A DNA stretch of 64,000 nt from an uncultured virus (IMG/VR IMGVR_UViG_3300035665_002234) (Duplodnaviria > Heunggongvirae > Uroviricota > Caudoviricetes). The stretch is from IMG/VR virus record IMGVR_UViG_3300035665_002234. The stretch is one strand, 5' to 3'. A program made the translations under genes and the position numbers. Position 1 is the stretch's first letter. Each line of letters starts with the position of its first letter. The notes under the pieces are model-generated. The model was not told the origin of the DNA and made no database searches. It worked only from the letters and a program-made list of their open reading frames with translations. Below are positions 1 through 64,000 of the stretch, in pieces.

Positions 1-1042
1 ATGTTCCTGATGAACCACTTGTTCCACTTTCTCCTGAAGAACCTGAAGTTCCTGATGAACCACTTGTTCCGCTTTCTCCACTTGAACCTGAAGTTCCTGA
101 TGAACCACTTGTTCCGCTTTCTCCTGATGAACCACTTGTTCCACTTTCTCCTGAAGAACCTGATGTTCCACTTGAACCTGAAGTTCCTGATGAACCACTT
201 GTTCCGCTTTCTCCTGAAGAACCACTTGTTCCACTTTCTCCTGAAGAACCTGATGTTCCTGAAGAACCACTTGTTCCACTTTCTCCTGAAGAACCTGAAG
301 TTCCTGATGAACCATTTGTTCCACTTTCTCCTGAAGAACCTGATGTTCCTGAAGAACCACTTGTTCCACTTTCTCCACTTGAACCTGATGTTCCTGATGA
401 ACCACTTGTTCCGCTTTCTCCACTTGAACCTGACGTTCCACTAGTTCCTGATGAACCTGAAGAACCATCAACACCACTTATACCTGAACTACCTGAAGTT
501 CCTGATGAACCACTTGTTCCGCTTTCTCCTGAAGAACCTGAAGTTCCTGATGAACCACTTGTTCCGCTTTCTCCACTTGAACCTGATGTTCCTGATGAAC
601 CGCTTGTTCCACTTTCTCCACTTGAACCTGATGTTCCTGATGAACCACTTGTTCCGCTTTCTCCACTTGAACCTGATGTTCCTGATGAACCGCTTGTTCC
701 ACTTTCTCCACTTGAACCTGAAGTTCCTGAAGAACCACTTGTTCCGCTCTCCCCTGATGAACCGCTTGTACCACTTGAACCCGATGTTCCTGAACTACCT
801 GACGTACCGTCTGTACCGCTTGAACCCGATGTTCCCGAACTACCTGATGTACCATCTGTACCGCTTGAACCCGATGTTCCCGAACTACCTGATGTACCAT
901 CTGTACCGCTTGAACCCGATGTTCCACTTGAACCTGAAGACCCGTCTACACCACTAATACCTGAAGTACCACTAGTTCCCGATGAACCACTTGAACCATC
1001 AACACCGCTAATACCTGATGTTCCAGATGTTCCAGTACTACC
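1..1042 (-). repeat. Degenerate 9-bp-period tandem repeat encoding about 115 Gly-X-Ser/Asp triplets
   Basis: Recurring units such as gaaccacttgttcc and cctgatgttcctga; a 45-bp higher-order unit repeats about 3 times near 770-925. Confidence 0.95.
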
Positions 1043-1900
1043 AGTAATAGTTACCGTAATGTTTCCACTACCATCATTAACAACGGTTGCACCGCTAAAT
1101 GTCATACCTGTGACATTGGCTACTGTTGTCGTACCATCACTAACACTAAGTGGACTACCTCCACCACCTGATGTGAATCCTGAAACATTTACTGAAGAAC
1201 CATCACTATTATTTAAGGTAAGTGTACCTGTTCCACTATCGTATGTTCCACCTGTTACCGTACCTGTAAATCCTGTGATTGTAACTGTCCCACCAGTGTT
1301 GTTATATAAATCTAATGTAGTAGTACCTGAATTGTACGTACCACCTGTAATCTGAATATCAGTACCATAGAATACTCTCCAACGAGCATTTTCTCTCGTA
1401 TCATTATACCCTTCAATTGTTGACGCAGTCCATGCGTTAATAAAATCTTTACCGGCTTGAGAACGACTATTAACCGTTGTTGAATAGTCAGTTACTGTTT
1501 TTGCAGAATTTCCTGTAAGTCCCGATAAAGAATCCCATAAAAATTCATAATTAGGTATTACGTATTGATAAACAGTATCAGTTTCTTGGACATAAACTTG
1601 CATACCCAATCTTCTTCTACCTGAAGATATATTATCGGAATTTAAACTTATACCATCTGGCGAAAATGATGTTCCCGTCCCTTTTGTAAAATTAATTGGG
1701 ATTGTATTTGCCGACAATTGTATATTTGAAGGGTATGTTGTTGCAGTTAATATAAGTTCTAAATCCCTTAAATAATAAACCTCCATATAACCCCCAATAG
1801 TTAATACCGAAAAATTAGTACCAAATGTCGAGGTTCTTGCAACACTTTCACTACCACTTAATTGTGCTGATGATAAAGGGTTTTTATATTCAAATGCCAT
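1..1900 (-). CDS. Collagen-like (Gly-X-Ser)n fibre protein, 3' end runs off the window
   Basis: Not in the ORF track. ATG at 1900 reads MAFEYKNPLSSAQLSG...RRLGMQVYVQETDTVYQ...; the frame is open wherever translated and becomes GSS/GTS/GES/GTD triplets from about 1042 to the window edge. Confidence 0.85.
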   Translation of the reverse strand, partial: MAFEYKNPLSSAQLSGSESVARTSTFGTNFSVLTIGGYMEVYYLRDLELILTATTYPSNIQLSANTIPINFTKGTGTSFSPDGISLNSDNISSGRRRLGMQVYVQETDTVYQYVIPNYEFLWDSLSGLTGNSAKTVTDYSTTVNSRSQAGKDFINAWTASTIEGYNDTRENARWRVFYGTDIQITGGTYNSGTTTLDLYNNTGGTVTITGFTGTVTGGTYDSGTGTLTLNNSDGSSVNVSGFTSGGGGSPLSVSDGTTTVANVTGMTFSGATVVNDGSGNITVTITGSTGTSGTSGISGVDGSSGSSGTSGTSGISGVDGSSGSSGTSGSSGTDGTSGSSGTSGSSGTDGTSGSSGTSGSSGTDGTSGSSGTSGSSGTSGSSGESGTSGSSGTSGSSGESGTSGSSGTSGSSGESGTSGSSGTSGSSGESGTSGSSGTSGSSGESGTSGSSGTSGSSGESGTSGSSGTSGSSGISGVDGSSGSSGTSGTSGSSGESGTSGSSGTSGSSGESGTSGSSGTSGSSGESGTNGSSGTSGSSGESGTSGSSGTSGSSGESGTSGSSGESGTSGSSGTSGSSGTSGSSGESGTSGSSGESGTSGSSGTSGSSGESGTSGSSGTSGSSGESGTSGSSGT

Positions 1901-1931
1901 ATTTCAATTTAATTATTATTCAATTTTATTC

Positions 1932-3257
1932 TTAAGATTTAGTATCCCCCTTAATCCATAAAGTCGCACCTAATGGTGGTGTTGTTGGTACAAAATAAAG
2001 TTCATTCATCCACAATATTCTATAAACTCCCGCAGGAATAACACATCCACCAGGCACTGTCACATTTATTGACGCATTTCCTGCGTCAGGTATACCATTA
2101 TCAATGATTCCAACCGAACAAGCAGCTCCTGTACCAACATCTAATGTCATATTGTTCATGGTACCTCCCACACCATTCAATGGTACCCAAACAGTATAAA
2201 CATATTGTTCTGTAGGATTAACCATTGTTGTTGTAATACCAATACTACCAAATGTGTATTGATTTTGAGAACAACCTTGTGAATCAACCCCTGTACCTGA
2301 AGCCTGTCTGATTGAATTTTTAATTGTACCAACATTGGTTATAAAATTACCACTTGAACCTGACCATCCAGGATATTGAGCATAGATTGCCATGTCAGCA
2401 GCATATGTTGCCCCACCTGCGGGTCCACTACTATTATTAGTAAATCCATTGTAGTTACCACCAGCGTTACTTGTCCATAAACCTATATCACCTTGTGATG
2501 TTGAATCTTGTGGTTCAGGGAAAATGTATGCACTAAATGGAACATTAGTCGGTGTTGGTGTTTGTGTTAATGTTGGTGTATTAGTTGGTGTTTCTGTATT
2601 AGTTGGTGTAGGTGTTGCAGTATTACTTGCCGTATTAGTCGGTGTTTGAGTATTAGTTGGTGTTTGGGTTGGTGTTGCAGTGTTAGTTGGTGTATTTGTT
2701 GGTGTTACAGTTGGTGTTTTAGTATTTGTAGGTGTTTGAGTATTTGTAGGTGTTTGTGTTATAGTGTTAGTTGGTGTTACAGTTGGTGTTTGAGTATTAG
2801 TTGGTGTAACACTTGGTGTAGGCGTTGTAGTATTAGTTGGTGTTTGTGTTTGAGTATTAGTAGGTGTATTAGTATTTGTTGGTGTTACACTCGGTGTCTG
2901 AGTGTTAGTTGGTGTTATTGTTGGTGTAGGACTTGGTGTTGTGGTAACTCCAGTCATTGGGTCAGTAGGAGTTGGTGTTGGTGTAACTGTTGGTGTTGGT
3001 GTTGGTGTACATCCCGCACCTGAATCTGATAACGTTAATACAACACCATAAATCATTTCGGTCCTTGTAACTCCAGTATATACAGCAGTAGTTCCTGTAG
3101 AACCAACATAAATATCAAATGGACCAACAGCATTGTTAATACCATCAAACCTAACAATAATGTTCTGATTACAACCTGTAATGGTGTATTGATTAGTTAC
3201 CGCATTAAGACATCCACTAGCCTCATTAACTACGATAATATCATAAATTTGCCCCAT
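1932..3257 (-). CDS. Putative virion fibre/decoration protein with long Thr-Pro-Asn mucin-like linker
   Basis: 441 aa ORF with about 150 aa of TPTNT/TPTPT repeats between two beta-rich domains; TATTTAT motif upstream. Confidence 0.75.
2548..3010 (-). repeat. Pro/Thr low-complexity coding repeat (TPTNTQTPT...)
   Basis: Recurrent gttggtgt and tattagttggtg units. Confidence 0.9.
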
Positions 3258-3329
3258 TCTATTATTTTATTTCTTAATAAATACAATGACATTGTAGTTT
3301 ATAAAATAATATTTTTTTTTTCTATAAAC

Positions 3330-3650
3330 TTAAATTACAATTGTATCAAAAATACAATCAGGATTGTCCAAGGCAATTGTAAAAATACAATCACTTGCAA
3401 CGATTTGAATTGTAAATCCGCAACCATATCTACATTCAAGAATTTTAAATTTTGAACACCCATTAGCGTCAGTTATTTTTAACATGATTGCAGGCGCATT
3501 ATCAAATATTGTGGGAAGATAAAAATTTTCAGTAGGTGGAACCGCTCCACTAATTGTTCCAACAAAATATTCATTATTACCATAAACATCAGAAACATAC
3601 ACCTGATATGGTGATGTACCTGTTATTGATATGATTTCTATCATTGCCAT
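3330..3650 (-). CDS. Small Cys-containing structural protein, single SprB-like beta repeat
   Basis: ITGTSPYQVYV...KITDANGCS resembles the repeats of the upstream 959 aa protein. Confidence 0.55.
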   Translation of the reverse strand: MAMIEIISITGTSPYQVYVSDVYGNNEYFVGTISGAVPPTENFYLPTIFDNAPAIMLKITDANGCSKFKILECRYGCGFTIQIVASDCIFTIALDNPDCIFDTIVI

Positions 3651-3651
3651 A

Positions 3652-6531
3652 TTAACTCACACAATTAATATCATATTGGATTATTAGGTCAATTACAATT
3701 TGTTGATTTGCCAATCCACCTTCTGTAGATATTGTTACCACACTTGTTGTAGTATCTATCGTAACACTACTAACACCGGGTATTGATAATAAAATTGTTT
3801 CAACCGCATCGTACCATTGTTGATTGGTTGGAATATCTAATAATGTTGTACCCGTATAAAAAGAATCTGTATATGTCACTCCACTAACCTCTACTTGAGC
3901 AACAAAAGTTGCTGCACTTAATAAACAATTGGTGTGTCCAGATATAATATCATAATAACCTTCATTTAACATTTGAAGAATACCTCTCTCTGTTCCCGAA
4001 GTATATTGAAATTCTTTTTCACACATTGTGTAAATTTGATATGTTGATTCAATTGCCGTACAACTTATAATAGTACTCCTTGTTTGAACACATCCATTAT
4101 CATCAACAATTGTTAAACTGTAAGTTCCACCCGTAAGACCTGTTACCGTTATATTTTGTGGATTACCACTAATATTATTGGACCAAGTAAATGTAAAAGG
4201 TGGTGTACCTGAACTAATTAATGCCGTTATTGTACCACCTGAACCAGTTCCACAACTTGTTGGATATAAAGAATATTGTAATGGTGTACCGTATGATACG
4301 GTAACATTTCCTGTTTGAACACAACCTGTTGTGTCAGTCACAGTATAACCATAGGTACCAGTTCCCAATCCATCAAAGGTTGCCGCACTAAAACTAGTGT
4401 TAACCGACTGACCATTACTTAATTGGTAGGTATATGGTGCCGTACCACCTGTTGATAATGTGAGTGTAACAGTACCGTTATTTAAATTACAAGTTGAACC
4501 TGAACTTGATGTTGTTACAGTGTAAAGATTTTGGGCAATAATAGTTATTTCTTGTTGATATAAACAACTAGTACTATCAGAAACATAAACAGTATAAGTT
4601 CCACTTTCTAAATTAACAAAATCATAAGCAGTTGAGTTTGAAACTGCATTGACTACTGATGAATCGGGATAAACTAAAGTATATGTGTATGGAATTTCAC
4701 CACCGTCTAAAGTAATTGATATTTTACCATCACTACTACTACATGTAGAGTTAGTTTGAGTAACAGATAAACTATTAAAAGTGTTTGGCGTTTGTAAAAC
4801 TGTTGAAAATGTTGCTTTACATAAAGCAGCATCAGTAATATCCACCGAGAATGGTCCTGAAGATAATCCCGAAAAAACATATGATGTTGCATAGGTAATT
4901 GCAACTGTACCATTTGAACCCGAATAATAGTAAGGTCCAGTTCCTCCAGTTATAGTTAACGTAAGTGAACCATCGGCAACAAAACAAGAAGGTGTAACCG
5001 CAGTCCATGAACCTAACCCAATACTTGGGACAAAATCTACTGTGGCCACTTGTGATAATACACAACCATCCGATGAAGTTACTGTAACCCCATAACCGCC
5101 AGCAGTAAGACCCGTAATAGTATCACCTGTAACACCATTAGACCATTCATAAGTAAACGGAGCATTACCCGTAACTCCTGTAACATAAACTTTTCCTGTT
5201 GGACTAGCACATTGAGTATCATTTACAATATAAAATCCGTAATCAAGCGTATTAGATGAATAGATTATACACGTTTCAGAAGTTCCTGAACAACCAGCAC
5301 AATCAACAGCTGTTACTGAATAAGTTCCAGCGGATAAATTATTAAAAGTTCCAATATTTGTTGAACTTGTTTGTGAATCAACAAATCCATAAGCGGAATA
5401 TAAATAATAATTGATAACATCACAACTTGATGTTGCGGTTACCGTCAATGAACCATTATCTAAACCACATGTTGTTGCAACTTCAGTTTGAAATCCAATT
5501 GTCAACCCCGAACCAATAACAACGTTAATATAAAATTCGTTATTTGTAGGTGCTGTAGAGTCATTTGCTCTAACATAGTAAGTTCCCGCAGGTAAATTTG
5601 TTTTGTAATCACCCGTACCTAAGTTTGGATAATACCAATCAAAAGTATATGGTGGTGTTCCCCCACTAGCCGTAATCAATGCCGAACCCAACCCTGTTTC
5701 ACAAGCACCCGTAACTGTTAGGGTATATGCAAATGTATTACCATTATTATATGGTGATGATGATGGTGTTGGAGTTGGTGGTAGTTCCGTTGGCGTAATT
5801 GTTGGTGTTGGCGTAATTGTTGGTGTTGGCGTAATTGTTGGTGTTGGCGTAATTGTTGGTGTTGGTGTTGGAGTTGGTGGTAGTTCCGTTGGCGTAATTG
5901 TTGGTGTTGGCGTAATTGTTGGTGTTGGTGTTGGAGTTGGTGGTAGTTCCGTTGGCGTAATTGTTGGTGTTGGCGTAATTGTTGGTGTTGGTGTTGGAGT
6001 TGTTGGGCAAGGCGAATATGTTTCACAATCGGGACAATCTGAAAATGTTGATAGATAACTAAAAACACAATTATTGTCGGTATATATTGTTGACCCTGTG
6101 TATCCAGTAATTACTGTTGCACAACCATTAAAAGTTCCACCAGTTCCAACATAGTTAAGGAACATTGTTGTACCATTAACATAATCGGAACCTAATTCAA
6201 TATCACCACGTCTGAAACTAAATGTTGAACCATCGCAACATGCCGAAAATGTGTAAAACAAATTGTATGGGTACATATTGGTGTTAACTGACGGACATCC
6301 TGTTGACGAATTACAAGCACCACCAGCATTTGTCGCGTCAGGTGATAGGTATGTTGAACTCGGAATACCACCAGCACTTGAAATATAAGCATAACACGCA
6401 CCATCACCGCTATAAATAACATAGCTTTGGTTTACAGTCCATCCACTCGCATCATCAATAGTAAATGTTTTATAAATTGTATCTCCTGTATAATTGAAAC
6501 AATTTTGAAATAATTTATCTACTAACGCCAT
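3652..6531 (-). CDS. Fibre/adhesin-like protein: Cys-rich N-terminus, PT linker, tandem SprB-like repeats, C-terminal domain shared with the neighbouring gene
   Basis: 959 aa; repeated (S/T)GGTxPYTYxW...GxYxVTVTDxxGC motifs typical of SprB repeats. Confidence 0.75.
5762..6005 (-). repeat. Near-perfect 63-bp and 18-bp tandem repeats encoding [21 protein letters not shown]
   Basis: Identical units gttggcgtaattgttggt and ggagttggtggtagttcc recur. Confidence 0.95.
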
Positions 6532-6558
6532 AACTATTAAATATTATTATAAGGTAGT

Positions 6559-9516
6559 TTACTGACAACTAATGTCTATATTAACCCCCACGTTTATTTG
6601 TAAAGTAATTGGTTCTGAACTTGAAGCACATGTCAAGTTATATATTGTAACCTCATTACCGTTCACATAAAAGAAATAACCATAATTAACTAATTGTTGT
6701 AAATTTAAAATAAGTGCTGTCTTCCATTGGTTATTTGTTGGGACTTGTCCTGTTCCATAACCATCAAAAAATTTATTTTGTATTACAGTTGTACCATCAA
6801 TCTTAACATCAACATACCATTGTGAATACAATGAGTTTGCGTTACAATCTGAAAGGAGATAACCTTGTGTATCTAAGTAATTATATAATACGTTATATAG
6901 TATTTCTGAGAATGACGTAACATCACCAGGATTTGCTCCAATCCAAGGGTATATTGAACATGTTGCACTTTGTTTGGTACAATCAAAAGAGAATAGTTGA
7001 CTTGTTACTAAACATGGGTCATTTTCAATTGGTACTAATTGACAACCTCTTTGTCTTCTATAAACATATTTTTGTCTTTGTAATGCCGAGTTTTCTAAAC
7101 GGGTACCAGTATTCCATATTGTAGAGGCTGGAATCATTTGTTGTGTTAATCTAATCCAATATGGACCAAGACCATCAACATACTCAATTAATTTTTGATA
7201 TGTAAAATTATCATTTGGAATTCCAACATTTTCTTCAGAAAGAAGGTAATTGTAAAAAATATTTAATAGTGTTGGATATCCACCTGTTTTACCATCTGTT
7301 GAATACCACCTATCTCTAATATTAATTGTATTGTTAACAAATGTTTGAGCAAATTCAAAAAATGTTTTTTTGTTTGCTTCAGGATTAATATATGTCCAAT
7401 CATACGTTCCTAAACTTGGGTATGGCGATGTCATTCCTGCATTAGGAATTGGGTAATTATAATTCTTGGACATTGACCAAACATTATAAAGAATACCTTG
7501 ACCAGGGTTCATAAACAAATCAACATTTTTGGCATTAAGAACTAATCTGTCATCTGAAACCACGTAATACGCATTGTACCCCGATTCAACACTAACTCTG
7601 AATGTTGGTGGTTGCCAACTTTTTTTATTGTCAGGAACAAGTTTCAAGTTATAACCCAAATTCATATATGGGAAATTTCTGAATCTATCAAAATATTCTT
7701 GTCCGTAAGTAAAAGGTTGTAATGTTGTTTGAACATTTGGGCTATTACCTGTAAAAACCGATGTGGTTTGATTTACAATTTGTGGACTTCTGTGTTGTGG
7801 TGTTGATTCAAACCATCCTGCACCTTTTTCAAAATAATAATCAGAAGTTTCAATTGGTGCTCTTGGATAACCAAATTCATCAACGGGATAATCATCAATT
7901 GTTTCACCCACAAAAAAAGTTTGTGTTGATGATGTAAATGCTGTGTATGTTTGACCGTAAATTGAAAAGGTATTACCCGTTGCTAACGCTGTTGTATTTT
8001 CAATATATGTACCGCCAGTAATTTGAGCGTACTGCTCACCAAATTGTCTCATATTGATTCTTTGGTCGGCAACATAAACGTGTTCATTAAATTCAACCAA
8101 CGCTTCAGGAGCTCCAACCAATCTTAATGTAAACTCAACTGAACGTCTCGTACCTTTGGATTTAAAAAGATATGCTGAGTTTAATATTAAGTTTCTATAA
8201 AATTGATAATTTAATTCTGAAGGTGTAAGTTCTCTTGAAAAACCAGCGTATTGTGTAACACCTGTTGACGAGTATACCGAATCTAAAAAGTTTTCATTTG
8301 TAATTGGTGATATGTTTGTACTCCATCCTAATGTTTGTGCTAAATTTTTCAATAACATTGATGGTATATCATTCCCTGGCGTGTAGTTAACAGAATTCAT
8401 GTACGCTAAGGCATCAATGAATTGTTTTACTTGGTCAAAACTTCTTCCGTATATTTGTAATACTTTAGCAACTCTATGGTCTGGCGTGTCAAATTCTAAA
8501 AATGATTCTGTTGTTAAGAAACGGGTAATTAAGTTTGTCTTGAATGAATCAAAATTAATTGCGATTTCATTTAACTTTTCAAGATAGGTCGTAAATAATG
8601 GAGTTCTAATATCTAAATTCCAAAGACCGTCTTTAGGCCAAGTTAATGTAGATGTTTGTATTGATACAACACCAGAATCAGTTTCAACAGGAACATTAAA
8701 TGTTGCCGTATATGGTGGTGTCGCCAATCTATTTAATAAAAACTTTTCAACCTCATCAAAATCTTCCGAAAATCCTTTTTCAGTATAATATGTGTTTGGT
8801 TTAATATAGATTGAATCTACCGTTGATGTAACACTAATGAATGGTTGTCCAGTAACGATAATTTTAAGATTACCTGAATATAAACTATCTGTTGGGTCTA
8901 AATCAATAATTGGGTATTCATTACCATTTACAAACAAACTATAATCTCGGTATCTATTTGTTAAATCCCTAATTGGTGAAAATTGTTGTTCTCTATTTTG
9001 AAGATTAATTATAGAATTAACAGAATAATCAATGTTGAATGGGTTTTTAATCCTTGTTGCATCAATCGTAAATTCAGTTTCATTTGGTACAGGACTATAT
9101 ACGATATTTTCCGCAGTTAATCCTGATGTGAAATCATAATAGATTGCATCAACTTCAATTGCCGCAGGAAAGAAGTTTAATATTTTTTGTATTGATACTT
9201 CAAATCTTTTTTGTAACGAACCAAATATTGTAAAATTAGTTACAACTGATAAATCATAATTTGGATAAACTCTATATTCCTTTGCTAATAACTCTCTTGA
9301 AGCATTTATTGAATCTAAATCTAAATCTTGTAGAGAAACAGGATTTTGAAACGTTCCAATGTTAAATGTTCTATTTGTTTTTTCTGAAAGTCCTAAATCA
9401 AATTCAAAATTTCCTTGTGTCAATCCACCACCTTGCACAGTCTGTAACCCTACGATATTATCAAAGGGAGTTCCGGCACCTGAAGCCGCTGTGTTAGGTA
9501 TGAATGTTTTAGCCAT
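6559..9516 (-). CDS. Baseplate wedge-like structural protein (possibly gp7/P2 gpI-like)
   Basis: 985 aa; LKNLAQTLGW...YLFKSKGTRRSVEFTLRLVG resembles the tail protein I KGT motif; lies in the baseplate cluster. Confidence 0.55.
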   Translation of the reverse strand: MAKTFIPNTAASGAGTPFDNIVGLQTVQGGGLTQGNFEFDLGLSEKTNRTFNIGTFQNPVSLQDLDLDSINASRELLAKEYRVYPNYDLSVVTNFTIFGSLQKRFEVSIQKILNFFPAAIEVDAIYYDFTSGLTAENIVYSPVPNETEFTIDATRIKNPFNIDYSVNSIINLQNREQQFSPIRDLTNRYRDYSLFVNGNEYPIIDLDPTDSLYSGNLKIIVTGQPFISVTSTVDSIYIKPNTYYTEKGFSEDFDEVEKFLLNRLATPPYTATFNVPVETDSGVVSIQTSTLTWPKDGLWNLDIRTPLFTTYLEKLNEIAINFDSFKTNLITRFLTTESFLEFDTPDHRVAKVLQIYGRSFDQVKQFIDALAYMNSVNYTPGNDIPSMLLKNLAQTLGWSTNISPITNENFLDSVYSSTGVTQYAGFSRELTPSELNYQFYRNLILNSAYLFKSKGTRRSVEFTLRLVGAPEALVEFNEHVYVADQRINMRQFGEQYAQITGGTYIENTTALATGNTFSIYGQTYTAFTSSTQTFFVGETIDDYPVDEFGYPRAPIETSDYYFEKGAGWFESTPQHRSPQIVNQTTSVFTGNSPNVQTTLQPFTYGQEYFDRFRNFPYMNLGYNLKLVPDNKKSWQPPTFRVSVESGYNAYYVVSDDRLVLNAKNVDLFMNPGQGILYNVWSMSKNYNYPIPNAGMTSPYPSLGTYDWTYINPEANKKTFFEFAQTFVNNTINIRDRWYSTDGKTGGYPTLLNIFYNYLLSEENVGIPNDNFTYQKLIEYVDGLGPYWIRLTQQMIPASTIWNTGTRLENSALQRQKYVYRRQRGCQLVPIENDPCLVTSQLFSFDCTKQSATCSIYPWIGANPGDVTSFSEILYNVLYNYLDTQGYLLSDCNANSLYSQWYVDVKIDGTTVIQNKFFDGYGTGQVPTNNQWKTALILNLQQLVNYGYFFYVNGNEVTIYNLTCASSSEPITLQINVGVNIDISCQ

Positions 9517-10424
9517 TATTGAGCTGTAATATTTTGATAACTTTTACTGAAGTCAATATTAGTACCTCTATTATCTTTAACCTCATACAACAAGTTATTA
9601 AAGTCATCTTTAATTTCATACAAGTTAAATTGTTGATAGATGTTGTTTTGAGCATCATAGATAGTGTAGATACCATCCTCCATAGATTTAGTTTGATTAC
9701 CATAAAGAGCAATACCCAATGTATCAATGTCATATTCAGAAACTTGAACCTCTAACATTAATGGATTGAAGTAAGTATTTGATAATACAATACTCTGAGC
9801 TGGTTGTCCAATATATGGTGTGGCGTTTGGTTTGTTTGTTGGTGATGAACTTGGTGATAAAGTACAAAACACCAAATTAGTTTGACCTTCAGTATATCTA
9901 TATCTAACAGCCTTTTGTAAAGTATTAGTTAAATTTTGAATAACAGGCTCACAATAAAAATTTGAAGTAACAATCCTAAAGAAGTTAGGTATTTTACTAC
10001 CATCAGAGTTTAAATATTCAATTCTAAATCCAACAAGTCCTTGAGCAACAAATTTATTAACATATTGACTTGGTACGTTACTTAAATCAATTACAATTCC
10101 TTTAACGTTTGGTAATGCTGATAACACACCACAATCAGTAATACTTGTTCTAATTTCCGCTGGTCTTATATAAAGAGTGTAGATACCTAATTGAGTGAAT
10201 GTTTCTGCAGGTAATCTAAGATTGTATAAACCACCCAAGATTTCATTTGAGTTTCCGCCAGTTGCAGCATTATTAAAATAAGGTCTTAATATTGTTGTTG
10301 CATCCAAAGTGGTTAGAACAAAATTGTCCGTTACATCTCTTGATGGTGTATAATTCATGACGATACTTACGTCTTCGGGTGATACATCTGCCGGTCTTAT
10401 TGTACCATAGGTTCCTGTAGCCAT
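9516..10424 (-). CDS. Hypothetical structural protein
   Basis: 302 aa ORF; TATTTAT upstream; translationally coupled to the next gene. Confidence 0.6.
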   Translation of the reverse strand: MATGTYGTIRPADVSPEDVSIVMNYTPSRDVTDNFVLTTLDATTILRPYFNNAATGGNSNEILGGLYNLRLPAETFTQLGIYTLYIRPAEIRTSITDCGVLSALPNVKGIVIDLSNVPSQYVNKFVAQGLVGFRIEYLNSDGSKIPNFFRIVTSNFYCEPVIQNLTNTLQKAVRYRYTEGQTNLVFCTLSPSSSPTNKPNATPYIGQPAQSIVLSNTYFNPLMLEVQVSEYDIDTLGIALYGNQTKSMEDGIYTIYDAQNNIYQQFNLYEIKDDFNNLLYEVKDNRGTNIDFSKSYQNITAQ

Positions 10425-10467
10425 TTTTTTATTTTATCTATTAGTAATAAATACCATTTTTATTTTT

Positions 10468-11547
10468 TTATGTAACATTAAAAAAGTAATATCCATATTT
10501 TATTAAGTCTCCCAAATTATCAACCTCACCAATTCTTTGTATTCTTTCATACGCCGAATTTTTACCTCGTTCAATGAATATATTGGATTGGACTTCAGCT
10601 TGAGCAATGACACCCAACAATAATTCATCTTTTACTAAAGGTTCTTGTACCATCCAATCTGCCGTTAAACCCGATGACTGAAGAAAGAAAATTGTAGTTC
10701 CATCAGCATAGTCAACATAGTCAACATTCTGTATTGTATATGCTGTATAAACTAAATTAATTTCAGTAATAATACCATAATCAACATTATTCTTTTGAAC
10801 AGGTACCAATAATTTAAATTTTGGTGTACCATAAAATGCCAAGTCATTAATTCTTGAGTCGGTATATCCACTAACAGTAAATGGTACTGAAACATATGCC
10901 GATGAAACTTGGTCTTCAACTAAATTAACACTGTCACCAGTAAAAATATAGTTGTACGATATTGGTGTTGCACTCCAAGAACCAACATTTGGTGTAAAGT
11001 ATGCAGTTCCACTTGGATTAAAATCAGGAACTTCAACATATGGTGTTTGAATATTTTTAGATACCGTTGTGTTTCCCCAAGGATTATTTTGTGATAATGT
11101 AATTGTATATTCACTTGGGTTTGTATTATACGTGTGAACAATAGAATTAGGTGCGTACGTATTAATTGGTTGTAATGGTGTTCCATCACCCCAATCTAAA
11201 AAATATGTTGATAACTGAAGGTAGGCATTAAACTCAACATCTGCGGTATTATAAACATACCAAGTAAATGGATTTCCTGTTGTGGATGAAAATATAAAAT
11301 TGTTTACAACATTTATTTGTGAAATTGCACCATCAAATACAGAGTAATAACCCAAATCAATTGTATTTTGTGTTAAAAGAATTGGAACTGTAAGACCTGT
11401 TAAACTTGATGTGTTGTTAACACCACTTGTTAAAGTTTGAGTCATAGATGAATACACCCCAAATGTCTCACCTGAGTAAGTAACATCATGAATGATTGTA
11501 TTCAAGACTTCGGGTGATACCCTGATATTCATTACTTGTGTATCCAT
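10468..11547 (-). CDS. Structural protein with PKD/Ig-like domain
   Basis: LDWGDGTP...HTY...YTITL PKD-type motif. Confidence 0.6.
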   Translation of the reverse strand: MDTQVMNIRVSPEVLNTIIHDVTYSGETFGVYSSMTQTLTSGVNNTSSLTGLTVPILLTQNTIDLGYYSVFDGAISQINVVNNFIFSSTTGNPFTWYVYNTADVEFNAYLQLSTYFLDWGDGTPLQPINTYAPNSIVHTYNTNPSEYTITLSQNNPWGNTTVSKNIQTPYVEVPDFNPSGTAYFTPNVGSWSATPISYNYIFTGDSVNLVEDQVSSAYVSVPFTVSGYTDSRINDLAFYGTPKFKLLVPVQKNNVDYGIITEINLVYTAYTIQNVDYVDYADGTTIFFLQSSGLTADWMVQEPLVKDELLLGVIAQAEVQSNIFIERGKNSAYERIQRIGEVDNLGDLIKYGYYFFNVT

Positions 11548-12329
11548 TATGGGTTTACGTATTCATACCATTTTATCGGATTTGAAACTGTTCCGGCTCG
11601 TACCCCTCTTGGGTAATCAAACACTTGATATGTTTGTGTTACATAATCTAAATCTACTTTGTAGTAAAAATATTCTTCAGATGGAAAATCATAATAATTT
11701 GGTAAAGAACTTTGAGGTGCTTTCATCATTTTTATAAACTGTCCTGTATTACCATCAAAGAACTTGGCCGTCATATAAAAAGTATTGATATTCAAGAATT
11801 GTCTTGATTTCAACCAATAAAGAAAAAACCCTTCTTTATCACCAATATAATCTAATTGATAACTTGGTCTTTTAATTGTAACCGCTGTTGTATTATTTAA
11901 AACTGTTGGTTGAAACTTTCCTTGTTGTACTGGTAATATTGTAGTAAAATAAGATTTTTGTGTTCTTGTAGTTGGACTATCATAAAAATCTATTTTCCAA
12001 AAAGATTTTGTAAATGATGGACTGTAATAATATACTTGGTCAGCAGTAAATTTTGCTAAGTAAGAATTTTCCCAAAAATTGTTAACCGCAAACACGGGAT
12101 TGTTTAAATAAAAATCATAGTTTAAAGAACTTTTTGTTCCATCATATAACTGATGGTCAAACCTATTAACTTCGTAATCATCCCCTTGATTTAATATTTT
12201 TTCAATAATGGTTGACTCGTATTGTTCAATGGCTTGTTGCTGACCATAGAAGTCCCACTCTTGTTGAAGAGGTATAACCAAATCTTTGGGTTGGTTATTA
12301 AACAACACTCTTATCTTATTCGCATCCAT
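11547..12329 (-). CDS. Hypothetical structural protein
   Basis: 260 aa ORF overlapping its neighbours in the baseplate operon. Confidence 0.55.
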   Translation of the reverse strand: MDANKIRVLFNNQPKDLVIPLQQEWDFYGQQQAIEQYESTIIEKILNQGDDYEVNRFDHQLYDGTKSSLNYDFYLNNPVFAVNNFWENSYLAKFTADQVYYYSPSFTKSFWKIDFYDSPTTRTQKSYFTTILPVQQGKFQPTVLNNTTAVTIKRPSYQLDYIGDKEGFFLYWLKSRQFLNINTFYMTAKFFDGNTGQFIKMMKAPQSSLPNYYDFPSEEYFYYKVDLDYVTQTYQVFDYPRGVRAGTVSNPIKWYEYVNP

Positions 12330-14007
12330 CTATTATCGGGTCTGGTACAATTTGGTACAAATCTGTTATGTCAAATGACGCACCTTCAGGATATAATCTG
12401 AAAGTAATATCTTGGAATGGGTAGTGGGCAGTATTCAAGTATGGATAATCAACACCTCTACCTAAATTGTCAATATACCCATATTCGTAAATATCTCTCC
12501 AAAACCATAATTTGTTGTTATTACTGAAGTAAGCCCAATATGGAATTCCTTCAGTTCCACTTTGTTCAGCAGTTTCAATATAATCTGAAAACACTTTCAA
12601 GGTAATTGGATAATGAACTTGGTAATAAAACCCACTTGGGTTTGTAGATGCGGTAGGTGCAATATCAAACGCTTTTTGGTAATAGGTCATTTTATTCATG
12701 TAGTTTGAAATAACCCTTTCTGATTGATTACTTTCATTCCACTCACACCAATCACCATACATTGTATCCCCACTATATCTTGGTAGATTAACCGTAAAAT
12801 TATAAGGAACACCATTTTGTGTTTTTGTGTATCCTGATGTTGTGTTATTTTCTAATGATGTTGGATTTGTTGTTGCCCACCACGGGTTTGTTGTCTTTGG
12901 CACCATATTAAATCCCCAACCTCTTCTTAATTGATTGAACCAACCAAAGTATCCAACGTTTTGAAATGTTGCAAACACTTGTGTTAAAGGTTTTTTATTA
13001 TTATCAACTTGATTTGTAACTTCCAAATCACGAGCCATGGTAATATTATATGTGTTTGAGCTTTGATAATTAACAACCCTTCCAACATTGTTTGGTGTTA
13101 ATGAAGAAAATTGATAAAATGAACCATCACTAAATGGATTCAATTCAAATCCGTTTCTTGTAATGATTGAATCATGTGGATTACTAATAATCTTATGTAA
13201 TCTAACATAATATTTTGATTTTGTTTCACCAGAATTATTAATGTCTATGATTCGTTTAAAGAATCCTTGATTACCACTATTAAATGTTGAACCCGTAAAT
13301 CCAACATTGTATATACTAAAAATATATTCATCTGAACCAATTGTATTATCACCCAAATAAGAAACTTGGAATGTGTTAACACCACTATAATTAAATGACA
13401 ATTCAACATATTCATTAACAGATAACCCGTGTGGAACAGGGCAAGTAAACTGAATTAACGGTGTTCCATTTTCAGTTCCTTGAGATATTTTAAATGGTAT
13501 TCCATCCCCTGATACCCATGGTGTTAATGACTGACCATTTGAAAAGTAATATTGCATTGGTACCGTATAGTCATTTTCATATGGATAGGATAAAACAACA
13601 TTCCAATTATATGTTGACGCACTTTTTGCAACAAAATTTAATTGGGTTGATTCCACATCTGTTCTAATAAATTCAAATTCTTGATATGTTGGTAATCCAC
13701 TCCATATCCCATTGATTACAGACAACTCGGGATTAATATAATATAAATTATCTCTATACGGTTTGTAATTACTATAACCTACCAAGTTATTTTCGTAGAT
13801 ATATGATAACTTAACTGTTGGTCTAAACAATACAGATTTTTGCCTTTCAGCATCAAACAATGTTGCTAAATTAACATTAACAGTTCTATCATAATCAATT
13901 ACTTGTGATTGTGTTTGATTTAATTCTGTTACAAAAGATAAATCTGCATCGGGTGCCGACTTATACCTCAAATCAGGTTTAACTACTATGTAATTACTTT
14001 CGCTCAT
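12316..14007 (-). CDS. Hypothetical structural protein
   Basis: 563 aa ORF coupled to neighbours; aromatic and beta-rich. Confidence 0.55.
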   Translation of the reverse strand: MSESNYIVVKPDLRYKSAPDADLSFVTELNQTQSQVIDYDRTVNVNLATLFDAERQKSVLFRPTVKLSYIYENNLVGYSNYKPYRDNLYYINPELSVINGIWSGLPTYQEFEFIRTDVESTQLNFVAKSASTYNWNVVLSYPYENDYTVPMQYYFSNGQSLTPWVSGDGIPFKISQGTENGTPLIQFTCPVPHGLSVNEYVELSFNYSGVNTFQVSYLGDNTIGSDEYIFSIYNVGFTGSTFNSGNQGFFKRIIDINNSGETKSKYYVRLHKIISNPHDSIITRNGFELNPFSDGSFYQFSSLTPNNVGRVVNYQSSNTYNITMARDLEVTNQVDNNKKPLTQVFATFQNVGYFGWFNQLRRGWGFNMVPKTTNPWWATTNPTSLENNTTSGYTKTQNGVPYNFTVNLPRYSGDTMYGDWCEWNESNQSERVISNYMNKMTYYQKAFDIAPTASTNPSGFYYQVHYPITLKVFSDYIETAEQSGTEGIPYWAYFSNNNKLWFWRDIYEYGYIDNLGRGVDYPYLNTAHYPFQDITFRLYPEGASFDITDLYQIVPDPIIDGCE

Positions 14008-17000
14008 TCTTCTGATTTAATATATAATTTTGTAAATTTATCCATGGCAGACGAACCTTTCTTTAAACCGAAATAAAAATACCATGGTGCACTTGTTATA
14101 GTTTCATTATTATTACCAAGTGCCGGTGATTGGGAATATTGTCCCAAACTATTTGTTTGGTAAATGTAACCTTTTCTGTTTTGAATTTGATTGTTTCCTC
14201 CAATGAACATTGGGTTTAACATTCTATCTAAATTTTGATATTTTTCTTTGTAAGCATTACCTTCTGTATACCAATTGTTTTCCTCGTTACCAAAAATGGA
14301 CGGTTGACCATCAATATATGCTGTATTTGACCATCTATAAAATGGAACTTCTTGTGATTTGGTTCCTAAATAATCGGCAATTAATGTATTTCCAGTAAAT
14401 GTTCTGTCTATTCTACGTGGTGATATTAAATCCCTTTCTTCAGTATACCCACTATAAAAAATACCAAATACCGAATTTTTTTGATTATCAACAGACACAT
14501 AAACAACATTGTCAGTTGTTGTTGCAGGGTCATCAAAATAATTATCCGCAGTATATGGTACAATACCATACTGTGAATTGATTTGTAACATCTGAGCATA
14601 ATCACCATCAACCCTTAATTGGGGTCTACTGAAAAATGCAGAAATTGATGTGTCTAAACCTGTTTTGGTTGATTTTAATAGGTTAGAGTTTGATATTCTT
14701 GATATTATAAATAATTGCAATAAATCAGACACATTGTTCCAAGATGTTGCATTGAACCTATCCATTTGATATCCAAAGTAATTTGGACTTTTGTTTACAT
14801 CTTTACTCCAAATAAATTTTGGACCCAAATCCATAATTGTAGTTGGGTATAATAAGTTTCTATCATTCACTGGTGAATTAAATAGTCCTGATGGTGGGTA
14901 TTGACCTATAAAATTTTGACCATCCCATGGACTTGAACGATAATAAAAATTATTAGATTGTGGTTCGTACACTATTGTATCGGCACAAAAATTATAAAAG
15001 GCTTTATTTAAAACAACTGTTCTAACAATTGGCTCATTCTTAGCATTAAATCTAACAGCATTTTGGAATGGGAACGCAAACAATGTTCCATTTATCCAAG
15101 AGTTTACAAACGTATGTGAAAAAGTTCCTTGACATACTGCAATCATTAATCTAAGTCTTCCAATCCATTCTATAATTAATGAATAATCATTGTTCCTACC
15201 AAAGAGGGTACCAATTGGTTTGTTTACTAATATGTAACAACCCTTAACAACAACTTTATCTCCCTTTTTAGTATTAGTATTACATTCATTGGTTGCGGGT
15301 AATGCAGTAAAATTTCTACCGTCACCTTGATAACAAGACAAATCAACCATACCATTACAGGTAAATGAATTGGCGATAGCATTAAATGTCGCACCTGTTA
15401 CTAAATCAGGATTTTCTGTTGGGTCACTAAAATCAAATGATGGTACAACAAGTTGGGTATTAGATGTACCATTATCATCGACAAAGGTATAAGGTAATGC
15501 GTTTGATGCTTGCCAAGCAAAATAGTTATTAGCACTGCCATCAAATATAGTACCTACTGGTAATCTATCTGACCTCATAACCATTTTATCTTTATAAACA
15601 ACCATCTTAGCAGGAGCATATCTTGCCCAAGATGGTGCAAAATAAAGCCACGGTCTTGTATCATTGTTGTCATTACCGTTATTGTCTTTTTTAATTTTCT
15701 TAGCCTTTTCTGCCCATATAAACGAACCACCTTCAATATATTCACCTTGTATATAACCCTCAGTACTACTATTTGCAACTAACTGTCCACTTCCACCATT
15801 GTACACCATATCACTTGTTAATAAACTATCAGGATTGTCGTTGTTAATTGGATAATCATCAACTTGGTTCATATCCAACGATGAATAATAGTTTTGAAGT
15901 GTAGTGGTATAAGCACTGTATTGAGTACCAGCGGTGTATTGGAAAGAGTTAAAATACAAATATCCATTTGAATTGGATTGTAAGTTATTTGTTAATTCTG
16001 CGTTTCTTACGGTCTTTAACCCTTGTTGAACGGGAACGTTCATGTAAAAGTCACCACTAATAACTTTTCTACCATAACTACTATAACCAAAAATTCTTGA
16101 TAAATCATATTTGATTGATTTACGTCCACTGTGTGGGTCAACACCCCTAACCATAAAGACTAAACTAATTTCACCACCAATCCATTGTCCAATATATGAA
16201 TCGTAAAAATCATGACCGTCTTTACCATCATTTCTAAAAAGTTCAATTTTTTGGTATAATTGACTTAATAAATTTCCTGGTAAGACCGAACCAGCAGGTG
16301 CTGGAACTGAACAAGAATTTATATTATCTATACTGAATTTTTTTGTTGAGCTTAAACTATTTTCACACGCACATATATCTTCGGTCGCACCATAAGTTGT
16401 ATTTGTGTCTTGGTCCACAACAATACCAATTGTTGCTGTTTGTGAAGTTCCATTGTAATCCGTATAATTAATTGTGATTGGATTTTTAGTTTGATTCGTT
16501 ACAGTATAATTAAGGTAGTTACAAGTTGTAGTTCCTTTAGCATATGCCGCGTTTTGAGATACAAAATCATTATAAGTAACACCAGTAATAACTTGGAAAT
16601 ATTCAATGTCCGTTGGGAACTTGTAAGATTTAGTTTCATTTGGTACTGTCGGGAAATTATATGTTACAGTACTATTTGATAAATTTGGTGATGTTGGATT
16701 GGCAAATGTCATCGTTACACTTTTACCAACGTTTGTTGTTCCTGTTATCCCTGTTTCAGGTGTTGAAGTCGCACCACTTGTATTTGGGTCAGTTGATTTG
16801 GTCAACTCTTGGAAAGATAATAGTTGCCCCGAAATAAAAGTATTTTGAACATCTGGGTCAACAAATACCGCCATGATATTATCAAAGTGATTTGTATTTG
16901 AATTGTACTTTGGTTCTACTTGTACTTTAATTCTGTTTGAACCAGCGTAGGGGTCAGTATCAAAATATTTTGATTTTAAATTATACTTGTTGATAATTTC

Positions 17001-19043
17001 CCATGGTGGTAATTTATCAATAAAATCAAAATCATTATTATCATTTTTTCTAATTGGGACTCTAACACTTTCAGTATTAAATCCTTTACCCGCAAAAACT
17101 TCTTGGTGTTCTGTTACATTAGATTGATTTGGATTCCAATTGTCATACACAAAAAAATCGGCATTTAATGATAATGAATTTTGTGCCGCGGCTTCTTGAA
17201 TTGCTGTTAACTCATCATTGTCTTGTGGTACAGGTTCTTGTTTACATTCACAAAACTGACATTCAGGATATGTTAAATTTGGTAATGTTATTTTACTAAA
17301 TGGATTTGTTAATTCTTTAAAAAGATTTTGAAAATTGTATGGTTTTGGGCAATTTATTTGATTATCAGCACCACGCAGTTTATTAATCGCTTTACAAATA
17401 ACTGAAACAATTGTCAAAATTGTTCCAAACACAACTTTTAATAATACACTTATAATTGGCCATATTAATGCTAACACATGGACAATAGGTAATAAAATCA
17501 TAATTGTTAATGATGCTGTATATAACAAATACGTCACTAAGGTTGGTATTATACTAAAATTTTGTCTTAACCCATCTGTGGCCGGAAATCTATTATTTTC
17601 ACTTTCACATTCAGTATTAGTAATTTCTTTAATACCAATAAACTTTTTTCTATTAGTACCTTTTTTATATTCATCAATTAATTGTGATACCGTATAGACT
17701 TTATTATATTGAAACTCATAGAATGTATCTTTACAATCAATAGCATCTTGTGCGTTAGTATATCCACTCCAATCTAAACCAAAATAATAAGAACCTATTA
17801 ACTCTTGATAACCCACATTACTGTCAGGTTTATAAATTGGGTCATTGTATGGGTCAGCAGTACCCCAACCATATTCTTTAATATTTGGTACTAAATAATA
17901 TGCTCGTCTAACTTCATCCTTTGCAAAGTTGGCTGGTTGTGAATATTTTATTTTAAATCTATATTTTCCTCTAGTTGGTATACCAATTTTTGGGTCAGGA
18001 CTTAAAACTTGTTCACCAAATTCATTAGTGGTTACATAATCCAAATTCATTGGAACTTCTAATAACCATGTTCCATCACTATCAATTGTTTTTGCCCCTT
18101 GTGGAAATTGAGCTTGTTCTAATATAGGTCTACCTTGGGTGTCTTGAAAAATGGTTTGTCTGACACCAATGATTTCTCCAGGTGCGGTTTCTAATGAACA
18201 AAGACTTCCTAAATCTTGTGGTGGTTTACAATTCTTTGGTAAAGCATAATCTTTACTATTTGTAATCAAAGAACCCATAAACATGGCTGTTGGAGATATA
18301 TTAATACCTGATTGACGTAAATCAAAATCAGTTCTTGTTATATCAATTTGACAAATTTCTGGTTGTCCCCAAAATGGTTGTACATTTACACTTTGGTTTA
18401 AAGTTACGATTTGTGGTAGTTCAAATAAGTTAGTTGAACTTTTAAAGTTCACACCGTCAAATTGGTCTGCGGTTGCTCTACCCATTCTGATTAAATCTTG
18501 TGGTGATAATGAGAATGGTCCGATGTCAGACAAATCCATATCCATAACAACAGTATACGTTCCGATTGGAACACCCATTATCATATAGTCACCACTACCA
18601 TTTGATTTAACAGTGAATTTATAATACTTGTCATAAACCTCAATCAACGCTGGGTTTGTTAAAATATCATTTTTACTTGGGAATGTTCCTGTTGGGATAT
18701 GACCTGTATGTTGTTGCTCATAAGGTAATAGATTATATCTATATCCATCAGCGTTTACATCATTAAGACTTCGGTAAGGATATAAATCATAAATTATTTC
18801 ATCATTTAAATCTTCATCTGTTATTGGAATAAAAACAGAAACTCTTACATTTGGAACACCGTATCCACCATTGGCAAGAACACGACCTACAATTACACCA
18901 TAGTCTGCACACATTCTTGTGTAGACATCTTCACTTCTGACTTTTAAAGAAAGTATCTCTAACTGGTCAAAATCTTGTTCTAATTCTATATTGACTTGTC
19001 TATCAACACCAACTTCTGTACGTATTCTATAAGTTTTGGACAT
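14004..19043 (-). CDS. Large virion protein with N-terminal carboxypeptidase-regulatory-like beta sandwich and an internal hydrophobic segment
   Basis: 1679 aa; GVIVGRV...GVPNVRVSV...SGDYMIMGVPIGTYTV motif; about 55 aa hydrophobic stretch near aa 498-553. Confidence 0.6.
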   Translation of the reverse strand: MSKTYRIRTEVGVDRQVNIELEQDFDQLEILSLKVRSEDVYTRMCADYGVIVGRVLANGGYGVPNVRVSVFIPITDEDLNDEIIYDLYPYRSLNDVNADGYRYNLLPYEQQHTGHIPTGTFPSKNDILTNPALIEVYDKYYKFTVKSNGSGDYMIMGVPIGTYTVVMDMDLSDIGPFSLSPQDLIRMGRATADQFDGVNFKSSTNLFELPQIVTLNQSVNVQPFWGQPEICQIDITRTDFDLRQSGINISPTAMFMGSLITNSKDYALPKNCKPPQDLGSLCSLETAPGEIIGVRQTIFQDTQGRPILEQAQFPQGAKTIDSDGTWLLEVPMNLDYVTTNEFGEQVLSPDPKIGIPTRGKYRFKIKYSQPANFAKDEVRRAYYLVPNIKEYGWGTADPYNDPIYKPDSNVGYQELIGSYYFGLDWSGYTNAQDAIDCKDTFYEFQYNKVYTVSQLIDEYKKGTNRKKFIGIKEITNTECESENNRFPATDGLRQNFSIIPTLVTYLLYTASLTIMILLPIVHVLALIWPIISVLLKVVFGTILTIVSVICKAINKLRGADNQINCPKPYNFQNLFKELTNPFSKITLPNLTYPECQFCECKQEPVPQDNDELTAIQEAAAQNSLSLNADFFVYDNWNPNQSNVTEHQEVFAGKGFNTESVRVPIRKNDNNDFDFIDKLPPWEIINKYNLKSKYFDTDPYAGSNRIKVQVEPKYNSNTNHFDNIMAVFVDPDVQNTFISGQLLSFQELTKSTDPNTSGATSTPETGITGTTNVGKSVTMTFANPTSPNLSNSTVTYNFPTVPNETKSYKFPTDIEYFQVITGVTYNDFVSQNAAYAKGTTTCNYLNYTVTNQTKNPITINYTDYNGTSQTATIGIVVDQDTNTTYGATEDICACENSLSSTKKFSIDNINSCSVPAPAGSVLPGNLLSQLYQKIELFRNDGKDGHDFYDSYIGQWIGGEISLVFMVRGVDPHSGRKSIKYDLSRIFGYSSYGRKVISGDFYMNVPVQQGLKTVRNAELTNNLQSNSNGYLYFNSFQYTAGTQYSAYTTTLQNYYSSLDMNQVDDYPINNDNPDSLLTSDMVYNGGSGQLVANSSTEGYIQGEYIEGGSFIWAEKAKKIKKDNNGNDNNDTRPWLYFAPSWARYAPAKMVVYKDKMVMRSDRLPVGTIFDGSANNYFAWQASNALPYTFVDDNGTSNTQLVVPSFDFSDPTENPDLVTGATFNAIANSFTCNGMVDLSCYQGDGRNFTALPATNECNTNTKKGDKVVVKGCYILVNKPIGTLFGRNNDYSLIIEWIGRLRLMIAVCQGTFSHTFVNSWINGTLFAFPFQNAVRFNAKNEPIVRTVVLNKAFYNFCADTIVYEPQSNNFYYRSSPWDGQNFIGQYPPSGLFNSPVNDRNLLYPTTIMDLGPKFIWSKDVNKSPNYFGYQMDRFNATSWNNVSDLLQLFIISRISNSNLLKSTKTGLDTSISAFFSRPQLRVDGDYAQMLQINSQYGIVPYTADNYFDDPATTTDNVVYVSVDNQKNSVFGIFYSGYTEERDLISPRRIDRTFTGNTLIADYLGTKSQEVPFYRWSNTAYIDGQPSIFGNEENNWYTEGNAYKEKYQNLDRMLNPMFIGGNNQIQNRKGYIYQTNSLGQYSQSPALGNNNETITSAPWYFYFGLKKGSSAMDKFTKLYIKSEE

Positions 19044-19117
19044 TCCTTTTACTTTCTATCATAAATAGTTTATACACTATTTTATAATAGTAGTTAAAGA
19101 ATGAATAAAATAAATTA

Positions 19118-20959
19118 TCAAGAGAAGTTTGTTGTCTGGTAATTTTTAACTCTTACCGTAATATCTTTAGTTGGGAAATGGACTTGGTAAATCTGATTTG
19201 GTTCTGCAAATATTGTGTTGTCCACTAAAGAAATTTTCTTTGTTGCCGCATCTGAATAAGGCATTGCTGTTTGTGCCGAACTATATTGACCACCAACTTT
19301 GTTAAATACTGAAATGTCAGTAACACTTAATACACCATTTTCTGCTTGTAATATTCTATTCAATTCAGATAATACAATATTTTCACCCAAACCTCTTACA
19401 GTAGGACTAAAGAATGTGGTGACTCTATCCACAATGTTTGAAATAACAACTCCTTGGTTTTGTGTAGCATCTAAAACAACTGAAATGTCTAACGCCAAAT
19501 CAATTACTTCTGCACTTCCAATAACAACATAATCATTAATCATTCTATAATTTGACAAATATTCCGCCAAATTTTTCTTCATAGTTTGTGAAACTTCAGA
19601 TGTTAAATTACCTGTAGCATCATATGATAATACATTGATATTAATTTTATTATTGTTTTCAGTAATAGATACTTTGGCAGGTGCTCCAAATTGACCCGGC
19701 ATATTTCTTATAATCGCTTCGTAGTCATGTATTGTAACCGCTCTGTTTTGTGCTGCAAAGTTAAACGTTACATAATTTCTAACTTCTTCAGTTGATGGAT
19801 ATCCTGCTCCACCAATCGCGGCCGTTACGTTATTACAAGCTAATGAATTAATTACAGAATTATTTATAATATCAGAAGGTCCATTAACAAAGAAATCAAC
19901 AGAACCAATTTGTGTAATAACATTAACACCTAAGTTTGTACCTTGTCCACCACCAATTCTATATTGTATAAACATTGTTGTATTTGCTTGTGGAGCATTA
20001 CCCAATGACATTGAATTGTTTTGGTATCTTTGAATCTTTAACGGTACATCAAGTGCTGTAAACTCTCTAAGTTGGTCTTCAGCAGTATTTGTTCCTCCAC
20101 CAAAAGTAAGTTTTATAAAACCTTCAGGTGTGTATTCTGTAATAAATCTATCTTGTGTTTGTATATATCTTCCAACTTTAATTGCTGGGTCATCTGATGG
20201 TTTTGTAGGGTCCTCAATAAAAACTCTATCTTCAGCAAGTGCCGATACTTCATACCATCTACCTTGCACACCTAAAAATTCTTGTGCCGTTGGTACGTTA
20301 GAATAAGATGTACCATCTCTTTGAATTATTGATGTGACTCCTAAAACATTTTTTTCAGGTAAGAAAAATTCAAAGAAAGGTCTAACATCATTTGGAGTTA
20401 TAACTCTTTTGAATACCTTTGTAATACCATTTACTACAGTTTCTCTTTTAGTGATTGTGTAGTTTATTAAGTTGTTGTTGGCATCAAAATTTGGTATCTT
20501 TAATCTATTTGGTATACCATCAGCATTAAATGGTGATGCGAAATCAATATCATATATTGTTTCAAATACTTGACCTGAACCTTGAACTTGACTTCCACGT
20601 CTTAATGTTCCCAAATATCTTTCATCTTCTTTATCACCAAATGCCGGAACTGTAATTGAAAAATCAACCAAAGCTACAGATGGTCTTTGACCAGGAATTT
20701 TTAATCCATACGTTCTTGCAATGTTATAGATTGATGAACGTTGTTGTGCATATTGAAGAACTGTTTCTTGAATACTTCTATCTATATGATAATGTAAATT
20801 GTCGGCTACGGCTGCGTTTAAATCCAAGAATACAGAAAAAACTGAAGCATCATTGAAGTTATCAATCAATTCTGGATAATAAGTTTTTGTGTAATTAATT
20901 AATTCCTGACGAATTGCTTGGAAATCCCTTACGGTATATGATATTCTTCTTTGAGCCAT
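19118..20959 (-). CDS. Baseplate wedge protein, T4 gp6/baseplate J-like
   Basis: RDFQAIRQELINY..., AQQRSSIYNIARTYG, FGGG, AQNRAVTIHDY motifs; adjacent to the gp25-like gene. Confidence 0.85.
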   Translation of the reverse strand: MAQRRISYTVRDFQAIRQELINYTKTYYPELIDNFNDASVFSVFLDLNAAVADNLHYHIDRSIQETVLQYAQQRSSIYNIARTYGLKIPGQRPSVALVDFSITVPAFGDKEDERYLGTLRRGSQVQGSGQVFETIYDIDFASPFNADGIPNRLKIPNFDANNNLINYTITKRETVVNGITKVFKRVITPNDVRPFFEFFLPEKNVLGVTSIIQRDGTSYSNVPTAQEFLGVQGRWYEVSALAEDRVFIEDPTKPSDDPAIKVGRYIQTQDRFITEYTPEGFIKLTFGGGTNTAEDQLREFTALDVPLKIQRYQNNSMSLGNAPQANTTMFIQYRIGGGQGTNLGVNVITQIGSVDFFVNGPSDIINNSVINSLACNNVTAAIGGAGYPSTEEVRNYVTFNFAAQNRAVTIHDYEAIIRNMPGQFGAPAKVSITENNNKININVLSYDATGNLTSEVSQTMKKNLAEYLSNYRMINDYVVIGSAEVIDLALDISVVLDATQNQGVVISNIVDRVTTFFSPTVRGLGENIVLSELNRILQAENGVLSVTDISVFNKVGGQYSSAQTAMPYSDAATKKISLVDNTIFAEPNQIYQVHFPTKDITVRVKNYQTTNFS

Positions 20960-20964
20960 TTATG

Positions 20965-23477
<2,513 letters not shown>

Positions 23478-23503
23478 TTTATTTAAAATACTATTTTTTT
23501 TTA

Positions 23504-24892
23504 TTAATTAAAGTTATTTGGTTGTTGTACTCGCTCTTTTCTTTTCTCCATAAGTTCTTTGATTCTATCTCTGTTTTTCTCTTCTTTCTTTTCTTCAAAT
23601 CCTAAGAAGGTAACAGAACTTTCAGTATCAATTTCCAACAATTCGTTGTTGAACTTACAGTTTTCAAAGATAACCCCATCTTTACCCACACGAGACTTGG
23701 TAATTGCGATGGTTGCTAAATTCATTTCTTTTTGTTGTAAAGTTTTAGCCACGGAAATGATAACGTGTCCAACTTGTGCCTTTTTAATAGAACCACCCAT
23801 TTGGTCGGTGGTTACAACCTCAGAAGATATAGAGCTTCTGTTACCCTGTGTTGCGGTCCATCCCACTACGCCAAGTTCATGACACATAGCTTCGTAACCT
23901 CTCATAACGGAACCCTCACTTTTCCACTCATCACCCATATTTCTGTCAGGTACAATACAATCAATATAATCTAAAACAATCATATCAATCTTGTGTCCAT
24001 CAGCAACCATCTTTCTAATCATGTTCTTAATTTGAGTCATTGTAAATTGGTCTGAAGGTAGTTTTTTCAAGAACAATTTGTTGGTCATTTCTTCTTTGAC
24101 CTGACGTGCTTTTTCAAGAACTTCTTCACGGTGTAATGGGAGTTCATCAGGTGGTATACCTGTCCACATTGTGAAGTGTTTACGTTGGATTACTTTTGGG
24201 TTGTCCTCAAAAAATAACTGAAGAACATTGTAACCATTATTAAATGCTGAGTTAGCAATTTTTGAAAGGACTGTAGTTTTTCCTACACCAGTTGGTGCCA
24301 AGATTACACCCAATTCACCTTTTGCCAATCCACCTTTTAATAACTTATCAATGCCAGTAATTCCCATTGGAATTGGATGACGGAAATCTTCGTTCAAAAC
24401 ATCTTCCAAGTTTTGGAAAACATCTTCAATCTTGTTTCCATTTTCTCCTACTTGGAGAGCACTTCTTACGAGTTCTTCAAGTTTGTCATAGTTTTCAAAT
24501 TCTCCACTATCAAGTATTTTTTGTGATTTGGTGATTGCCTTTTGAAGCTCTTGTTGTTTACAGAACTTCAATGATTTTTCTTGTACAAACGATGCTCCTT
24601 CAGTAGACGCAGTTTGTATCTGTTTGATAGTGTCGTTTAGAATTTTCAACATCAACTCTTGTGGAAACTCACTTTTCACCATTTGTGAAAGTGTTTCGTA
24701 TGATGGAGTACAATCGTATTTTACATAGTACTCCTTCACCAATTGGAGAAGTGTTTTGAAATATTTGTTTTCAAAGTGTGAGGGTTCAATTACATCAATG
24801 ATAGAATGTGAGAAGTCCTTATCTAAGATAATCTGATTTAATAATTGTAGTTGAAACGTGTTACCTAGATACTCAAAATTCTTGTTTGACAT
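23504..24892 (-). CDS. dnaB: Replicative DNA helicase, DnaB/T4 gp41-like
   Basis: Walker A APTGVGKTT, Walker B IVLDYID, WTATQGNR, KSR. Confidence 0.9.
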   Translation of the reverse strand: MSNKNFEYLGNTFQLQLLNQIILDKDFSHSIIDVIEPSHFENKYFKTLLQLVKEYYVKYDCTPSYETLSQMVKSEFPQELMLKILNDTIKQIQTASTEGASFVQEKSLKFCKQQELQKAITKSQKILDSGEFENYDKLEELVRSALQVGENGNKIEDVFQNLEDVLNEDFRHPIPMGITGIDKLLKGGLAKGELGVILAPTGVGKTTVLSKIANSAFNNGYNVLQLFFEDNPKVIQRKHFTMWTGIPPDELPLHREEVLEKARQVKEEMTNKLFLKKLPSDQFTMTQIKNMIRKMVADGHKIDMIVLDYIDCIVPDRNMGDEWKSEGSVMRGYEAMCHELGVVGWTATQGNRSSISSEVVTTDQMGGSIKKAQVGHVIISVAKTLQQKEMNLATIAITKSRVGKDGVIFENCKFNNELLEIDTESSVTFLGFEEKKEEKNRDRIKELMEKRKERVQQPNNFN

Positions 24893-24927
24893 AATTAAAA
24901 TTCCCTTGTTAGTTTTGATAAATACTA

Positions 24928-25377
24928 TTAGATTAAGCTATAAGTCATATAACTTGTAACAAATTTTTCGTCTGAAAAAATGTCAGTTAAGTCCTTCAAT
25001 ACACTTTTTACTTGCTGGCGTATGTCTACGGTGTATCTTATTTTAGGTGGGAACAATTTAGCGTCCAAAATTCTATGACAAATTGTCTGTTCTCCTACCT
25101 TTATTAAAAAGTTAAATGTTTCTGGACCCTCAGTATTTGACGTTTGCAAGATACTTGGGTTCTCCAAAATTTCGTCTTTGTTCTCCAAAAGGTATACAAC
25201 CGAACGCATCTTTTGGCCGTACTCAAACCCGTCTACAAAGTCTTTTAAATACTGATACAATTCCATAGAACTGCGAGCTTGTGGATTGTAATCTCTTACG
25301 TTAAAGTAACGTTGGATTACGATGTTGTTGTTCAAGGTAATCAAGAACTCCATTTTAATTACATCTGTTTCTTTCAT
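24928..25377 (-). CDS. Hypothetical protein in the replication block
   Basis: 149 aa ORF between the exonuclease and helicase genes. Confidence 0.65.
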   Translation of the reverse strand: MKETDVIKMEFLITLNNNIVIQRYFNVRDYNPQARSSMELYQYLKDFVDGFEYGQKMRSVVYLLENKDEILENPSILQTSNTEGPETFNFLIKVGEQTICHRILDAKLFPPKIRYTVDIRQQVKSVLKDLTDIFSDEKFVTSYMTYSLI

Positions 25378-25384
25378 AATTTTT

Positions 25385-26395
25385 TTATTTTTCTATTTGT
25401 TGTTTGTGTTGTCTTTTTTCTTTTCTTGTCAATTTCATCAAAGGTCGTATAAATTTTATAAATTCATCATCACTCTTACCGAGATATTTGAAGAATCCAT
25501 CTTCTGTCATCATACGAATTAGATTTTTGTAACCCCTACCTTCAGGGTCTAAAGTGTCGGCATAATATTGTTCAACAAGTACCCTACCTTCGTCAGAAAT
25601 AAGTGGATTTTGTAAGTCCACGATTTTTTTGTTTGTTTGGTAGAATGATTCTCCGAATTCTCCGTCTTTTGTTTTTCCACTTACAATATTTTTTAAAGTT
25701 GTGTTTTTTTTGTCTTGTTCTAAAAGTTCTTCAGCCTTTGTTAAAATATGGTTAAAAGTTACCATAGAATCAAGTATCTCAGGAAAGTATTTCACAATGG
25801 TCTTTTCACCCAACCTTAATATACCACTAATGTTATCTGATTTATCACCAGTTAATATCTTAAGAGTCAATACGTTATAGTGTGGAAATTCAGTATCACC
25901 AAATTTAACTTTATCACCATTTTTAAATGTGACTTTGGAAATTGGTGAGTAGATTGATGTATGTTTATCAATCAGTTGGAAGTAATCTTTATCTGCCGAT
26001 AATATTGTTTTTGATTCTTCTTTCGCAATCTGACAATAGTAGGCTATTAAATCATCCGCCTCACATTCAGTTGCTCTTACCTGACGAACAAAACATTCTT
26101 CAAGGTATTCTTTTACTCTTTCTTTTTGGATATGGTATGACTCAAGTTTAAACTCGTTCATACTCTGTCTACGGTTTAACTTGTAGTTAGGATATAATTT
26201 ACGTCTAACGGCAGAGTTGTCGTCACCGTCCCAAAAGACAATAATTTTGTCGTAGTTGTGTTCATCAATTTGTTTTCTGAGGGTATTGATAAAATGAAAG
26301 ACACCCCCGATATGGTTTCCTTCCACGAAGAGGTCTCTGACCCCATGGAATCCGATTTTAAATAGGTTATCACCATCTACTAAGAGTGTCTTCAC
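25385..26395 (-). CDS. 5'-3' exonuclease/flap endonuclease (T4 RNase H-like)
   Basis: LLVDGDN, FWDG, YKLNR, EADD, SADKD, GDKSDNI motifs. Confidence 0.92.
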   Translation of the reverse strand: MKTLLVDGDNLFKIGFHGVRDLFVEGNHIGGVFHFINTLRKQIDEHNYDKIIVFWDGDDNSAVRRKLYPNYKLNRRQSMNEFKLESYHIQKERVKEYLEECFVRQVRATECEADDLIAYYCQIAKEESKTILSADKDYFQLIDKHTSIYSPISKVTFKNGDKVKFGDTEFPHYNVLTLKILTGDKSDNISGILRLGEKTIVKYFPEILDSMVTFNHILTKAEELLEQDKKNTTLKNIVSGKTKDGEFGESFYQTNKKIVDLQNPLISDEGRVLVEQYYADTLDPEGRGYKNLIRMMTEDGFFKYLGKSDDEFIKFIRPLMKLTRKEKRQHKQQIEK

Positions 26396-26405
26396 AATTT
26401 ATTGT

Positions 26406-27416
26406 TTATACTGTTTCACTTTCTTTTTCCTCAAACAAGCTGAAATCTCCGTCAGCCCCAATAATTTCTTTCCAATACTCAGCGTTTTCTTTCTTGTATT
26501 GTTCAATAGATACTTTCTCTTCCGCAGCATCTTTTCCTGCCAAGAATCCGTGTGGTGTTACGATGATTTTTCCATCCTCATAACCCAAACCATTGATGTG
26601 GTTTTTCATAACAGAAACTTTAGTACGGATTGCAAACTTAACAGTTCTTTTGTCTTTTGTTGCAGAAATTTTGTTTGTTCCCGCACCTTTTTGATTACCA
26701 AACAAGAATACCAAAGATGAGTTTAACCAAATCGCCTCACCACCTTTTGCTTTAATCTTTGGTTGTCCAAATGGATTGTCAGGAAGTTCAACCCAAGGTT
26801 GGTTAACAATAACTAAACTGTTTTCGTATTTTGAATCAGATTTACGAGAACCTGAAATACGTTGGTTGATACCCATACCAATTTTGTCGGCAAGAACCGC
26901 GGCGTTGTGTTGTTTACCACCTTTACCTTCGTAAGTCATCTTACAAGGAACCGAACCTACAGAATCCCAAAGGAATAATAAATCATATTCCAATTCACCT
27001 TTTTCTTGAGCATCCAACAAACTATTAATATAATCCGTAATTTGTTCAATGTAAGAAAAGTTGTTGTTGAAAATAAAAAATCCATCCCAATCCAACTCAC
27101 CTGTTTCGGGGTCAACCACTTCGTCACAATCAAAACCCATAAGTCTTGCGTGTTCAAAACTCCACTTCTGTTCGGTAATAATGAACACGGGAAGAATATT
27201 TTGTTTCTGAGCCGATACGGCCGCTTTTACGAGACCCGTTGTCTTACCTGTATCAGAGTGACCCAAGAACATGTTCAAGTGTCCTATGGCGGGTCCTGGT
27301 AGTCCTACAGCGTCCAAGAAATCTTTACCCAAGTCAAAGTATCTTTGTGGTTTATACTTCGCCGAAGTTGAGAATTTCTTCTTTACTGAATTAAAATCGT
27401 TTTTCTTGATTGCCAT
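26406..27416 (-). CDS. uvsX: RecA/UvsX-like recombinase
   Basis: Walker A GHSDTGKTT, WDSVGS, IVNQ, KGGEAI, VMKNHI. Confidence 0.85.
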   Translation of the reverse strand: MAIKKNDFNSVKKKFSTSAKYKPQRYFDLGKDFLDAVGLPGPAIGHLNMFLGHSDTGKTTGLVKAAVSAQKQNILPVFIITEQKWSFEHARLMGFDCDEVVDPETGELDWDGFFIFNNNFSYIEQITDYINSLLDAQEKGELEYDLLFLWDSVGSVPCKMTYEGKGGKQHNAAVLADKIGMGINQRISGSRKSDSKYENSLVIVNQPWVELPDNPFGQPKIKAKGGEAIWLNSSLVFLFGNQKGAGTNKISATKDKRTVKFAIRTKVSVMKNHINGLGYEDGKIIVTPHGFLAGKDAAEEKVSIEQYKKENAEYWKEIIGADGDFSLFEEKESETV

Positions 27417-27431
27417 GTGTGTTATAAATTA

Positions 27432-27467
27432 ATCATGTATGGTACCATACAAGATACCATACATGAT
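27432..27467. promoter_or_regulatory. Perfect 13-bp inverted repeat with nested 14-bp palindrome between SSB and recombinase genes
   Basis: ATCATGTATGGTA-N10-TACCATACATGAT; GTATGGTACCATAC at 27437-27450. Confidence 0.7.
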
Positions 27468-27478
27468 GTTTTGTTTTA

Positions 27479-28327
27479 TTAGAACGGTAAGTCCTCAGCA
27501 GGTTCGTCAAATAATTGTGGGTCTGCAGGAGCCGCAGGTGCTGATTTAGAACCACCCATCATCATATCTCCTGAATCACTATACAAGTATTTACCTGTTT
27601 CACTATCCCAACGAGGTTCTTCACCACGAGAGATTGCTTCCAAATATTCTACAGGTTTCTTAGAGTAAACATCATTCCATGTCAACTCATCCGCCAACCA
27701 CTCTTCCATAACCTTAGCGGTCTCGTGAAGAGGTGCTGGGTCATCGTGCATAATAGTTTGGATTGTTGTGTAATCTTTTCCACCAGGAGTTTTAGATTTA
27801 ACCAACTGTACAATAAGGTCTCTACCTTTTTGTGAATCAGTTACATCACCTTTCTGTCTCCAAATTGGAATAATTTTGTCAAGAATACCATCATTCTTGT
27901 AATTGTGTTTGAAACGCCAAAACTTTACACCTTCGTCTTCAGCATCACGGTCAATAACCTTTACGATGTAAAATTTACGAGATTTGTATTGTTTAGCCAA
28001 TTCTTTGTCTGACTCTTTGCCGGTAGACATCAACTCATCGTGAACCTCATTCAAAGGTGAACGCTCATTGTCATTTTTACCTGGGTCATAGAATTTTTGC
28101 CATTTACCACCCACTTGTAATTCATGGTACCAAACCTCTTTGAAAGGTGAAGAACCATCGGGTGTAGGAAGGATACGTACTCTACGTTGTCCTTGAGATT
28201 GCCCTTGTGGAAGAATACAAGCAAAATACTTTTTCATTCTTTCCTCTTGGGACATTCGGTTAGAGTCTCCGAAAGACTGTGTGTTTTTTTCGTACTGTGA
28301 AAGTACTGCGTCAAGTGAACTCATCAT
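27479..28327 (-). CDS. Single-stranded DNA-binding protein, T4 gp32-like
   Basis: RVRILP...PFKEVWYH, YIVKVIDR, GRDL motifs; acidic C-terminal tail ending EDLPF. Confidence 0.85.
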   Translation of the reverse strand: MMSSLDAVLSQYEKNTQSFGDSNRMSQEERMKKYFACILPQGQSQGQRRVRILPTPDGSSPFKEVWYHELQVGGKWQKFYDPGKNDNERSPLNEVHDELMSTGKESDKELAKQYKSRKFYIVKVIDRDAEDEGVKFWRFKHNYKNDGILDKIIPIWRQKGDVTDSQKGRDLIVQLVKSKTPGGKDYTTIQTIMHDDPAPLHETAKVMEEWLADELTWNDVYSKKPVEYLEAISRGEEPRWDSETGKYLYSDSGDMMMGGSKSAPAAPADPQLFDEPAEDLPF

Positions 28328-28359
28328 GTTTTTTGTTTAATTAGATTGTTTGTTTATAA

Positions 28360-28388
28360 ATTATAGTTGTTTTTTTTCCGTTCGTCAA
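28360..28388 (-). promoter_or_regulatory. Sigma70-type promoter for the replication operon
   Basis: TTGACG-N17-TATAAT directly upstream of the SSB gene. Confidence 0.8.
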
Positions 28389-28403
28389 ATTGTTTCGCCA
28401 AAT

Positions 28404-28430
28404 AAAAAAGGGCCACAACGTGACCCCTTT
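28404..28430 (-). terminator. Intrinsic terminator closing the upstream late transcript
   Basis: GGGTCAC-gtt-GTGGCCC followed by TTTTTT on the minus strand. Confidence 0.75.
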
Positions 28431-28454
28431 AATATAGTAAAAAGTTATTAAAAA

Positions 28455-29141
28455 TCAATTCATTTTAAAAGATGTTCCTGTTGGTTCTGCACCATACATA
28501 TCAAACGATTTTTTAATATCTGAAGGTACAATGTCTTCAACCTCATCTGAAGTTAATACATATTCATTCTTTCCTGATTTTTGCATATCATCTTGTTTGT
28601 CATCAAAAAAACTTGAAAGTTTTTGGTTGAATGGTCCACTATCAAGACTTCTCAATTCTAATTTTTCTTGCGCTGTTTTTGGTCTGTACTGTTCAATCTT
28701 TTCTTCCATTGAATTCAATTTGTTAAACACATCATCCATAGCATTTAACTTGGTTTGTAATCCTTCAATTTGTTTGAACATCATGTCAAAATATTCTTGT
28801 TGTTTGCTTTCAACATTCTTTTGTGAATTAACTAAATCAGTAATATCCAATTCCTCAGAACTACTTTCACTTTCTTCACTTTTACCATCACCATCAATTT
28901 TTTCAACTTCAGTGTCAGTTGTTGTATCAATAACTTCAGGAGCCGCTGGTGGTGCCGATAATGTTGGGTCTCCACCAGGTGCTGCCGCAGGAGCCGCTGC
29001 TGGGTCAACAGGTGCTGCCGGGTCCGCAGGTGGTGTGGGTAAATCACCCAAAGCATCTTGTTCTACAATATACTTATTAATAGAATTGTGTCTTTTAATT
29101 TCTTCAATAATTTTTTTATCAATCGCCATTTTCTTAACCAT
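28455..29141 (-). CDS. Acidic coiled-coil protein with Pro/Ala linker (possible internal head or scaffold-like protein)
   Basis: 228 aa; PADPAAPVDPAAAPAAAP linker and heptad region; downstream of a TATTTAT-preceded ORF. Confidence 0.55.
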   Translation of the reverse strand: MVKKMAIDKKIIEEIKRHNSINKYIVEQDALGDLPTPPADPAAPVDPAAAPAAAPGGDPTLSAPPAAPEVIDTTTDTEVEKIDGDGKSEESESSSEELDITDLVNSQKNVESKQQEYFDMMFKQIEGLQTKLNAMDDVFNKLNSMEEKIEQYRPKTAQEKLELRSLDSGPFNQKLSSFFDDKQDDMQKSGKNEYVLTSDEVEDIVPSDIKKSFDMYGAEPTGTSFKMN

Positions 29142-29358
29142 TTAATAATTGTTTAACACCTTGTGGTGTTTCAACTTGAACTCTTTTATTTGTTCTTATT
29201 GTGTTATCAACTCTTTCAATAAGACCATCTCTGTCTCTAACTGTATAGCAATTACCAGTATCTAAATCACATACTTCGGTAAATCCATTTCCGGCATTTT
29301 TTTCTGTGTATCTTGTGTTTTTACCAAGATAATTGTCTAAATGTTGTTTAATATTCAT
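29134..29358 (-). CDS. Small hypothetical late protein
   Basis: 74 aa; TATTTAT upstream; VCDLDTGNC motif. Confidence 0.6.
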   Translation of the reverse strand: MNIKQHLDNYLGKNTRYTEKNAGNGFTEVCDLDTGNCYTVRDRDGLIERVDNTIRTNKRVQVETPQGVKQLLNG

Positions 29359-29380
29359 AACTATAGTTTCTTAATAAATA

Positions 29381-32300
29381 TCATTTAAAATTAACAAGTT
29401 TATATTTGGCTAATAATTCAACCACATTTTCAGCCTCCTTTTTAAAAGTGTCGTACATGTTTTTATTTGAATCAACCCATTTATTCCATTGTTCATCTGT
29501 TTGAAATCTATTTTGTGGCCAATATTTAGTCCATATTGATATCATATTATCAATGTAATCTTTTTTTGTATTCCAAACTAATGAACCGGTATTTCCAGTT
29601 GTTACTAATGGTGCAAATAACAAACTTTTAGATAAAACTTGTTCATTAACGTAATAGTCATTAATAAATTTAACTGAATTTGTAAATGATTCACCAGATG
29701 TAGTTGTTGTAAATACCGCAGTTGGTTGTCCATACCCATTTTGATTAACTTTACAACCAAATTGTTTTTGGAAATATTTTTCTCTTCCACCATAACTAAT
29801 TTGTTGTGGGAAACTACCACCACCTAATAGTGTGTTACCTAAATCATAATTGTATGTATATACAGAATTGTCATCGTGACCATTGACATACGCAGTATAT
29901 AAAATCATAGCTCTTGCTGGACCTAAAGTAGTATTATCTCTAATTATTTTTGCTAAATCAGCAAATGATATTGATTGTTGTGTATTTTCAATTCCAAGAA
30001 AGTTTTGATATTTAGGATTTGTTGATAACATATCTGCTTGACATTGTGATGGAAATGCTGAAGAATACACAACATTAGTCTGAATACCATTACCAATAGT
30101 AATAACATTTATTGTTGGTTGTGTTGAAGCGACTTCAGTTTCTTTTTGTCTTTTTAATATCTGAACTAATTGTCCCAATAAATTAGCATTAATTGAAACT
30201 AATTGTTTTGTTATTAATGGTAATGAATAAATTGGCATCCTAACACCACTAAAAAATGTTTTAAAGTCTCCAGCACTAATTGTATGTTCAACAGATTGAA
30301 TCATATATGGTCCTCTAAACATTGGTACATTTCTTAAGTTAAAATACATTGTAGGTTGAATCATCGCATTTCCCATTGACTCCACCCTACACTCATAACT
30401 TCTATTTTTATATAAATTATACAAACTAACGTTTTGAGTGTTTGTTCTTCTACCACCAGCTTGGTTACCCATGTCAGTGATAACTCGGTTAGCTTCTGTT
30501 GTTGCCGCAGCATTATTTTGGTCAAGTTGAATACTATAAAAGACACTTTGGTTTCTAATTCCAAAATCAACATTAAATCCAACAACTTTATTTGATTGTG
30601 CCCAATCTGTTTTTGTACTTTTTTGTTCTGAAACTAATGGGTTATCTGAAGCTCTTGATAAATCAAACGCATCCGTTCTCCATCTGTAATCGGCATTTTC
30701 TCTCATATCTAAATGCTCACTTGGTTTTCCTGCATAATAACATACAAATTTTGGTTGTGACTCTCGGTAATCAACATCTAAAAAAGTACCAAATAACGAG
30801 TTTGCCAAATCATTAGATTTTTCAGGTCTAGGTGCATTTCCTTGAGTAATTTCTCCCGCCCCCCAAAAATTCATATATGCCGGTAATGGCATCATTTGGA
30901 ATTGGTTGTCAGCAATAATCCTACTTACAAAATCAATAATTCTTGCATCAAGTGATGTGGTTCCTGAAAAGAAATCTTTTAATTTAAAAACATCAACTAA
31001 TACTTTATCTCCAATATCTCTATTCGCCCTATCTAAAAACATAACATCTTGATATAATGTTCTATCTTTAAATTCACTTCCAGCAATCCACTTGTCGTTA
31101 AAAGATTTAAATGTTTCCCAAAGTTCTATTTTGGGTTGCATACCGTCAATTGCAGATAATATTGGTTTTTCAGTTGTCTGTGTATAATCAGGTAATTCTT
31201 TTTGTAACGTAAACATTAATTGACCCAAAACATAATTCAGATACTCATCATTATTTGTATAAAAATCATTTATTGCCGTTGTAAAATCCGCCCTTGTATA
31301 TACACCATTATTTAATGATTTTTGAGTTCCAAAAATTTTGATAAGTGGTGCAAAGTTTTTAACATTTCCTTCAGTAAACTCTACGTTTAATGTTGGGAAA
31401 AAGTCAGTATAATAACTTCCTGAATTTGAGTATGTTAATCCTGTTGTTGTTGCAAATCCAATATACGTTTCCATAGCAATCCAAGCGTTTGGATATGCCG
31501 CTTTTGACTGTGCTAAGGTTATTTGTGTTACAGCTCCGTTTGTAACAGGAACACTGTTTTGAACATATGCGTTATATGGATAAGGGTCAACAACTTTATT
31601 ATAGTTTGTAGTATTCAAAGTTGTAAATGTACCAAAGACACGTCTATTAAAATTACTTGGATTTCCGTATTTAAAAACAATATCATAATTCACAAAAGAT
31701 TGTATTACCGTATTGGCTTGTGTTAATTGAGCATTTCCACAATCAACAACATATTTGTCCGGAGTATCTGTTAATGTAACTGTTGGAACTAACAACATTT
31801 GTGACATCAATCCTTGAAAGTTTCTATTGGCATAACTTGAGTTTGCCAAATCTTCAGATGTTAAATCCGTAAACGATTTACAGAAATTTAAAAATTCAAT
31901 TTCAAACGAATCTAAAATTTCTGTTTTAAACGTTCCAAAAACATCATCAATCTTAGAATACGTCTGGCCAAATTTAACCACATCCTGTATTTCCAAATTT
32001 GGATAAACTTCTTTCATGTATTCATTTGGACTTGGTTTTGTAATACTTGATAATTCAAAGTATCCAAAATTTGGTGCCGCCCAAAATGTTCTAACAGAAC
32101 CATTAAACACCGCCTTGTTATTTTGAACTTCTTGTGTTTGTGTTAATCCTGTTATTGTTTCCGTAAAACATTCACCAATAACTTGGTTATATGTAGTACC
32201 AAAACTTGGCATCAACAAAGTTTTATATTGTTGGCTTGAATTGAATTTTGGTGAGTTTTGTGTTTCAAATGTTGTAAAAAAATTGTTAAACTTCAACACT

Positions 32301-35300
32301 TGATTTGGTGTTGAACTATATCCGTTTTGTGTTGATATTTGAGCATTTGGTATAGCCCCCACAACTAATCCTTGATTAATTGCGGTTTGTATATCTGTAT
32401 CTGTATATCCCGTTAACAGTTCTTGACCAGTAACTAAAAAATATGTGTCATTAATCATCTTTGGATAAAATCCAAGATTCATTTGTACTTGTTTTAAAGT
32501 TAGTGATGGTTGTGATATGGTATCTTGAGCAACAATATTATAATTTTCATTAATTGATGTAAATGTATATTGTTTCTGTAATGATGAACCATCGGGGTCA
32601 TAAAGATTTGCAACATTCACATTTTTCCAAACAGAATCCAAAATATCTACATTTGTTTCAACATATGTTTTGTAACGGTGCCAAATAGAACCATATTTTA
32701 TAATCCAAGAATATGGTAATTTATGTACACCACCAAATTTTGTTAAAGTAGTAAATATATAATCTAAAGGTGTAGAATCTTCTGTTGTAATGTTTTTATA
32801 TTTCTCTCTTAATGTAGCAAGTGGTAATGAATTTAAAAACAAATATGCTGGTAAAACATATGGTGTTGTATTTGTATTGTTTCTATCTTTATTAATACCA
32901 TCTTGTAAGGCATTAATAAAGAAGGGGGTATTCAACATTGATGTTGTTTGTAAGGCATCAACGTTTCCAGTTTTGGCTTGGTAATTTATTGGTCCTTCAG
33001 TTACTAAGAAACTATTATTTAAACGTCTGTCTTTATAAAATTGGTTAAAGGCGGCTAAAGTTCCTGTTGGTGGAGTTCCTGTAATATTTCCCGACCCACC
33101 AACGGATAATATTGGTTTGGGTGTTGATAATGTTTGAAGGAAACAATTATTAACAAAAGGTCTATTGTTGTTTAAACTATCAGCACTTTCATAATTGGTG
33201 ATATATCTTTGGGTATCATTTAAAAATAAACTTTTTGTGGTATCAAAAACATTACCTTTAGATGTTTTTACACCAGCTAAGTTTTCATTTTGCCAATCAG
33301 TAATAACAAATGGATATACATCCATTATGTTTGTTTGTGTTGATGATGTTGATTTAATATAGTTTGATAAATTTGTTAACGACTGAACATTCTTATTTGT
33401 AGTTGGTTTTGATTTAATAAACGAATCATTTAAAATCGCATAATCATTTTCCGTAATTGTTCTTAAATACTCAGAAGTAAATTCACCTCTAATAAATTGT
33501 TGCCAACTAGAACCCGTCCCATCATTTGAAATACTTCTAAGAATTAATGGGAAGTTTTGTGGTGTTAAAGCAAAGTTTTTTAATATTTTAGTTAAGCTTG
33601 GACTTGTTGAGTTAAGAGCTGTTCTTATATTTGAAACTTCTAAATCAGACAATGTGTTATATATTGATAATTGTTTTGCACCTGATGTGGATAATCTATC
33701 CCAATATGACGCTAATAACACTCTTTCGTAAATTTCATAAATAAATTTAACACTATCATAATCACTATACGGTATATTTGTTGTTGGGAATTCAATACCG
33801 TTTACAGTAATTCTACTTATAACATTGGCTTCATTATTACTACCATTTGGACCCAAATCAATACTAGCTCTTTGAGCCAATCCTTTCATATATTCTTCAA
33901 CAAATTGAACTTCAGGCCAAACTTCATAATTGTTTCCTCTTGTTCTTGATATTTCTGATGGGTCACCAGGATACCTTAACTCAAATCTTTCACCATCAGC
34001 ATTGTTTGTTTCAACAAAATATTGTGGCCAAGGATATACGGGAATATCTTTTAAAGCGTTTTGGTCGGTTTGTTGTACTAAGTTTTTACTGTCTGTACTA
34101 ACAGAAGATTTTGTATTATCAAACACCGCATTTTTTCTGATTGGGTTTAACCTTTGACTCCAAGCTTGACTATGAACATCATCCATTAATCTATAAAAAG
34201 CTTCAACAGACGCAAATATCATTGCCATAATATTTCTCATGGTTGGTTTAAATCCTAAACCATCGTTACCTTCAATTTTTTTGGATAAAAATTCATTTAA
34301 AGCGAGAACAATTTTTTCTTTTTGACCAGATAAATCTTCAAATGTTTTGTCTATAATATCTGAAAAATTGCCAGGTCCATCAAAAACAAAATTATACGTT
34401 GGTGGAATACTAGTACCGTCAGTATTATCAGGAAATGGTTGAAAAAATATTGATTCTTTAATTGCTAATTCATTAATTTCTTCAGGAGAAAGAGCCTCTC
34501 TTTTGTATCTAATTTTAAATGTTTCCGCCCAATCAATATTAAAATCAGTTAAACTTTTTCTAACAGAATCCGAACCAACTAAATCAGAACTAGAATTAAC
34601 TAAATTATTTACGACTCTGTTAGAACTAAGAAGTCCCCTAATTTCTCCAACAGAAAAACCTGTCGCAACATATGGTGGTTGTATTGCAGATGGTACAATT
34701 GTTGGTTGTATGTTTAAATTATTAATTTTAGTTACCTTTGATGTTTGTTTTTTACCATCAATTGTAAATGTTCCAGGGTCACTTAGTGTTTTATTTTTAG
34801 CTAAATCAACTTTATACCCATCTACTAATTGTTTTAATTGGGAATATGCATTAACTTGTAATTGTAAACTAGCTCTAGTGTTATTATTATAAATGTAAGT
34901 AAGTACACCATTCTTACCACCAACAGCACTAGGTTTTAATACAAATATTTTTTCTTGGTCAATGTATTTTTTAAACCAACTTGTGTCATCATTAGGTGAT
35001 AACACATTATCTCTTAGACTTGTTAATAATTTAAAATATGTATCACAATCAGAAAGTGGTGTAAAATCAGTTTGTCCAAAACTTTGTTGTAAGTTTTTTT
35101 CTAACGCTTCTAACCTTGCTTTTAATTCAGGAAATGAAAGTTCTGGAAGGTTTGGAGAAATTAAACCCAAAGCTTTGTATCGTTTGTATACATCTCTAAT
35201 GGTTTGTCCACCCTTCGTTACCCTCACAGAAGATGTTGTAACATCAGGATTTCCGTTAGATACTTGAGCGGCGTTTACACCAGGCGAATTAGGAGCGGTG

Positions 35301-36076
35301 TTATTAATTCTATAATCCGTTGTATACATGAATGGTACTGCAAACAAAGCACCAACTTGTGTTTCTGCTAAAATTGTATATTTGTAAGAATAAAATTTTA
35401 AATTAATTCTGTAGTTTCCCGTATTACCCTCAAACGCAGCTGAAAAGTTTGTTAAAATAAGTTGGTATCTTATTGCTTTACCATAAAACCCTTTTAATGT
35501 TAAATAAAATGTTGGATATGGTAAATTAAAAAAACAAGCGTATTCAGAATTTTCACCTTTTTCAAATAAGGCTCTACCTTGAACATCAATCAACACAATT
35601 TCAACAGTTGGTGTTAAACTTCTTGTATTCTTAACTCTTATACTTTCAATACCTAATAAACCAGTGTCTTCACTGTTAATTGTGTTTTGTTTAATATAAA
35701 AATCATCACTTTTGTTTTGTTGTTGTACATTGGTTTTACTTGGTTGATTAGTACCTTTACCATCAACAGTATTTAAACCCGTAATTTCATTTAGATAATT
35801 GTTATTTAGTGTTGTTTTCCCACCAGGTCTTAAAAAATTAATAGAAGCAATTGGTGTTGTTTGTACAGCATCTGTTAGTGCGGAACCAACGGCTAATTTT
35901 GTTCTTGGTAACATTTTTGCTTCCAAGTTTGCATACATAACAAGGTCTTCATGATGGATTGGTCTATCCATTGGTTGACCAAGACTATTTTCAACCTTGT
36001 TTGGGTCAATTAAAAATATGTTATCATAATCGGATTCAATGTAGATATTGTCCGTTGTACCAAAATTATCTGCCAT
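29381..36076 (-). CDS. Very large baseplate hub protein (gp27/VgrG-like terminal domains)
   Basis: 2231 aa; YECRVESMGNAMIQPTMYFNLRNVPMFRGPYMIQSVEHTISAGDFKTFFSGVR resembles the hub C-terminal barrel; follows the gp53-like gene. Confidence 0.65.
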   Translation of the reverse strand: MADNFGTTDNIYIESDYDNIFLIDPNKVENSLGQPMDRPIHHEDLVMYANLEAKMLPRTKLAVGSALTDAVQTTPIASINFLRPGGKTTLNNNYLNEITGLNTVDGKGTNQPSKTNVQQQNKSDDFYIKQNTINSEDTGLLGIESIRVKNTRSLTPTVEIVLIDVQGRALFEKGENSEYACFFNLPYPTFYLTLKGFYGKAIRYQLILTNFSAAFEGNTGNYRINLKFYSYKYTILAETQVGALFAVPFMYTTDYRINNTAPNSPGVNAAQVSNGNPDVTTSSVRVTKGGQTIRDVYKRYKALGLISPNLPELSFPELKARLEALEKNLQQSFGQTDFTPLSDCDTYFKLLTSLRDNVLSPNDDTSWFKKYIDQEKIFVLKPSAVGGKNGVLTYIYNNNTRASLQLQVNAYSQLKQLVDGYKVDLAKNKTLSDPGTFTIDGKKQTSKVTKINNLNIQPTIVPSAIQPPYVATGFSVGEIRGLLSSNRVVNNLVNSSSDLVGSDSVRKSLTDFNIDWAETFKIRYKREALSPEEINELAIKESIFFQPFPDNTDGTSIPPTYNFVFDGPGNFSDIIDKTFEDLSGQKEKIVLALNEFLSKKIEGNDGLGFKPTMRNIMAMIFASVEAFYRLMDDVHSQAWSQRLNPIRKNAVFDNTKSSVSTDSKNLVQQTDQNALKDIPVYPWPQYFVETNNADGERFELRYPGDPSEISRTRGNNYEVWPEVQFVEEYMKGLAQRASIDLGPNGSNNEANVISRITVNGIEFPTTNIPYSDYDSVKFIYEIYERVLLASYWDRLSTSGAKQLSIYNTLSDLEVSNIRTALNSTSPSLTKILKNFALTPQNFPLILRSISNDGTGSSWQQFIRGEFTSEYLRTITENDYAILNDSFIKSKPTTNKNVQSLTNLSNYIKSTSSTQTNIMDVYPFVITDWQNENLAGVKTSKGNVFDTTKSLFLNDTQRYITNYESADSLNNNRPFVNNCFLQTLSTPKPILSVGGSGNITGTPPTGTLAAFNQFYKDRRLNNSFLVTEGPINYQAKTGNVDALQTTSMLNTPFFINALQDGINKDRNNTNTTPYVLPAYLFLNSLPLATLREKYKNITTEDSTPLDYIFTTLTKFGGVHKLPYSWIIKYGSIWHRYKTYVETNVDILDSVWKNVNVANLYDPDGSSLQKQYTFTSINENYNIVAQDTISQPSLTLKQVQMNLGFYPKMINDTYFLVTGQELLTGYTDTDIQTAINQGLVVGAIPNAQISTQNGYSSTPNQVLKFNNFFTTFETQNSPKFNSSQQYKTLLMPSFGTTYNQVIGECFTETITGLTQTQEVQNNKAVFNGSVRTFWAAPNFGYFELSSITKPSPNEYMKEVYPNLEIQDVVKFGQTYSKIDDVFGTFKTEILDSFEIEFLNFCKSFTDLTSEDLANSSYANRNFQGLMSQMLLVPTVTLTDTPDKYVVDCGNAQLTQANTVIQSFVNYDIVFKYGNPSNFNRRVFGTFTTLNTTNYNKVVDPYPYNAYVQNSVPVTNGAVTQITLAQSKAAYPNAWIAMETYIGFATTTGLTYSNSGSYYTDFFPTLNVEFTEGNVKNFAPLIKIFGTQKSLNNGVYTRADFTTAINDFYTNNDEYLNYVLGQLMFTLQKELPDYTQTTEKPILSAIDGMQPKIELWETFKSFNDKWIAGSEFKDRTLYQDVMFLDRANRDIGDKVLVDVFKLKDFFSGTTSLDARIIDFVSRIIADNQFQMMPLPAYMNFWGAGEITQGNAPRPEKSNDLANSLFGTFLDVDYRESQPKFVCYYAGKPSEHLDMRENADYRWRTDAFDLSRASDNPLVSEQKSTKTDWAQSNKVVGFNVDFGIRNQSVFYSIQLDQNNAAATTEANRVITDMGNQAGGRRTNTQNVSLYNLYKNRSYECRVESMGNAMIQPTMYFNLRNVPMFRGPYMIQSVEHTISAGDFKTFFSGVRMPIYSLPLITKQLVSINANLLGQLVQILKRQKETEVASTQPTINVITIGNGIQTNVVYSSAFPSQCQADMLSTNPKYQNFLGIENTQQSISFADLAKIIRDNTTLGPARAMILYTAYVNGHDDNSVYTYNYDLGNTLLGGGSFPQQISYGGREKYFQKQFGCKVNQNGYGQPTAVFTTTTSGESFTNSVKFINDYYVNEQVLSKSLLFAPLVTTGNTGSLVWNTKKDYIDNMISIWTKYWPQNRFQTDEQWNKWVDSNKNMYDTFKKEAENVVELLAKYKLVNFK

Positions 36077-36386
36077 AATAGAAGAAATAGTTATCTAAAC
36101 CATTTTTATAATCTTGTAATGAAGATATAAGTGGATATGGGATTGTCAATATTGCATTATTTGGAATATTCCATTCCAACCCACCATATTCAGGATTACC
36201 TTGTAATATTAACCAACCAAAAAAAGGTGTTCCGTAATATTGTTGAGATACTTTATCTAACCTACTAAACCCTGTTCTGTAGATGTATCTTTGGTCTGAT
36301 GACTTTGACTGTAGTGGAATAAATGGAACTACTGTTTGTTCACCATTAATCAAAAATGGTTGGTATCGGTTATAATAAGCATCCAT
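36066..36386 (-). CDS. Baseplate protein, gp53/tail X (LysM-like)
   Basis: RLDKVSQQYYGTPFFGWLILQGNP...LTIP. Confidence 0.75.
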   Translation of the reverse strand: MDAYYNRYQPFLINGEQTVVPFIPLQSKSSDQRYIYRTGFSRLDKVSQQYYGTPFFGWLILQGNPEYGGLEWNIPNNAILTIPYPLISSLQDYKNGLDNYFFYYGR

Positions 36387-39300
36387 TAATTAAATTTTTT
36401 CTTGAAGTTATATGGGTTTATGCTTGAACTATCGTTTTTATTTGCGTAAAGATTTTGTAATTGTTTTTTAAGGTCTTCAGATGCTGCACTATCTTCACTA
36501 AAATCAACAACTCTTTTTTGTGTTGTACCAAATGGTGGTGTATAATCAACATAATTTTTACCAGTACTATTTGTTTGAAATGTTGTCATTAAAGCAAGGC
36601 CTGTTTGATTTAATTTTGGCCATTCTACATATAAAGAATTTGGACCTGAAAAATAATATGATTCAACCGCAAATTTTGTATAAACATCTAAACCTTCTTG
36701 TAATGCGTTTAAAAAATTATCTTTTATAGATTCAATTGTTAAGGCTCTCGACATTAGTAAATATTCTCTTGTTTTTTCTGGTGTTGATAAAAATTCATAT
36801 CCTGTTGGTGGTGTAAAAACGCCAGGTTCATTTGGTTTATAGGAACTAGTTACATATAATTGTGCTGCGGTTAAATCAGTTAAAAATTGATTGTTATTAG
36901 TTGCTATAGAAGTATAATCATTTCTAAGGGATGTTAAAGTATCTATTGGAGTTCCATTAACAGTTTCTGTTTGACCCGTTGTTATATAAATAATTGCAAT
37001 ATTTTTATCATTTAATTTACCGTCATGTCCTGTTGTAGTTCCACTAGCAACAAAATTCATTCTATCAACATTATAAACATAATCTTGTTGTAGTTCTGTT
37101 AAAGTATTTACATCAGAGGTAATTGTATTTAAAAAACTACTTCTGTAAGTTTTAACAAAATTTGAATAGTTTTTCTTGAACAATCTTTTTTGAGCTGTTG
37201 TAATTACAGATTTTGTAAATTCACCTGATGTGAATATTGGTAAGTTATCATCGTCAACATCTTTTAACAATGCTTTAAATGCTTCGTCAACATATTTTTG
37301 GGTATTAATTGGTTTACCATAAATTGCGGTATCTGTTGGTGTTGAAGAATTAAACGAACCCGTATTATATCCTTGGTTATCACCACCATAATTTAATATT
37401 GCCAACATACCATAATTATAGTTTAATAACGCACTATTCATGGTATTCATAACACCATTATAATACGCTTTAGTTTTATCAACAAATTTGTTGGTAAATG
37501 TTGCATATTCAATAGTTCCTGTTTGTCCACTATCCGTTAAACCTGTAAATGTTGAAACACCAATAGTATTTCCACCATCATTTGTTTTATCATTTTGAAT
37601 GTTGGCAACACCAACAGTTGGTGGATTTTGAGTTAAGGCTTGGATAATTTGTTTATCAAGTTTACTTGTATCTTCAGTTGCTTCGGCTCTTTCATCATAC
37701 ATCTCAGTATTAGCGTAATAGTTGAATGATAATGCATTTTGTAATGTGTCAATTGGTGCTGCCAATCCTGACCCACCAACAAAATTAAAACTTAAATTGA
37801 CATCAACAATCATAGGTTGGAAACCGATACCTTCAGGGTTCATATCAAATGTCTTATCGTATGAAAAACTTAAAGATGTTGGAACAATTTTGGTATTATA
37901 AAAATCACCAATACGTAAAACCATAATTGGTGGTGCCCCAAATGATGTGTTTAACGCATCATTATAAAGTTTTTCACCATTGGTTCCAATAGTTGGAATT
38001 GTTTCACCAGGTCTCATACATTGTTGTAAGAAAGTTAAACGTGAGTTTAATCCTTCAGGTGTTGTTGAGTGAAACGCTGGTTGGAAATATTTTATTTTTT
38101 CTTTAATTGAATCATAAATAAATGGATTTTCCGCCTTTAAAACTTCAAAATAATCACACTCATTTAACAAGTATCTTAATAGTTTTTTAGAAGCTCCTTT
38201 ATATAAATCTTTTTGTGGTTGTTGATTTACAACAGTATTGGTTTGACCTGGTTTTTGTCCTGTGTTTGGTTTTCCAGCGGCGTTGTTTGCAGCACTATTT
38301 TCAGTGGCTGTTGAGCTTGGTTCTGAGTTCTTTTCAATTGGTTTAATTTCAACATTTTTTAATAATACAGTTCTACAAGCCATTGCTCTTGTTGTATACT
38401 TTTCAGTATTAAGAGCTTCGTCTTTACAATCGTAAGTACTGTAACTTTGTTTACCTCTTGGGGTTACACTTGCAACTTCTCCTTTTGCAATAGTATTGAA
38501 TACTAATGTTGAACCAATAAATTGACCTAACGAATTATTATTTGCACCAAAACTATAAGTCTTAAAGAATTCAACCACAGATTCACCTCTTCTAACAGAC
38601 AACTTATCATTATAATCAATAGATGACGATGGTGATGCACTTGCCTCCAAAGTAACTAAAATACTAGAAGCTTGTTTTTGACTCAAAATATTATACATTT
38701 TTTGAGCCATTTCTTTTAATCTTGTATAGTTTTCTTCAATAACACCATCAAAAAATTGAGTTGTAACTTGTTTGTCTTTTGAGTTGTTATTATATACTTG
38801 TTTATTAGATGCTGATGTATAATTAGCATATGTTGTTTGGAAAGCCACCGATGTTGGGCTTGGTATGTCATTGTCAAAATAAAACCCAAAACCATTATAT
38901 TCGTTTAATGTTGGGTTTCCTGTGGCATCATCTGTTGTTCCCCCATCTTGTAATGAGTTTGTAGGTACTGTATTGGTTGCTCTTGAAGCGTCAACAATAT
39001 TTGTGTTAGTTGCGTTTGGATTGGTAATTATTTCTTGCCAAGCTTGTAAATCGGTTAATGGAACTGTATTATAAATTTTAGCAAGTTCATATAAATCATA
39101 TTTTTTACAACCAGCAAAAAACGAATCAACAATAGAATCCACTTTTTGTCTATCACCTTCATTTGCTAACACCTTATTAACAATAAGATTCAAAATTGAT
39201 GGATGGTCAACAATCATCTTCCATTTCAATGTACCACTACGAGAAGTGTTTTTATAGGTATAAATTGGTTCGGGTCTACCTAAGAAAGTAGTTTCGTTAA

Positions 39301-41245
39301 ATGATGGTCTTGTATCCTCAGTAAATGATAAATCATATGGTGGAAACCACATTACTCTACCACCGTTAGGTCCTTTTTCACAAGCCGGTAAATCGTCAAC
39401 TCTATATCCAGCTCTATATCCTGTTCTCCAAGCCAAGTTCTCAATTGAGAACATGTATTTCTTAACCCTACCATTAACAACACTATCACCCCCTTTTTCA
39501 GGTGCAATATTAATGTTAAATGTAGAGTCCATTACGGAATATGAAAACTTACGAATATTTCCGTCTTTCTTTTGTAAATTGTTAAAAGTATAATATGGTG
39601 TATCTTTGGTAAAAACACGACAATATTCAATACCCACATTGGCTTGTCCATCAGAATATCTAACAATCTGAGAACCTTTTGTAATTTCTTTATAACCATC
39701 AAAGAAAACTTTTGATGTTTGGCTAATTGCGTTACCTACGTGTCCAAATCTGGCTCCTGAATTTGGTTGTGAATCAATTAATCTTTGAGTGTCATCTAAA
39801 ATTGAACCTGGTTTGAATTCATAGTTTACTGATTCAGTTGATGTAAATTGATTTGATATTGATGGATATGCCGGGTCTTGTGTTCCGTAATCTCCACCAG
39901 GTTTTTGATACCTACCAGCGTTTGGTGCCCATTTTTGACTTACCCAACTAAAACCACCAACAATACTACCGTCATCAACAAATGGTTTACCCGCTAAACC
40001 AAATTTAAAATCTTTATCAACACCTTCATATTCTTTTCCTAAAACATCAGGACCATAAACAGGTGCCAATACTTGAGCTCCGAATGGGTCAATAGGTACT
40101 TGGCCAGGAGGTGATGTTAAATATCCAGGTTCCCTTTCAGGACTACCTACATAATAAGTTCCTTGACTGGCGTTGTTAGCAATTGCCCCTGTAATAGCAT
40201 TTCCAAGGGCCGATAAAATTCCTGTTCCACCCGTATTGTATTGTGGACGGAATCTGTTCATATCTAAGTTCTGAGTCAATTGAGCTCTTTGACCTGAACC
40301 TGTATAATCTAAAAATACTTGTGATGGTGATGTTGGTCTTGAACCAAATAATCCAAATAACCCACCACGTTTTCCATTTCCAGCCGCCTTAATTGCCGAT
40401 TGGGTTGAGTTGATATCACGGGCTTCGTAATAACTTCCCGGTATTGGAGAAAATGGTAATGTAAATCCAGCGATACGTTGGACTATATCTTGTCCTTGCG
40501 ATATAATATTTCCACCACCTGATGTAATTTTCCAATCTCTATAAATTAACGGTTTTTTACCTGCTAAAATTAAAGATAAATTAACGGGGTCTTGAACACC
40601 ATTTAATATATTAACTCTACCTAATGTTTGTGTTCTAACATTTTGGTCAACTCTATATTGGAAAGCTTGTCTTGCCCCTTTAACCCCCATTTGAGCAAGT
40701 TGTGAGTCATCACTAGCAGGACCATTATCACCTAAGGGGTCTTTTTCTAATAGAACAGAATATGGTGAATATGATGATGGTCTAAAACTCGGTGGGTCCC
40801 AATAAGTGGCGTTTTTCTGTACCTTAATAACATCACCCATGTCATAATAGGTGTATTGGTTTCCTGGCGAATAAACATTCTTAATGTATTGTCTTTTTTG
40901 AAACGATACTGAATACAATTGTAACGCTTCGGTATATGGTGGTGTTTGAGTATAAGGACCTTGATTTGATAATGTTTGTTGTGTATTAATTAAACCACTA
41001 ATGTCTTTGTTGTATCCACCCAAAGGTCCAAACACATTATTAGTATATAATTTATCTGCAAATGGGTCACTATCAATTAATGCGTCAGGGGAATCAATAA
41101 CTGAATAATCACTTCTGATATATTCATTAACACCAGGGCTACCTACAGGTGTATAAACACCTGGTTTATTGTAAGGTCTTAAGTTTCTTAAAAGTAACTC
41201 ATCCCTTTTTAATTTCGTAGCACTAAAAGTTAAACGACTTGGCAT
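36386..41245 (-). CDS. Tail tube initiator/hub-like protein with internal OmpA-like domain
   Basis: 1619 aa; FLGRPEPIYTYKNTSRSG and PPIMVLRIGDFY...PMIVDVNLSF tube-fold motifs; YNDKLSVRRGESV OmpA-like motif. Confidence 0.65.
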   Translation of the reverse strand: MPSRLTFSATKLKRDELLLRNLRPYNKPGVYTPVGSPGVNEYIRSDYSVIDSPDALIDSDPFADKLYTNNVFGPLGGYNKDISGLINTQQTLSNQGPYTQTPPYTEALQLYSVSFQKRQYIKNVYSPGNQYTYYDMGDVIKVQKNATYWDPPSFRPSSYSPYSVLLEKDPLGDNGPASDDSQLAQMGVKGARQAFQYRVDQNVRTQTLGRVNILNGVQDPVNLSLILAGKKPLIYRDWKITSGGGNIISQGQDIVQRIAGFTLPFSPIPGSYYEARDINSTQSAIKAAGNGKRGGLFGLFGSRPTSPSQVFLDYTGSGQRAQLTQNLDMNRFRPQYNTGGTGILSALGNAITGAIANNASQGTYYVGSPEREPGYLTSPPGQVPIDPFGAQVLAPVYGPDVLGKEYEGVDKDFKFGLAGKPFVDDGSIVGGFSWVSQKWAPNAGRYQKPGGDYGTQDPAYPSISNQFTSTESVNYEFKPGSILDDTQRLIDSQPNSGARFGHVGNAISQTSKVFFDGYKEITKGSQIVRYSDGQANVGIEYCRVFTKDTPYYTFNNLQKKDGNIRKFSYSVMDSTFNINIAPEKGGDSVVNGRVKKYMFSIENLAWRTGYRAGYRVDDLPACEKGPNGGRVMWFPPYDLSFTEDTRPSFNETTFLGRPEPIYTYKNTSRSGTLKWKMIVDHPSILNLIVNKVLANEGDRQKVDSIVDSFFAGCKKYDLYELAKIYNTVPLTDLQAWQEIITNPNATNTNIVDASRATNTVPTNSLQDGGTTDDATGNPTLNEYNGFGFYFDNDIPSPTSVAFQTTYANYTSASNKQVYNNNSKDKQVTTQFFDGVIEENYTRLKEMAQKMYNILSQKQASSILVTLEASASPSSSIDYNDKLSVRRGESVVEFFKTYSFGANNNSLGQFIGSTLVFNTIAKGEVASVTPRGKQSYSTYDCKDEALNTEKYTTRAMACRTVLLKNVEIKPIEKNSEPSSTATENSAANNAAGKPNTGQKPGQTNTVVNQQPQKDLYKGASKKLLRYLLNECDYFEVLKAENPFIYDSIKEKIKYFQPAFHSTTPEGLNSRLTFLQQCMRPGETIPTIGTNGEKLYNDALNTSFGAPPIMVLRIGDFYNTKIVPTSLSFSYDKTFDMNPEGIGFQPMIVDVNLSFNFVGGSGLAAPIDTLQNALSFNYYANTEMYDERAEATEDTSKLDKQIIQALTQNPPTVGVANIQNDKTNDGGNTIGVSTFTGLTDSGQTGTIEYATFTNKFVDKTKAYYNGVMNTMNSALLNYNYGMLAILNYGGDNQGYNTGSFNSSTPTDTAIYGKPINTQKYVDEAFKALLKDVDDDNLPIFTSGEFTKSVITTAQKRLFKKNYSNFVKTYRSSFLNTITSDVNTLTELQQDYVYNVDRMNFVASGTTTGHDGKLNDKNIAIIYITTGQTETVNGTPIDTLTSLRNDYTSIATNNNQFLTDLTAAQLYVTSSYKPNEPGVFTPPTGYEFLSTPEKTREYLLMSRALTIESIKDNFLNALQEGLDVYTKFAVESYYFSGPNSLYVEWPKLNQTGLALMTTFQTNSTGKNYVDYTPPFGTTQKRVVDFSEDSAASEDLKKQLQNLYANKNDSSSINPYNFKKKFN

Positions 41246-41292
41246 GTTGTTGTATCATCTATAAATAGAAGCACCTTTATTTTTTATTAAAT

Positions 41293-43128
41293 TTATCTAG
41301 TATTGTTTGGAACGGCACTGTATGGACCCTTAACACTACCATCACTAATCATTTTATTAATTTGTTTAATAAATGTTTCGTTTTTAAATAAATCATAAAC
41401 TTGGGTGTCAGTTAAATTACTAGTACTTCCATTTGGTGTTGTAACTTTAATTTCAATTGCTCCTTTATAATTAATATCCTCAACTTTTATTGTTTGATTA
41501 ATTGGTGATTGTGCTTGGTTGGTTTCAATTCTATTTGGAATTGTTCCCGATGCTGTGGCTCTTGTGGCTAAATTAGTAAGTCCTTTTACTGCCAAATCAG
41601 CGGCTTCAGCAATTTTATTACCCGAACTTACATATGGTTGGATTGCCGATTTAAAATCAATACTTGTAATTGATTGTTTTATATTAGAAAAACTTTGTTG
41701 TACATCCATACCCGCATTTTTGAAAATTTCAGCAATTTTTGCTGGGCTTCCCTCTCCTTTTAATAAATCAATAACACTTTTACCTGTTTCATCATAAAAC
41801 TTATCAATAGATGATATTGCCCCTCTTTGGTTTCCAAGGGTTTTGTCAGTTGCCGTCATTCCGACTTGTGTAACAGCTCGACCAAATTCTCTAAGTTCTC
41901 TTGGGGCTTTTGAACCAGCTACGGGAGCGGCAAGACTATCAACTAACTTATTTAAAGCGGCGGTTTGTAATTCTGTTTGATTTAATTGAGCCTTTGCCAA
42001 ATCTTCAACAGTAACGGTTTCTTGCGATTTTTTTATCTCATCAAGGTCGGCTGGATTAATTTCAGAAACTAATTTATCCATTCCCCCAACTTTAACTGTA
42101 AATCCACCCTTATCTTTGTTGTATTGAGCAACATTTGCAATAAATTGTTTGGATTCTTCGTCAATAGCATTTGTTTTGAATTCGCTTCTAATCATGTTCA
42201 ACTTTTGTTGACCTTCAGACATTTTCACCAAATCATTATATGCTATACCCGTTTCTTTTTCAATTTCTCGTAAATCACGTTTGGCATTAGGGAATACTTT
42301 AAATGATTTTGTTTTTTCATCAAAGTATGTAAACTTTTCAGTCATTTTAGCAACTTGATTCTGTAGTTCTTCAGTATCTTCAGATGCCAAATACATTAAT
42401 CTAAATGGGTCCGCTAAATCACCAGCAGCAACACCTAACCTTTGGAAAGCGGAAACCATTTCAACGGCACCTTCAGGATTGAATACCCTTTCAGCAAATC
42501 CAAAAATTTCATTCATATTAATACGTAATGAAGCCGCTTGTGCCGACATTTTAGCTAAACCAGCAACACCATTTTCAAAACCATATTTATTTATATTACT
42601 TAAATTGTCTCTAACAAGTCCAAATACCGCACTTGTGTTAACACCAACTTTTCTTGCAATATCAACGGATAGTTGAATATTTTCTTTAATATTTCCTGTT
42701 TGAATTCCCGCATCTTGGAATCCTTTAACCATATCACCAATTTGACCCGAATCAATTCCAACCGCCTGACCCGCAGCGTATAAATCACCAACAGTTTCAC
42801 CAAGAGTTATTACATTTGTATTTAAACTGTCGGCAATTCCTTTTTGAATATTTTGAACATCTGTTAAACTTCCACCTAAACCTGTAACTAATGGTGTCGC
42901 AACAGCCAATTCAACAGTCAAACCTTTAATGGCCATTTGGGTTTGACCAAAAGTGCCAGCCATTTTTGCCGTAAAATCAGAAAAAGATTGTTCTAAAACT
43001 TTGGTTCTAGATAACCAACTGTCATAACCCCTATTGATAGTTGCCGTAAAATCATTAATAACCGCTTGAGCCTGTGAGGCAGCATTGGAGTTATTTGGTT
43101 GATTATTTGGTGGTGGAGCCGCTTGCAT
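41293..43128 (-). CDS. Probable tape measure protein
   Basis: 611 aa, Ala/Gly/Lys-rich and helical; canonical position after tube and chaperone genes. Confidence 0.65.
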   Translation of the reverse strand: MQAAPPPNNQPNNSNAASQAQAVINDFTATINRGYDSWLSRTKVLEQSFSDFTAKMAGTFGQTQMAIKGLTVELAVATPLVTGLGGSLTDVQNIQKGIADSLNTNVITLGETVGDLYAAGQAVGIDSGQIGDMVKGFQDAGIQTGNIKENIQLSVDIARKVGVNTSAVFGLVRDNLSNINKYGFENGVAGLAKMSAQAASLRINMNEIFGFAERVFNPEGAVEMVSAFQRLGVAAGDLADPFRLMYLASEDTEELQNQVAKMTEKFTYFDEKTKSFKVFPNAKRDLREIEKETGIAYNDLVKMSEGQQKLNMIRSEFKTNAIDEESKQFIANVAQYNKDKGGFTVKVGGMDKLVSEINPADLDEIKKSQETVTVEDLAKAQLNQTELQTAALNKLVDSLAAPVAGSKAPRELREFGRAVTQVGMTATDKTLGNQRGAISSIDKFYDETGKSVIDLLKGEGSPAKIAEIFKNAGMDVQQSFSNIKQSITSIDFKSAIQPYVSSGNKIAEAADLAVKGLTNLATRATASGTIPNRIETNQAQSPINQTIKVEDINYKGAIEIKVTTPNGSTSNLTDTQVYDLFKNETFIKQINKMISDGSVKGPYSAVPNNTR

Positions 43129-43150
43129 ATTCTAATAAATAGAATAAATC

Positions 43151-43303
43151 TTATTTTTGATAAGATTCTATTAATTTGTCTACAATATACCTACGAGCAT
43201 ACGTGGGCATTTTTTGAAAGTCTGTCCAAGACATGTGTAAATCTCTACTCAGAATAAAAAATTCGTCTAATTGATGTTTCCTATAATCAGAAGAAAACCC
43301 GAA
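43151..43303 (-). CDS. Tail assembly chaperone extension (gp51/gpT-like), probably reached by frameshift
   Basis: HMSWTDFQKMPTYARRYIVDKL motif; overlaps the upstream ORF end in the +1 frame; no convincing independent start before the conserved part. Confidence 0.65.
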   Translation of the reverse strand, partial: FGFSSDYRKHQLDEFFILSRDLHMSWTDFQKMPTYARRYIVDKLIESYQK

Positions 43304-44036
43304 AAAACTCCACCCCAAAGGCGATTTCAACATCTACCTTGTTTCCTGACGGGGCTATAACTGTTTTGGTTAATTCTAATCTTGGTTCATTTTCATCAAT
43401 AAATTTTCTAATGAATTTTGAATCCATAATTGGTAATCCTTCAATAAATTTAATAATTGTTGATGGTGATGTATCACCATTAACAGATAAAATTTGTTTT
43501 TGAAGTTTCATTGTAACTCTTGGTGCAACCCTTCCAGCCGGATATGAGTCAGCCACTTTATTAAGTTCTTGAATTTCTTTATATATAAGTGGTTTTAATT
43601 TAACAGATGCTTGTGACTTTGGTAATACTACATCAAAAGTACCATCTTCATTTGGGTCGGTTGATGGTTTTCTAAAATCCAATTCGTCCAACAATATATC
43701 GGCAGAAAATTTCTTACCAGTCTCAGGGTCATTAATACTGATTTTATATTCAGGTCCAAAAGAAGTATTTCTTAAAAATATTAAAATTGCTTCAATATCA
43801 CCATTTAACATTTCATCAGGTTTCAAATCTGGTTCGTACAATTTTGAACGAACTAATGTCATAATCATGTCATCGGTATTTGACCCCATGATGACATTCT
43901 CATCTGCAGCTGTCAAATAACCAACTTTAACAGATTTTTTCTTTGATTTGTAGAATTTACCTTCAGATGGTAATCTTACCACATCGTGTGGTAAATTAAA
44001 TTCTTGTTGTGCGTATTGTAATAAATTTTCGTCCAT
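43287..44036 (-). CDS. Tail/baseplate hub assembly chaperone (T4 gp26-like)
   Basis: VRLPSEGKFY, LTAADE, GDIEAILIFLRNTSFG, C-terminal GVEFF; ATG at 44036 preferred over the track start at 44048. Confidence 0.75.
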   Translation of the reverse strand: MDENLLQYAQQEFNLPHDVVRLPSEGKFYKSKKKSVKVGYLTAADENVIMGSNTDDMIMTLVRSKLYEPDLKPDEMLNGDIEAILIFLRNTSFGPEYKISINDPETGKKFSADILLDELDFRKPSTDPNEDGTFDVVLPKSQASVKLKPLIYKEIQELNKVADSYPAGRVAPRVTMKLQKQILSVNGDTSPSTIIKFIEGLPIMDSKFIRKFIDENEPRLELTKTVIAPSGNKVDVEIAFGVEFFRVFF

Positions 44037-44067
44037 AAAAAAAAACACAGGGAATAGACCCTGTGTT
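44037..44067 (-). terminator. Intrinsic terminator after the tail tube gene, abutting the chaperone start
   Basis: AACACAGGG-tctatt-CCCTGTGTT followed by a T run that ends at the ATG. Confidence 0.75.
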
Positions 44068-44115
44068 AAATATACCGTATTAAATTAATTTATCAATATA
44101 AAATAAAATACAAAA

Positions 44116-44604
44116 TTAGTAAACTAAGATACAACGGTCCATTTGTAATGTAACGTCTAATCCTGCTAATTTGTCATCACTATATGATACACCATCCCAA
44201 GCAGATTTTGTAATCATACATTGTTCAAGAATCCATTTTTCCACAACAACACCTGTTGGGTCCAACATTTCAAGGTCAACATTCTTTTTATAACCCGCAG
44301 CATATCCCATACGACCTGTAACTGATTCAGCGTGTAAACGAACCCACTCCATAAGAGCTTGTGTTGCTGATGGACCAATTGGGTCACGGAATTTAACTGA
44401 GATTGGATTCCATTTGAATCTACCCGCTACATATGTAGAAGTGTTCAAAAATTGTATCTCAACAGGGTTAATATCAATACTTGGTCTTCCTGATGATTCT
44501 ACGAACCATTCATTAATACCTAAAGTTGTGTCAAACCTAAGTATAAATCGGTTCGCTCTTTTTGGTTCGTAAGGAACCGGCATTTTCATTAATAAATCAG
44601 CCAT
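44116..44604 (-). CDS. Tail tube protein (T4 gp19-like)
   Basis: EPKRANRF, YVAGRFKWNPISVKFRD, YKKNVDLEMLDPTG, EKWIL; near the sheath gene. Confidence 0.85.
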   Translation of the reverse strand: MADLLMKMPVPYEPKRANRFILRFDTTLGINEWFVESSGRPSIDINPVEIQFLNTSTYVAGRFKWNPISVKFRDPIGPSATQALMEWVRLHAESVTGRMGYAAGYKKNVDLEMLDPTGVVVEKWILEQCMITKSAWDGVSYSDDKLAGLDVTLQMDRCILVY

Positions 44605-44706
44605 GGTATATTCTTTTTAGTTTTTTTGTTTTAGTTTATTTATCTATAAATACTCGTTGTTTGAAAATTTTTGTATTTACTTTAATTTTTTAAAAATTAT
44701 CATCGT

Positions 44707-45543
44707 TTAGTATCTAGTTTTAGTTCCTCCAGCAGTAGAATAAGTCTTTAAAACTGGTTCATCTTCAAAATGCTTCTTCATTACTTCTACATTCTTTAAG
44801 TCATCATCTGAAAAACCAATACTAGGTACAAACTTATTTTTCACATCATCTTTAACATATAGTTTTTTACCCAATTCTTTAGCCTGTCCTTTTACATATG
44901 AAATAAATTCTTTCATTGCTTGAACTTTTAATTCCTCGGGGTTGGCGGCTCCTGCGTCTGTACCAAAACTAACGGGATAATATTTGTTCATATCCATATA
45001 GTCTTTTATTAATTCCACATCTGATTTGTCTTCCATATTTGAAAGGTCACGGAATTTTCTAAGATTCTTAATTAATAAATCTTTATTAATACCCATGTGG
45101 TCAGAAATAATCAAATTATAAATTGCGTCTTTAAGTGTCTCGGGGTTGTGTCCACGTGCGGTGATTATTGAAAAAATTGACCCATTGTTGATTGCTTCCA
45201 CAAAATCAGACCAAGCGGGACCTGGTTTACCTTTCATGGCATCAATTTTAAATTGTTTATCACCACCAGTTCTAAAATTACGAAAAGGTTCGTCAGCATA
45301 TCCAACTATTGTACTACCTTTGTAATCAAATGGTTCTACACCGATTTCACTTCTATATTCCGCAAAATCTTCTGTAGACATACCAACTTCATTATCATTT
45401 TCATCTTTAAGAATAATTTTTGTTGGCATCATCATGATATTATCGTCCCAATCAAAGGCGTAATATTTCATGTCAGGCGTACCAACATCATCAAAACCTT
45501 CAAGTAATGATGATGTTGGGTTTAGTATTTTTTTTCTAATCAT
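44707..45543 (-). CDS. HAD-superfamily phosphatase-like protein
   Basis: Motif I FDWDDNI, motif II IITARGH, motif III K, motif IV FSDDDLKN. Confidence 0.75.
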   Translation of the reverse strand: MIRKKILNPTSSLLEGFDDVGTPDMKYYAFDWDDNIMMMPTKIILKDENDNEVGMSTEDFAEYRSEIGVEPFDYKGSTIVGYADEPFRNFRTGGDKQFKIDAMKGKPGPAWSDFVEAINNGSIFSIITARGHNPETLKDAIYNLIISDHMGINKDLLIKNLRKFRDLSNMEDKSDVELIKDYMDMNKYYPVSFGTDAGAANPEELKVQAMKEFISYVKGQAKELGKKLYVKDDVKNKFVPSIGFSDDDLKNVEVMKKHFEDEPVLKTYSTAGGTKTRY

Positions 45544-45550
45544 TTAAATA

Positions 45551-48500
45551 TTAAATATTTTCAAATGATGCTCCTGTTGGAGTGATTAAGAATTCAATGT
45601 CAATGAATTCCAACGCTTTTGTTGGTTTCAAGTAAATCTTACCTGTCATAGTATTTCTATCTAAATCTTCAGGTGAATTACTTACAGTAACACGGAAATC
45701 ATATAAACCTCTGTCTCTTCTAATAGCATCCAAGATAGGGTTAACCGAATCCAAGAAGTCTTGTCTTACTTTAGCATCGTTTTGTTCAAACAACAATCTT
45801 ACCGCCACCGCTGAAATCAACTTACGAGCTTGTAATAACAATCTTCTTACGTTAATTCTGTTAAGTGCTGTGTCAGCAATTTGTAATGTTTTGTTACCCC
45901 AAATTACAGTTCCAACATCTGAGAAAGTTGCGATAGGGTTAATTCTACCTTGATACAAAGTATCTCTATCTTCTTGTGTAAGTTTCTTACGTGCTTTAAC
46001 AGCATTTACCAAACCTCTTGTGTAACCCGCAGTTGCGAACCATGGGAATGAAATGTTATCAGTCAACGCTAAGTTTCTACAAACTTCATTTGTTGGTGGT
46101 ATGTAAATTTGTGTGTTATTTACAGTATCTCTTACCAAAATCCATGGGTAATAAGTTGCTGTGTAGTTAGAATCAATTCCTGTATTATCTAAGTTATTAA
46201 CCGCTTCTGTTGGGTAGATGAAATCAGCTATATTTGTTACTGGTACAAACATTGCTGTATCAGGTGTTGTACAAATGTAGATTGAATCCGCTCTATCAAA
46301 TGTTACCATAGAAATTGAATCCTCAACCAAGTTTGAGTTATTAACATAATCAATACCAGGTGTTGCAAATACATTTATGTTAACCGCTTCAGGGTTTGCG
46401 AAAGTATTAATACCTAACAAGTATGCGTAGTAGTCAGTATTTGAGAAATCTGTAAAGTTACTGATAGCGATTGGTTTGAACGCTCCCCATCCAGTTGCGT
46501 TAGGGTATCTTGTGGTTGGACAAGCTCCCGCTTGGTATCCACTACCACCTAATATAAACCTATCTGTATTTGTTCTACTTTCGTTATAAATGTCCCAACC
46601 ATCGAATCCACCTTGTAATAGTAATGTGAATTTTCTTGCTTGAATTTGGAAGTATGGATTTGCAGGTGTTTCAGGGTCAGATTGGAATGAAGCCACACCA
46701 CAATCAAATGCTGGTGTTCCTGAAGTAGTACCATAAGCAATATTTACAACTGTCGCTCCTGAATCCATGTGGAATCCTTTAGTTACAGTATTCCAAGGTA
46801 ATGCATCACCTTCAACACATAAATCAAGAGGTTTTTGTTTACCTTTATATTCAAAGAATAATGGGTCATAACCAATTTGTGATGAAATACCCAAATAAGT
46901 ACTTCTTACTTTATCACCACCAGATACTGTTTTATTATCAAAACCTGTAAATGAGAATGGTGGGTTTGTAACAATACCAAATGGTGGGTTATAAATTACT
47001 TCACCTGGGAAGTTGTATGCCACTTTATAAACTGGGAATGGAGAAGTTGCCGAACCGTATGTTCTAATAACATATCCTTCAAAACCACAAGGTACACTTT
47101 CAGGATTTGCCTCAGTATTCATCTCCAACATAATGTACTTAGAATTTAATGAGTATTCACCATCACTAGTACCAACTTTAACACCAACATAGTTATTGTT
47201 TGTTGGGTCCATAGTACAATTTGTATATTTTTCTATAACAACAGGATTTGCGTCTGTATCAAAGAAATCACGAACCGCAATGTCAAAACTTAAGTTGTTA
47301 AATGAAATATTTTGGATTGAAATTTTAATTTGAGTGTTTGCGCTATTACCATCAGCAATTGAATAAAACTTAAACAATCTTTCAACTGTAGAACCATTAA
47401 GTTCAGATACAACCCACGGTGATTCAGGTGATTGGTATTGTTCCAAGTAGTTAGCAATTGTACCTGTAGTTACAGGGTTTCTTAAACCTGGTAAACTAAT
47501 TAACGATGAGTTAATACCTCTGATGTAACCTTTGTTATAACCATAAGTCAACATTGTTTGGAATTGTTCTTCAACAAACAATGGTGTTTCAACTCTATTT
47601 TTACCGAAGTTAGAAATACCAAATACTTTTGTAATATAATTTGTGTCGTTACTATTCATAGACGCAACAAACGAGAACGAAGCTGGTGTTTCAGCGTTGT
47701 CAGTATAACCTGAAATCGCAAATTGTGCGAATGGGTTTTGAGAAATTCCTGAATAAGAACCTGAATTATCTATAATAACATCAGTTGTTCCTGTAATTTG
47801 ATATTGTGGACCATGATAGTCTGATGTAAACAACGAAACACCTCTTGAACGGAAAGTCGCAACAACAACATCATTCCAACCTTCATATGCAGTACCTGAG
47901 TATGTATAAGTTTTACCTGTGACAGTACCTGAATAAGAACCCGAACCTAAACTAGTCATTGATGACACTACGTTATAGAAAGAATATCCTGTATAAGCAT
48001 CTGCTGTTGTAATATCAAAGTTTGCGTAATACCAAGTATCATCACTTGGTGATGTAAAGTCAGCATCTGAAACAGAAAGTCCTGATACATTATAAACGTT
48101 TGTCTGTGCAGTATATGGTGTTAATAACGAATTATAATCAGAATCTGCAACAGTTCCAAAAATGTAAGCAGAATCTCCTGAAGTAGTTCCTGAGTTATTA
48201 ATTATTGTTTGGATTTGATTATATAATTGTTCATTAATTGTTGATACACCACCATTATATTGTGTGTAAGTATTTCCTGTTTGGATTATAGATGGGAAAG
48301 TTGTTGAATATGTAATTGCAGTTCCACCTGTTGTTCCAGTAAAGTTAACCGTATATGTTGTACCTGTTGATACACTTAGACCCACAGTACTTCCGTCAAC
48401 ATTGGCAATTGTTGTGATTGACCAAGATGGACCCGCATCATAACCAGATAAACCCAATACCCTTGTTACAAACAATTGGTTAGATTGTTGAAGGTATGAT

Positions 48501-48745
48501 TTTGCTATATAAGCCAACTCATATTTTGGGATTTGAGTGTTTACAAATTTTTCGGGGATGGTTCCACCGAAATATGATTCAAAATCATTATAATTTGTAA
48601 TGAAGATTGGTTCGAAAGCCGGACCTGTTAATGTCTCCCCAACAAGACCAAGAGTGGTTACCCCCACACTTTGAGCTACGAAGCTAAGGTCTCTCTCTGA
48701 TGTGTATACACCAGGAGATACGAATACTTTATTTGATACTGCCAT
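45551..48745 (-). CDS. Contractile tail sheath protein (gp18-like)
   Basis: FVSPGVYTSERDLS N-terminus; YYPW, PWFATAGYTRG, INPIATF, IWGNKT, RINVRRLL, FEQND. Confidence 0.95.
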   Translation of the reverse strand: MAVSNKVFVSPGVYTSERDLSFVAQSVGVTTLGLVGETLTGPAFEPIFITNYNDFESYFGGTIPEKFVNTQIPKYELAYIAKSYLQQSNQLFVTRVLGLSGYDAGPSWSITTIANVDGSTVGLSVSTGTTYTVNFTGTTGGTAITYSTTFPSIIQTGNTYTQYNGGVSTINEQLYNQIQTIINNSGTTSGDSAYIFGTVADSDYNSLLTPYTAQTNVYNVSGLSVSDADFTSPSDDTWYYANFDITTADAYTGYSFYNVVSSMTSLGSGSYSGTVTGKTYTYSGTAYEGWNDVVVATFRSRGVSLFTSDYHGPQYQITGTTDVIIDNSGSYSGISQNPFAQFAISGYTDNAETPASFSFVASMNSNDTNYITKVFGISNFGKNRVETPLFVEEQFQTMLTYGYNKGYIRGINSSLISLPGLRNPVTTGTIANYLEQYQSPESPWVVSELNGSTVERLFKFYSIADGNSANTQIKISIQNISFNNLSFDIAVRDFFDTDANPVVIEKYTNCTMDPTNNNYVGVKVGTSDGEYSLNSKYIMLEMNTEANPESVPCGFEGYVIRTYGSATSPFPVYKVAYNFPGEVIYNPPFGIVTNPPFSFTGFDNKTVSGGDKVRSTYLGISSQIGYDPLFFEYKGKQKPLDLCVEGDALPWNTVTKGFHMDSGATVVNIAYGTTSGTPAFDCGVASFQSDPETPANPYFQIQARKFTLLLQGGFDGWDIYNESRTNTDRFILGGSGYQAGACPTTRYPNATGWGAFKPIAISNFTDFSNTDYYAYLLGINTFANPEAVNINVFATPGIDYVNNSNLVEDSISMVTFDRADSIYICTTPDTAMFVPVTNIADFIYPTEAVNNLDNTGIDSNYTATYYPWILVRDTVNNTQIYIPPTNEVCRNLALTDNISFPWFATAGYTRGLVNAVKARKKLTQEDRDTLYQGRINPIATFSDVGTVIWGNKTLQIADTALNRINVRRLLLQARKLISAVAVRLLFEQNDAKVRQDFLDSVNPILDAIRRDRGLYDFRVTVSNSPEDLDRNTMTGKIYLKPTKALEFIDIEFLITPTGASFENI

Positions 48746-48833
48746 TTTGTTTTAGTTATTCAGTTTTATTTATTTTATAGATAAATATTAACAGATTTAA
48801 GAAAAACTTTACTTTACGCCATCTATTTATAAT

Positions 48834-49022
48834 ATGGGCAGATTATTTTCTGCCTTTATTCTACCTATGGAAAAGAAAATAAAGAATTTGAAGATATCAA
48901 TAGAGTCACACGATATTTTAAAGAAATACTGTGAAAAACACGGTATTAAGATGTATAGATTTTTGGAAAATTTGATTAAAGAAAAATGTCAAACTAAAAA
49001 AGACATTTATGGTGAATCATGA
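48834..49022 (+). CDS. Small ribbon-helix-helix-like DNA-binding protein
   Basis: KNLKISIESHDILKKYCEKHGIKMYRFLENLIKE; the real start may be the second Met. Confidence 0.6.
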   Translation: MGRLFSAFILPMEKKIKNLKISIESHDILKKYCEKHGIKMYRFLENLIKEKCQTKKDIYGES

Positions 49023-50141
49023 GTGGGGGTTCCCATTTGGATTTGGTTGTGGTGGAACATCATAATTCACACCAAACAATTTGATTGCATAATTGAATGT
49101 AGAAGGTAATGTATCATCGGGTCTACTTGTCAAAACAAGTCTTAAAGTATCGTTGGTATTGACTTGTATTAATGAAACATCACTACCATAATAATCAAAA
49201 GTTACTTGTCCTTGTGGTTTTATATACACATCAAAATTGGTAACATTTATTTTTGTTAATAAATTAAAATCACCTGTATAATCAACCATTAAGTCAGTTT
49301 GTGTTGACCCACTCGGTATTGAAACACTCAAATTATATTCATCAATATTTTCGGGGTATTTTTTTCTTTTTGGTCTTGATGTTTGAGCAGATACTTCAAA
49401 AGTATTAAACACACGAGAAACCGCAGGTGCAACTTCAAACTCATCTTCATCCAATAAAAACCCTAACATTGTGAATTCATAGTTTTGGATGTAAAATCTT
49501 CTTCTTTGCACTTCAACAACCGACTCATCGGAAATTGTACCCATAATGATTGGGATATAATGACCATTGATTTGTCTATAGGCTTGTCTTGATGCAAAAG
49601 TTTGAATCACATTTTTGTTAAACTCATTTAACTCTCTCATTCTATTACAAACAATTTTAACATTGTAAGTAATATCAACAGGAACTGGTTGTGGAATTTT
49701 ATAAATGTCCAAACCTTTGATGTTTCCATTCCAAGATGGAACGGCAGCATAAAAATATTCTTTTCTATTTGGAATGTTGTAAATAATGGCGGGATTGCTT
49801 CCGTACTTAACTTCAGGTTGACGAACAACTGTAATAAACGGTAATGTTGGGTTACCATTCAAATCTTGAATATCCCAAGTTTCTGTAAATTGAGCCCAGT
49901 TTTGAGTGGTAATAATTAAATCAATCATTGGTATTATACTACCAGCAACAGTGGTTTGTAAATCTTCTTTTACAAAATCTAAAAATCCCCTATCTAATTC
50001 AGGATGCATTAACGACTTTGGTAAATAAGTTCCATCATACTTAATATCTTCAAGCAATTGTTCTCTACGAGCCAAAAGAATTTTTTCGGGCTTAAGATTG
50101 ATTGTCGGAATAATTTCCTTTCGTTTTCTTGGTAATGCCAT
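49017..50141 (-). CDS. Tail completion/neck protein (gp15-like)
   Basis: LPFITVVR, PQPVPVDITYNVKIVC motifs; lies between the adaptor and sheath genes. Confidence 0.6.
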   Translation of the reverse strand: MALPRKRKEIIPTINLKPEKILLARREQLLEDIKYDGTYLPKSLMHPELDRGFLDFVKEDLQTTVAGSIIPMIDLIITTQNWAQFTETWDIQDLNGNPTLPFITVVRQPEVKYGSNPAIIYNIPNRKEYFYAAVPSWNGNIKGLDIYKIPQPVPVDITYNVKIVCNRMRELNEFNKNVIQTFASRQAYRQINGHYIPIIMGTISDESVVEVQRRRFYIQNYEFTMLGFLLDEDEFEVAPAVSRVFNTFEVSAQTSRPKRKKYPENIDEYNLSVSIPSGSTQTDLMVDYTGDFNLLTKINVTNFDVYIKPQGQVTFDYYGSDVSLIQVNTNDTLRLVLTSRPDDTLPSTFNYAIKLFGVNYDVPPQPNPNGNPHS

Positions 50142-50656
50142 TATATACCTCTAAATTCGTTTTCACTAACAGGTGTTGCGGTATATGAATAATAAAATCC
50201 TTTATACCCACCATAAGTGTGTTTATTGTCATAATCAGGAATACCTGCGTCAATAACTGAATAATATCTAACTTCAGATTCTGTTATCCAATATCCTAAA
50301 TAATCACCCAACTCAATATTAACTTGTAAATCGGCAAGTTCTTTTTTGTAAACAGCGAATTTCAATAGACCTGGCTCGTTCTGAATAATTTTACTACTAC
50401 CTAAAAATTGTTCTGTGGCCTCTTCAATTCTAACATATGCGTTAATTGATACTGGTGCTAAAAATTGTATTCCGTCTTGTTGTACTTCACCATAAACATC
50501 ATCATTAACTGTTTTTGTCCTGTCAACTTTATATAATACAATGGTAAAATTCATATCACCACCAAGCCATTCACGACCCATAGAAATATCTAATTCAAAA
50601 TCTTCACCACCAAAGAATTTACCTAATCTTGTAATTGGAACGAGTTGTTGCGCCAT
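50141..50656 (-). CDS. Head-tail adaptor/neck protein (gp14-like)
   Basis: VLYKVD...DDVYGE...GD pattern; synteny. Confidence 0.55.
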   Translation of the reverse strand: MAQQLVPITRLGKFFGGEDFELDISMGREWLGGDMNFTIVLYKVDRTKTVNDDVYGEVQQDGIQFLAPVSINAYVRIEEATEQFLGSSKIIQNEPGLLKFAVYKKELADLQVNIELGDYLGYWITESEVRYYSVIDAGIPDYDNKHTYGGYKGFYYSYTATPVSENEFRGI

Positions 50657-50658
50657 AC

Positions 50659-50687
50659 TTGATAAATATACATAAATTGATTATCTT
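50659..50687 (+). promoter_or_regulatory. Sigma70-like promoter for the SNF2 helicase, overlapping a divergent TATTTAT motif
   Basis: TTGATA-N17-TATCTT, 8 nt before the TTG start. Confidence 0.5.
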
Positions 50688-50695
50688 TTGTTAGA

Positions 50696-52465
50696 TTGGA
50701 AAATACTGAAAACGCATATAATGTCTCTGTGTTAGAAAGAAAGGCTCTTGATTTATTAGAGACGTATCAGGGTGCCAATAATTATATCATACGTTTAAGA
50801 CAAAAACAGATTGATAACAAAAAGTTCTATCCAACCCGAGCCCAAGCAGAATACATTATAAATTATCACGAAATGGCTCCAAAAGTTGCCAAGAAGTGGG
50901 TTGAACTTGATTCATATTTTGCACAAAAAATTGCCAATGATAAATTACTTTCATCTGTTCCAACAAGAGTATATGTTGAAAAACTTTTGGTTGAAAAAGA
51001 TACCGCCTACCATATTTGGGGAAAATATTTTGATTCAGAACAAGTGTACGACTTTTGGATTCCAAAGGTTGCTTTGATAAAAGACAATAAAGTTAAGGAT
51101 GTGGTAATTGATTATGAAAAGTATTCTCACCGTCCACCACTTGAACACCAAAAAGAAGCTATTAAATCTTTGGTTGAAAATAAAAAGTTTATTCTTGCCG
51201 ATGATATGGGTTTGGGTAAAACAACTTCAACCATTATTGCCGCTTTGGAAACGGGAGCAAAGAAAGTATTAATTATTTGTCCAGCATCTTTGAAGATTAA
51301 CTGGCAACGTGAGATTGAAAACTATTCAAATAAACCAACATCAATCATTGAAGGTAAAAAATGGGAAGATGGTGATTTTATAATCATCAACTATGACATT
51401 ATTAAAAACTTTCACGATGAAAAAAAGAAATCAGATTCTGTTTTATTAAAAACAAAGTTTGATTTGGTGATTATTGATGAAGCACATTACATTCAAAACA
51501 AACAAGCACAAAGAACCAAGTTAATTAATGACTTTGTGTCCAATGTTGATAGACTTTGGTTGTTAACAGGTACACCAATCACTTCAAGACCAATCAATTA
51601 TTTTAATTTGTTAAACTTGATTGAATGTCCTGTAGCCAAGAATTGGATGGCATACGTCAAAAGGTATTGTAATGGTTTTCAATTCCAAGCAGGAAGAAGA
51701 AAAATTTGGAATGTTAGTGGAGCATCCAACTTAGAAGAGTTAAGAGACCGAACAGCACCTTTAGTTCTAAGAAGATTAAAAGAAAATGTCTTAGATTTAC
51801 CTGATAAAATTATCACACCCGTTTACTTAAGATTAAAATCAAAAGAATATGAAGCCCTAATGGGTGAATATTATGATTGGTACGATAAAAATGGTGAGTC
51901 CGATTCACTAACCCTTCAATTCACCAAACTTACAAAAGTAAGACAGGTGATTGCTGAAGAAAAAGTTGCGTCAACAATTGAAATCTGTGAAAACATTGTG
52001 GAACAAGGTAAGAAAGTGATTGTCTTTACTAACTTCACCAAAACTTTGGAGATGATATTGGAACATTTTGGAAAAAAGGCGGTTAGACTTGATGGTCAAA
52101 TGTCACAAAAAGAAAGACAAATGTCTGTTGACCGTTTTCAAAACGAAGAAGATGTTATGGTGTTTGTCGGAAATATAAAAGCCGCAGGTGTTGGTATTAC
52201 ATTAACAGCTGGTGAAGCCGTTGTTATGAATGATTTATCGTTTTTACCATCCGACCACTCCCAAGCAGAAGATAGAAGTTACCGTTATGGACAAAAAAAT
52301 AATGTGTTAGTTTATTACCCAATTTTTGACAATACTGTGGAGGGAATCATCTATGACATACTCAAAAAGAAGAAAGACATCTTTGAAACCGTGATGGGTG
52401 ATAAGGTAGACAACGGTGATTATGTTCAAGAAATTTTGGAACTTATAAATAATTGGAGGCGATAA
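50696..52465 (+). CDS. SNF2/HARP-like SF2 helicase
   Basis: LADDMGLGKT, ICPAS, DEAH, LTGTP, QAEDRSYRYGQ. Confidence 0.92.
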   Translation: MENTENAYNVSVLERKALDLLETYQGANNYIIRLRQKQIDNKKFYPTRAQAEYIINYHEMAPKVAKKWVELDSYFAQKIANDKLLSSVPTRVYVEKLLVEKDTAYHIWGKYFDSEQVYDFWIPKVALIKDNKVKDVVIDYEKYSHRPPLEHQKEAIKSLVENKKFILADDMGLGKTTSTIIAALETGAKKVLIICPASLKINWQREIENYSNKPTSIIEGKKWEDGDFIIINYDIIKNFHDEKKKSDSVLLKTKFDLVIIDEAHYIQNKQAQRTKLINDFVSNVDRLWLLTGTPITSRPINYFNLLNLIECPVAKNWMAYVKRYCNGFQFQAGRRKIWNVSGASNLEELRDRTAPLVLRRLKENVLDLPDKIITPVYLRLKSKEYEALMGEYYDWYDKNGESDSLTLQFTKLTKVRQVIAEEKVASTIEICENIVEQGKKVIVFTNFTKTLEMILEHFGKKAVRLDGQMSQKERQMSVDRFQNEEDVMVFVGNIKAAGVGITLTAGEAVVMNDLSFLPSDHSQAEDRSYRYGQKNNVLVYYPIFDNTVEGIIYDILKKKKDIFETVMGDKVDNGDYVQEILELINNWRR

Positions 52466-52472
52466 TCAAACT

Positions 52473-52511
52473 TCGGCTTATTTATAATCAATAAACATTA
52501 ATAAAAGCCGA
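52473..52511 (+). promoter_or_regulatory. Hairpin covering the translation initiation region of the SOD fusion, with TATTTAT inside the 5' arm
   Basis: TCGGCTT(AT)TTAT-AAT...ATT(A)-ATAA-AAGCCGA ends 4 nt before ATG 52516. Confidence 0.6.
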
Positions 52512-52515
52512 CCTT

Positions 52516-54060
52516 ATGAAGAATCTTAAAAATAGGATTGAAGTAATTGAAGAAGATTTACAAAAAAAAGAAATTAAAAGACAACAAGAACAAAAAGTAC
52601 GAAAAGTTGTCACAGAAGCCAAAAACATTAAGATAGAAAGATTACCCTATTCTTATTCAGCACTAAAACAATTTATTGACCCAGAAACCATGAGTGTTCA
52701 TTACAACAAACACTACAAAGGTTATGTTGATAAATTAAATGGAGCATTAAAAGATGATGAAGATTTAACTTTAGAAGAAATTGTTAAAACAATTGACAGT
52801 TTCAACAAGTTCATCAGAAATAATGCGGGTGGGGCTTACAACCACCAATTGTTTTGGAAAATGTTAACTCCAAAAACAACAAAACCAGGTCCGATAACAC
52901 TCAAAAAAATTAATCAAAGTTTTTCATCTTTATCTGACTTTAAAAAGAAATTTGATGGTCAAGCAAAAGATAGATTTGGTTCAGGTTGGTGTTGGTTAGT
53001 TCTTACAAAACGAGGAACATTAAAGATTATGACAACCGCCAACCAAGACAATCCACTTATGGATGTTGTTGACCAAGGCGGATATCCAATTTTAGGGTTA
53101 GATGTTTGGGAACACGCATATTATCTAAGATATAGAAATAGAAGAGATGAATATATTAAAAACTTTTGGAAAGTTGTGAATTGGGATTATGTAGAATCTG
53201 AACTTTCAAGAAAGTTAGACAAAACGGTAAAAGAATCTACAACCGCAAAAGAATTTTTAACTGAAGCCGTTAAGAGTGAACCTTGTTCTACTCAAGACAA
53301 AATGGCCTCAAAATTATTATTTAATACAAACCGTGATGTTCTTAATCTATACAAAAATGCAATAATGCAAATTTTAAAAGAAACATTTGCTGACAGATTT
53401 TACAACAAAGATGAATATGCTAAAGGACAAATGTCGGGTGTGTATGATTTGGAAGGTGAAGGTAGGTCTGTTATCAATTATTTGAATACAAATTACAGTG
53501 CGTTTTGTGTCTTGAAAAAAGATTTAAACAAATATCTTACAAAAATAGGTGAAGAACCAATTATTTTTTCAGATAAAACACAAAGAGAACAAGTCAATGA
53601 AATGGCAAGAATGTTAAAAACATTAAACAAAGTTAAGTTTAGAGTTTTTTCATTAGAGTCAGAAACATTTAAAACAATTATGAGTGTGATGGGGGTAACT
53701 TCAGACAAAGGTAATAAAACTGAAGATGCTGTTGTTGAAAAACTTAAAAAACAATTTGGTGATGAAAACGTAACTCGTATTGGTGAACTTGGAAACAAAG
53801 AAGATATGATGACGGGTGTGGATGTTAAGATTATGGTTGATGGTGTTGAAAAAACTGCACAGGTAAAACCATTCAGTCATATAACAAGAAGTGAAGACAT
53901 GTATAAAGTTGATGGTACCGCAAATGTTAAAAGATATCAAACAAATTGGATGATTTTTATGAAACGTTTGGATGACATGGTAATCTTTGATAACTCAAAC
54001 ACAAAAATTATTGATGGTGTTTATTATTTCCCAATTGATGCCAAGTTGTATCAATTGTAA
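52516..54060 (+). CDS. Fe/Mn superoxide dismutase fused to a C-terminal PD-(D/E)xK-like domain
   Basis: LPYSYSAL, HYNKHY, NNAGGAYNH, FGSGW, NQDNP, DVWEHAYY; C-terminal GxxxE...D..GVD...QVK. Confidence 0.85.
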   Translation: MKNLKNRIEVIEEDLQKKEIKRQQEQKVRKVVTEAKNIKIERLPYSYSALKQFIDPETMSVHYNKHYKGYVDKLNGALKDDEDLTLEEIVKTIDSFNKFIRNNAGGAYNHQLFWKMLTPKTTKPGPITLKKINQSFSSLSDFKKKFDGQAKDRFGSGWCWLVLTKRGTLKIMTTANQDNPLMDVVDQGGYPILGLDVWEHAYYLRYRNRRDEYIKNFWKVVNWDYVESELSRKLDKTVKESTTAKEFLTEAVKSEPCSTQDKMASKLLFNTNRDVLNLYKNAIMQILKETFADRFYNKDEYAKGQMSGVYDLEGEGRSVINYLNTNYSAFCVLKKDLNKYLTKIGEEPIIFSDKTQREQVNEMARMLKTLNKVKFRVFSLESETFKTIMSVMGVTSDKGNKTEDAVVEKLKKQFGDENVTRIGELGNKEDMMTGVDVKIMVDGVEKTAQVKPFSHITRSEDMYKVDGTANVKRYQTNWMIFMKRLDDMVIFDNSNTKIIDGVYYFPIDAKLYQL

Positions 54061-54087
54061 TAACTTGATATTTATATATAAAAGACT

Positions 54088-55203
54088 ATGGTAGTTATTG
54101 CTGAACCAGAAAGAACCAAACTGTATAACAGGATTTTAAATCAACTTGGGGCTCCATTAAGAGCTGTTGAATTGGAATTTGAAATGATGGATTCATTACT
54201 TGAATTGTCCATCGGTGACTATACACAATATCTTTATGATTGGTTGATTGAATCACAATGGACAACATTGTATGGTATGAATTTGGATACCCAATCTGTG
54301 GCAAACGCTTTAATCAGAAGAAGTCTTGATTGGGAAACTCAATACACTTACGCTTATTCTAAAATTGTTGGTCTTCAAAATTCAGGTCCTTGGGTTCTTA
54401 AGAAGGATTATTTTGAATTACAACAAAACGTACAAATATACGAAATACCTGCGGGTCGTGAAATTAACGAACTTTTATGGTATTCACCAGCAGAACAAAA
54501 TAACATGTTCTTTGACCCTTGGTCAATGCAAAGTCTTGGTGGTTATGGTGGACTTGGTGGACCTGGTGGGTTTGCTCAAGGTGGTGCCGGTGGAGGATAT
54601 TTCATGTTCTCATCTTATGATGTATTAGCAAGACAACAAGACATAAATCTTAAAAGAAGAATTATGCAACCCGATGTTAGTTATCGTGTGACAGCACTTC
54701 CTGATGGAAAAAGAGCGGTTATGTTGTATAATACACCTGGTGGTAGATTTGATTTTGGTGATAATGAATTAATGAGAGGTCGTGTTTGGTATTGGTATTA
54801 TGATACAACTGATGCAGACAGAGACCAATGTCTTAAAGATAATCCTGATATCGTAAAATTACCATCAGACATTCCATTAGATGAATTAAATTGGATTGAT
54901 TTAAACGACCCTGCAAAACAATGGGTTAGAAGATGGTTCACCGCATACTGTAAAGAGACCTTAGCTCGTGTTAGAGGTAAATTCAGTGGTAATTTGAAGA
55001 CACCAGATAGTGAATTAACAATGGATTATCAGTCTCTTCAAACTGAAGCCAAAGATGAAAAAGTTTCTTTAGTGACGGAACTCCAACAAAGATTAGAAAG
55101 ATTACGTCCTGAAAAACAAATGGAAAAAGAAGGTTCTATTGCTGAAAATTTAAATAAGCAATTAAAATATAGAGCAATGCCAATACCAATTACTGTTGTA
55201 TAA
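54088..55203 (+). CDS. Neck/head completion protein (gp13-like)
   Basis: ILNQLGAPLRAVEL N-terminus and WVRRWFTAYCKETLARVRGKF C-terminus; TATTTAT upstream. Confidence 0.7.
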   Translation: MVVIAEPERTKLYNRILNQLGAPLRAVELEFEMMDSLLELSIGDYTQYLYDWLIESQWTTLYGMNLDTQSVANALIRRSLDWETQYTYAYSKIVGLQNSGPWVLKKDYFELQQNVQIYEIPAGREINELLWYSPAEQNNMFFDPWSMQSLGGYGGLGGPGGFAQGGAGGGYFMFSSYDVLARQQDINLKRRIMQPDVSYRVTALPDGKRAVMLYNTPGGRFDFGDNELMRGRVWYWYYDTTDADRDQCLKDNPDIVKLPSDIPLDELNWIDLNDPAKQWVRRWFTAYCKETLARVRGKFSGNLKTPDSELTMDYQSLQTEAKDEKVSLVTELQQRLERLRPEKQMEKEGSIAENLNKQLKYRAMPIPITVV

Positions 55204-55540
55204 TATGCCAATAATTAAATCTATACCCGCAATTAAAATCATAAATGGTGTTCAGATTAGAACTTCTGAATTAGCCATTGTTTCTGAACCACAATACACC
55301 ACAAATGGAGAATATTCAATCGTTATTCGTGGTATTGATAATTGTATTTTAAAATTAAATTCGTTAACAACGGATAGAGTTAAAATAAAAGCAATGACAA
55401 ACGTATTAATCATACCCGACATTAATTCTATTGATGAAGAGTGGGATGAAATATCAATTGAAAAAGGTGCGTGTGTCGAATTTGTTTTTATTAACCAATA
55501 TTGGTATATCTTATCTTCAGATGGTTTGAAGATTTGGTAA
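55196..55540 (+). CDS. Hypothetical beta-rich protein
   Basis: ORF coupled to the neck gene (probable ATG at 55205); converges on and overlaps the polymerase 3' end by 24 bp. Confidence 0.6.
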   Translation: MYNMPIIKSIPAIKIINGVQIRTSELAIVSEPQYTTNGEYSIVIRGIDNCILKLNSLTTDRVKIKAMTNVLIIPDINSIDEEWDEISIEKGACVEFVFINQYWYILSSDGLKIW

Positions 55541-58252
55541 TCCCGTAATTTGATTTTCCCAACCTTCTTCAGCTTTTTCATAGATATAAAAAGGTTCCAA
55601 TCCACGTTTTTTCCAATAAGACATTTCTTGTTCAGAAATTGTTAATACATCATTCAAATCATCTTGGTCACCTTCACCTAATGGATGTCCATTAATTAGT
55701 TCACATTGGGCGGTTGTAAATATTCCACGTTTTTCAGGGTCATTCACAATTAAAGCTTCACGAACTTCATCTTTGAATACAACCAATAATGGGTCGATAC
55801 GTTTGTTGAAAGTAGCAATCGCTCTTGCCACATTATAATTTCCTGTTAAATCAGGATTTGCTTCTAATTCCGCAGGGTCCAACAAATAACAATTCAAAAC
55901 CAAACTATCACCTTTTTTTACCACATCACCGTGAGATGCTCGTTGACCATTATTTACGTATGTAATCACATCACCCAAGTTCACACTTAAGTTATGGTGA
56001 ATTGCAAGTTCCATATGTGCTTGACGTGACATCAATGAACCCGCCTTTGTTTTTTGAGTACAACGGAATTTATAATCACTTAAAGAATGTTTAATTCTTG
56101 CTCTTTGGGCAATTTTAGCCAAAGGAACTTTCATATCATAAATCTTTTGTAGGTATTCGTAATAATATTCAATGAAATCTTTACCCTTACCTTGAAGTAG
56201 CATCTTAATTCCTTTATCCAAGAACTCTTCAATATAACCTGGTAGTTTCTTTGACTTAATTGTATTACCAACCAATTTGATTTTACCTTTATCAGTCATC
56301 AAAGCATAGTTCTTACGAGCCAAGTTAATACATGCCGGCCATACACCATCATTATCCAAAGCCATTTCACCTCTCATGAATATGTCATTGTATTCGGCAA
56401 TATCCGCAGCCGCCCCAATGTATTCTTTACCTTCCACTACTTTCCAATTCAAACCACGACCAATGTATTTACGTTCGTGAACATCAGATGGAGATGAAAA
56501 GTTCACACCATCCGTATCCATTACCAATGGTGCATATCCACGTTTCATAAAGAACCCAATCATCTGACGCAAGTATTGTCTACCTGTACAAGTAATCTGT
56601 TCACCCATGTACATATCACCCCAATGAAATACTTGTGGTGCTGACAACGCTCCAAACATTGAGTTAATAAAGATTTTAATCGGTAACTGTTTACGGTCAT
56701 AAGATTTTGACTTCTTAGGGTCACTCTTTTCGAACTCTTCAGCCAATTGTTTGTACATAATACGAGAACTTCTAAAGTAACCCAACAATCCTTTCATCGC
56801 ACCTGTTACATCACACTCGGGGAATACATTGTGAACCAACTGAATAGATGGATAAAGTGAACTAAAGTCCAATTTCAATACAGATGTAGAATAACCAACC
56901 TTAATCAAACGAGACAATCCACCAACAAAGTCAGTCTTATCTTGTTTGGCTGGAATTGCCAAGTTGTACTTGTAAGACCAAGCCAACATAATCATCTTCC
57001 ATAAAGTTGCCGTACCCATTGTACTTACACGCTCATAAGTTGTAGGAACCAACGAAGCCAAAAGGAACGAACCTTGGTTGAACTCGTCATCCACACGTAG
57101 GGTTTCATCTAAGTCATCGTCAAGGTACTGTTCTACAATCTTATCACCTGTAGTTTTGATATATGTACCAGGAAAACGTGTATCAAGGTCATCAAATTGT
57201 GGATTATCCGCCTTCTTGTATTTTCCGTTTTTAACATTTAACCAATAATCTTCCTTTTTAGCATACATAGGACCAATTTCTGTGTGGTCAATGTATACAC
57301 GGTCTTCATCTTGAATCTCCAAGTACTGAGTTATGTATTTCAAACCCGCCGACTTGATGTTTGAGTTAATCGCTTGGGCTCTACGAACTGAGTGTAAGAT
57401 ATCAATGATGTTGTATCCCCACATTGAGGTCTGTGGGTATCTTTCTACCTCATTGGCAAGCTTCAACATTTGTTCTTTCTGAGATATGGTACGTTGGGGG
57501 TTAAGTGACTTGGCTATCTTCTTTATATCCAATCCAAGTGCCTTAGCTCGTTCAAAAATCCACAACCAGTCAAAGTTAAATGAGTTATATCCACCAATGA
57601 TAGATGGTTTAAGTTCATTAATTGTATCAAAGAATTTAATTAAACCTAACTTTTCAGTTTCCTCTGTGTCACATTCAATTACCTCGTGGAACCCTTTGTT
57701 TGTTTTTATTCCAATCATGAATATACGACCATCCTTTGGTTCAAGTGAGGTCGTTTCTAAGTCAAATACAAGTCGGGTTATGTCATTGTATTCTTCATAT
57801 CCTTTGAATAGTCGTTTTTCTTTCTGAATAAGATATTGTTCTACAGGAGGTAACATAAGAAACTTATCCTTTGCTCTATCACCCCAAGGGTCAATACCAC
57901 CATCACGGAAAAATTGAACCAATGAACGGTATCCACCAAGACATTTAACCATATAGGTTAAACCGTTCTCTAATCTTTCATTATCGTGGGTTTCTAATTT
58001 GTCAATAACAATTTTATGTTTTGACATGGCCTCTTTTTGTAATCCTTTTGAGCCTTGATAAAAATTTAAACCTTTTAGGTCACCGACCCAAGCAAAAGGT
58101 ATAAAATGGTCTTTTTGAATTGATTTTCCTTGACCAGGAACTTCTTTAATTTTGTAAATTGCGTCTGTCACATAATCAAATTCTATGGACACAATGAATT
58201 GTTCGGGGTCGCCACCTTCCAAGAACGCTTTAATTTCTTCGTTTGATATCAT
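55517..58252 (-). CDS. polB: Family B DNA polymerase with 3'-5' exonuclease
   Basis: ExoI FDLET, ExoII GYNSFNFD, motif A DFSSLYPS, motif B KIFINSMFG, motif C DTDG, RKNYA. Confidence 0.95.
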   Translation of the reverse strand: MISNEEIKAFLEGGDPEQFIVSIEFDYVTDAIYKIKEVPGQGKSIQKDHFIPFAWVGDLKGLNFYQGSKGLQKEAMSKHKIVIDKLETHDNERLENGLTYMVKCLGGYRSLVQFFRDGGIDPWGDRAKDKFLMLPPVEQYLIQKEKRLFKGYEEYNDITRLVFDLETTSLEPKDGRIFMIGIKTNKGFHEVIECDTEETEKLGLIKFFDTINELKPSIIGGYNSFNFDWLWIFERAKALGLDIKKIAKSLNPQRTISQKEQMLKLANEVERYPQTSMWGYNIIDILHSVRRAQAINSNIKSAGLKYITQYLEIQDEDRVYIDHTEIGPMYAKKEDYWLNVKNGKYKKADNPQFDDLDTRFPGTYIKTTGDKIVEQYLDDDLDETLRVDDEFNQGSFLLASLVPTTYERVSTMGTATLWKMIMLAWSYKYNLAIPAKQDKTDFVGGLSRLIKVGYSTSVLKLDFSSLYPSIQLVHNVFPECDVTGAMKGLLGYFRSSRIMYKQLAEEFEKSDPKKSKSYDRKQLPIKIFINSMFGALSAPQVFHWGDMYMGEQITCTGRQYLRQMIGFFMKRGYAPLVMDTDGVNFSSPSDVHERKYIGRGLNWKVVEGKEYIGAAADIAEYNDIFMRGEMALDNDGVWPACINLARKNYALMTDKGKIKLVGNTIKSKKLPGYIEEFLDKGIKMLLQGKGKDFIEYYYEYLQKIYDMKVPLAKIAQRARIKHSLSDYKFRCTQKTKAGSLMSRQAHMELAIHHNLSVNLGDVITYVNNGQRASHGDVVKKGDSLVLNCYLLDPAELEANPDLTGNYNVARAIATFNKRIDPLLVVFKDEVREALIVNDPEKRGIFTTAQCELINGHPLGEGDQDDLNDVLTISEQEMSYWKKRGLEPFYIYEKAEEGWENQITGLPNLQTI

Positions 58253-58263
58253 TTCTATAAATT

Positions 58264-58322
58264 TTAACCGAGTGACCTATTATCTTCCGTAAAATACGGA
58301 GTTTGTCTTACTCATTGGTTAA
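58264..58322 (-). promoter_or_regulatory. Structured 5' leader of the DNA polymerase mRNA
   Basis: Nested pairings TTAACC/GGTTAA, GAGT/ACTC, GAC/GTC, TCCGTA/TACGGA. Confidence 0.6.
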
Positions 58323-58351
58323 AGTATAGGTATTGGATTTAACCTCGTCAA
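58323..58351 (-). promoter_or_regulatory. Sigma70-type promoter of the DNA polymerase gene
   Basis: TTGACG-N17-TATACT; same -35 hexamer as the SSB promoter. Confidence 0.8.
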
Positions 58352-58749
58352 CAACAAGGACTATCTATAATGAAACTTTCTTGGACATTGATGTATAACT
58401 CATCTCTTAGAGGTAAAATAAGATTTCCTTCAATACCACCCAAAAGACCGTTATTATATTTAATCAAAAATTGTCCAACATAACGACCAATAGTATTTGT
58501 ATCACGAGCAGTGAATTTAAAATATACGTAATATTCGGGTAATGCGTTTGGGTCATCACCAATTACTTCAGTAATGTATGCGGGTTTTGAAACAATCTTT
58601 GGTATTCCCGTTGCTTCATTTATCATAGAAAAGAAAATTGACGCACTACCTAAAGAATCCATAAAAGATTGGTATTCACTTCTACCATCTCTAACCACTT
58701 GCATTTTTAAAAGTGGTAATGTCGCATTTTTCTTAATATTAAAATCCAT
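58348..58749 (-). CDS. Small structural protein (BppU N-terminal-like)
   Basis: FNIKKNATLP...YFKFTARDTNTIGRYVGQF; TATTTAT 5 nt upstream. Confidence 0.5.
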   Translation of the reverse strand: MDFNIKKNATLPLLKMQVVRDGRSEYQSFMDSLGSASIFFSMINEATGIPKIVSKPAYITEVIGDDPNALPEYYVYFKFTARDTNTIGRYVGQFLIKYNNGLLGGIEGNLILPLRDELYINVQESFIIDSPCC

Positions 58750-58765
58750 TACATATAAATACTCA

Positions 58766-60442
58766 TTAAGATTCTTTTCTTAATGAACCATCATAAAAAT
58801 CAAACCTATCATGTTCAGTTGGTGTCATCAATAACAATGCGGGTTTAATATTTCCCTTAATTGTTTCTTGGAACATGTAACTCATCCAAGTTTGTTCAAA
58901 CGGTCTTGACCATGTTGTTTCTAAGAACATTTTTTTGTTTCCATGTCGTGTAACTATCTGTGGCCAATTACAATAGTAAATTTCACCATCAACAAAAGGA
59001 ATTCCTTTGTGATTTCTAATGTTGTTGTATTTTGTCTTTGGTGCGTTTGGGTCTTGACCTTGAACGGGTAATGTTGGTTTTTCTGGCCAATGTTTTACCC
59101 TAAAATCTTGCGGTACATTATACCATGACCATTGTATTCCATTATCACCAAAAAACTCACTATAGTTCATTTTGATGAAGTCATAATGGTATTTTTTTGT
59201 AATCTCAATTATGTTTTTATACAAATTGTCAACGTATCGGTTAAATCCATTTCTACAAACCTCACCTTTGTTTGGGTAAAAGAACATATCATCTTCAAAA
59301 AAGAAATAAAAATCAAATTCATTTTCTTCAGCATGTTCTGCAATCCATTGTCTACCACCACAAATACCTAAATTATCTTTTTTAATATGTTCAAAACCAT
59401 ATTTTTCACAAAGTTCCGAGTATTTCTCGGTAGTTGATAAATCTGATGAATTATCTAATAAGAACTTTTTTGGTTTGTTAATAAAATCTATATCATAAAC
59501 TTCCATAGAATTCATTAAAGTTTCAAATTGTTTTGGACTATTAAATGTTATAACATATAAGGCAACATTATCAGGGCTTAAATCATCATTAACAGCATCC
59601 ATTTTAAATTTACTTTGTTTTTTTAAATCGTCATTTTTTAAATCCTCAAAAAATTTTCCAAATAAACCATTTGACTCAATTTCAAAATAATCAATCAAAT
59701 CAGCATGTTTATAACACATTATTGAAAAAATTGATTCTTCAGTTCCCATTAAATTTTGTGACAATGTGGATGTTAAAAGATTATAATAAATTCCATTTAT
59801 ATCACTAATACTACTCTTTGGTCCACCAAAAAAACCACCACGAGCAACCATGTCTACCTTTGTCTGTGATATCTTATTAATTTCGTCAAAATTAAACCCG
59901 TGAATTTCGTTATTTGCCTCATAAGGGAAACAAACAAAACTAAATTTATTAATATACTTTGGAAGTTTTTCTAAGACCTTATCATGTGTAAAATAACCTG
60001 GATGTACAGTATTTGCCAATCCAGCATCAATCCAAAACATATATTCAGAATCAAAATTATCAAAAATTTTGGCATCATGTAACAAAAACATTTTAGACAT
60101 AACTAATGGATTATACCATTCAAGTTTTGCCTGTGTTGAGTCTGCCAACCATCCAGCTTGATTATACCAATCAGGATTTGTTCTAATTTGTTGGATTTTA
60201 TCGTATGGAACAGTTTGTTTAAACCAATCTTTATCTCTAACAATAAATTGGGTGTTTGACCTATCTCTTCTTTCCCAAACAAAAGATTCCAATTCTTGTT
60301 CACCAAAAATTATTATATTATTATCAACCTTAAGAAGATGGTCAAATTTTTCTAAATAATGTTCAAAACTACGTGACCATCCTTCAGTTAATGAATCACG
60401 ATTAATATTCCATAAACCTGTAACTAATGTTATTTTACTCAT
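58766..60442 (-). CDS. Two-domain glycosyltransferase-like protein (HtrL/YibB-like plus GT-A/GT2-like)
   Basis: TLVTGLWNINR, FWIDAG, GGFFGG, GTEE; second domain DNSSD, DNLGICGGR, FFEDD. Confidence 0.7.
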   Translation of the reverse strand: MSKITLVTGLWNINRDSLTEGWSRSFEHYLEKFDHLLKVDNNIIIFGEQELESFVWERRDRSNTQFIVRDKDWFKQTVPYDKIQQIRTNPDWYNQAGWLADSTQAKLEWYNPLVMSKMFLLHDAKIFDNFDSEYMFWIDAGLANTVHPGYFTHDKVLEKLPKYINKFSFVCFPYEANNEIHGFNFDEINKISQTKVDMVARGGFFGGPKSSISDINGIYYNLLTSTLSQNLMGTEESIFSIMCYKHADLIDYFEIESNGLFGKFFEDLKNDDLKKQSKFKMDAVNDDLSPDNVALYVITFNSPKQFETLMNSMEVYDIDFINKPKKFLLDNSSDLSTTEKYSELCEKYGFEHIKKDNLGICGGRQWIAEHAEENEFDFYFFFEDDMFFYPNKGEVCRNGFNRYVDNLYKNIIEITKKYHYDFIKMNYSEFFGDNGIQWSWYNVPQDFRVKHWPEKPTLPVQGQDPNAPKTKYNNIRNHKGIPFVDGEIYYCNWPQIVTRHGNKKMFLETTWSRPFEQTWMSYMFQETIKGNIKPALLLMTPTEHDRFDFYDGSLRKES

Positions 60443-61005
60443 TCTGTATCCCTAACTTTATAAATAATTTTATCAATAAATTCATATTCAAATATTTTTG
60501 ATATGTCAGAATAAAATATCCCATCTCCAAAAATATCCTCATGAAATAACGGTAAATTTTTGGTGTTTGGTATTACACCAACACATTTACCAATGTTGCC
60601 GACTTCAAAATGTTTTGAAGCCCAATTAACGGTACCACCCCATTTATGTTTAAAAATGTATAATTTTTTTTCTGTAACAGTATTTCTAATATATTCAAAT
60701 GCATCAGGAACATACCTATCATCATCATCGGCAAACATTATAAAATCACCGTCTAAGGTATTCATATGTCTATTTAACAATGGATGTCCAAAATTACCTT
60801 CAGGACCGTTTAAATTTTTAATATGATTTAATTTACATTTAAAATTAAAAGTAGATAACACCCCCTCAACAAAGTCGTGATTATTATCCGATACAATGGT
60901 AAAATAATCATTTTCATTTAATTGATTAACAAAACTATCAATTAAACGACCTAACGATTCTCGTCCTAAAGATGTACAAAGGATGTGAAAAGAAAAATTA
61001 TTCAT
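60439..61005 (-). CDS. GT2-like glycosyltransferase
   Basis: SLGRESL, IVSD, GDFIMFADDDD (DxD), GDG. Confidence 0.7.
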   Translation of the reverse strand: MNNFSFHILCTSLGRESLGRLIDSFVNQLNENDYFTIVSDNNHDFVEGVLSTFNFKCKLNHIKNLNGPEGNFGHPLLNRHMNTLDGDFIMFADDDDRYVPDAFEYIRNTVTEKKLYIFKHKWGGTVNWASKHFEVGNIGKCVGVIPNTKNLPLFHEDIFGDGIFYSDISKIFEYEFIDKIIYKVRDTE

Positions 61006-61840
61006 AACATTTTTCTAAGATATATTTTTCAGTGTCTAATTTGTCCATAATTTCTAAAATACCTCTTTGGAAATCATTCCAATCTCCAAAATTAAAGAAC
61101 TTGGTGTTATTTCTATGTGTTAAAATGGCCAAAACCTCTTGTTCACTGATTAAACCACTATAAGTTTTTAAATATAAATCAAAAATATTTAGATAATCGG
61201 ATAATACTTTTTGTATATTTTCTTTATTTCCACCAAATAATGCACCAGGTATTAATTTAAAGTCTGTGTTATATATCGCATTCATTCTATCTCGTAACTC
61301 ATAATTAATTTGGATTGCTTCACCTCTTAAAGATATAAAACCATACTCATCAATTTTTTCATTAATTTTATCCAAAAATAATTTTGAGTGGGCCAAGACA
61401 TTCATATAATCTCTCCAACCATCGTGACAACTAGTTCCAAACAATCCCGCATCTAACCAAACAACATTTTTATTTTCTTCACTTTCAGACAATAAAAATT
61501 TAATTTTGTTTAAAATTACCTCAATATAGTTTTTAACACAATATATTCTATCATATATTTCACCTTCATTGAATTTTGTTTCTCTGATTGGATTAATAGT
61601 GTTTAAGTAATATTCAGAATCTAATTCTTCAATTTTTATAACAACATTTTGTTGGTTAAAAACATCACCTAATGAAAATGTATCATATGTGTGTTTATCT
61701 GTATAAATAACATATTCATATTCATCAAATATGATGTTTTGTATTGTTTGAGCCAACAACGGGAATGATTTATACCTCATTCCACCTCTACCGTCTTCAT
61801 ATCTTAAATCGTAGATTGAAGTTATTATTTTTAATACCAT
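60998..61840 (-). CDS. HtrL/YibB-like putative glycosyltransferase
   Basis: IITSIYD, VWLDAGL, GALFGG, SEQ; parallels the N-domain of 58766..60442. Confidence 0.6.
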   Translation of the reverse strand: MVLKIITSIYDLRYEDGRGGMRYKSFPLLAQTIQNIIFDEYEYVIYTDKHTYDTFSLGDVFNQQNVVIKIEELDSEYYLNTINPIRETKFNEGEIYDRIYCVKNYIEVILNKIKFLLSESEENKNVVWLDAGLFGTSCHDGWRDYMNVLAHSKLFLDKINEKIDEYGFISLRGEAIQINYELRDRMNAIYNTDFKLIPGALFGGNKENIQKVLSDYLNIFDLYLKTYSGLISEQEVLAILTHRNNTKFFNFGDWNDFQRGILEIMDKLDTEKYILEKCYE

Positions 61841-62553
61841 TTATTATGTTTTGGAATCAATAAGTTTATGCCTTGACTGGAATTATTTTTTAATTCAATA
61901 CCGTTATAAAATGCTGAAAAACACATTTCATCAATATTACCCGCTGGCACGTTACGTAAATTCTCATCGTATTTGATTTTAATACACTCATCCCAAGTAT
62001 TTAAAAAATCATTAAATTTATTTGTTTCAATATCTAAAAATTGAACACAATCTTCAGGCATGTAAAAATTTTCATTACTATATAAAACATTGAATTTATT
62101 TTCGTAGTGTTTGAATCTTTTACCTAACTCACTATTACTTTTTTCTTCATTTTCAAATAGATATGTTACTTGACCAGATATACTATTAGGTAAAAATAGT
62201 TTTAATATATTTTCATGTGTAAATAAACTTTCATTAGCCACAACGTCAGTATCACATAATATTATTTTACTAAAACCATTTTCTAATGCAAATCTAACCG
62301 AATACCTTTTAACTGAAAAATCAAAATCATAATAATTTGTATTGTAGGTTTGATATTGTTCATTATACTCCCTAATGTCTTTAACCTTAACCCAACTTTC
62401 TTTTGTGATTTTATCGGGATTGTCGGTAACAACAAAAATTGTTGGTTTATCATTAAGTTCTTTAAAAGAATCTATTAATCTGTTTGTTTGTTCATAATAC
62501 CTTTCACCATAACAAAAAGTGGTGATGGCATAATTATTATCTAAATTTTCCAT
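61831..62553 (-). CDS. GT-A fold putative glycosyltransferase
   Basis: TFCYGERY, VVTDNP, LCDTD (DxD); position within the operon. Confidence 0.55.
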   Translation of the reverse strand: MENLDNNYAITTFCYGERYYEQTNRLIDSFKELNDKPTIFVVTDNPDKITKESWVKVKDIREYNEQYQTYNTNYYDFDFSVKRYSVRFALENGFSKIILCDTDVVANESLFTHENILKLFLPNSISGQVTYLFENEEKSNSELGKRFKHYENKFNVLYSNENFYMPEDCVQFLDIETNKFNDFLNTWDECIKIKYDENLRNVPAGNIDEMCFSAFYNGIELKNNSSQGINLLIPKHNKWY

Positions 62554-62554
62554 A

Positions 62555-63802
62555 TTATAAATTTCCTGTTATTCTTTCACACCAATCTTTAGATACTGAG
62601 TGTGGCCAAACAACCCAATACTTTGGTTTATGTTCTGTTTGGAATTCTCTCCATACTTTACAGTAACCATCAGGGTCATTCATCATTCTATCAATTTCTG
62701 CCTTATCAGCGTCTTTTCTGTTCAGTGTTTCATCATTTTCACCGTGGAAGGCAACCACCCAAAAATCATAATCTTTTTCAGGTACTTGTGAGAAACCAAT
62801 ATCAATACAATGTTTAAATACTTGAGCAAAGTTTTTCTTCCACTCTTCTTCAGATTCAAAGTTGTATGGATTTGGTGGATAATTCTTATCTAAGGTATGT
62901 TGTTGGACAGCTCTTTTTTCAAATAAAAGACCTGAATACTTTTCATAATCTCTTAATGTCCTAACAGGTCCAAATCCATAAGGTCCGTCATGACCTTCTT
63001 GTTTTTCACCATCCATACCAAATAATTTTCTATTGGTAAAATGTGAATGACTGTTTTTATTACCCCAATCTTTGTCATCATCCCATTGTTTTGTTCTACC
63101 TTTACGAGTATATTCGTGCCAAATCAAAACTTTATGTGGGTGGAATAAATCATAACCCCAAGTATAAGCACGAGCGGCAATTGATATTTCTTCACCGTGG
63201 AAATAGTATTCAGGGTTGTGTTGTACTTCTTTTGAGAACTGACCTAATGTAAAACAGTAGTGAGCTGAATAGAAACGAGATGTAACAGGTTCTGTTAAGC
63301 TCTGCCAACCTGGAATTGTTTCAGGTAGGAAGAATACCGCACCTTCAGGAATAAATCTGTCAAACGCCATTCTCCATGGTTCTTGCATACGCCCTGATGG
63401 GTCATTGTCGGGGTCAAAAGATGATACATATCCTGTAAGTAATGGTTTTTCATGACCTTTCTTTTGAAGTTGTTTAATCATCTTAATCATTTCATCATCC
63501 CAATTGGGTGCGAATCTCATGTGTGAATCAATTTGAAGTGTATATTCTTCACCTTGATATAGTTGTTGAACTTGGTTTCTTGCCCAACAAACACCTTTTG
63601 ATTCTTGATAAGGAATGTTAAGGATTCTAAATCTTTTATCATTTTCGTACTCTGACATGTCATCAAACCCGTCTTCAGGATGAAATTGTCTTGCAATACC
63701 AATTCTTAAATTTTTAGGTCTTTTAGCATTTTCTATCATACTTTTGATAGTTGCTATAAGTTGGGGGTCACGATAAGCGGCAATTTGAACAAATATTTTC
63801 AT
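62555..63802 (-). CDS. GT60/Gnt1-like polypeptide GlcNAc-transferase
   Basis: IFVQIAAYRD, SKGVCWAR, QIDSHMRF (DxH), GEE, RAYTWGYDLFHP, YGFGPVRTL match the Skp1 Gnt1/GlcNAc family pattern. Confidence 0.85.
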   Translation of the reverse strand: MKIFVQIAAYRDPQLIATIKSMIENAKRPKNLRIGIARQFHPEDGFDDMSEYENDKRFRILNIPYQESKGVCWARNQVQQLYQGEEYTLQIDSHMRFAPNWDDEMIKMIKQLQKKGHEKPLLTGYVSSFDPDNDPSGRMQEPWRMAFDRFIPEGAVFFLPETIPGWQSLTEPVTSRFYSAHYCFTLGQFSKEVQHNPEYYFHGEEISIAARAYTWGYDLFHPHKVLIWHEYTRKGRTKQWDDDKDWGNKNSHSHFTNRKLFGMDGEKQEGHDGPYGFGPVRTLRDYEKYSGLLFEKRAVQQHTLDKNYPPNPYNFESEEEWKKNFAQVFKHCIDIGFSQVPEKDYDFWVVAFHGENDETLNRKDADKAEIDRMMNDPDGYCKVWREFQTEHKPKYWVVWPHSVSKDWCERITGNL

Positions 63803-63875
63803 GAATATATTTTTTCATAAAAATATTAAAGGATTTGAAAAAGTTAATAGGAAAATTAAGTAAAAACAATCCTTT

Positions 63876-64000
63876 TTAACTTATTTTAAGATATCCGTAA
63901 TTTACAGTGATATTTGAACCTGTGTTATTTTGTATTCCAAACACAAATGTATTTGTTGGGGTACTCACACTAGGACTTGAGGTTGATATTGCACCTGCGG
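63876..64000 (-). CDS. C-terminal end of a gene starting beyond the window
   Basis: Reads ...AGAISTSSPSVSTPTNTFVFGIQNNTGSNITVNYGYLKIS-stop; TAA at 63876-63878. Confidence 0.6.
   Translation of the reverse strand, partial: AGAISTSSPSVSTPTNTFVFGIQNNTGSNITVNYGYLKIS

Follow-up and report, generated by a model that had tools for sequence, protein, structure and literature searches.

A GT60-led glycosyltransferase cassette with interchangeable middle genes in an uncultured jumbo phage, and its predicted O-glycosylation of Thr/Pro stalks

Toward one end of a 64,000-nucleotide stretch of DNA from an uncultured Caudoviricetes virus (IMG/VR IMGVR_UViG_3300035665_002234; the whole stretch analysed is called the window below), five glycosyltransferase (GT)-like genes are packed head to tail (Table 1). 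What do their products glycosylate? The original prediction was that the first enzyme, a member of family GT60, primes Ser/Thr residues in the stalks of three fibre-like proteins encoded in the same window, and that the other enzymes extend the glycan.

Table 1. Cassette genes, candidate acceptors and neighbouring features; coordinates are those of the window unless marked otherwise.
Feature	Coordinates	Strand	Remarks
GT60/PF11397 polypeptide HexNAc-transferase-like gene, 415 aa	62555..63802	-	Pfam, conserved motifs, model fold; conserved first cassette gene
Middle gene 1, 240 aa, possible GT-A enzyme	61831..62553	-	D-T-D motif, atlas lead only
Middle gene 2, 280 aa, HtrL-like GT	60998..61840	-	profile comparison and atlas only
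Middle gene 3, 188 aa, small GT2-like enzyme	60439..61005	-	PF00535
558-aa gene, two GT-A domains	58766..60442	-	HtrL/YibB N-half; C-half with FEDD motif
TATTTAT, likely late-type promoter element	58755..58761	-	12 nt before the 133-aa gene
133-aa gene after the cassette	58348..58749	-	directly behind TATTTAT
441-aa protein, candidate acceptor	1932..3257	-	PT stalk, residues 77-243 (74 Thr, 35 Pro)
959-aa protein, candidate acceptor	3652..6531	-	PT stalk, residues 165-262; SprB repeats
Collagen-like (G-x-S/T)n protein	1..1900	-	runs off contig end; probably not an acceptor of the cassette
164-aa gene	63876..64000 (to 64370)	-	3' end in window
1305-aa protein, candidate acceptor	64422-68339 (outside window)		upstream of 164-aa gene; PT tract and LamG domain

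Enzymes of the cassette

The reading frames, of 415, 240, 280, 188 and 558 aa in transcription order, are separated by only +1, -10, -8 and -4 nt. These gaps, the ORF coordinates, Pfam, hhalign, atlas comparisons and structural models all bear out the description of five co-oriented genes with about six GT-like domains, and the cassette likely encodes six GT-A domains.

The 415-aa protein matched PF11397 with E = 2.9e-65 and 221.5 bits (curated cut-off 21). The motifs that had been noted in it are present (IFVQIAAYRD at residue 3, QIDSH at 90 and HGEE at 202); among 34 homologues, D92 and H94 were invariant, and G203, E204, E205 and H229 were at least 90% conserved. We take the DxH metal motif, the GxE motif and the distal His to be counterparts of the ppGalNAc-T motifs. 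In the predicted model (pLDDT 91.7), a GT-A catalytic domain spans approximately residues 1-300 and a C-terminal beta domain approximately residues 325-415. Foldseek placed ppGalNAc-Ts (GT27) in its top ranks, and a fold comparison, in which residues 1-310 were well covered, aligned 278 residues with VIA 8v9q (Z = 21.4, rmsd 3.6; next other family, Z = 17.7). PDB sequence searches with the protein and with both alignments gave no match, and the quick GT60 tree comprised phage and bacterial rows only. The protein belongs to GT60, and its modelled fold is nearest to the polypeptide GalNAc-transferases. According to PMC8724618 and PMC3188802, protist GT60s place alpha-GlcNAc on Thr/Ser of mucins, and HexNAc transfer to protein Thr is the likely, predicted activity of the phage enzyme.

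The last gene of the cassette encodes a 558-aa protein whose N-half matched HtrL_YibB (PF09612; E = 1.4e-14, 54.8 bits, cut-off 24.1). Its model (pLDDT 88.6) matches two-domain GT-A enzymes, the C-half forming a second GT-A domain, and the protein is likely to act as an elongating enzyme. In 4 of 120 long homologues, a homologue of this gene is fused to GT60. As for the genes in between, the 188-aa ORF matched GT2 (PF00535) with E = 1.2e-5; the 280-aa ORF resembled the 558-aa family (hhalign 93.6%, E = 2e-7) and mapped to HtrL_YibB in the atlas (0.97); and the 240-aa ORF, which had no Pfam match, had GT8/GT77/GT6 as atlas neighbours at 0.95. Domains could be given to all five genes, that of the 240-aa ORF standing as a GT-A lead.

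Candidate acceptors and their association with GT60

Residue counts confirmed the three Ser/Thr-rich repeat proteins described earlier. The PT tracts of the 441-aa and 959-aa proteins contain 81 and 41 Thr/Ser, respectively; the 1305-aa protein has 320 residues of PT tract with 157 Thr/Ser, and the 116-kb contig encodes five proteins with 466 Thr/Ser in TP tracts. A second GT cluster in the genome, at 71012-88475, could serve the stalks instead. The collagen-like protein carries 154 Ser and 52 Thr in its G-x-S/T tract. Its role as a co-acceptor found no support. Only 5 of 13 GT60-positive records have the (G-x-S)n repeat; neither near-complete relative has it, nor does any of the three cultured phages tested, and it does occur in one GT60-negative phage.

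In 61 of 80 loci, an ORF containing TPTxTPT ends upstream of GT60 at a distance of at most 5 kb. Both cassette ends were found in the same four of 50,697 INPHARED records, all of them unrelated jumbo phages encoding TPTxTPT stalks; none had a match to the PolB of the present phage. Xanthomonas phage XacN1 is one of the four, and Stenotrophomonas phages RAS14 and CM1 likewise have both ends along with TP proteins. TPTxTPT was present in 19/19 GT60-positive records, 16 of which had been chosen via GT60, and in 0/11 GT60-negative ones. In the reverse test, 20 of the 47 contigs with the TP pattern encoded GT60, as did one of the 23 controls with the collagen pattern (p = 0.0008); 14 of the 20 positives belong to a single clade, that of the present phage, and without it the enrichment is not significant (6/31 versus 1/23, p = 0.22). 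Stalks also occur without GT60: of 11 near-complete records with the TP pattern, seven had no GT60, and in one of these seven the motif matched 170 times. A profile search of five TP-rich GT60-negative viruses for GT60 was empty, and next to their stalks no gene matched a GT in Pfam. A scan by MCP returned mainly short contigs, with only three further long records usable.

Among bacterial GT60 loci, 14 of 79 had a TPTxTPT ORF, as compared with about 0.5 expected, while 65 lacked the strict motif and 57 a loose one; all five genome-wide TPTxTPT matches of Jiulongibacter adjoin GT60, and in J. sediminis the sole TP protein is encoded beside it. Next to bacterial GT60 genes lie genes for secreted cargo that bears T9SS tails or twin-arginine-like leaders. 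The part of the original prediction that concerns Pro/Thr stalks is thus well supported: the family and fold of the enzyme, the order of the genes, and the co-occurrence seen both in bacteria and in unrelated phages speak for it. The (G-x-S)n part, whose repeat does not track with GT60, could not be upheld.

The residue modified in the stalks might be hydroxyproline rather than Thr, if GT60, like Gnt1/Skp1 systems, acted on Pro after a prolyl hydroxylase. Skp1 is modified in the cytosol by a related pp-alpha-GlcNAc transferase (PMC8724618), a 2OG-Fe(II) oxygenase domain is fused to GT60 in 47 of the 120 long homologues, and a close relative of the present phage (G001, 96% median identity) encodes two such oxygenases. 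However, the C-terminal domain of the phage GT60 is missing in 47/47 oxygenase-fused forms and present in 60/73 others, PF13640 was detected in only one of five cassette-bearing genomes tested, distant from GT60, and the cassette families scanned include no oxygenase, although a host hydroxylase might substitute. We consider this route improbable.

The genes for the TP proteins sit amid baseplate, neck and head genes. TATTTAT, a motif common to sheath, tube and portal genes, precedes three of the five (26 nt upstream in the case of the 441-aa gene), and no signal-like hydrophobic stretch was seen at the N-termini of the products. Judging from this context, the TP proteins are probably virion-associated. 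They could also be glycosylated but released at lysis or retained in the cell, a reading compatible with the secreted cargo beside bacterial GT60s and with the PHROG matches of the TP proteins, which are to a family of unknown function. The gene context argues against it, and so does Xanthomonas phage XacN1, which encodes orthologues of GT60 (ORF334, 47%) and of the 558-aa protein (ORF330, 41%) together with TP-stalk proteins, and whose virion gave Schiff-stained bands according to a figure legend (PMC5852040, Fig. S4); we give a non-virion location little credence.

Of 67 TATTTAT sites in the genome, 25 are followed on the same strand by an ORF start no more than 60 nt away, versus 6 in the opposite orientation. 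The motif does stand before the gene that follows the cassette, as had been claimed, and in 44 of 48 distinct upstream sequences of that gene's homologues; at 21 of 64 loci the homologue has a TP tract fused to it. The 133-aa product has no Pfam or PHROG match, so the earlier label of "structural" is presumptive. TATTTAT is missing from 44 of 53 distinct GT60 upstream sequences, so that late expression of GT60 is a supposition.

The host is predicted from T9SS-tail genes to belong to the Bacteroidota. The O-glycosylation motif of that phylum is D-S/T-A/I/L/M/T/V, and it is absent from all PT tracts here.

The interchangeable middle and other possible substrates

Both end genes, with the 558-aa homologue downstream of GT60, occur in 72 of 80 related loci, where they enclose 33 different middles of 1 to 21 genes. 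Homologues of the 240-, 280- and 188-aa genes were found in five, four and four of the 80 loci, respectively, and in G001 21 unrelated genes replace the three present here. Middles of relatives include GT10, GT11, GT25, GT2, GT7, GT34 and GT61 enzymes, as well as methyl-, sulfo-, acetyl- and carbamoyltransferases and sugar-nucleotide enzymes. The original prediction had overlooked the variability of the middle genes, a cassette swapped between near-identical phages, as well as the presence of the two-gene core in bacterial chromosomes. No membrane-like segment (19-residue hydropathy of at least 1.8) was seen in the 394 cassette proteins, and the Pfam scan found no membrane, flippase or polymerase gene in any cassette; the GTs of the block are likely soluble, as far as their sequences tell.

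This last result bears on the proposal that the cassette remodels the host surface, altering LPS/LOS or capsule and blocking superinfection. The middle genes do resemble O-antigen tailoring enzymes, LOS loci contain HtrL/YibB genes (PMC4172580), and a similar reading was put forward earlier for cyanophage GT clusters (PMC7824862). Yet besides lacking membrane-associated functions, the cassette is headed by a gene from a protein-acting family, and its two-gene core is shared by phages predicted to infect Bacteroidota and phages of Xanthomonadales; surface remodelling seems to us unlikely.

DNA hypermodification, in which the GTs and a carbamoyltransferase would decorate modified bases, is very unlikely: although the cassette lies two genes away from PolB and the C-half of the 558-aa protein shows a weak TAGT match (E = 0.003, below cut-off) and a match to the PHROG of beta-glucosyl-HMC alpha-glucosyltransferase (E = 4.5e-6), the linkage to PolB is lost in other lineages, the core stands beside secreted proteins in bacterial chromosomes, no TET/JBP was found in five genomes (in a search without a responding positive control), thymidylate-synthase-family genes number at most one (none in G001, which is 98% complete), no base-hydroxymethylating family was seen among 192 G001 ORFs scanned (many ORFs being unannotated), and XacN1 DNA was mapped using BssHII, NaeI and SpeI (accessible text of PMC5852040). 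DNA, host LPS and hydroxyproline are all less likely acceptors than Thr of the TP stalks.

Proposed pathway and comparison with known systems

We consider it fairly probable that the cassette builds O-linked glycans, in the host cytoplasm, on the TP stalks of proteins that the phage itself encodes and that are probably virion-associated. The HexNAc that GT60 would transfer to Thr in TPTxTPT tracts is probably alpha-GlcNAc, with host UDP-GlcNAc as the donor; the two-domain HtrL/GT-A enzyme would attach the sugars that follow, completing a common core; and the middle genes would extend and cap the glycan, so that their swapping may produce serotype-like variation. The glycosylated stalks might serve as stiff, protease-resistant bottle-brush spacers holding lectin- or Ig-like heads off the particle, and their variable glycan surface might alter binding of the particle; this use is speculative.

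A wider reading, for and against which we see the chances as even, is that GT60 as initiator and HtrL/GT-A as extender form a cytoplasmic mucin-type module that recognises TP repeats and is exchanged among jumbo phages and several bacterial phyla. It would anchor an O-antigen-like cassette that gives rise to virion glycan "serotypes" in an abundant freshwater clade, while in bacteria the substrates of related GT60s would be T9SS cargo, peptides with leaders and, in type VI spike proteins, the (TP)n tail; the module of a Saprospirales branch may derive from phages.

If the proposal is true, one of the large-phage groups common in lakes uses enzymes of its own to cover itself densely with glycans that differ from strain to strain, and the starter enzyme is one known so far from protists alone as a characterised activity. 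Glycan variation would then join phage ecology, the abundance of GTs in these genomes would be explained, the HtrL/YibB family would gain a function and the XacN1 virion glycoproteins a mechanism. A small, soluble polypeptide HexNAc-transferase suited to the bacterial cytoplasm could also become a tool for making mucin-like glycoproteins.

The literature on GT60/PF11397 in phage, virion glycosylation, HtrL/YibB and prokaryote Gnt1 yielded no report of such a system, most subscription papers lying outside the scope of the search. By gene layout, not phylogeny, the present phage resembles the bS21 freshwater jumbo phages (PMC9723584): its bS21 gene (genome 102770-102997, plus strand; PF01165, E = 1.7e-9) lies between minus-strand portal and protease genes, and in those phages bS21 lies on the opposite strand amid terminase, portal, protease and capsid genes. 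Relatives of the present phage are about 300 kb. The word "glycosyl" is absent from PMC9723584.

In the accessible text of PMC5852040, the authors proposed phage GTs as the makers of XacN1 virion glycoproteins and observed no tail fibres by EM, and that text names neither GT family, cassette nor acceptors; lineage and host are unrelated to those considered here. Virion glycosylation is also known from mycobacteriophages (Freeman et al. 2023, as cited in PMC12619734 and PMC10877033); PMC12619734 also describes four core GT groups in moraphages. As predicted here, phage-encoded GTs act on the phage's own structural proteins; the mycobacteriophage glycans, as cited there, are on the C-termini of capsid and tail tube subunits, whereas here dense TP stalks are predicted to be the acceptors, a GT60 would act as initiator, and tailoring genes vary between close relatives.

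With the protist GT60/PF11397 enzymes (Dictyostelium Golgi, T. cruzi mucin initiators, cytosolic Skp1), the phage enzyme shares the family match, the DxH motif, a ppGalNAc-T-like fold and repeat-rich Thr/Pro candidate acceptors; it differs in being, by prediction, soluble, without a membrane anchor and with an extra C-terminal beta domain, and in being accompanied by an HtrL/GT-A enzyme and by a cassette of exchangeable tailoring genes. O-antigen/LOS outer-core loci likewise combine conserved flanks with interchangeable middles, an HtrL/YibB member and similar tailoring enzymes; the phage cassette, however, has no lipid-carrier initiator, flippase or polymerase and is headed by a protein-acting family.

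Glycosyltransferases in an exchangeable cassette

The five ORFs of the original prediction were borne out on the sequence, with their overlaps and motifs, and HMM searches and structure prediction upheld the assignment of glycosyltransferases among them: matches to GT60 (PF11397), GT2 and HtrL_YibB exceeded the Pfam cut-offs, and the 415- and 558-aa products gave models with pLDDT values of 91.7 and 88.6, respectively. The 280-aa gene is HtrL-like; that the 240-aa gene encodes a GT-A enzyme is a lead only. Foldseek on the 415-aa model ranked polypeptide GalNAc-transferases first, and the best VIA match was one of these (8v9q; Z 21.4, rmsd 3.6, 278 aligned), followed by Toxoplasma T3 (Z 19.9) and the next family (Z 17.7). 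D92 and H94 were invariant in 34 homologues, with G203-E204-E205 and H229 nearly so; these are presumably the ppGalNAc-T metal and Gal/GalNAc-T motifs. The 558-aa model, which indicates two GT-A domains, resembles the two-domain GT-A enzymes LH3, mimivirus R699, chondroitin polymerase and LARGE1 at low whole-chain TM-scores (0.22-0.33), and points to no specific function.

The gene block proved to be a cassette with swapped contents, not a fixed operon. Among the best 80 of 196 GT60 relatives in IMG/VR, the 558-aa gene lay downstream of GT60 in 72 loci, where the intervening genes number 1 to 13 and make up 33 distinct sets; the other eight either stop at a contig end (four) or have a longer cassette (four). 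One of the latter is in the relative G001 (98% complete at 294,914 bases; 82 ORFs shared with the present virus, at a median identity of 96%). There the two ends remain similar to those of the window (96.6% identity for GT60, 78.5% for the last gene), and the 21 genes between them give no match to the window's middle three at E 1e-3. Of the 101 clusters, four truncated ones were set aside; Pfam searches with representatives of the other 97 returned GT10, GT11, GT25, GT2, GT7, GT34, GT61, PLOD-like and RXYLT1-like glycosyltransferases, together with methyltransferases (FkbM among them), DegT aminotransferases, and sulfo-, acetyl- and carbamoyltransferases, while a large share of the representatives had no Pfam match. 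A membrane-like segment was found in 0 of 394 cassette proteins.

GT60 matched four of 50,697 INPHARED records (XacN1, Xoo-sp13, CM1 and RAS14), and only these had the complete 558-aa gene, seven others matching its N-half alone. In all four the gene order is conserved, with a carbamoyltransferase between the two ends; they gave no match to the window's PolB, yet share the stalk type. Both ends were also present in four virus records without the window's PolB (G023, G032, G053, G060). Further glycan clusters of the present virus and of G001 are tabulated; like the G001 cluster, XacN1 has a GT9, located near its cassette.

Coordinates of the cassette and of other features (G000, present virus record; G001 and G019, other virus records)
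Feature	Record	Position	Strand	Content
Cassette	G000	58766-63802	minus	Five genes
GT60 gene	G000	62555-63802	minus	415 aa
Last cassette gene	G000	58766-60442	minus	558 aa; HtrL/YibB N-half, GT-A C-half
514-aa protein	G000	52516-54060		Among virion genes; Fe/Mn superoxide dismutase N-half, long unannotated C-half
Second glycan cluster (L083, L084)	G000	71012-88475, outside window	plus	GT2s, DXD GT, methyltransferases, GDP-mannose dehydratase, DegT aminotransferase, FdtA, UDP-sugar dehydrogenase
Third glycan cluster (L393, L394)	G001	~270-292 kb		GT4/TibC-like protein, GT9, FkbM methyltransferases, 2OG-oxygenase-GT2 fusion; adjoins two more PT proteins
Stalk locus (L437) of a near-complete virus	G019	9102-20000		170 TPTxTPT matches, GT60 not found; adjoining the stalk protein, a run of ~250-aa genes without Pfam match, perhaps another glycosylation kit

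Association of GT60 with Thr-Pro repeats

The operon had been expected to co-occur with both PT and G-x-S repeat proteins, and did so with the former. TPTxTPT occurred in 19/19 PF11397-positive records (16 picked via GT60, three via the capsid gene) versus 0/11 PF11397-negative ones (ten from the nearest PolB or capsid relatives, one an HtrL-only match), 30 records in all, and every GT60-positive genome examined for the motif carried it. The G-x-S/T repeat, in contrast, failed as a companion of GT60 (5/13 positives, 1/11 negatives).

In the reverse test, a TP-pattern scan over 1/64 parts of IMG/VR gave 168 loci, with 49 contigs of at least 50 kb; PF11397 was present in 20 of the 47 that were searchable, versus 1 of 23 records of at least 50 kb in a collagen-pattern control (p 0.0008; 50 of 130 loci submitted, 44 records searched). 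By PolB, 14 of the 20 positives belong to the present phage's clade, without which the figures are 6/31 versus 1/23 (p 0.22). GT60 was absent from 7 of 11 near-complete TP-pattern records, some rich in motifs, and therefore TP stalks do not require GT60.

From a bacterial genome scan (383 GT60 relatives), 79 loci were analysed. A 558-aa homologue was found in 28 of them by BLAST, or 32 by HMM with partial matches counted, and was fused to GT60 in 4 of 120 long homologues. A strict TPTxTPT ORF occurred in 14 loci (22 if Ser is allowed) versus a chance expectation of ~0.5 of 79 (1.08 Mb); six of the 14 are from related Betaproteobacteria, so that loci are not independent, and three look from their gene content like misbinned viral contigs. 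The background came from five genomes selected for having a TPTxTPT neighbour of GT60, where the motif was rare outside GT60 loci (14 distinct sites in 29 Mb). Matches adjoining GT60 numbered 5/5 in Jiulongibacter, 1/1 in a Saprospiraceae genome, 25/31 in a verrucomicrobium, 54/64 in Ralstonia sp. 25C and 4/9 in a gemmatimonad. The neighbours vary: some are proteins with a T9SS tail, some combine a PqqD domain with a TP tail, and some are VgrG proteins ending in (TP)n. The element shared by these dissimilar proteins is the repeat. In a quick tree, Saprospirales GT60s nest within the present phage clade with SH-aLRT values of 96-99, and the XacN1 group falls with type VI-linked sequences (SH-aLRT 97).

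Individual bacterial loci differ in their setting. The Saprospirales GT60s (L445, L448, L451, L454), nested among phage sequences and 62-72% identical to the phage gene, lie, with the 558-aa homologue, in divergent orientation to a gene whose product combines SPTPTT repeats with a T9SS tail. In Burkholderiales (L478, L498, L501, L512, L514, L523), GT60 terminates a type VI secretion gene block; a nearby VgrG has a (TP)n run at its C-terminus, which suggests a glycosylated spike tail. In Gemmatimonadota (L462, L466, L467, L475), the gene directly before GT60 and the 558-aa homologue encodes a PqqD-domain protein that has a TP/TS tail and includes an RR-bearing segment; this may be a glycosylated leader-peptide system. 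Radical SAM and/or C39-peptidase ABC transporter genes adjoin GT60 in Sphingobacterium and Sediminibacterium-like genomes (L495, L497, L503, L508), where peptide tailoring is possible. Two bacterially filed contigs with phage-tail-like genes (L464, L468), in which GT60 lies between PT-stalk proteins, probably represent a further phage lineage.

Candidate acceptors and alternatives

PT tracts occur in five proteins of the 116,422-base contig (466 Thr/Ser in total), the largest encoded two genes upstream of GT60, just beyond the window edge. Of the best 80 of 196 loci, 61 have a TPTxTPT ORF whose end lies no more than 5 kb upstream of GT60; among the 48 loci with a full 5 kb of upstream sequence, the count is 39. 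Homologues of the 133-aa gene 3' of the cassette have a fused TP tract in 21/64 loci. The candidate acceptor genes look late-expressed, because TATTTAT, likely a mark of late genes, precedes the 1305-aa PT gene in 12/12 distinct upstream sequences, a neck gene in 18/18 and the 133-aa gene in 44/48, versus 0/36 for PolB; for GT60 the count is 9/53.

In XacN1, whose ORF334 is the orthologue of the window's GT60, two or more glycoproteins have been detected in the virion (PMC5852040), by Schiff staining according to its Fig. S4 legend, and the authors suggest that the glycosyltransferases ORF328 and ORF334 make them. The same paper reports that tail fibres were not seen, and we are therefore cautious about naming the stalk proteins fibres.

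The cassette might instead act on host LPS, as HtrL is known in LOS loci (PMC4172580) and this reading has been proposed for cyanophage clusters (PMC7824862); however, the two-gene core lacks a membrane part and recurs across dissimilar hosts. Hydroxyproline in the stalks might be another acceptor for GT60, given that 47 of 120 long homologues are fused to an oxygenase, but all 47 lack the C-terminal domain of the phage enzyme, and only 1/5 genomes tested had an oxygenase. Alphaproteobacteria/Rickettsiales encode ~2,000-aa proteins (P0142, P0146, P0148, others) fusing GT60, 2OG-oxygenase, GT2 and redoxin domains, possibly a bacterial hydroxyproline-type pathway. Modification of DNA bases draws on weak matches between DNA-sugar families and the C-half of the 558-aa protein, which are equally compatible with a sugar-on-sugar enzyme. 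No acceptor-making enzyme was found, including in 192 of 232 new G001 ORFs scanned, and three restriction enzymes were used to map XacN1 DNA (PMC5852040).

What the analysis establishes are the genes with their families and folds, the swapping of cassette contents and the link to TP repeats. We infer that Thr of the stalks is the acceptor of the cassette enzymes. GlcNAc would be the first sugar added, GT60 would act before the HtrL-like and GT-A enzymes, and the stalk proteins would sit in the virion; their purpose may be the mucin-like coat of the original prediction.

The virus and known systems

The virus record, whose first 64 kb form the window, is linear and 38% complete at 116,422 bases, and encodes T4-like capsid, portal, terminase, sheath, tube and baseplate proteins and PolB. 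A Bacteroidota host would fit, because G001 encodes two proteins with T9SS tails. The bS21 gene sits inside the head module on the strand opposite to the head genes, as has been described for freshwater phages of Bacteroidetes that encode this protein (PMC9723584).

In the literature searched we found no report joining GT60 and virion glycans in a swappable cassette, each half being known, from the action of GT60 on protist mucins (PMC8724618, PMC3188802) and from phage-made virion glycans (cited in PMC12619734, PMC10877033).
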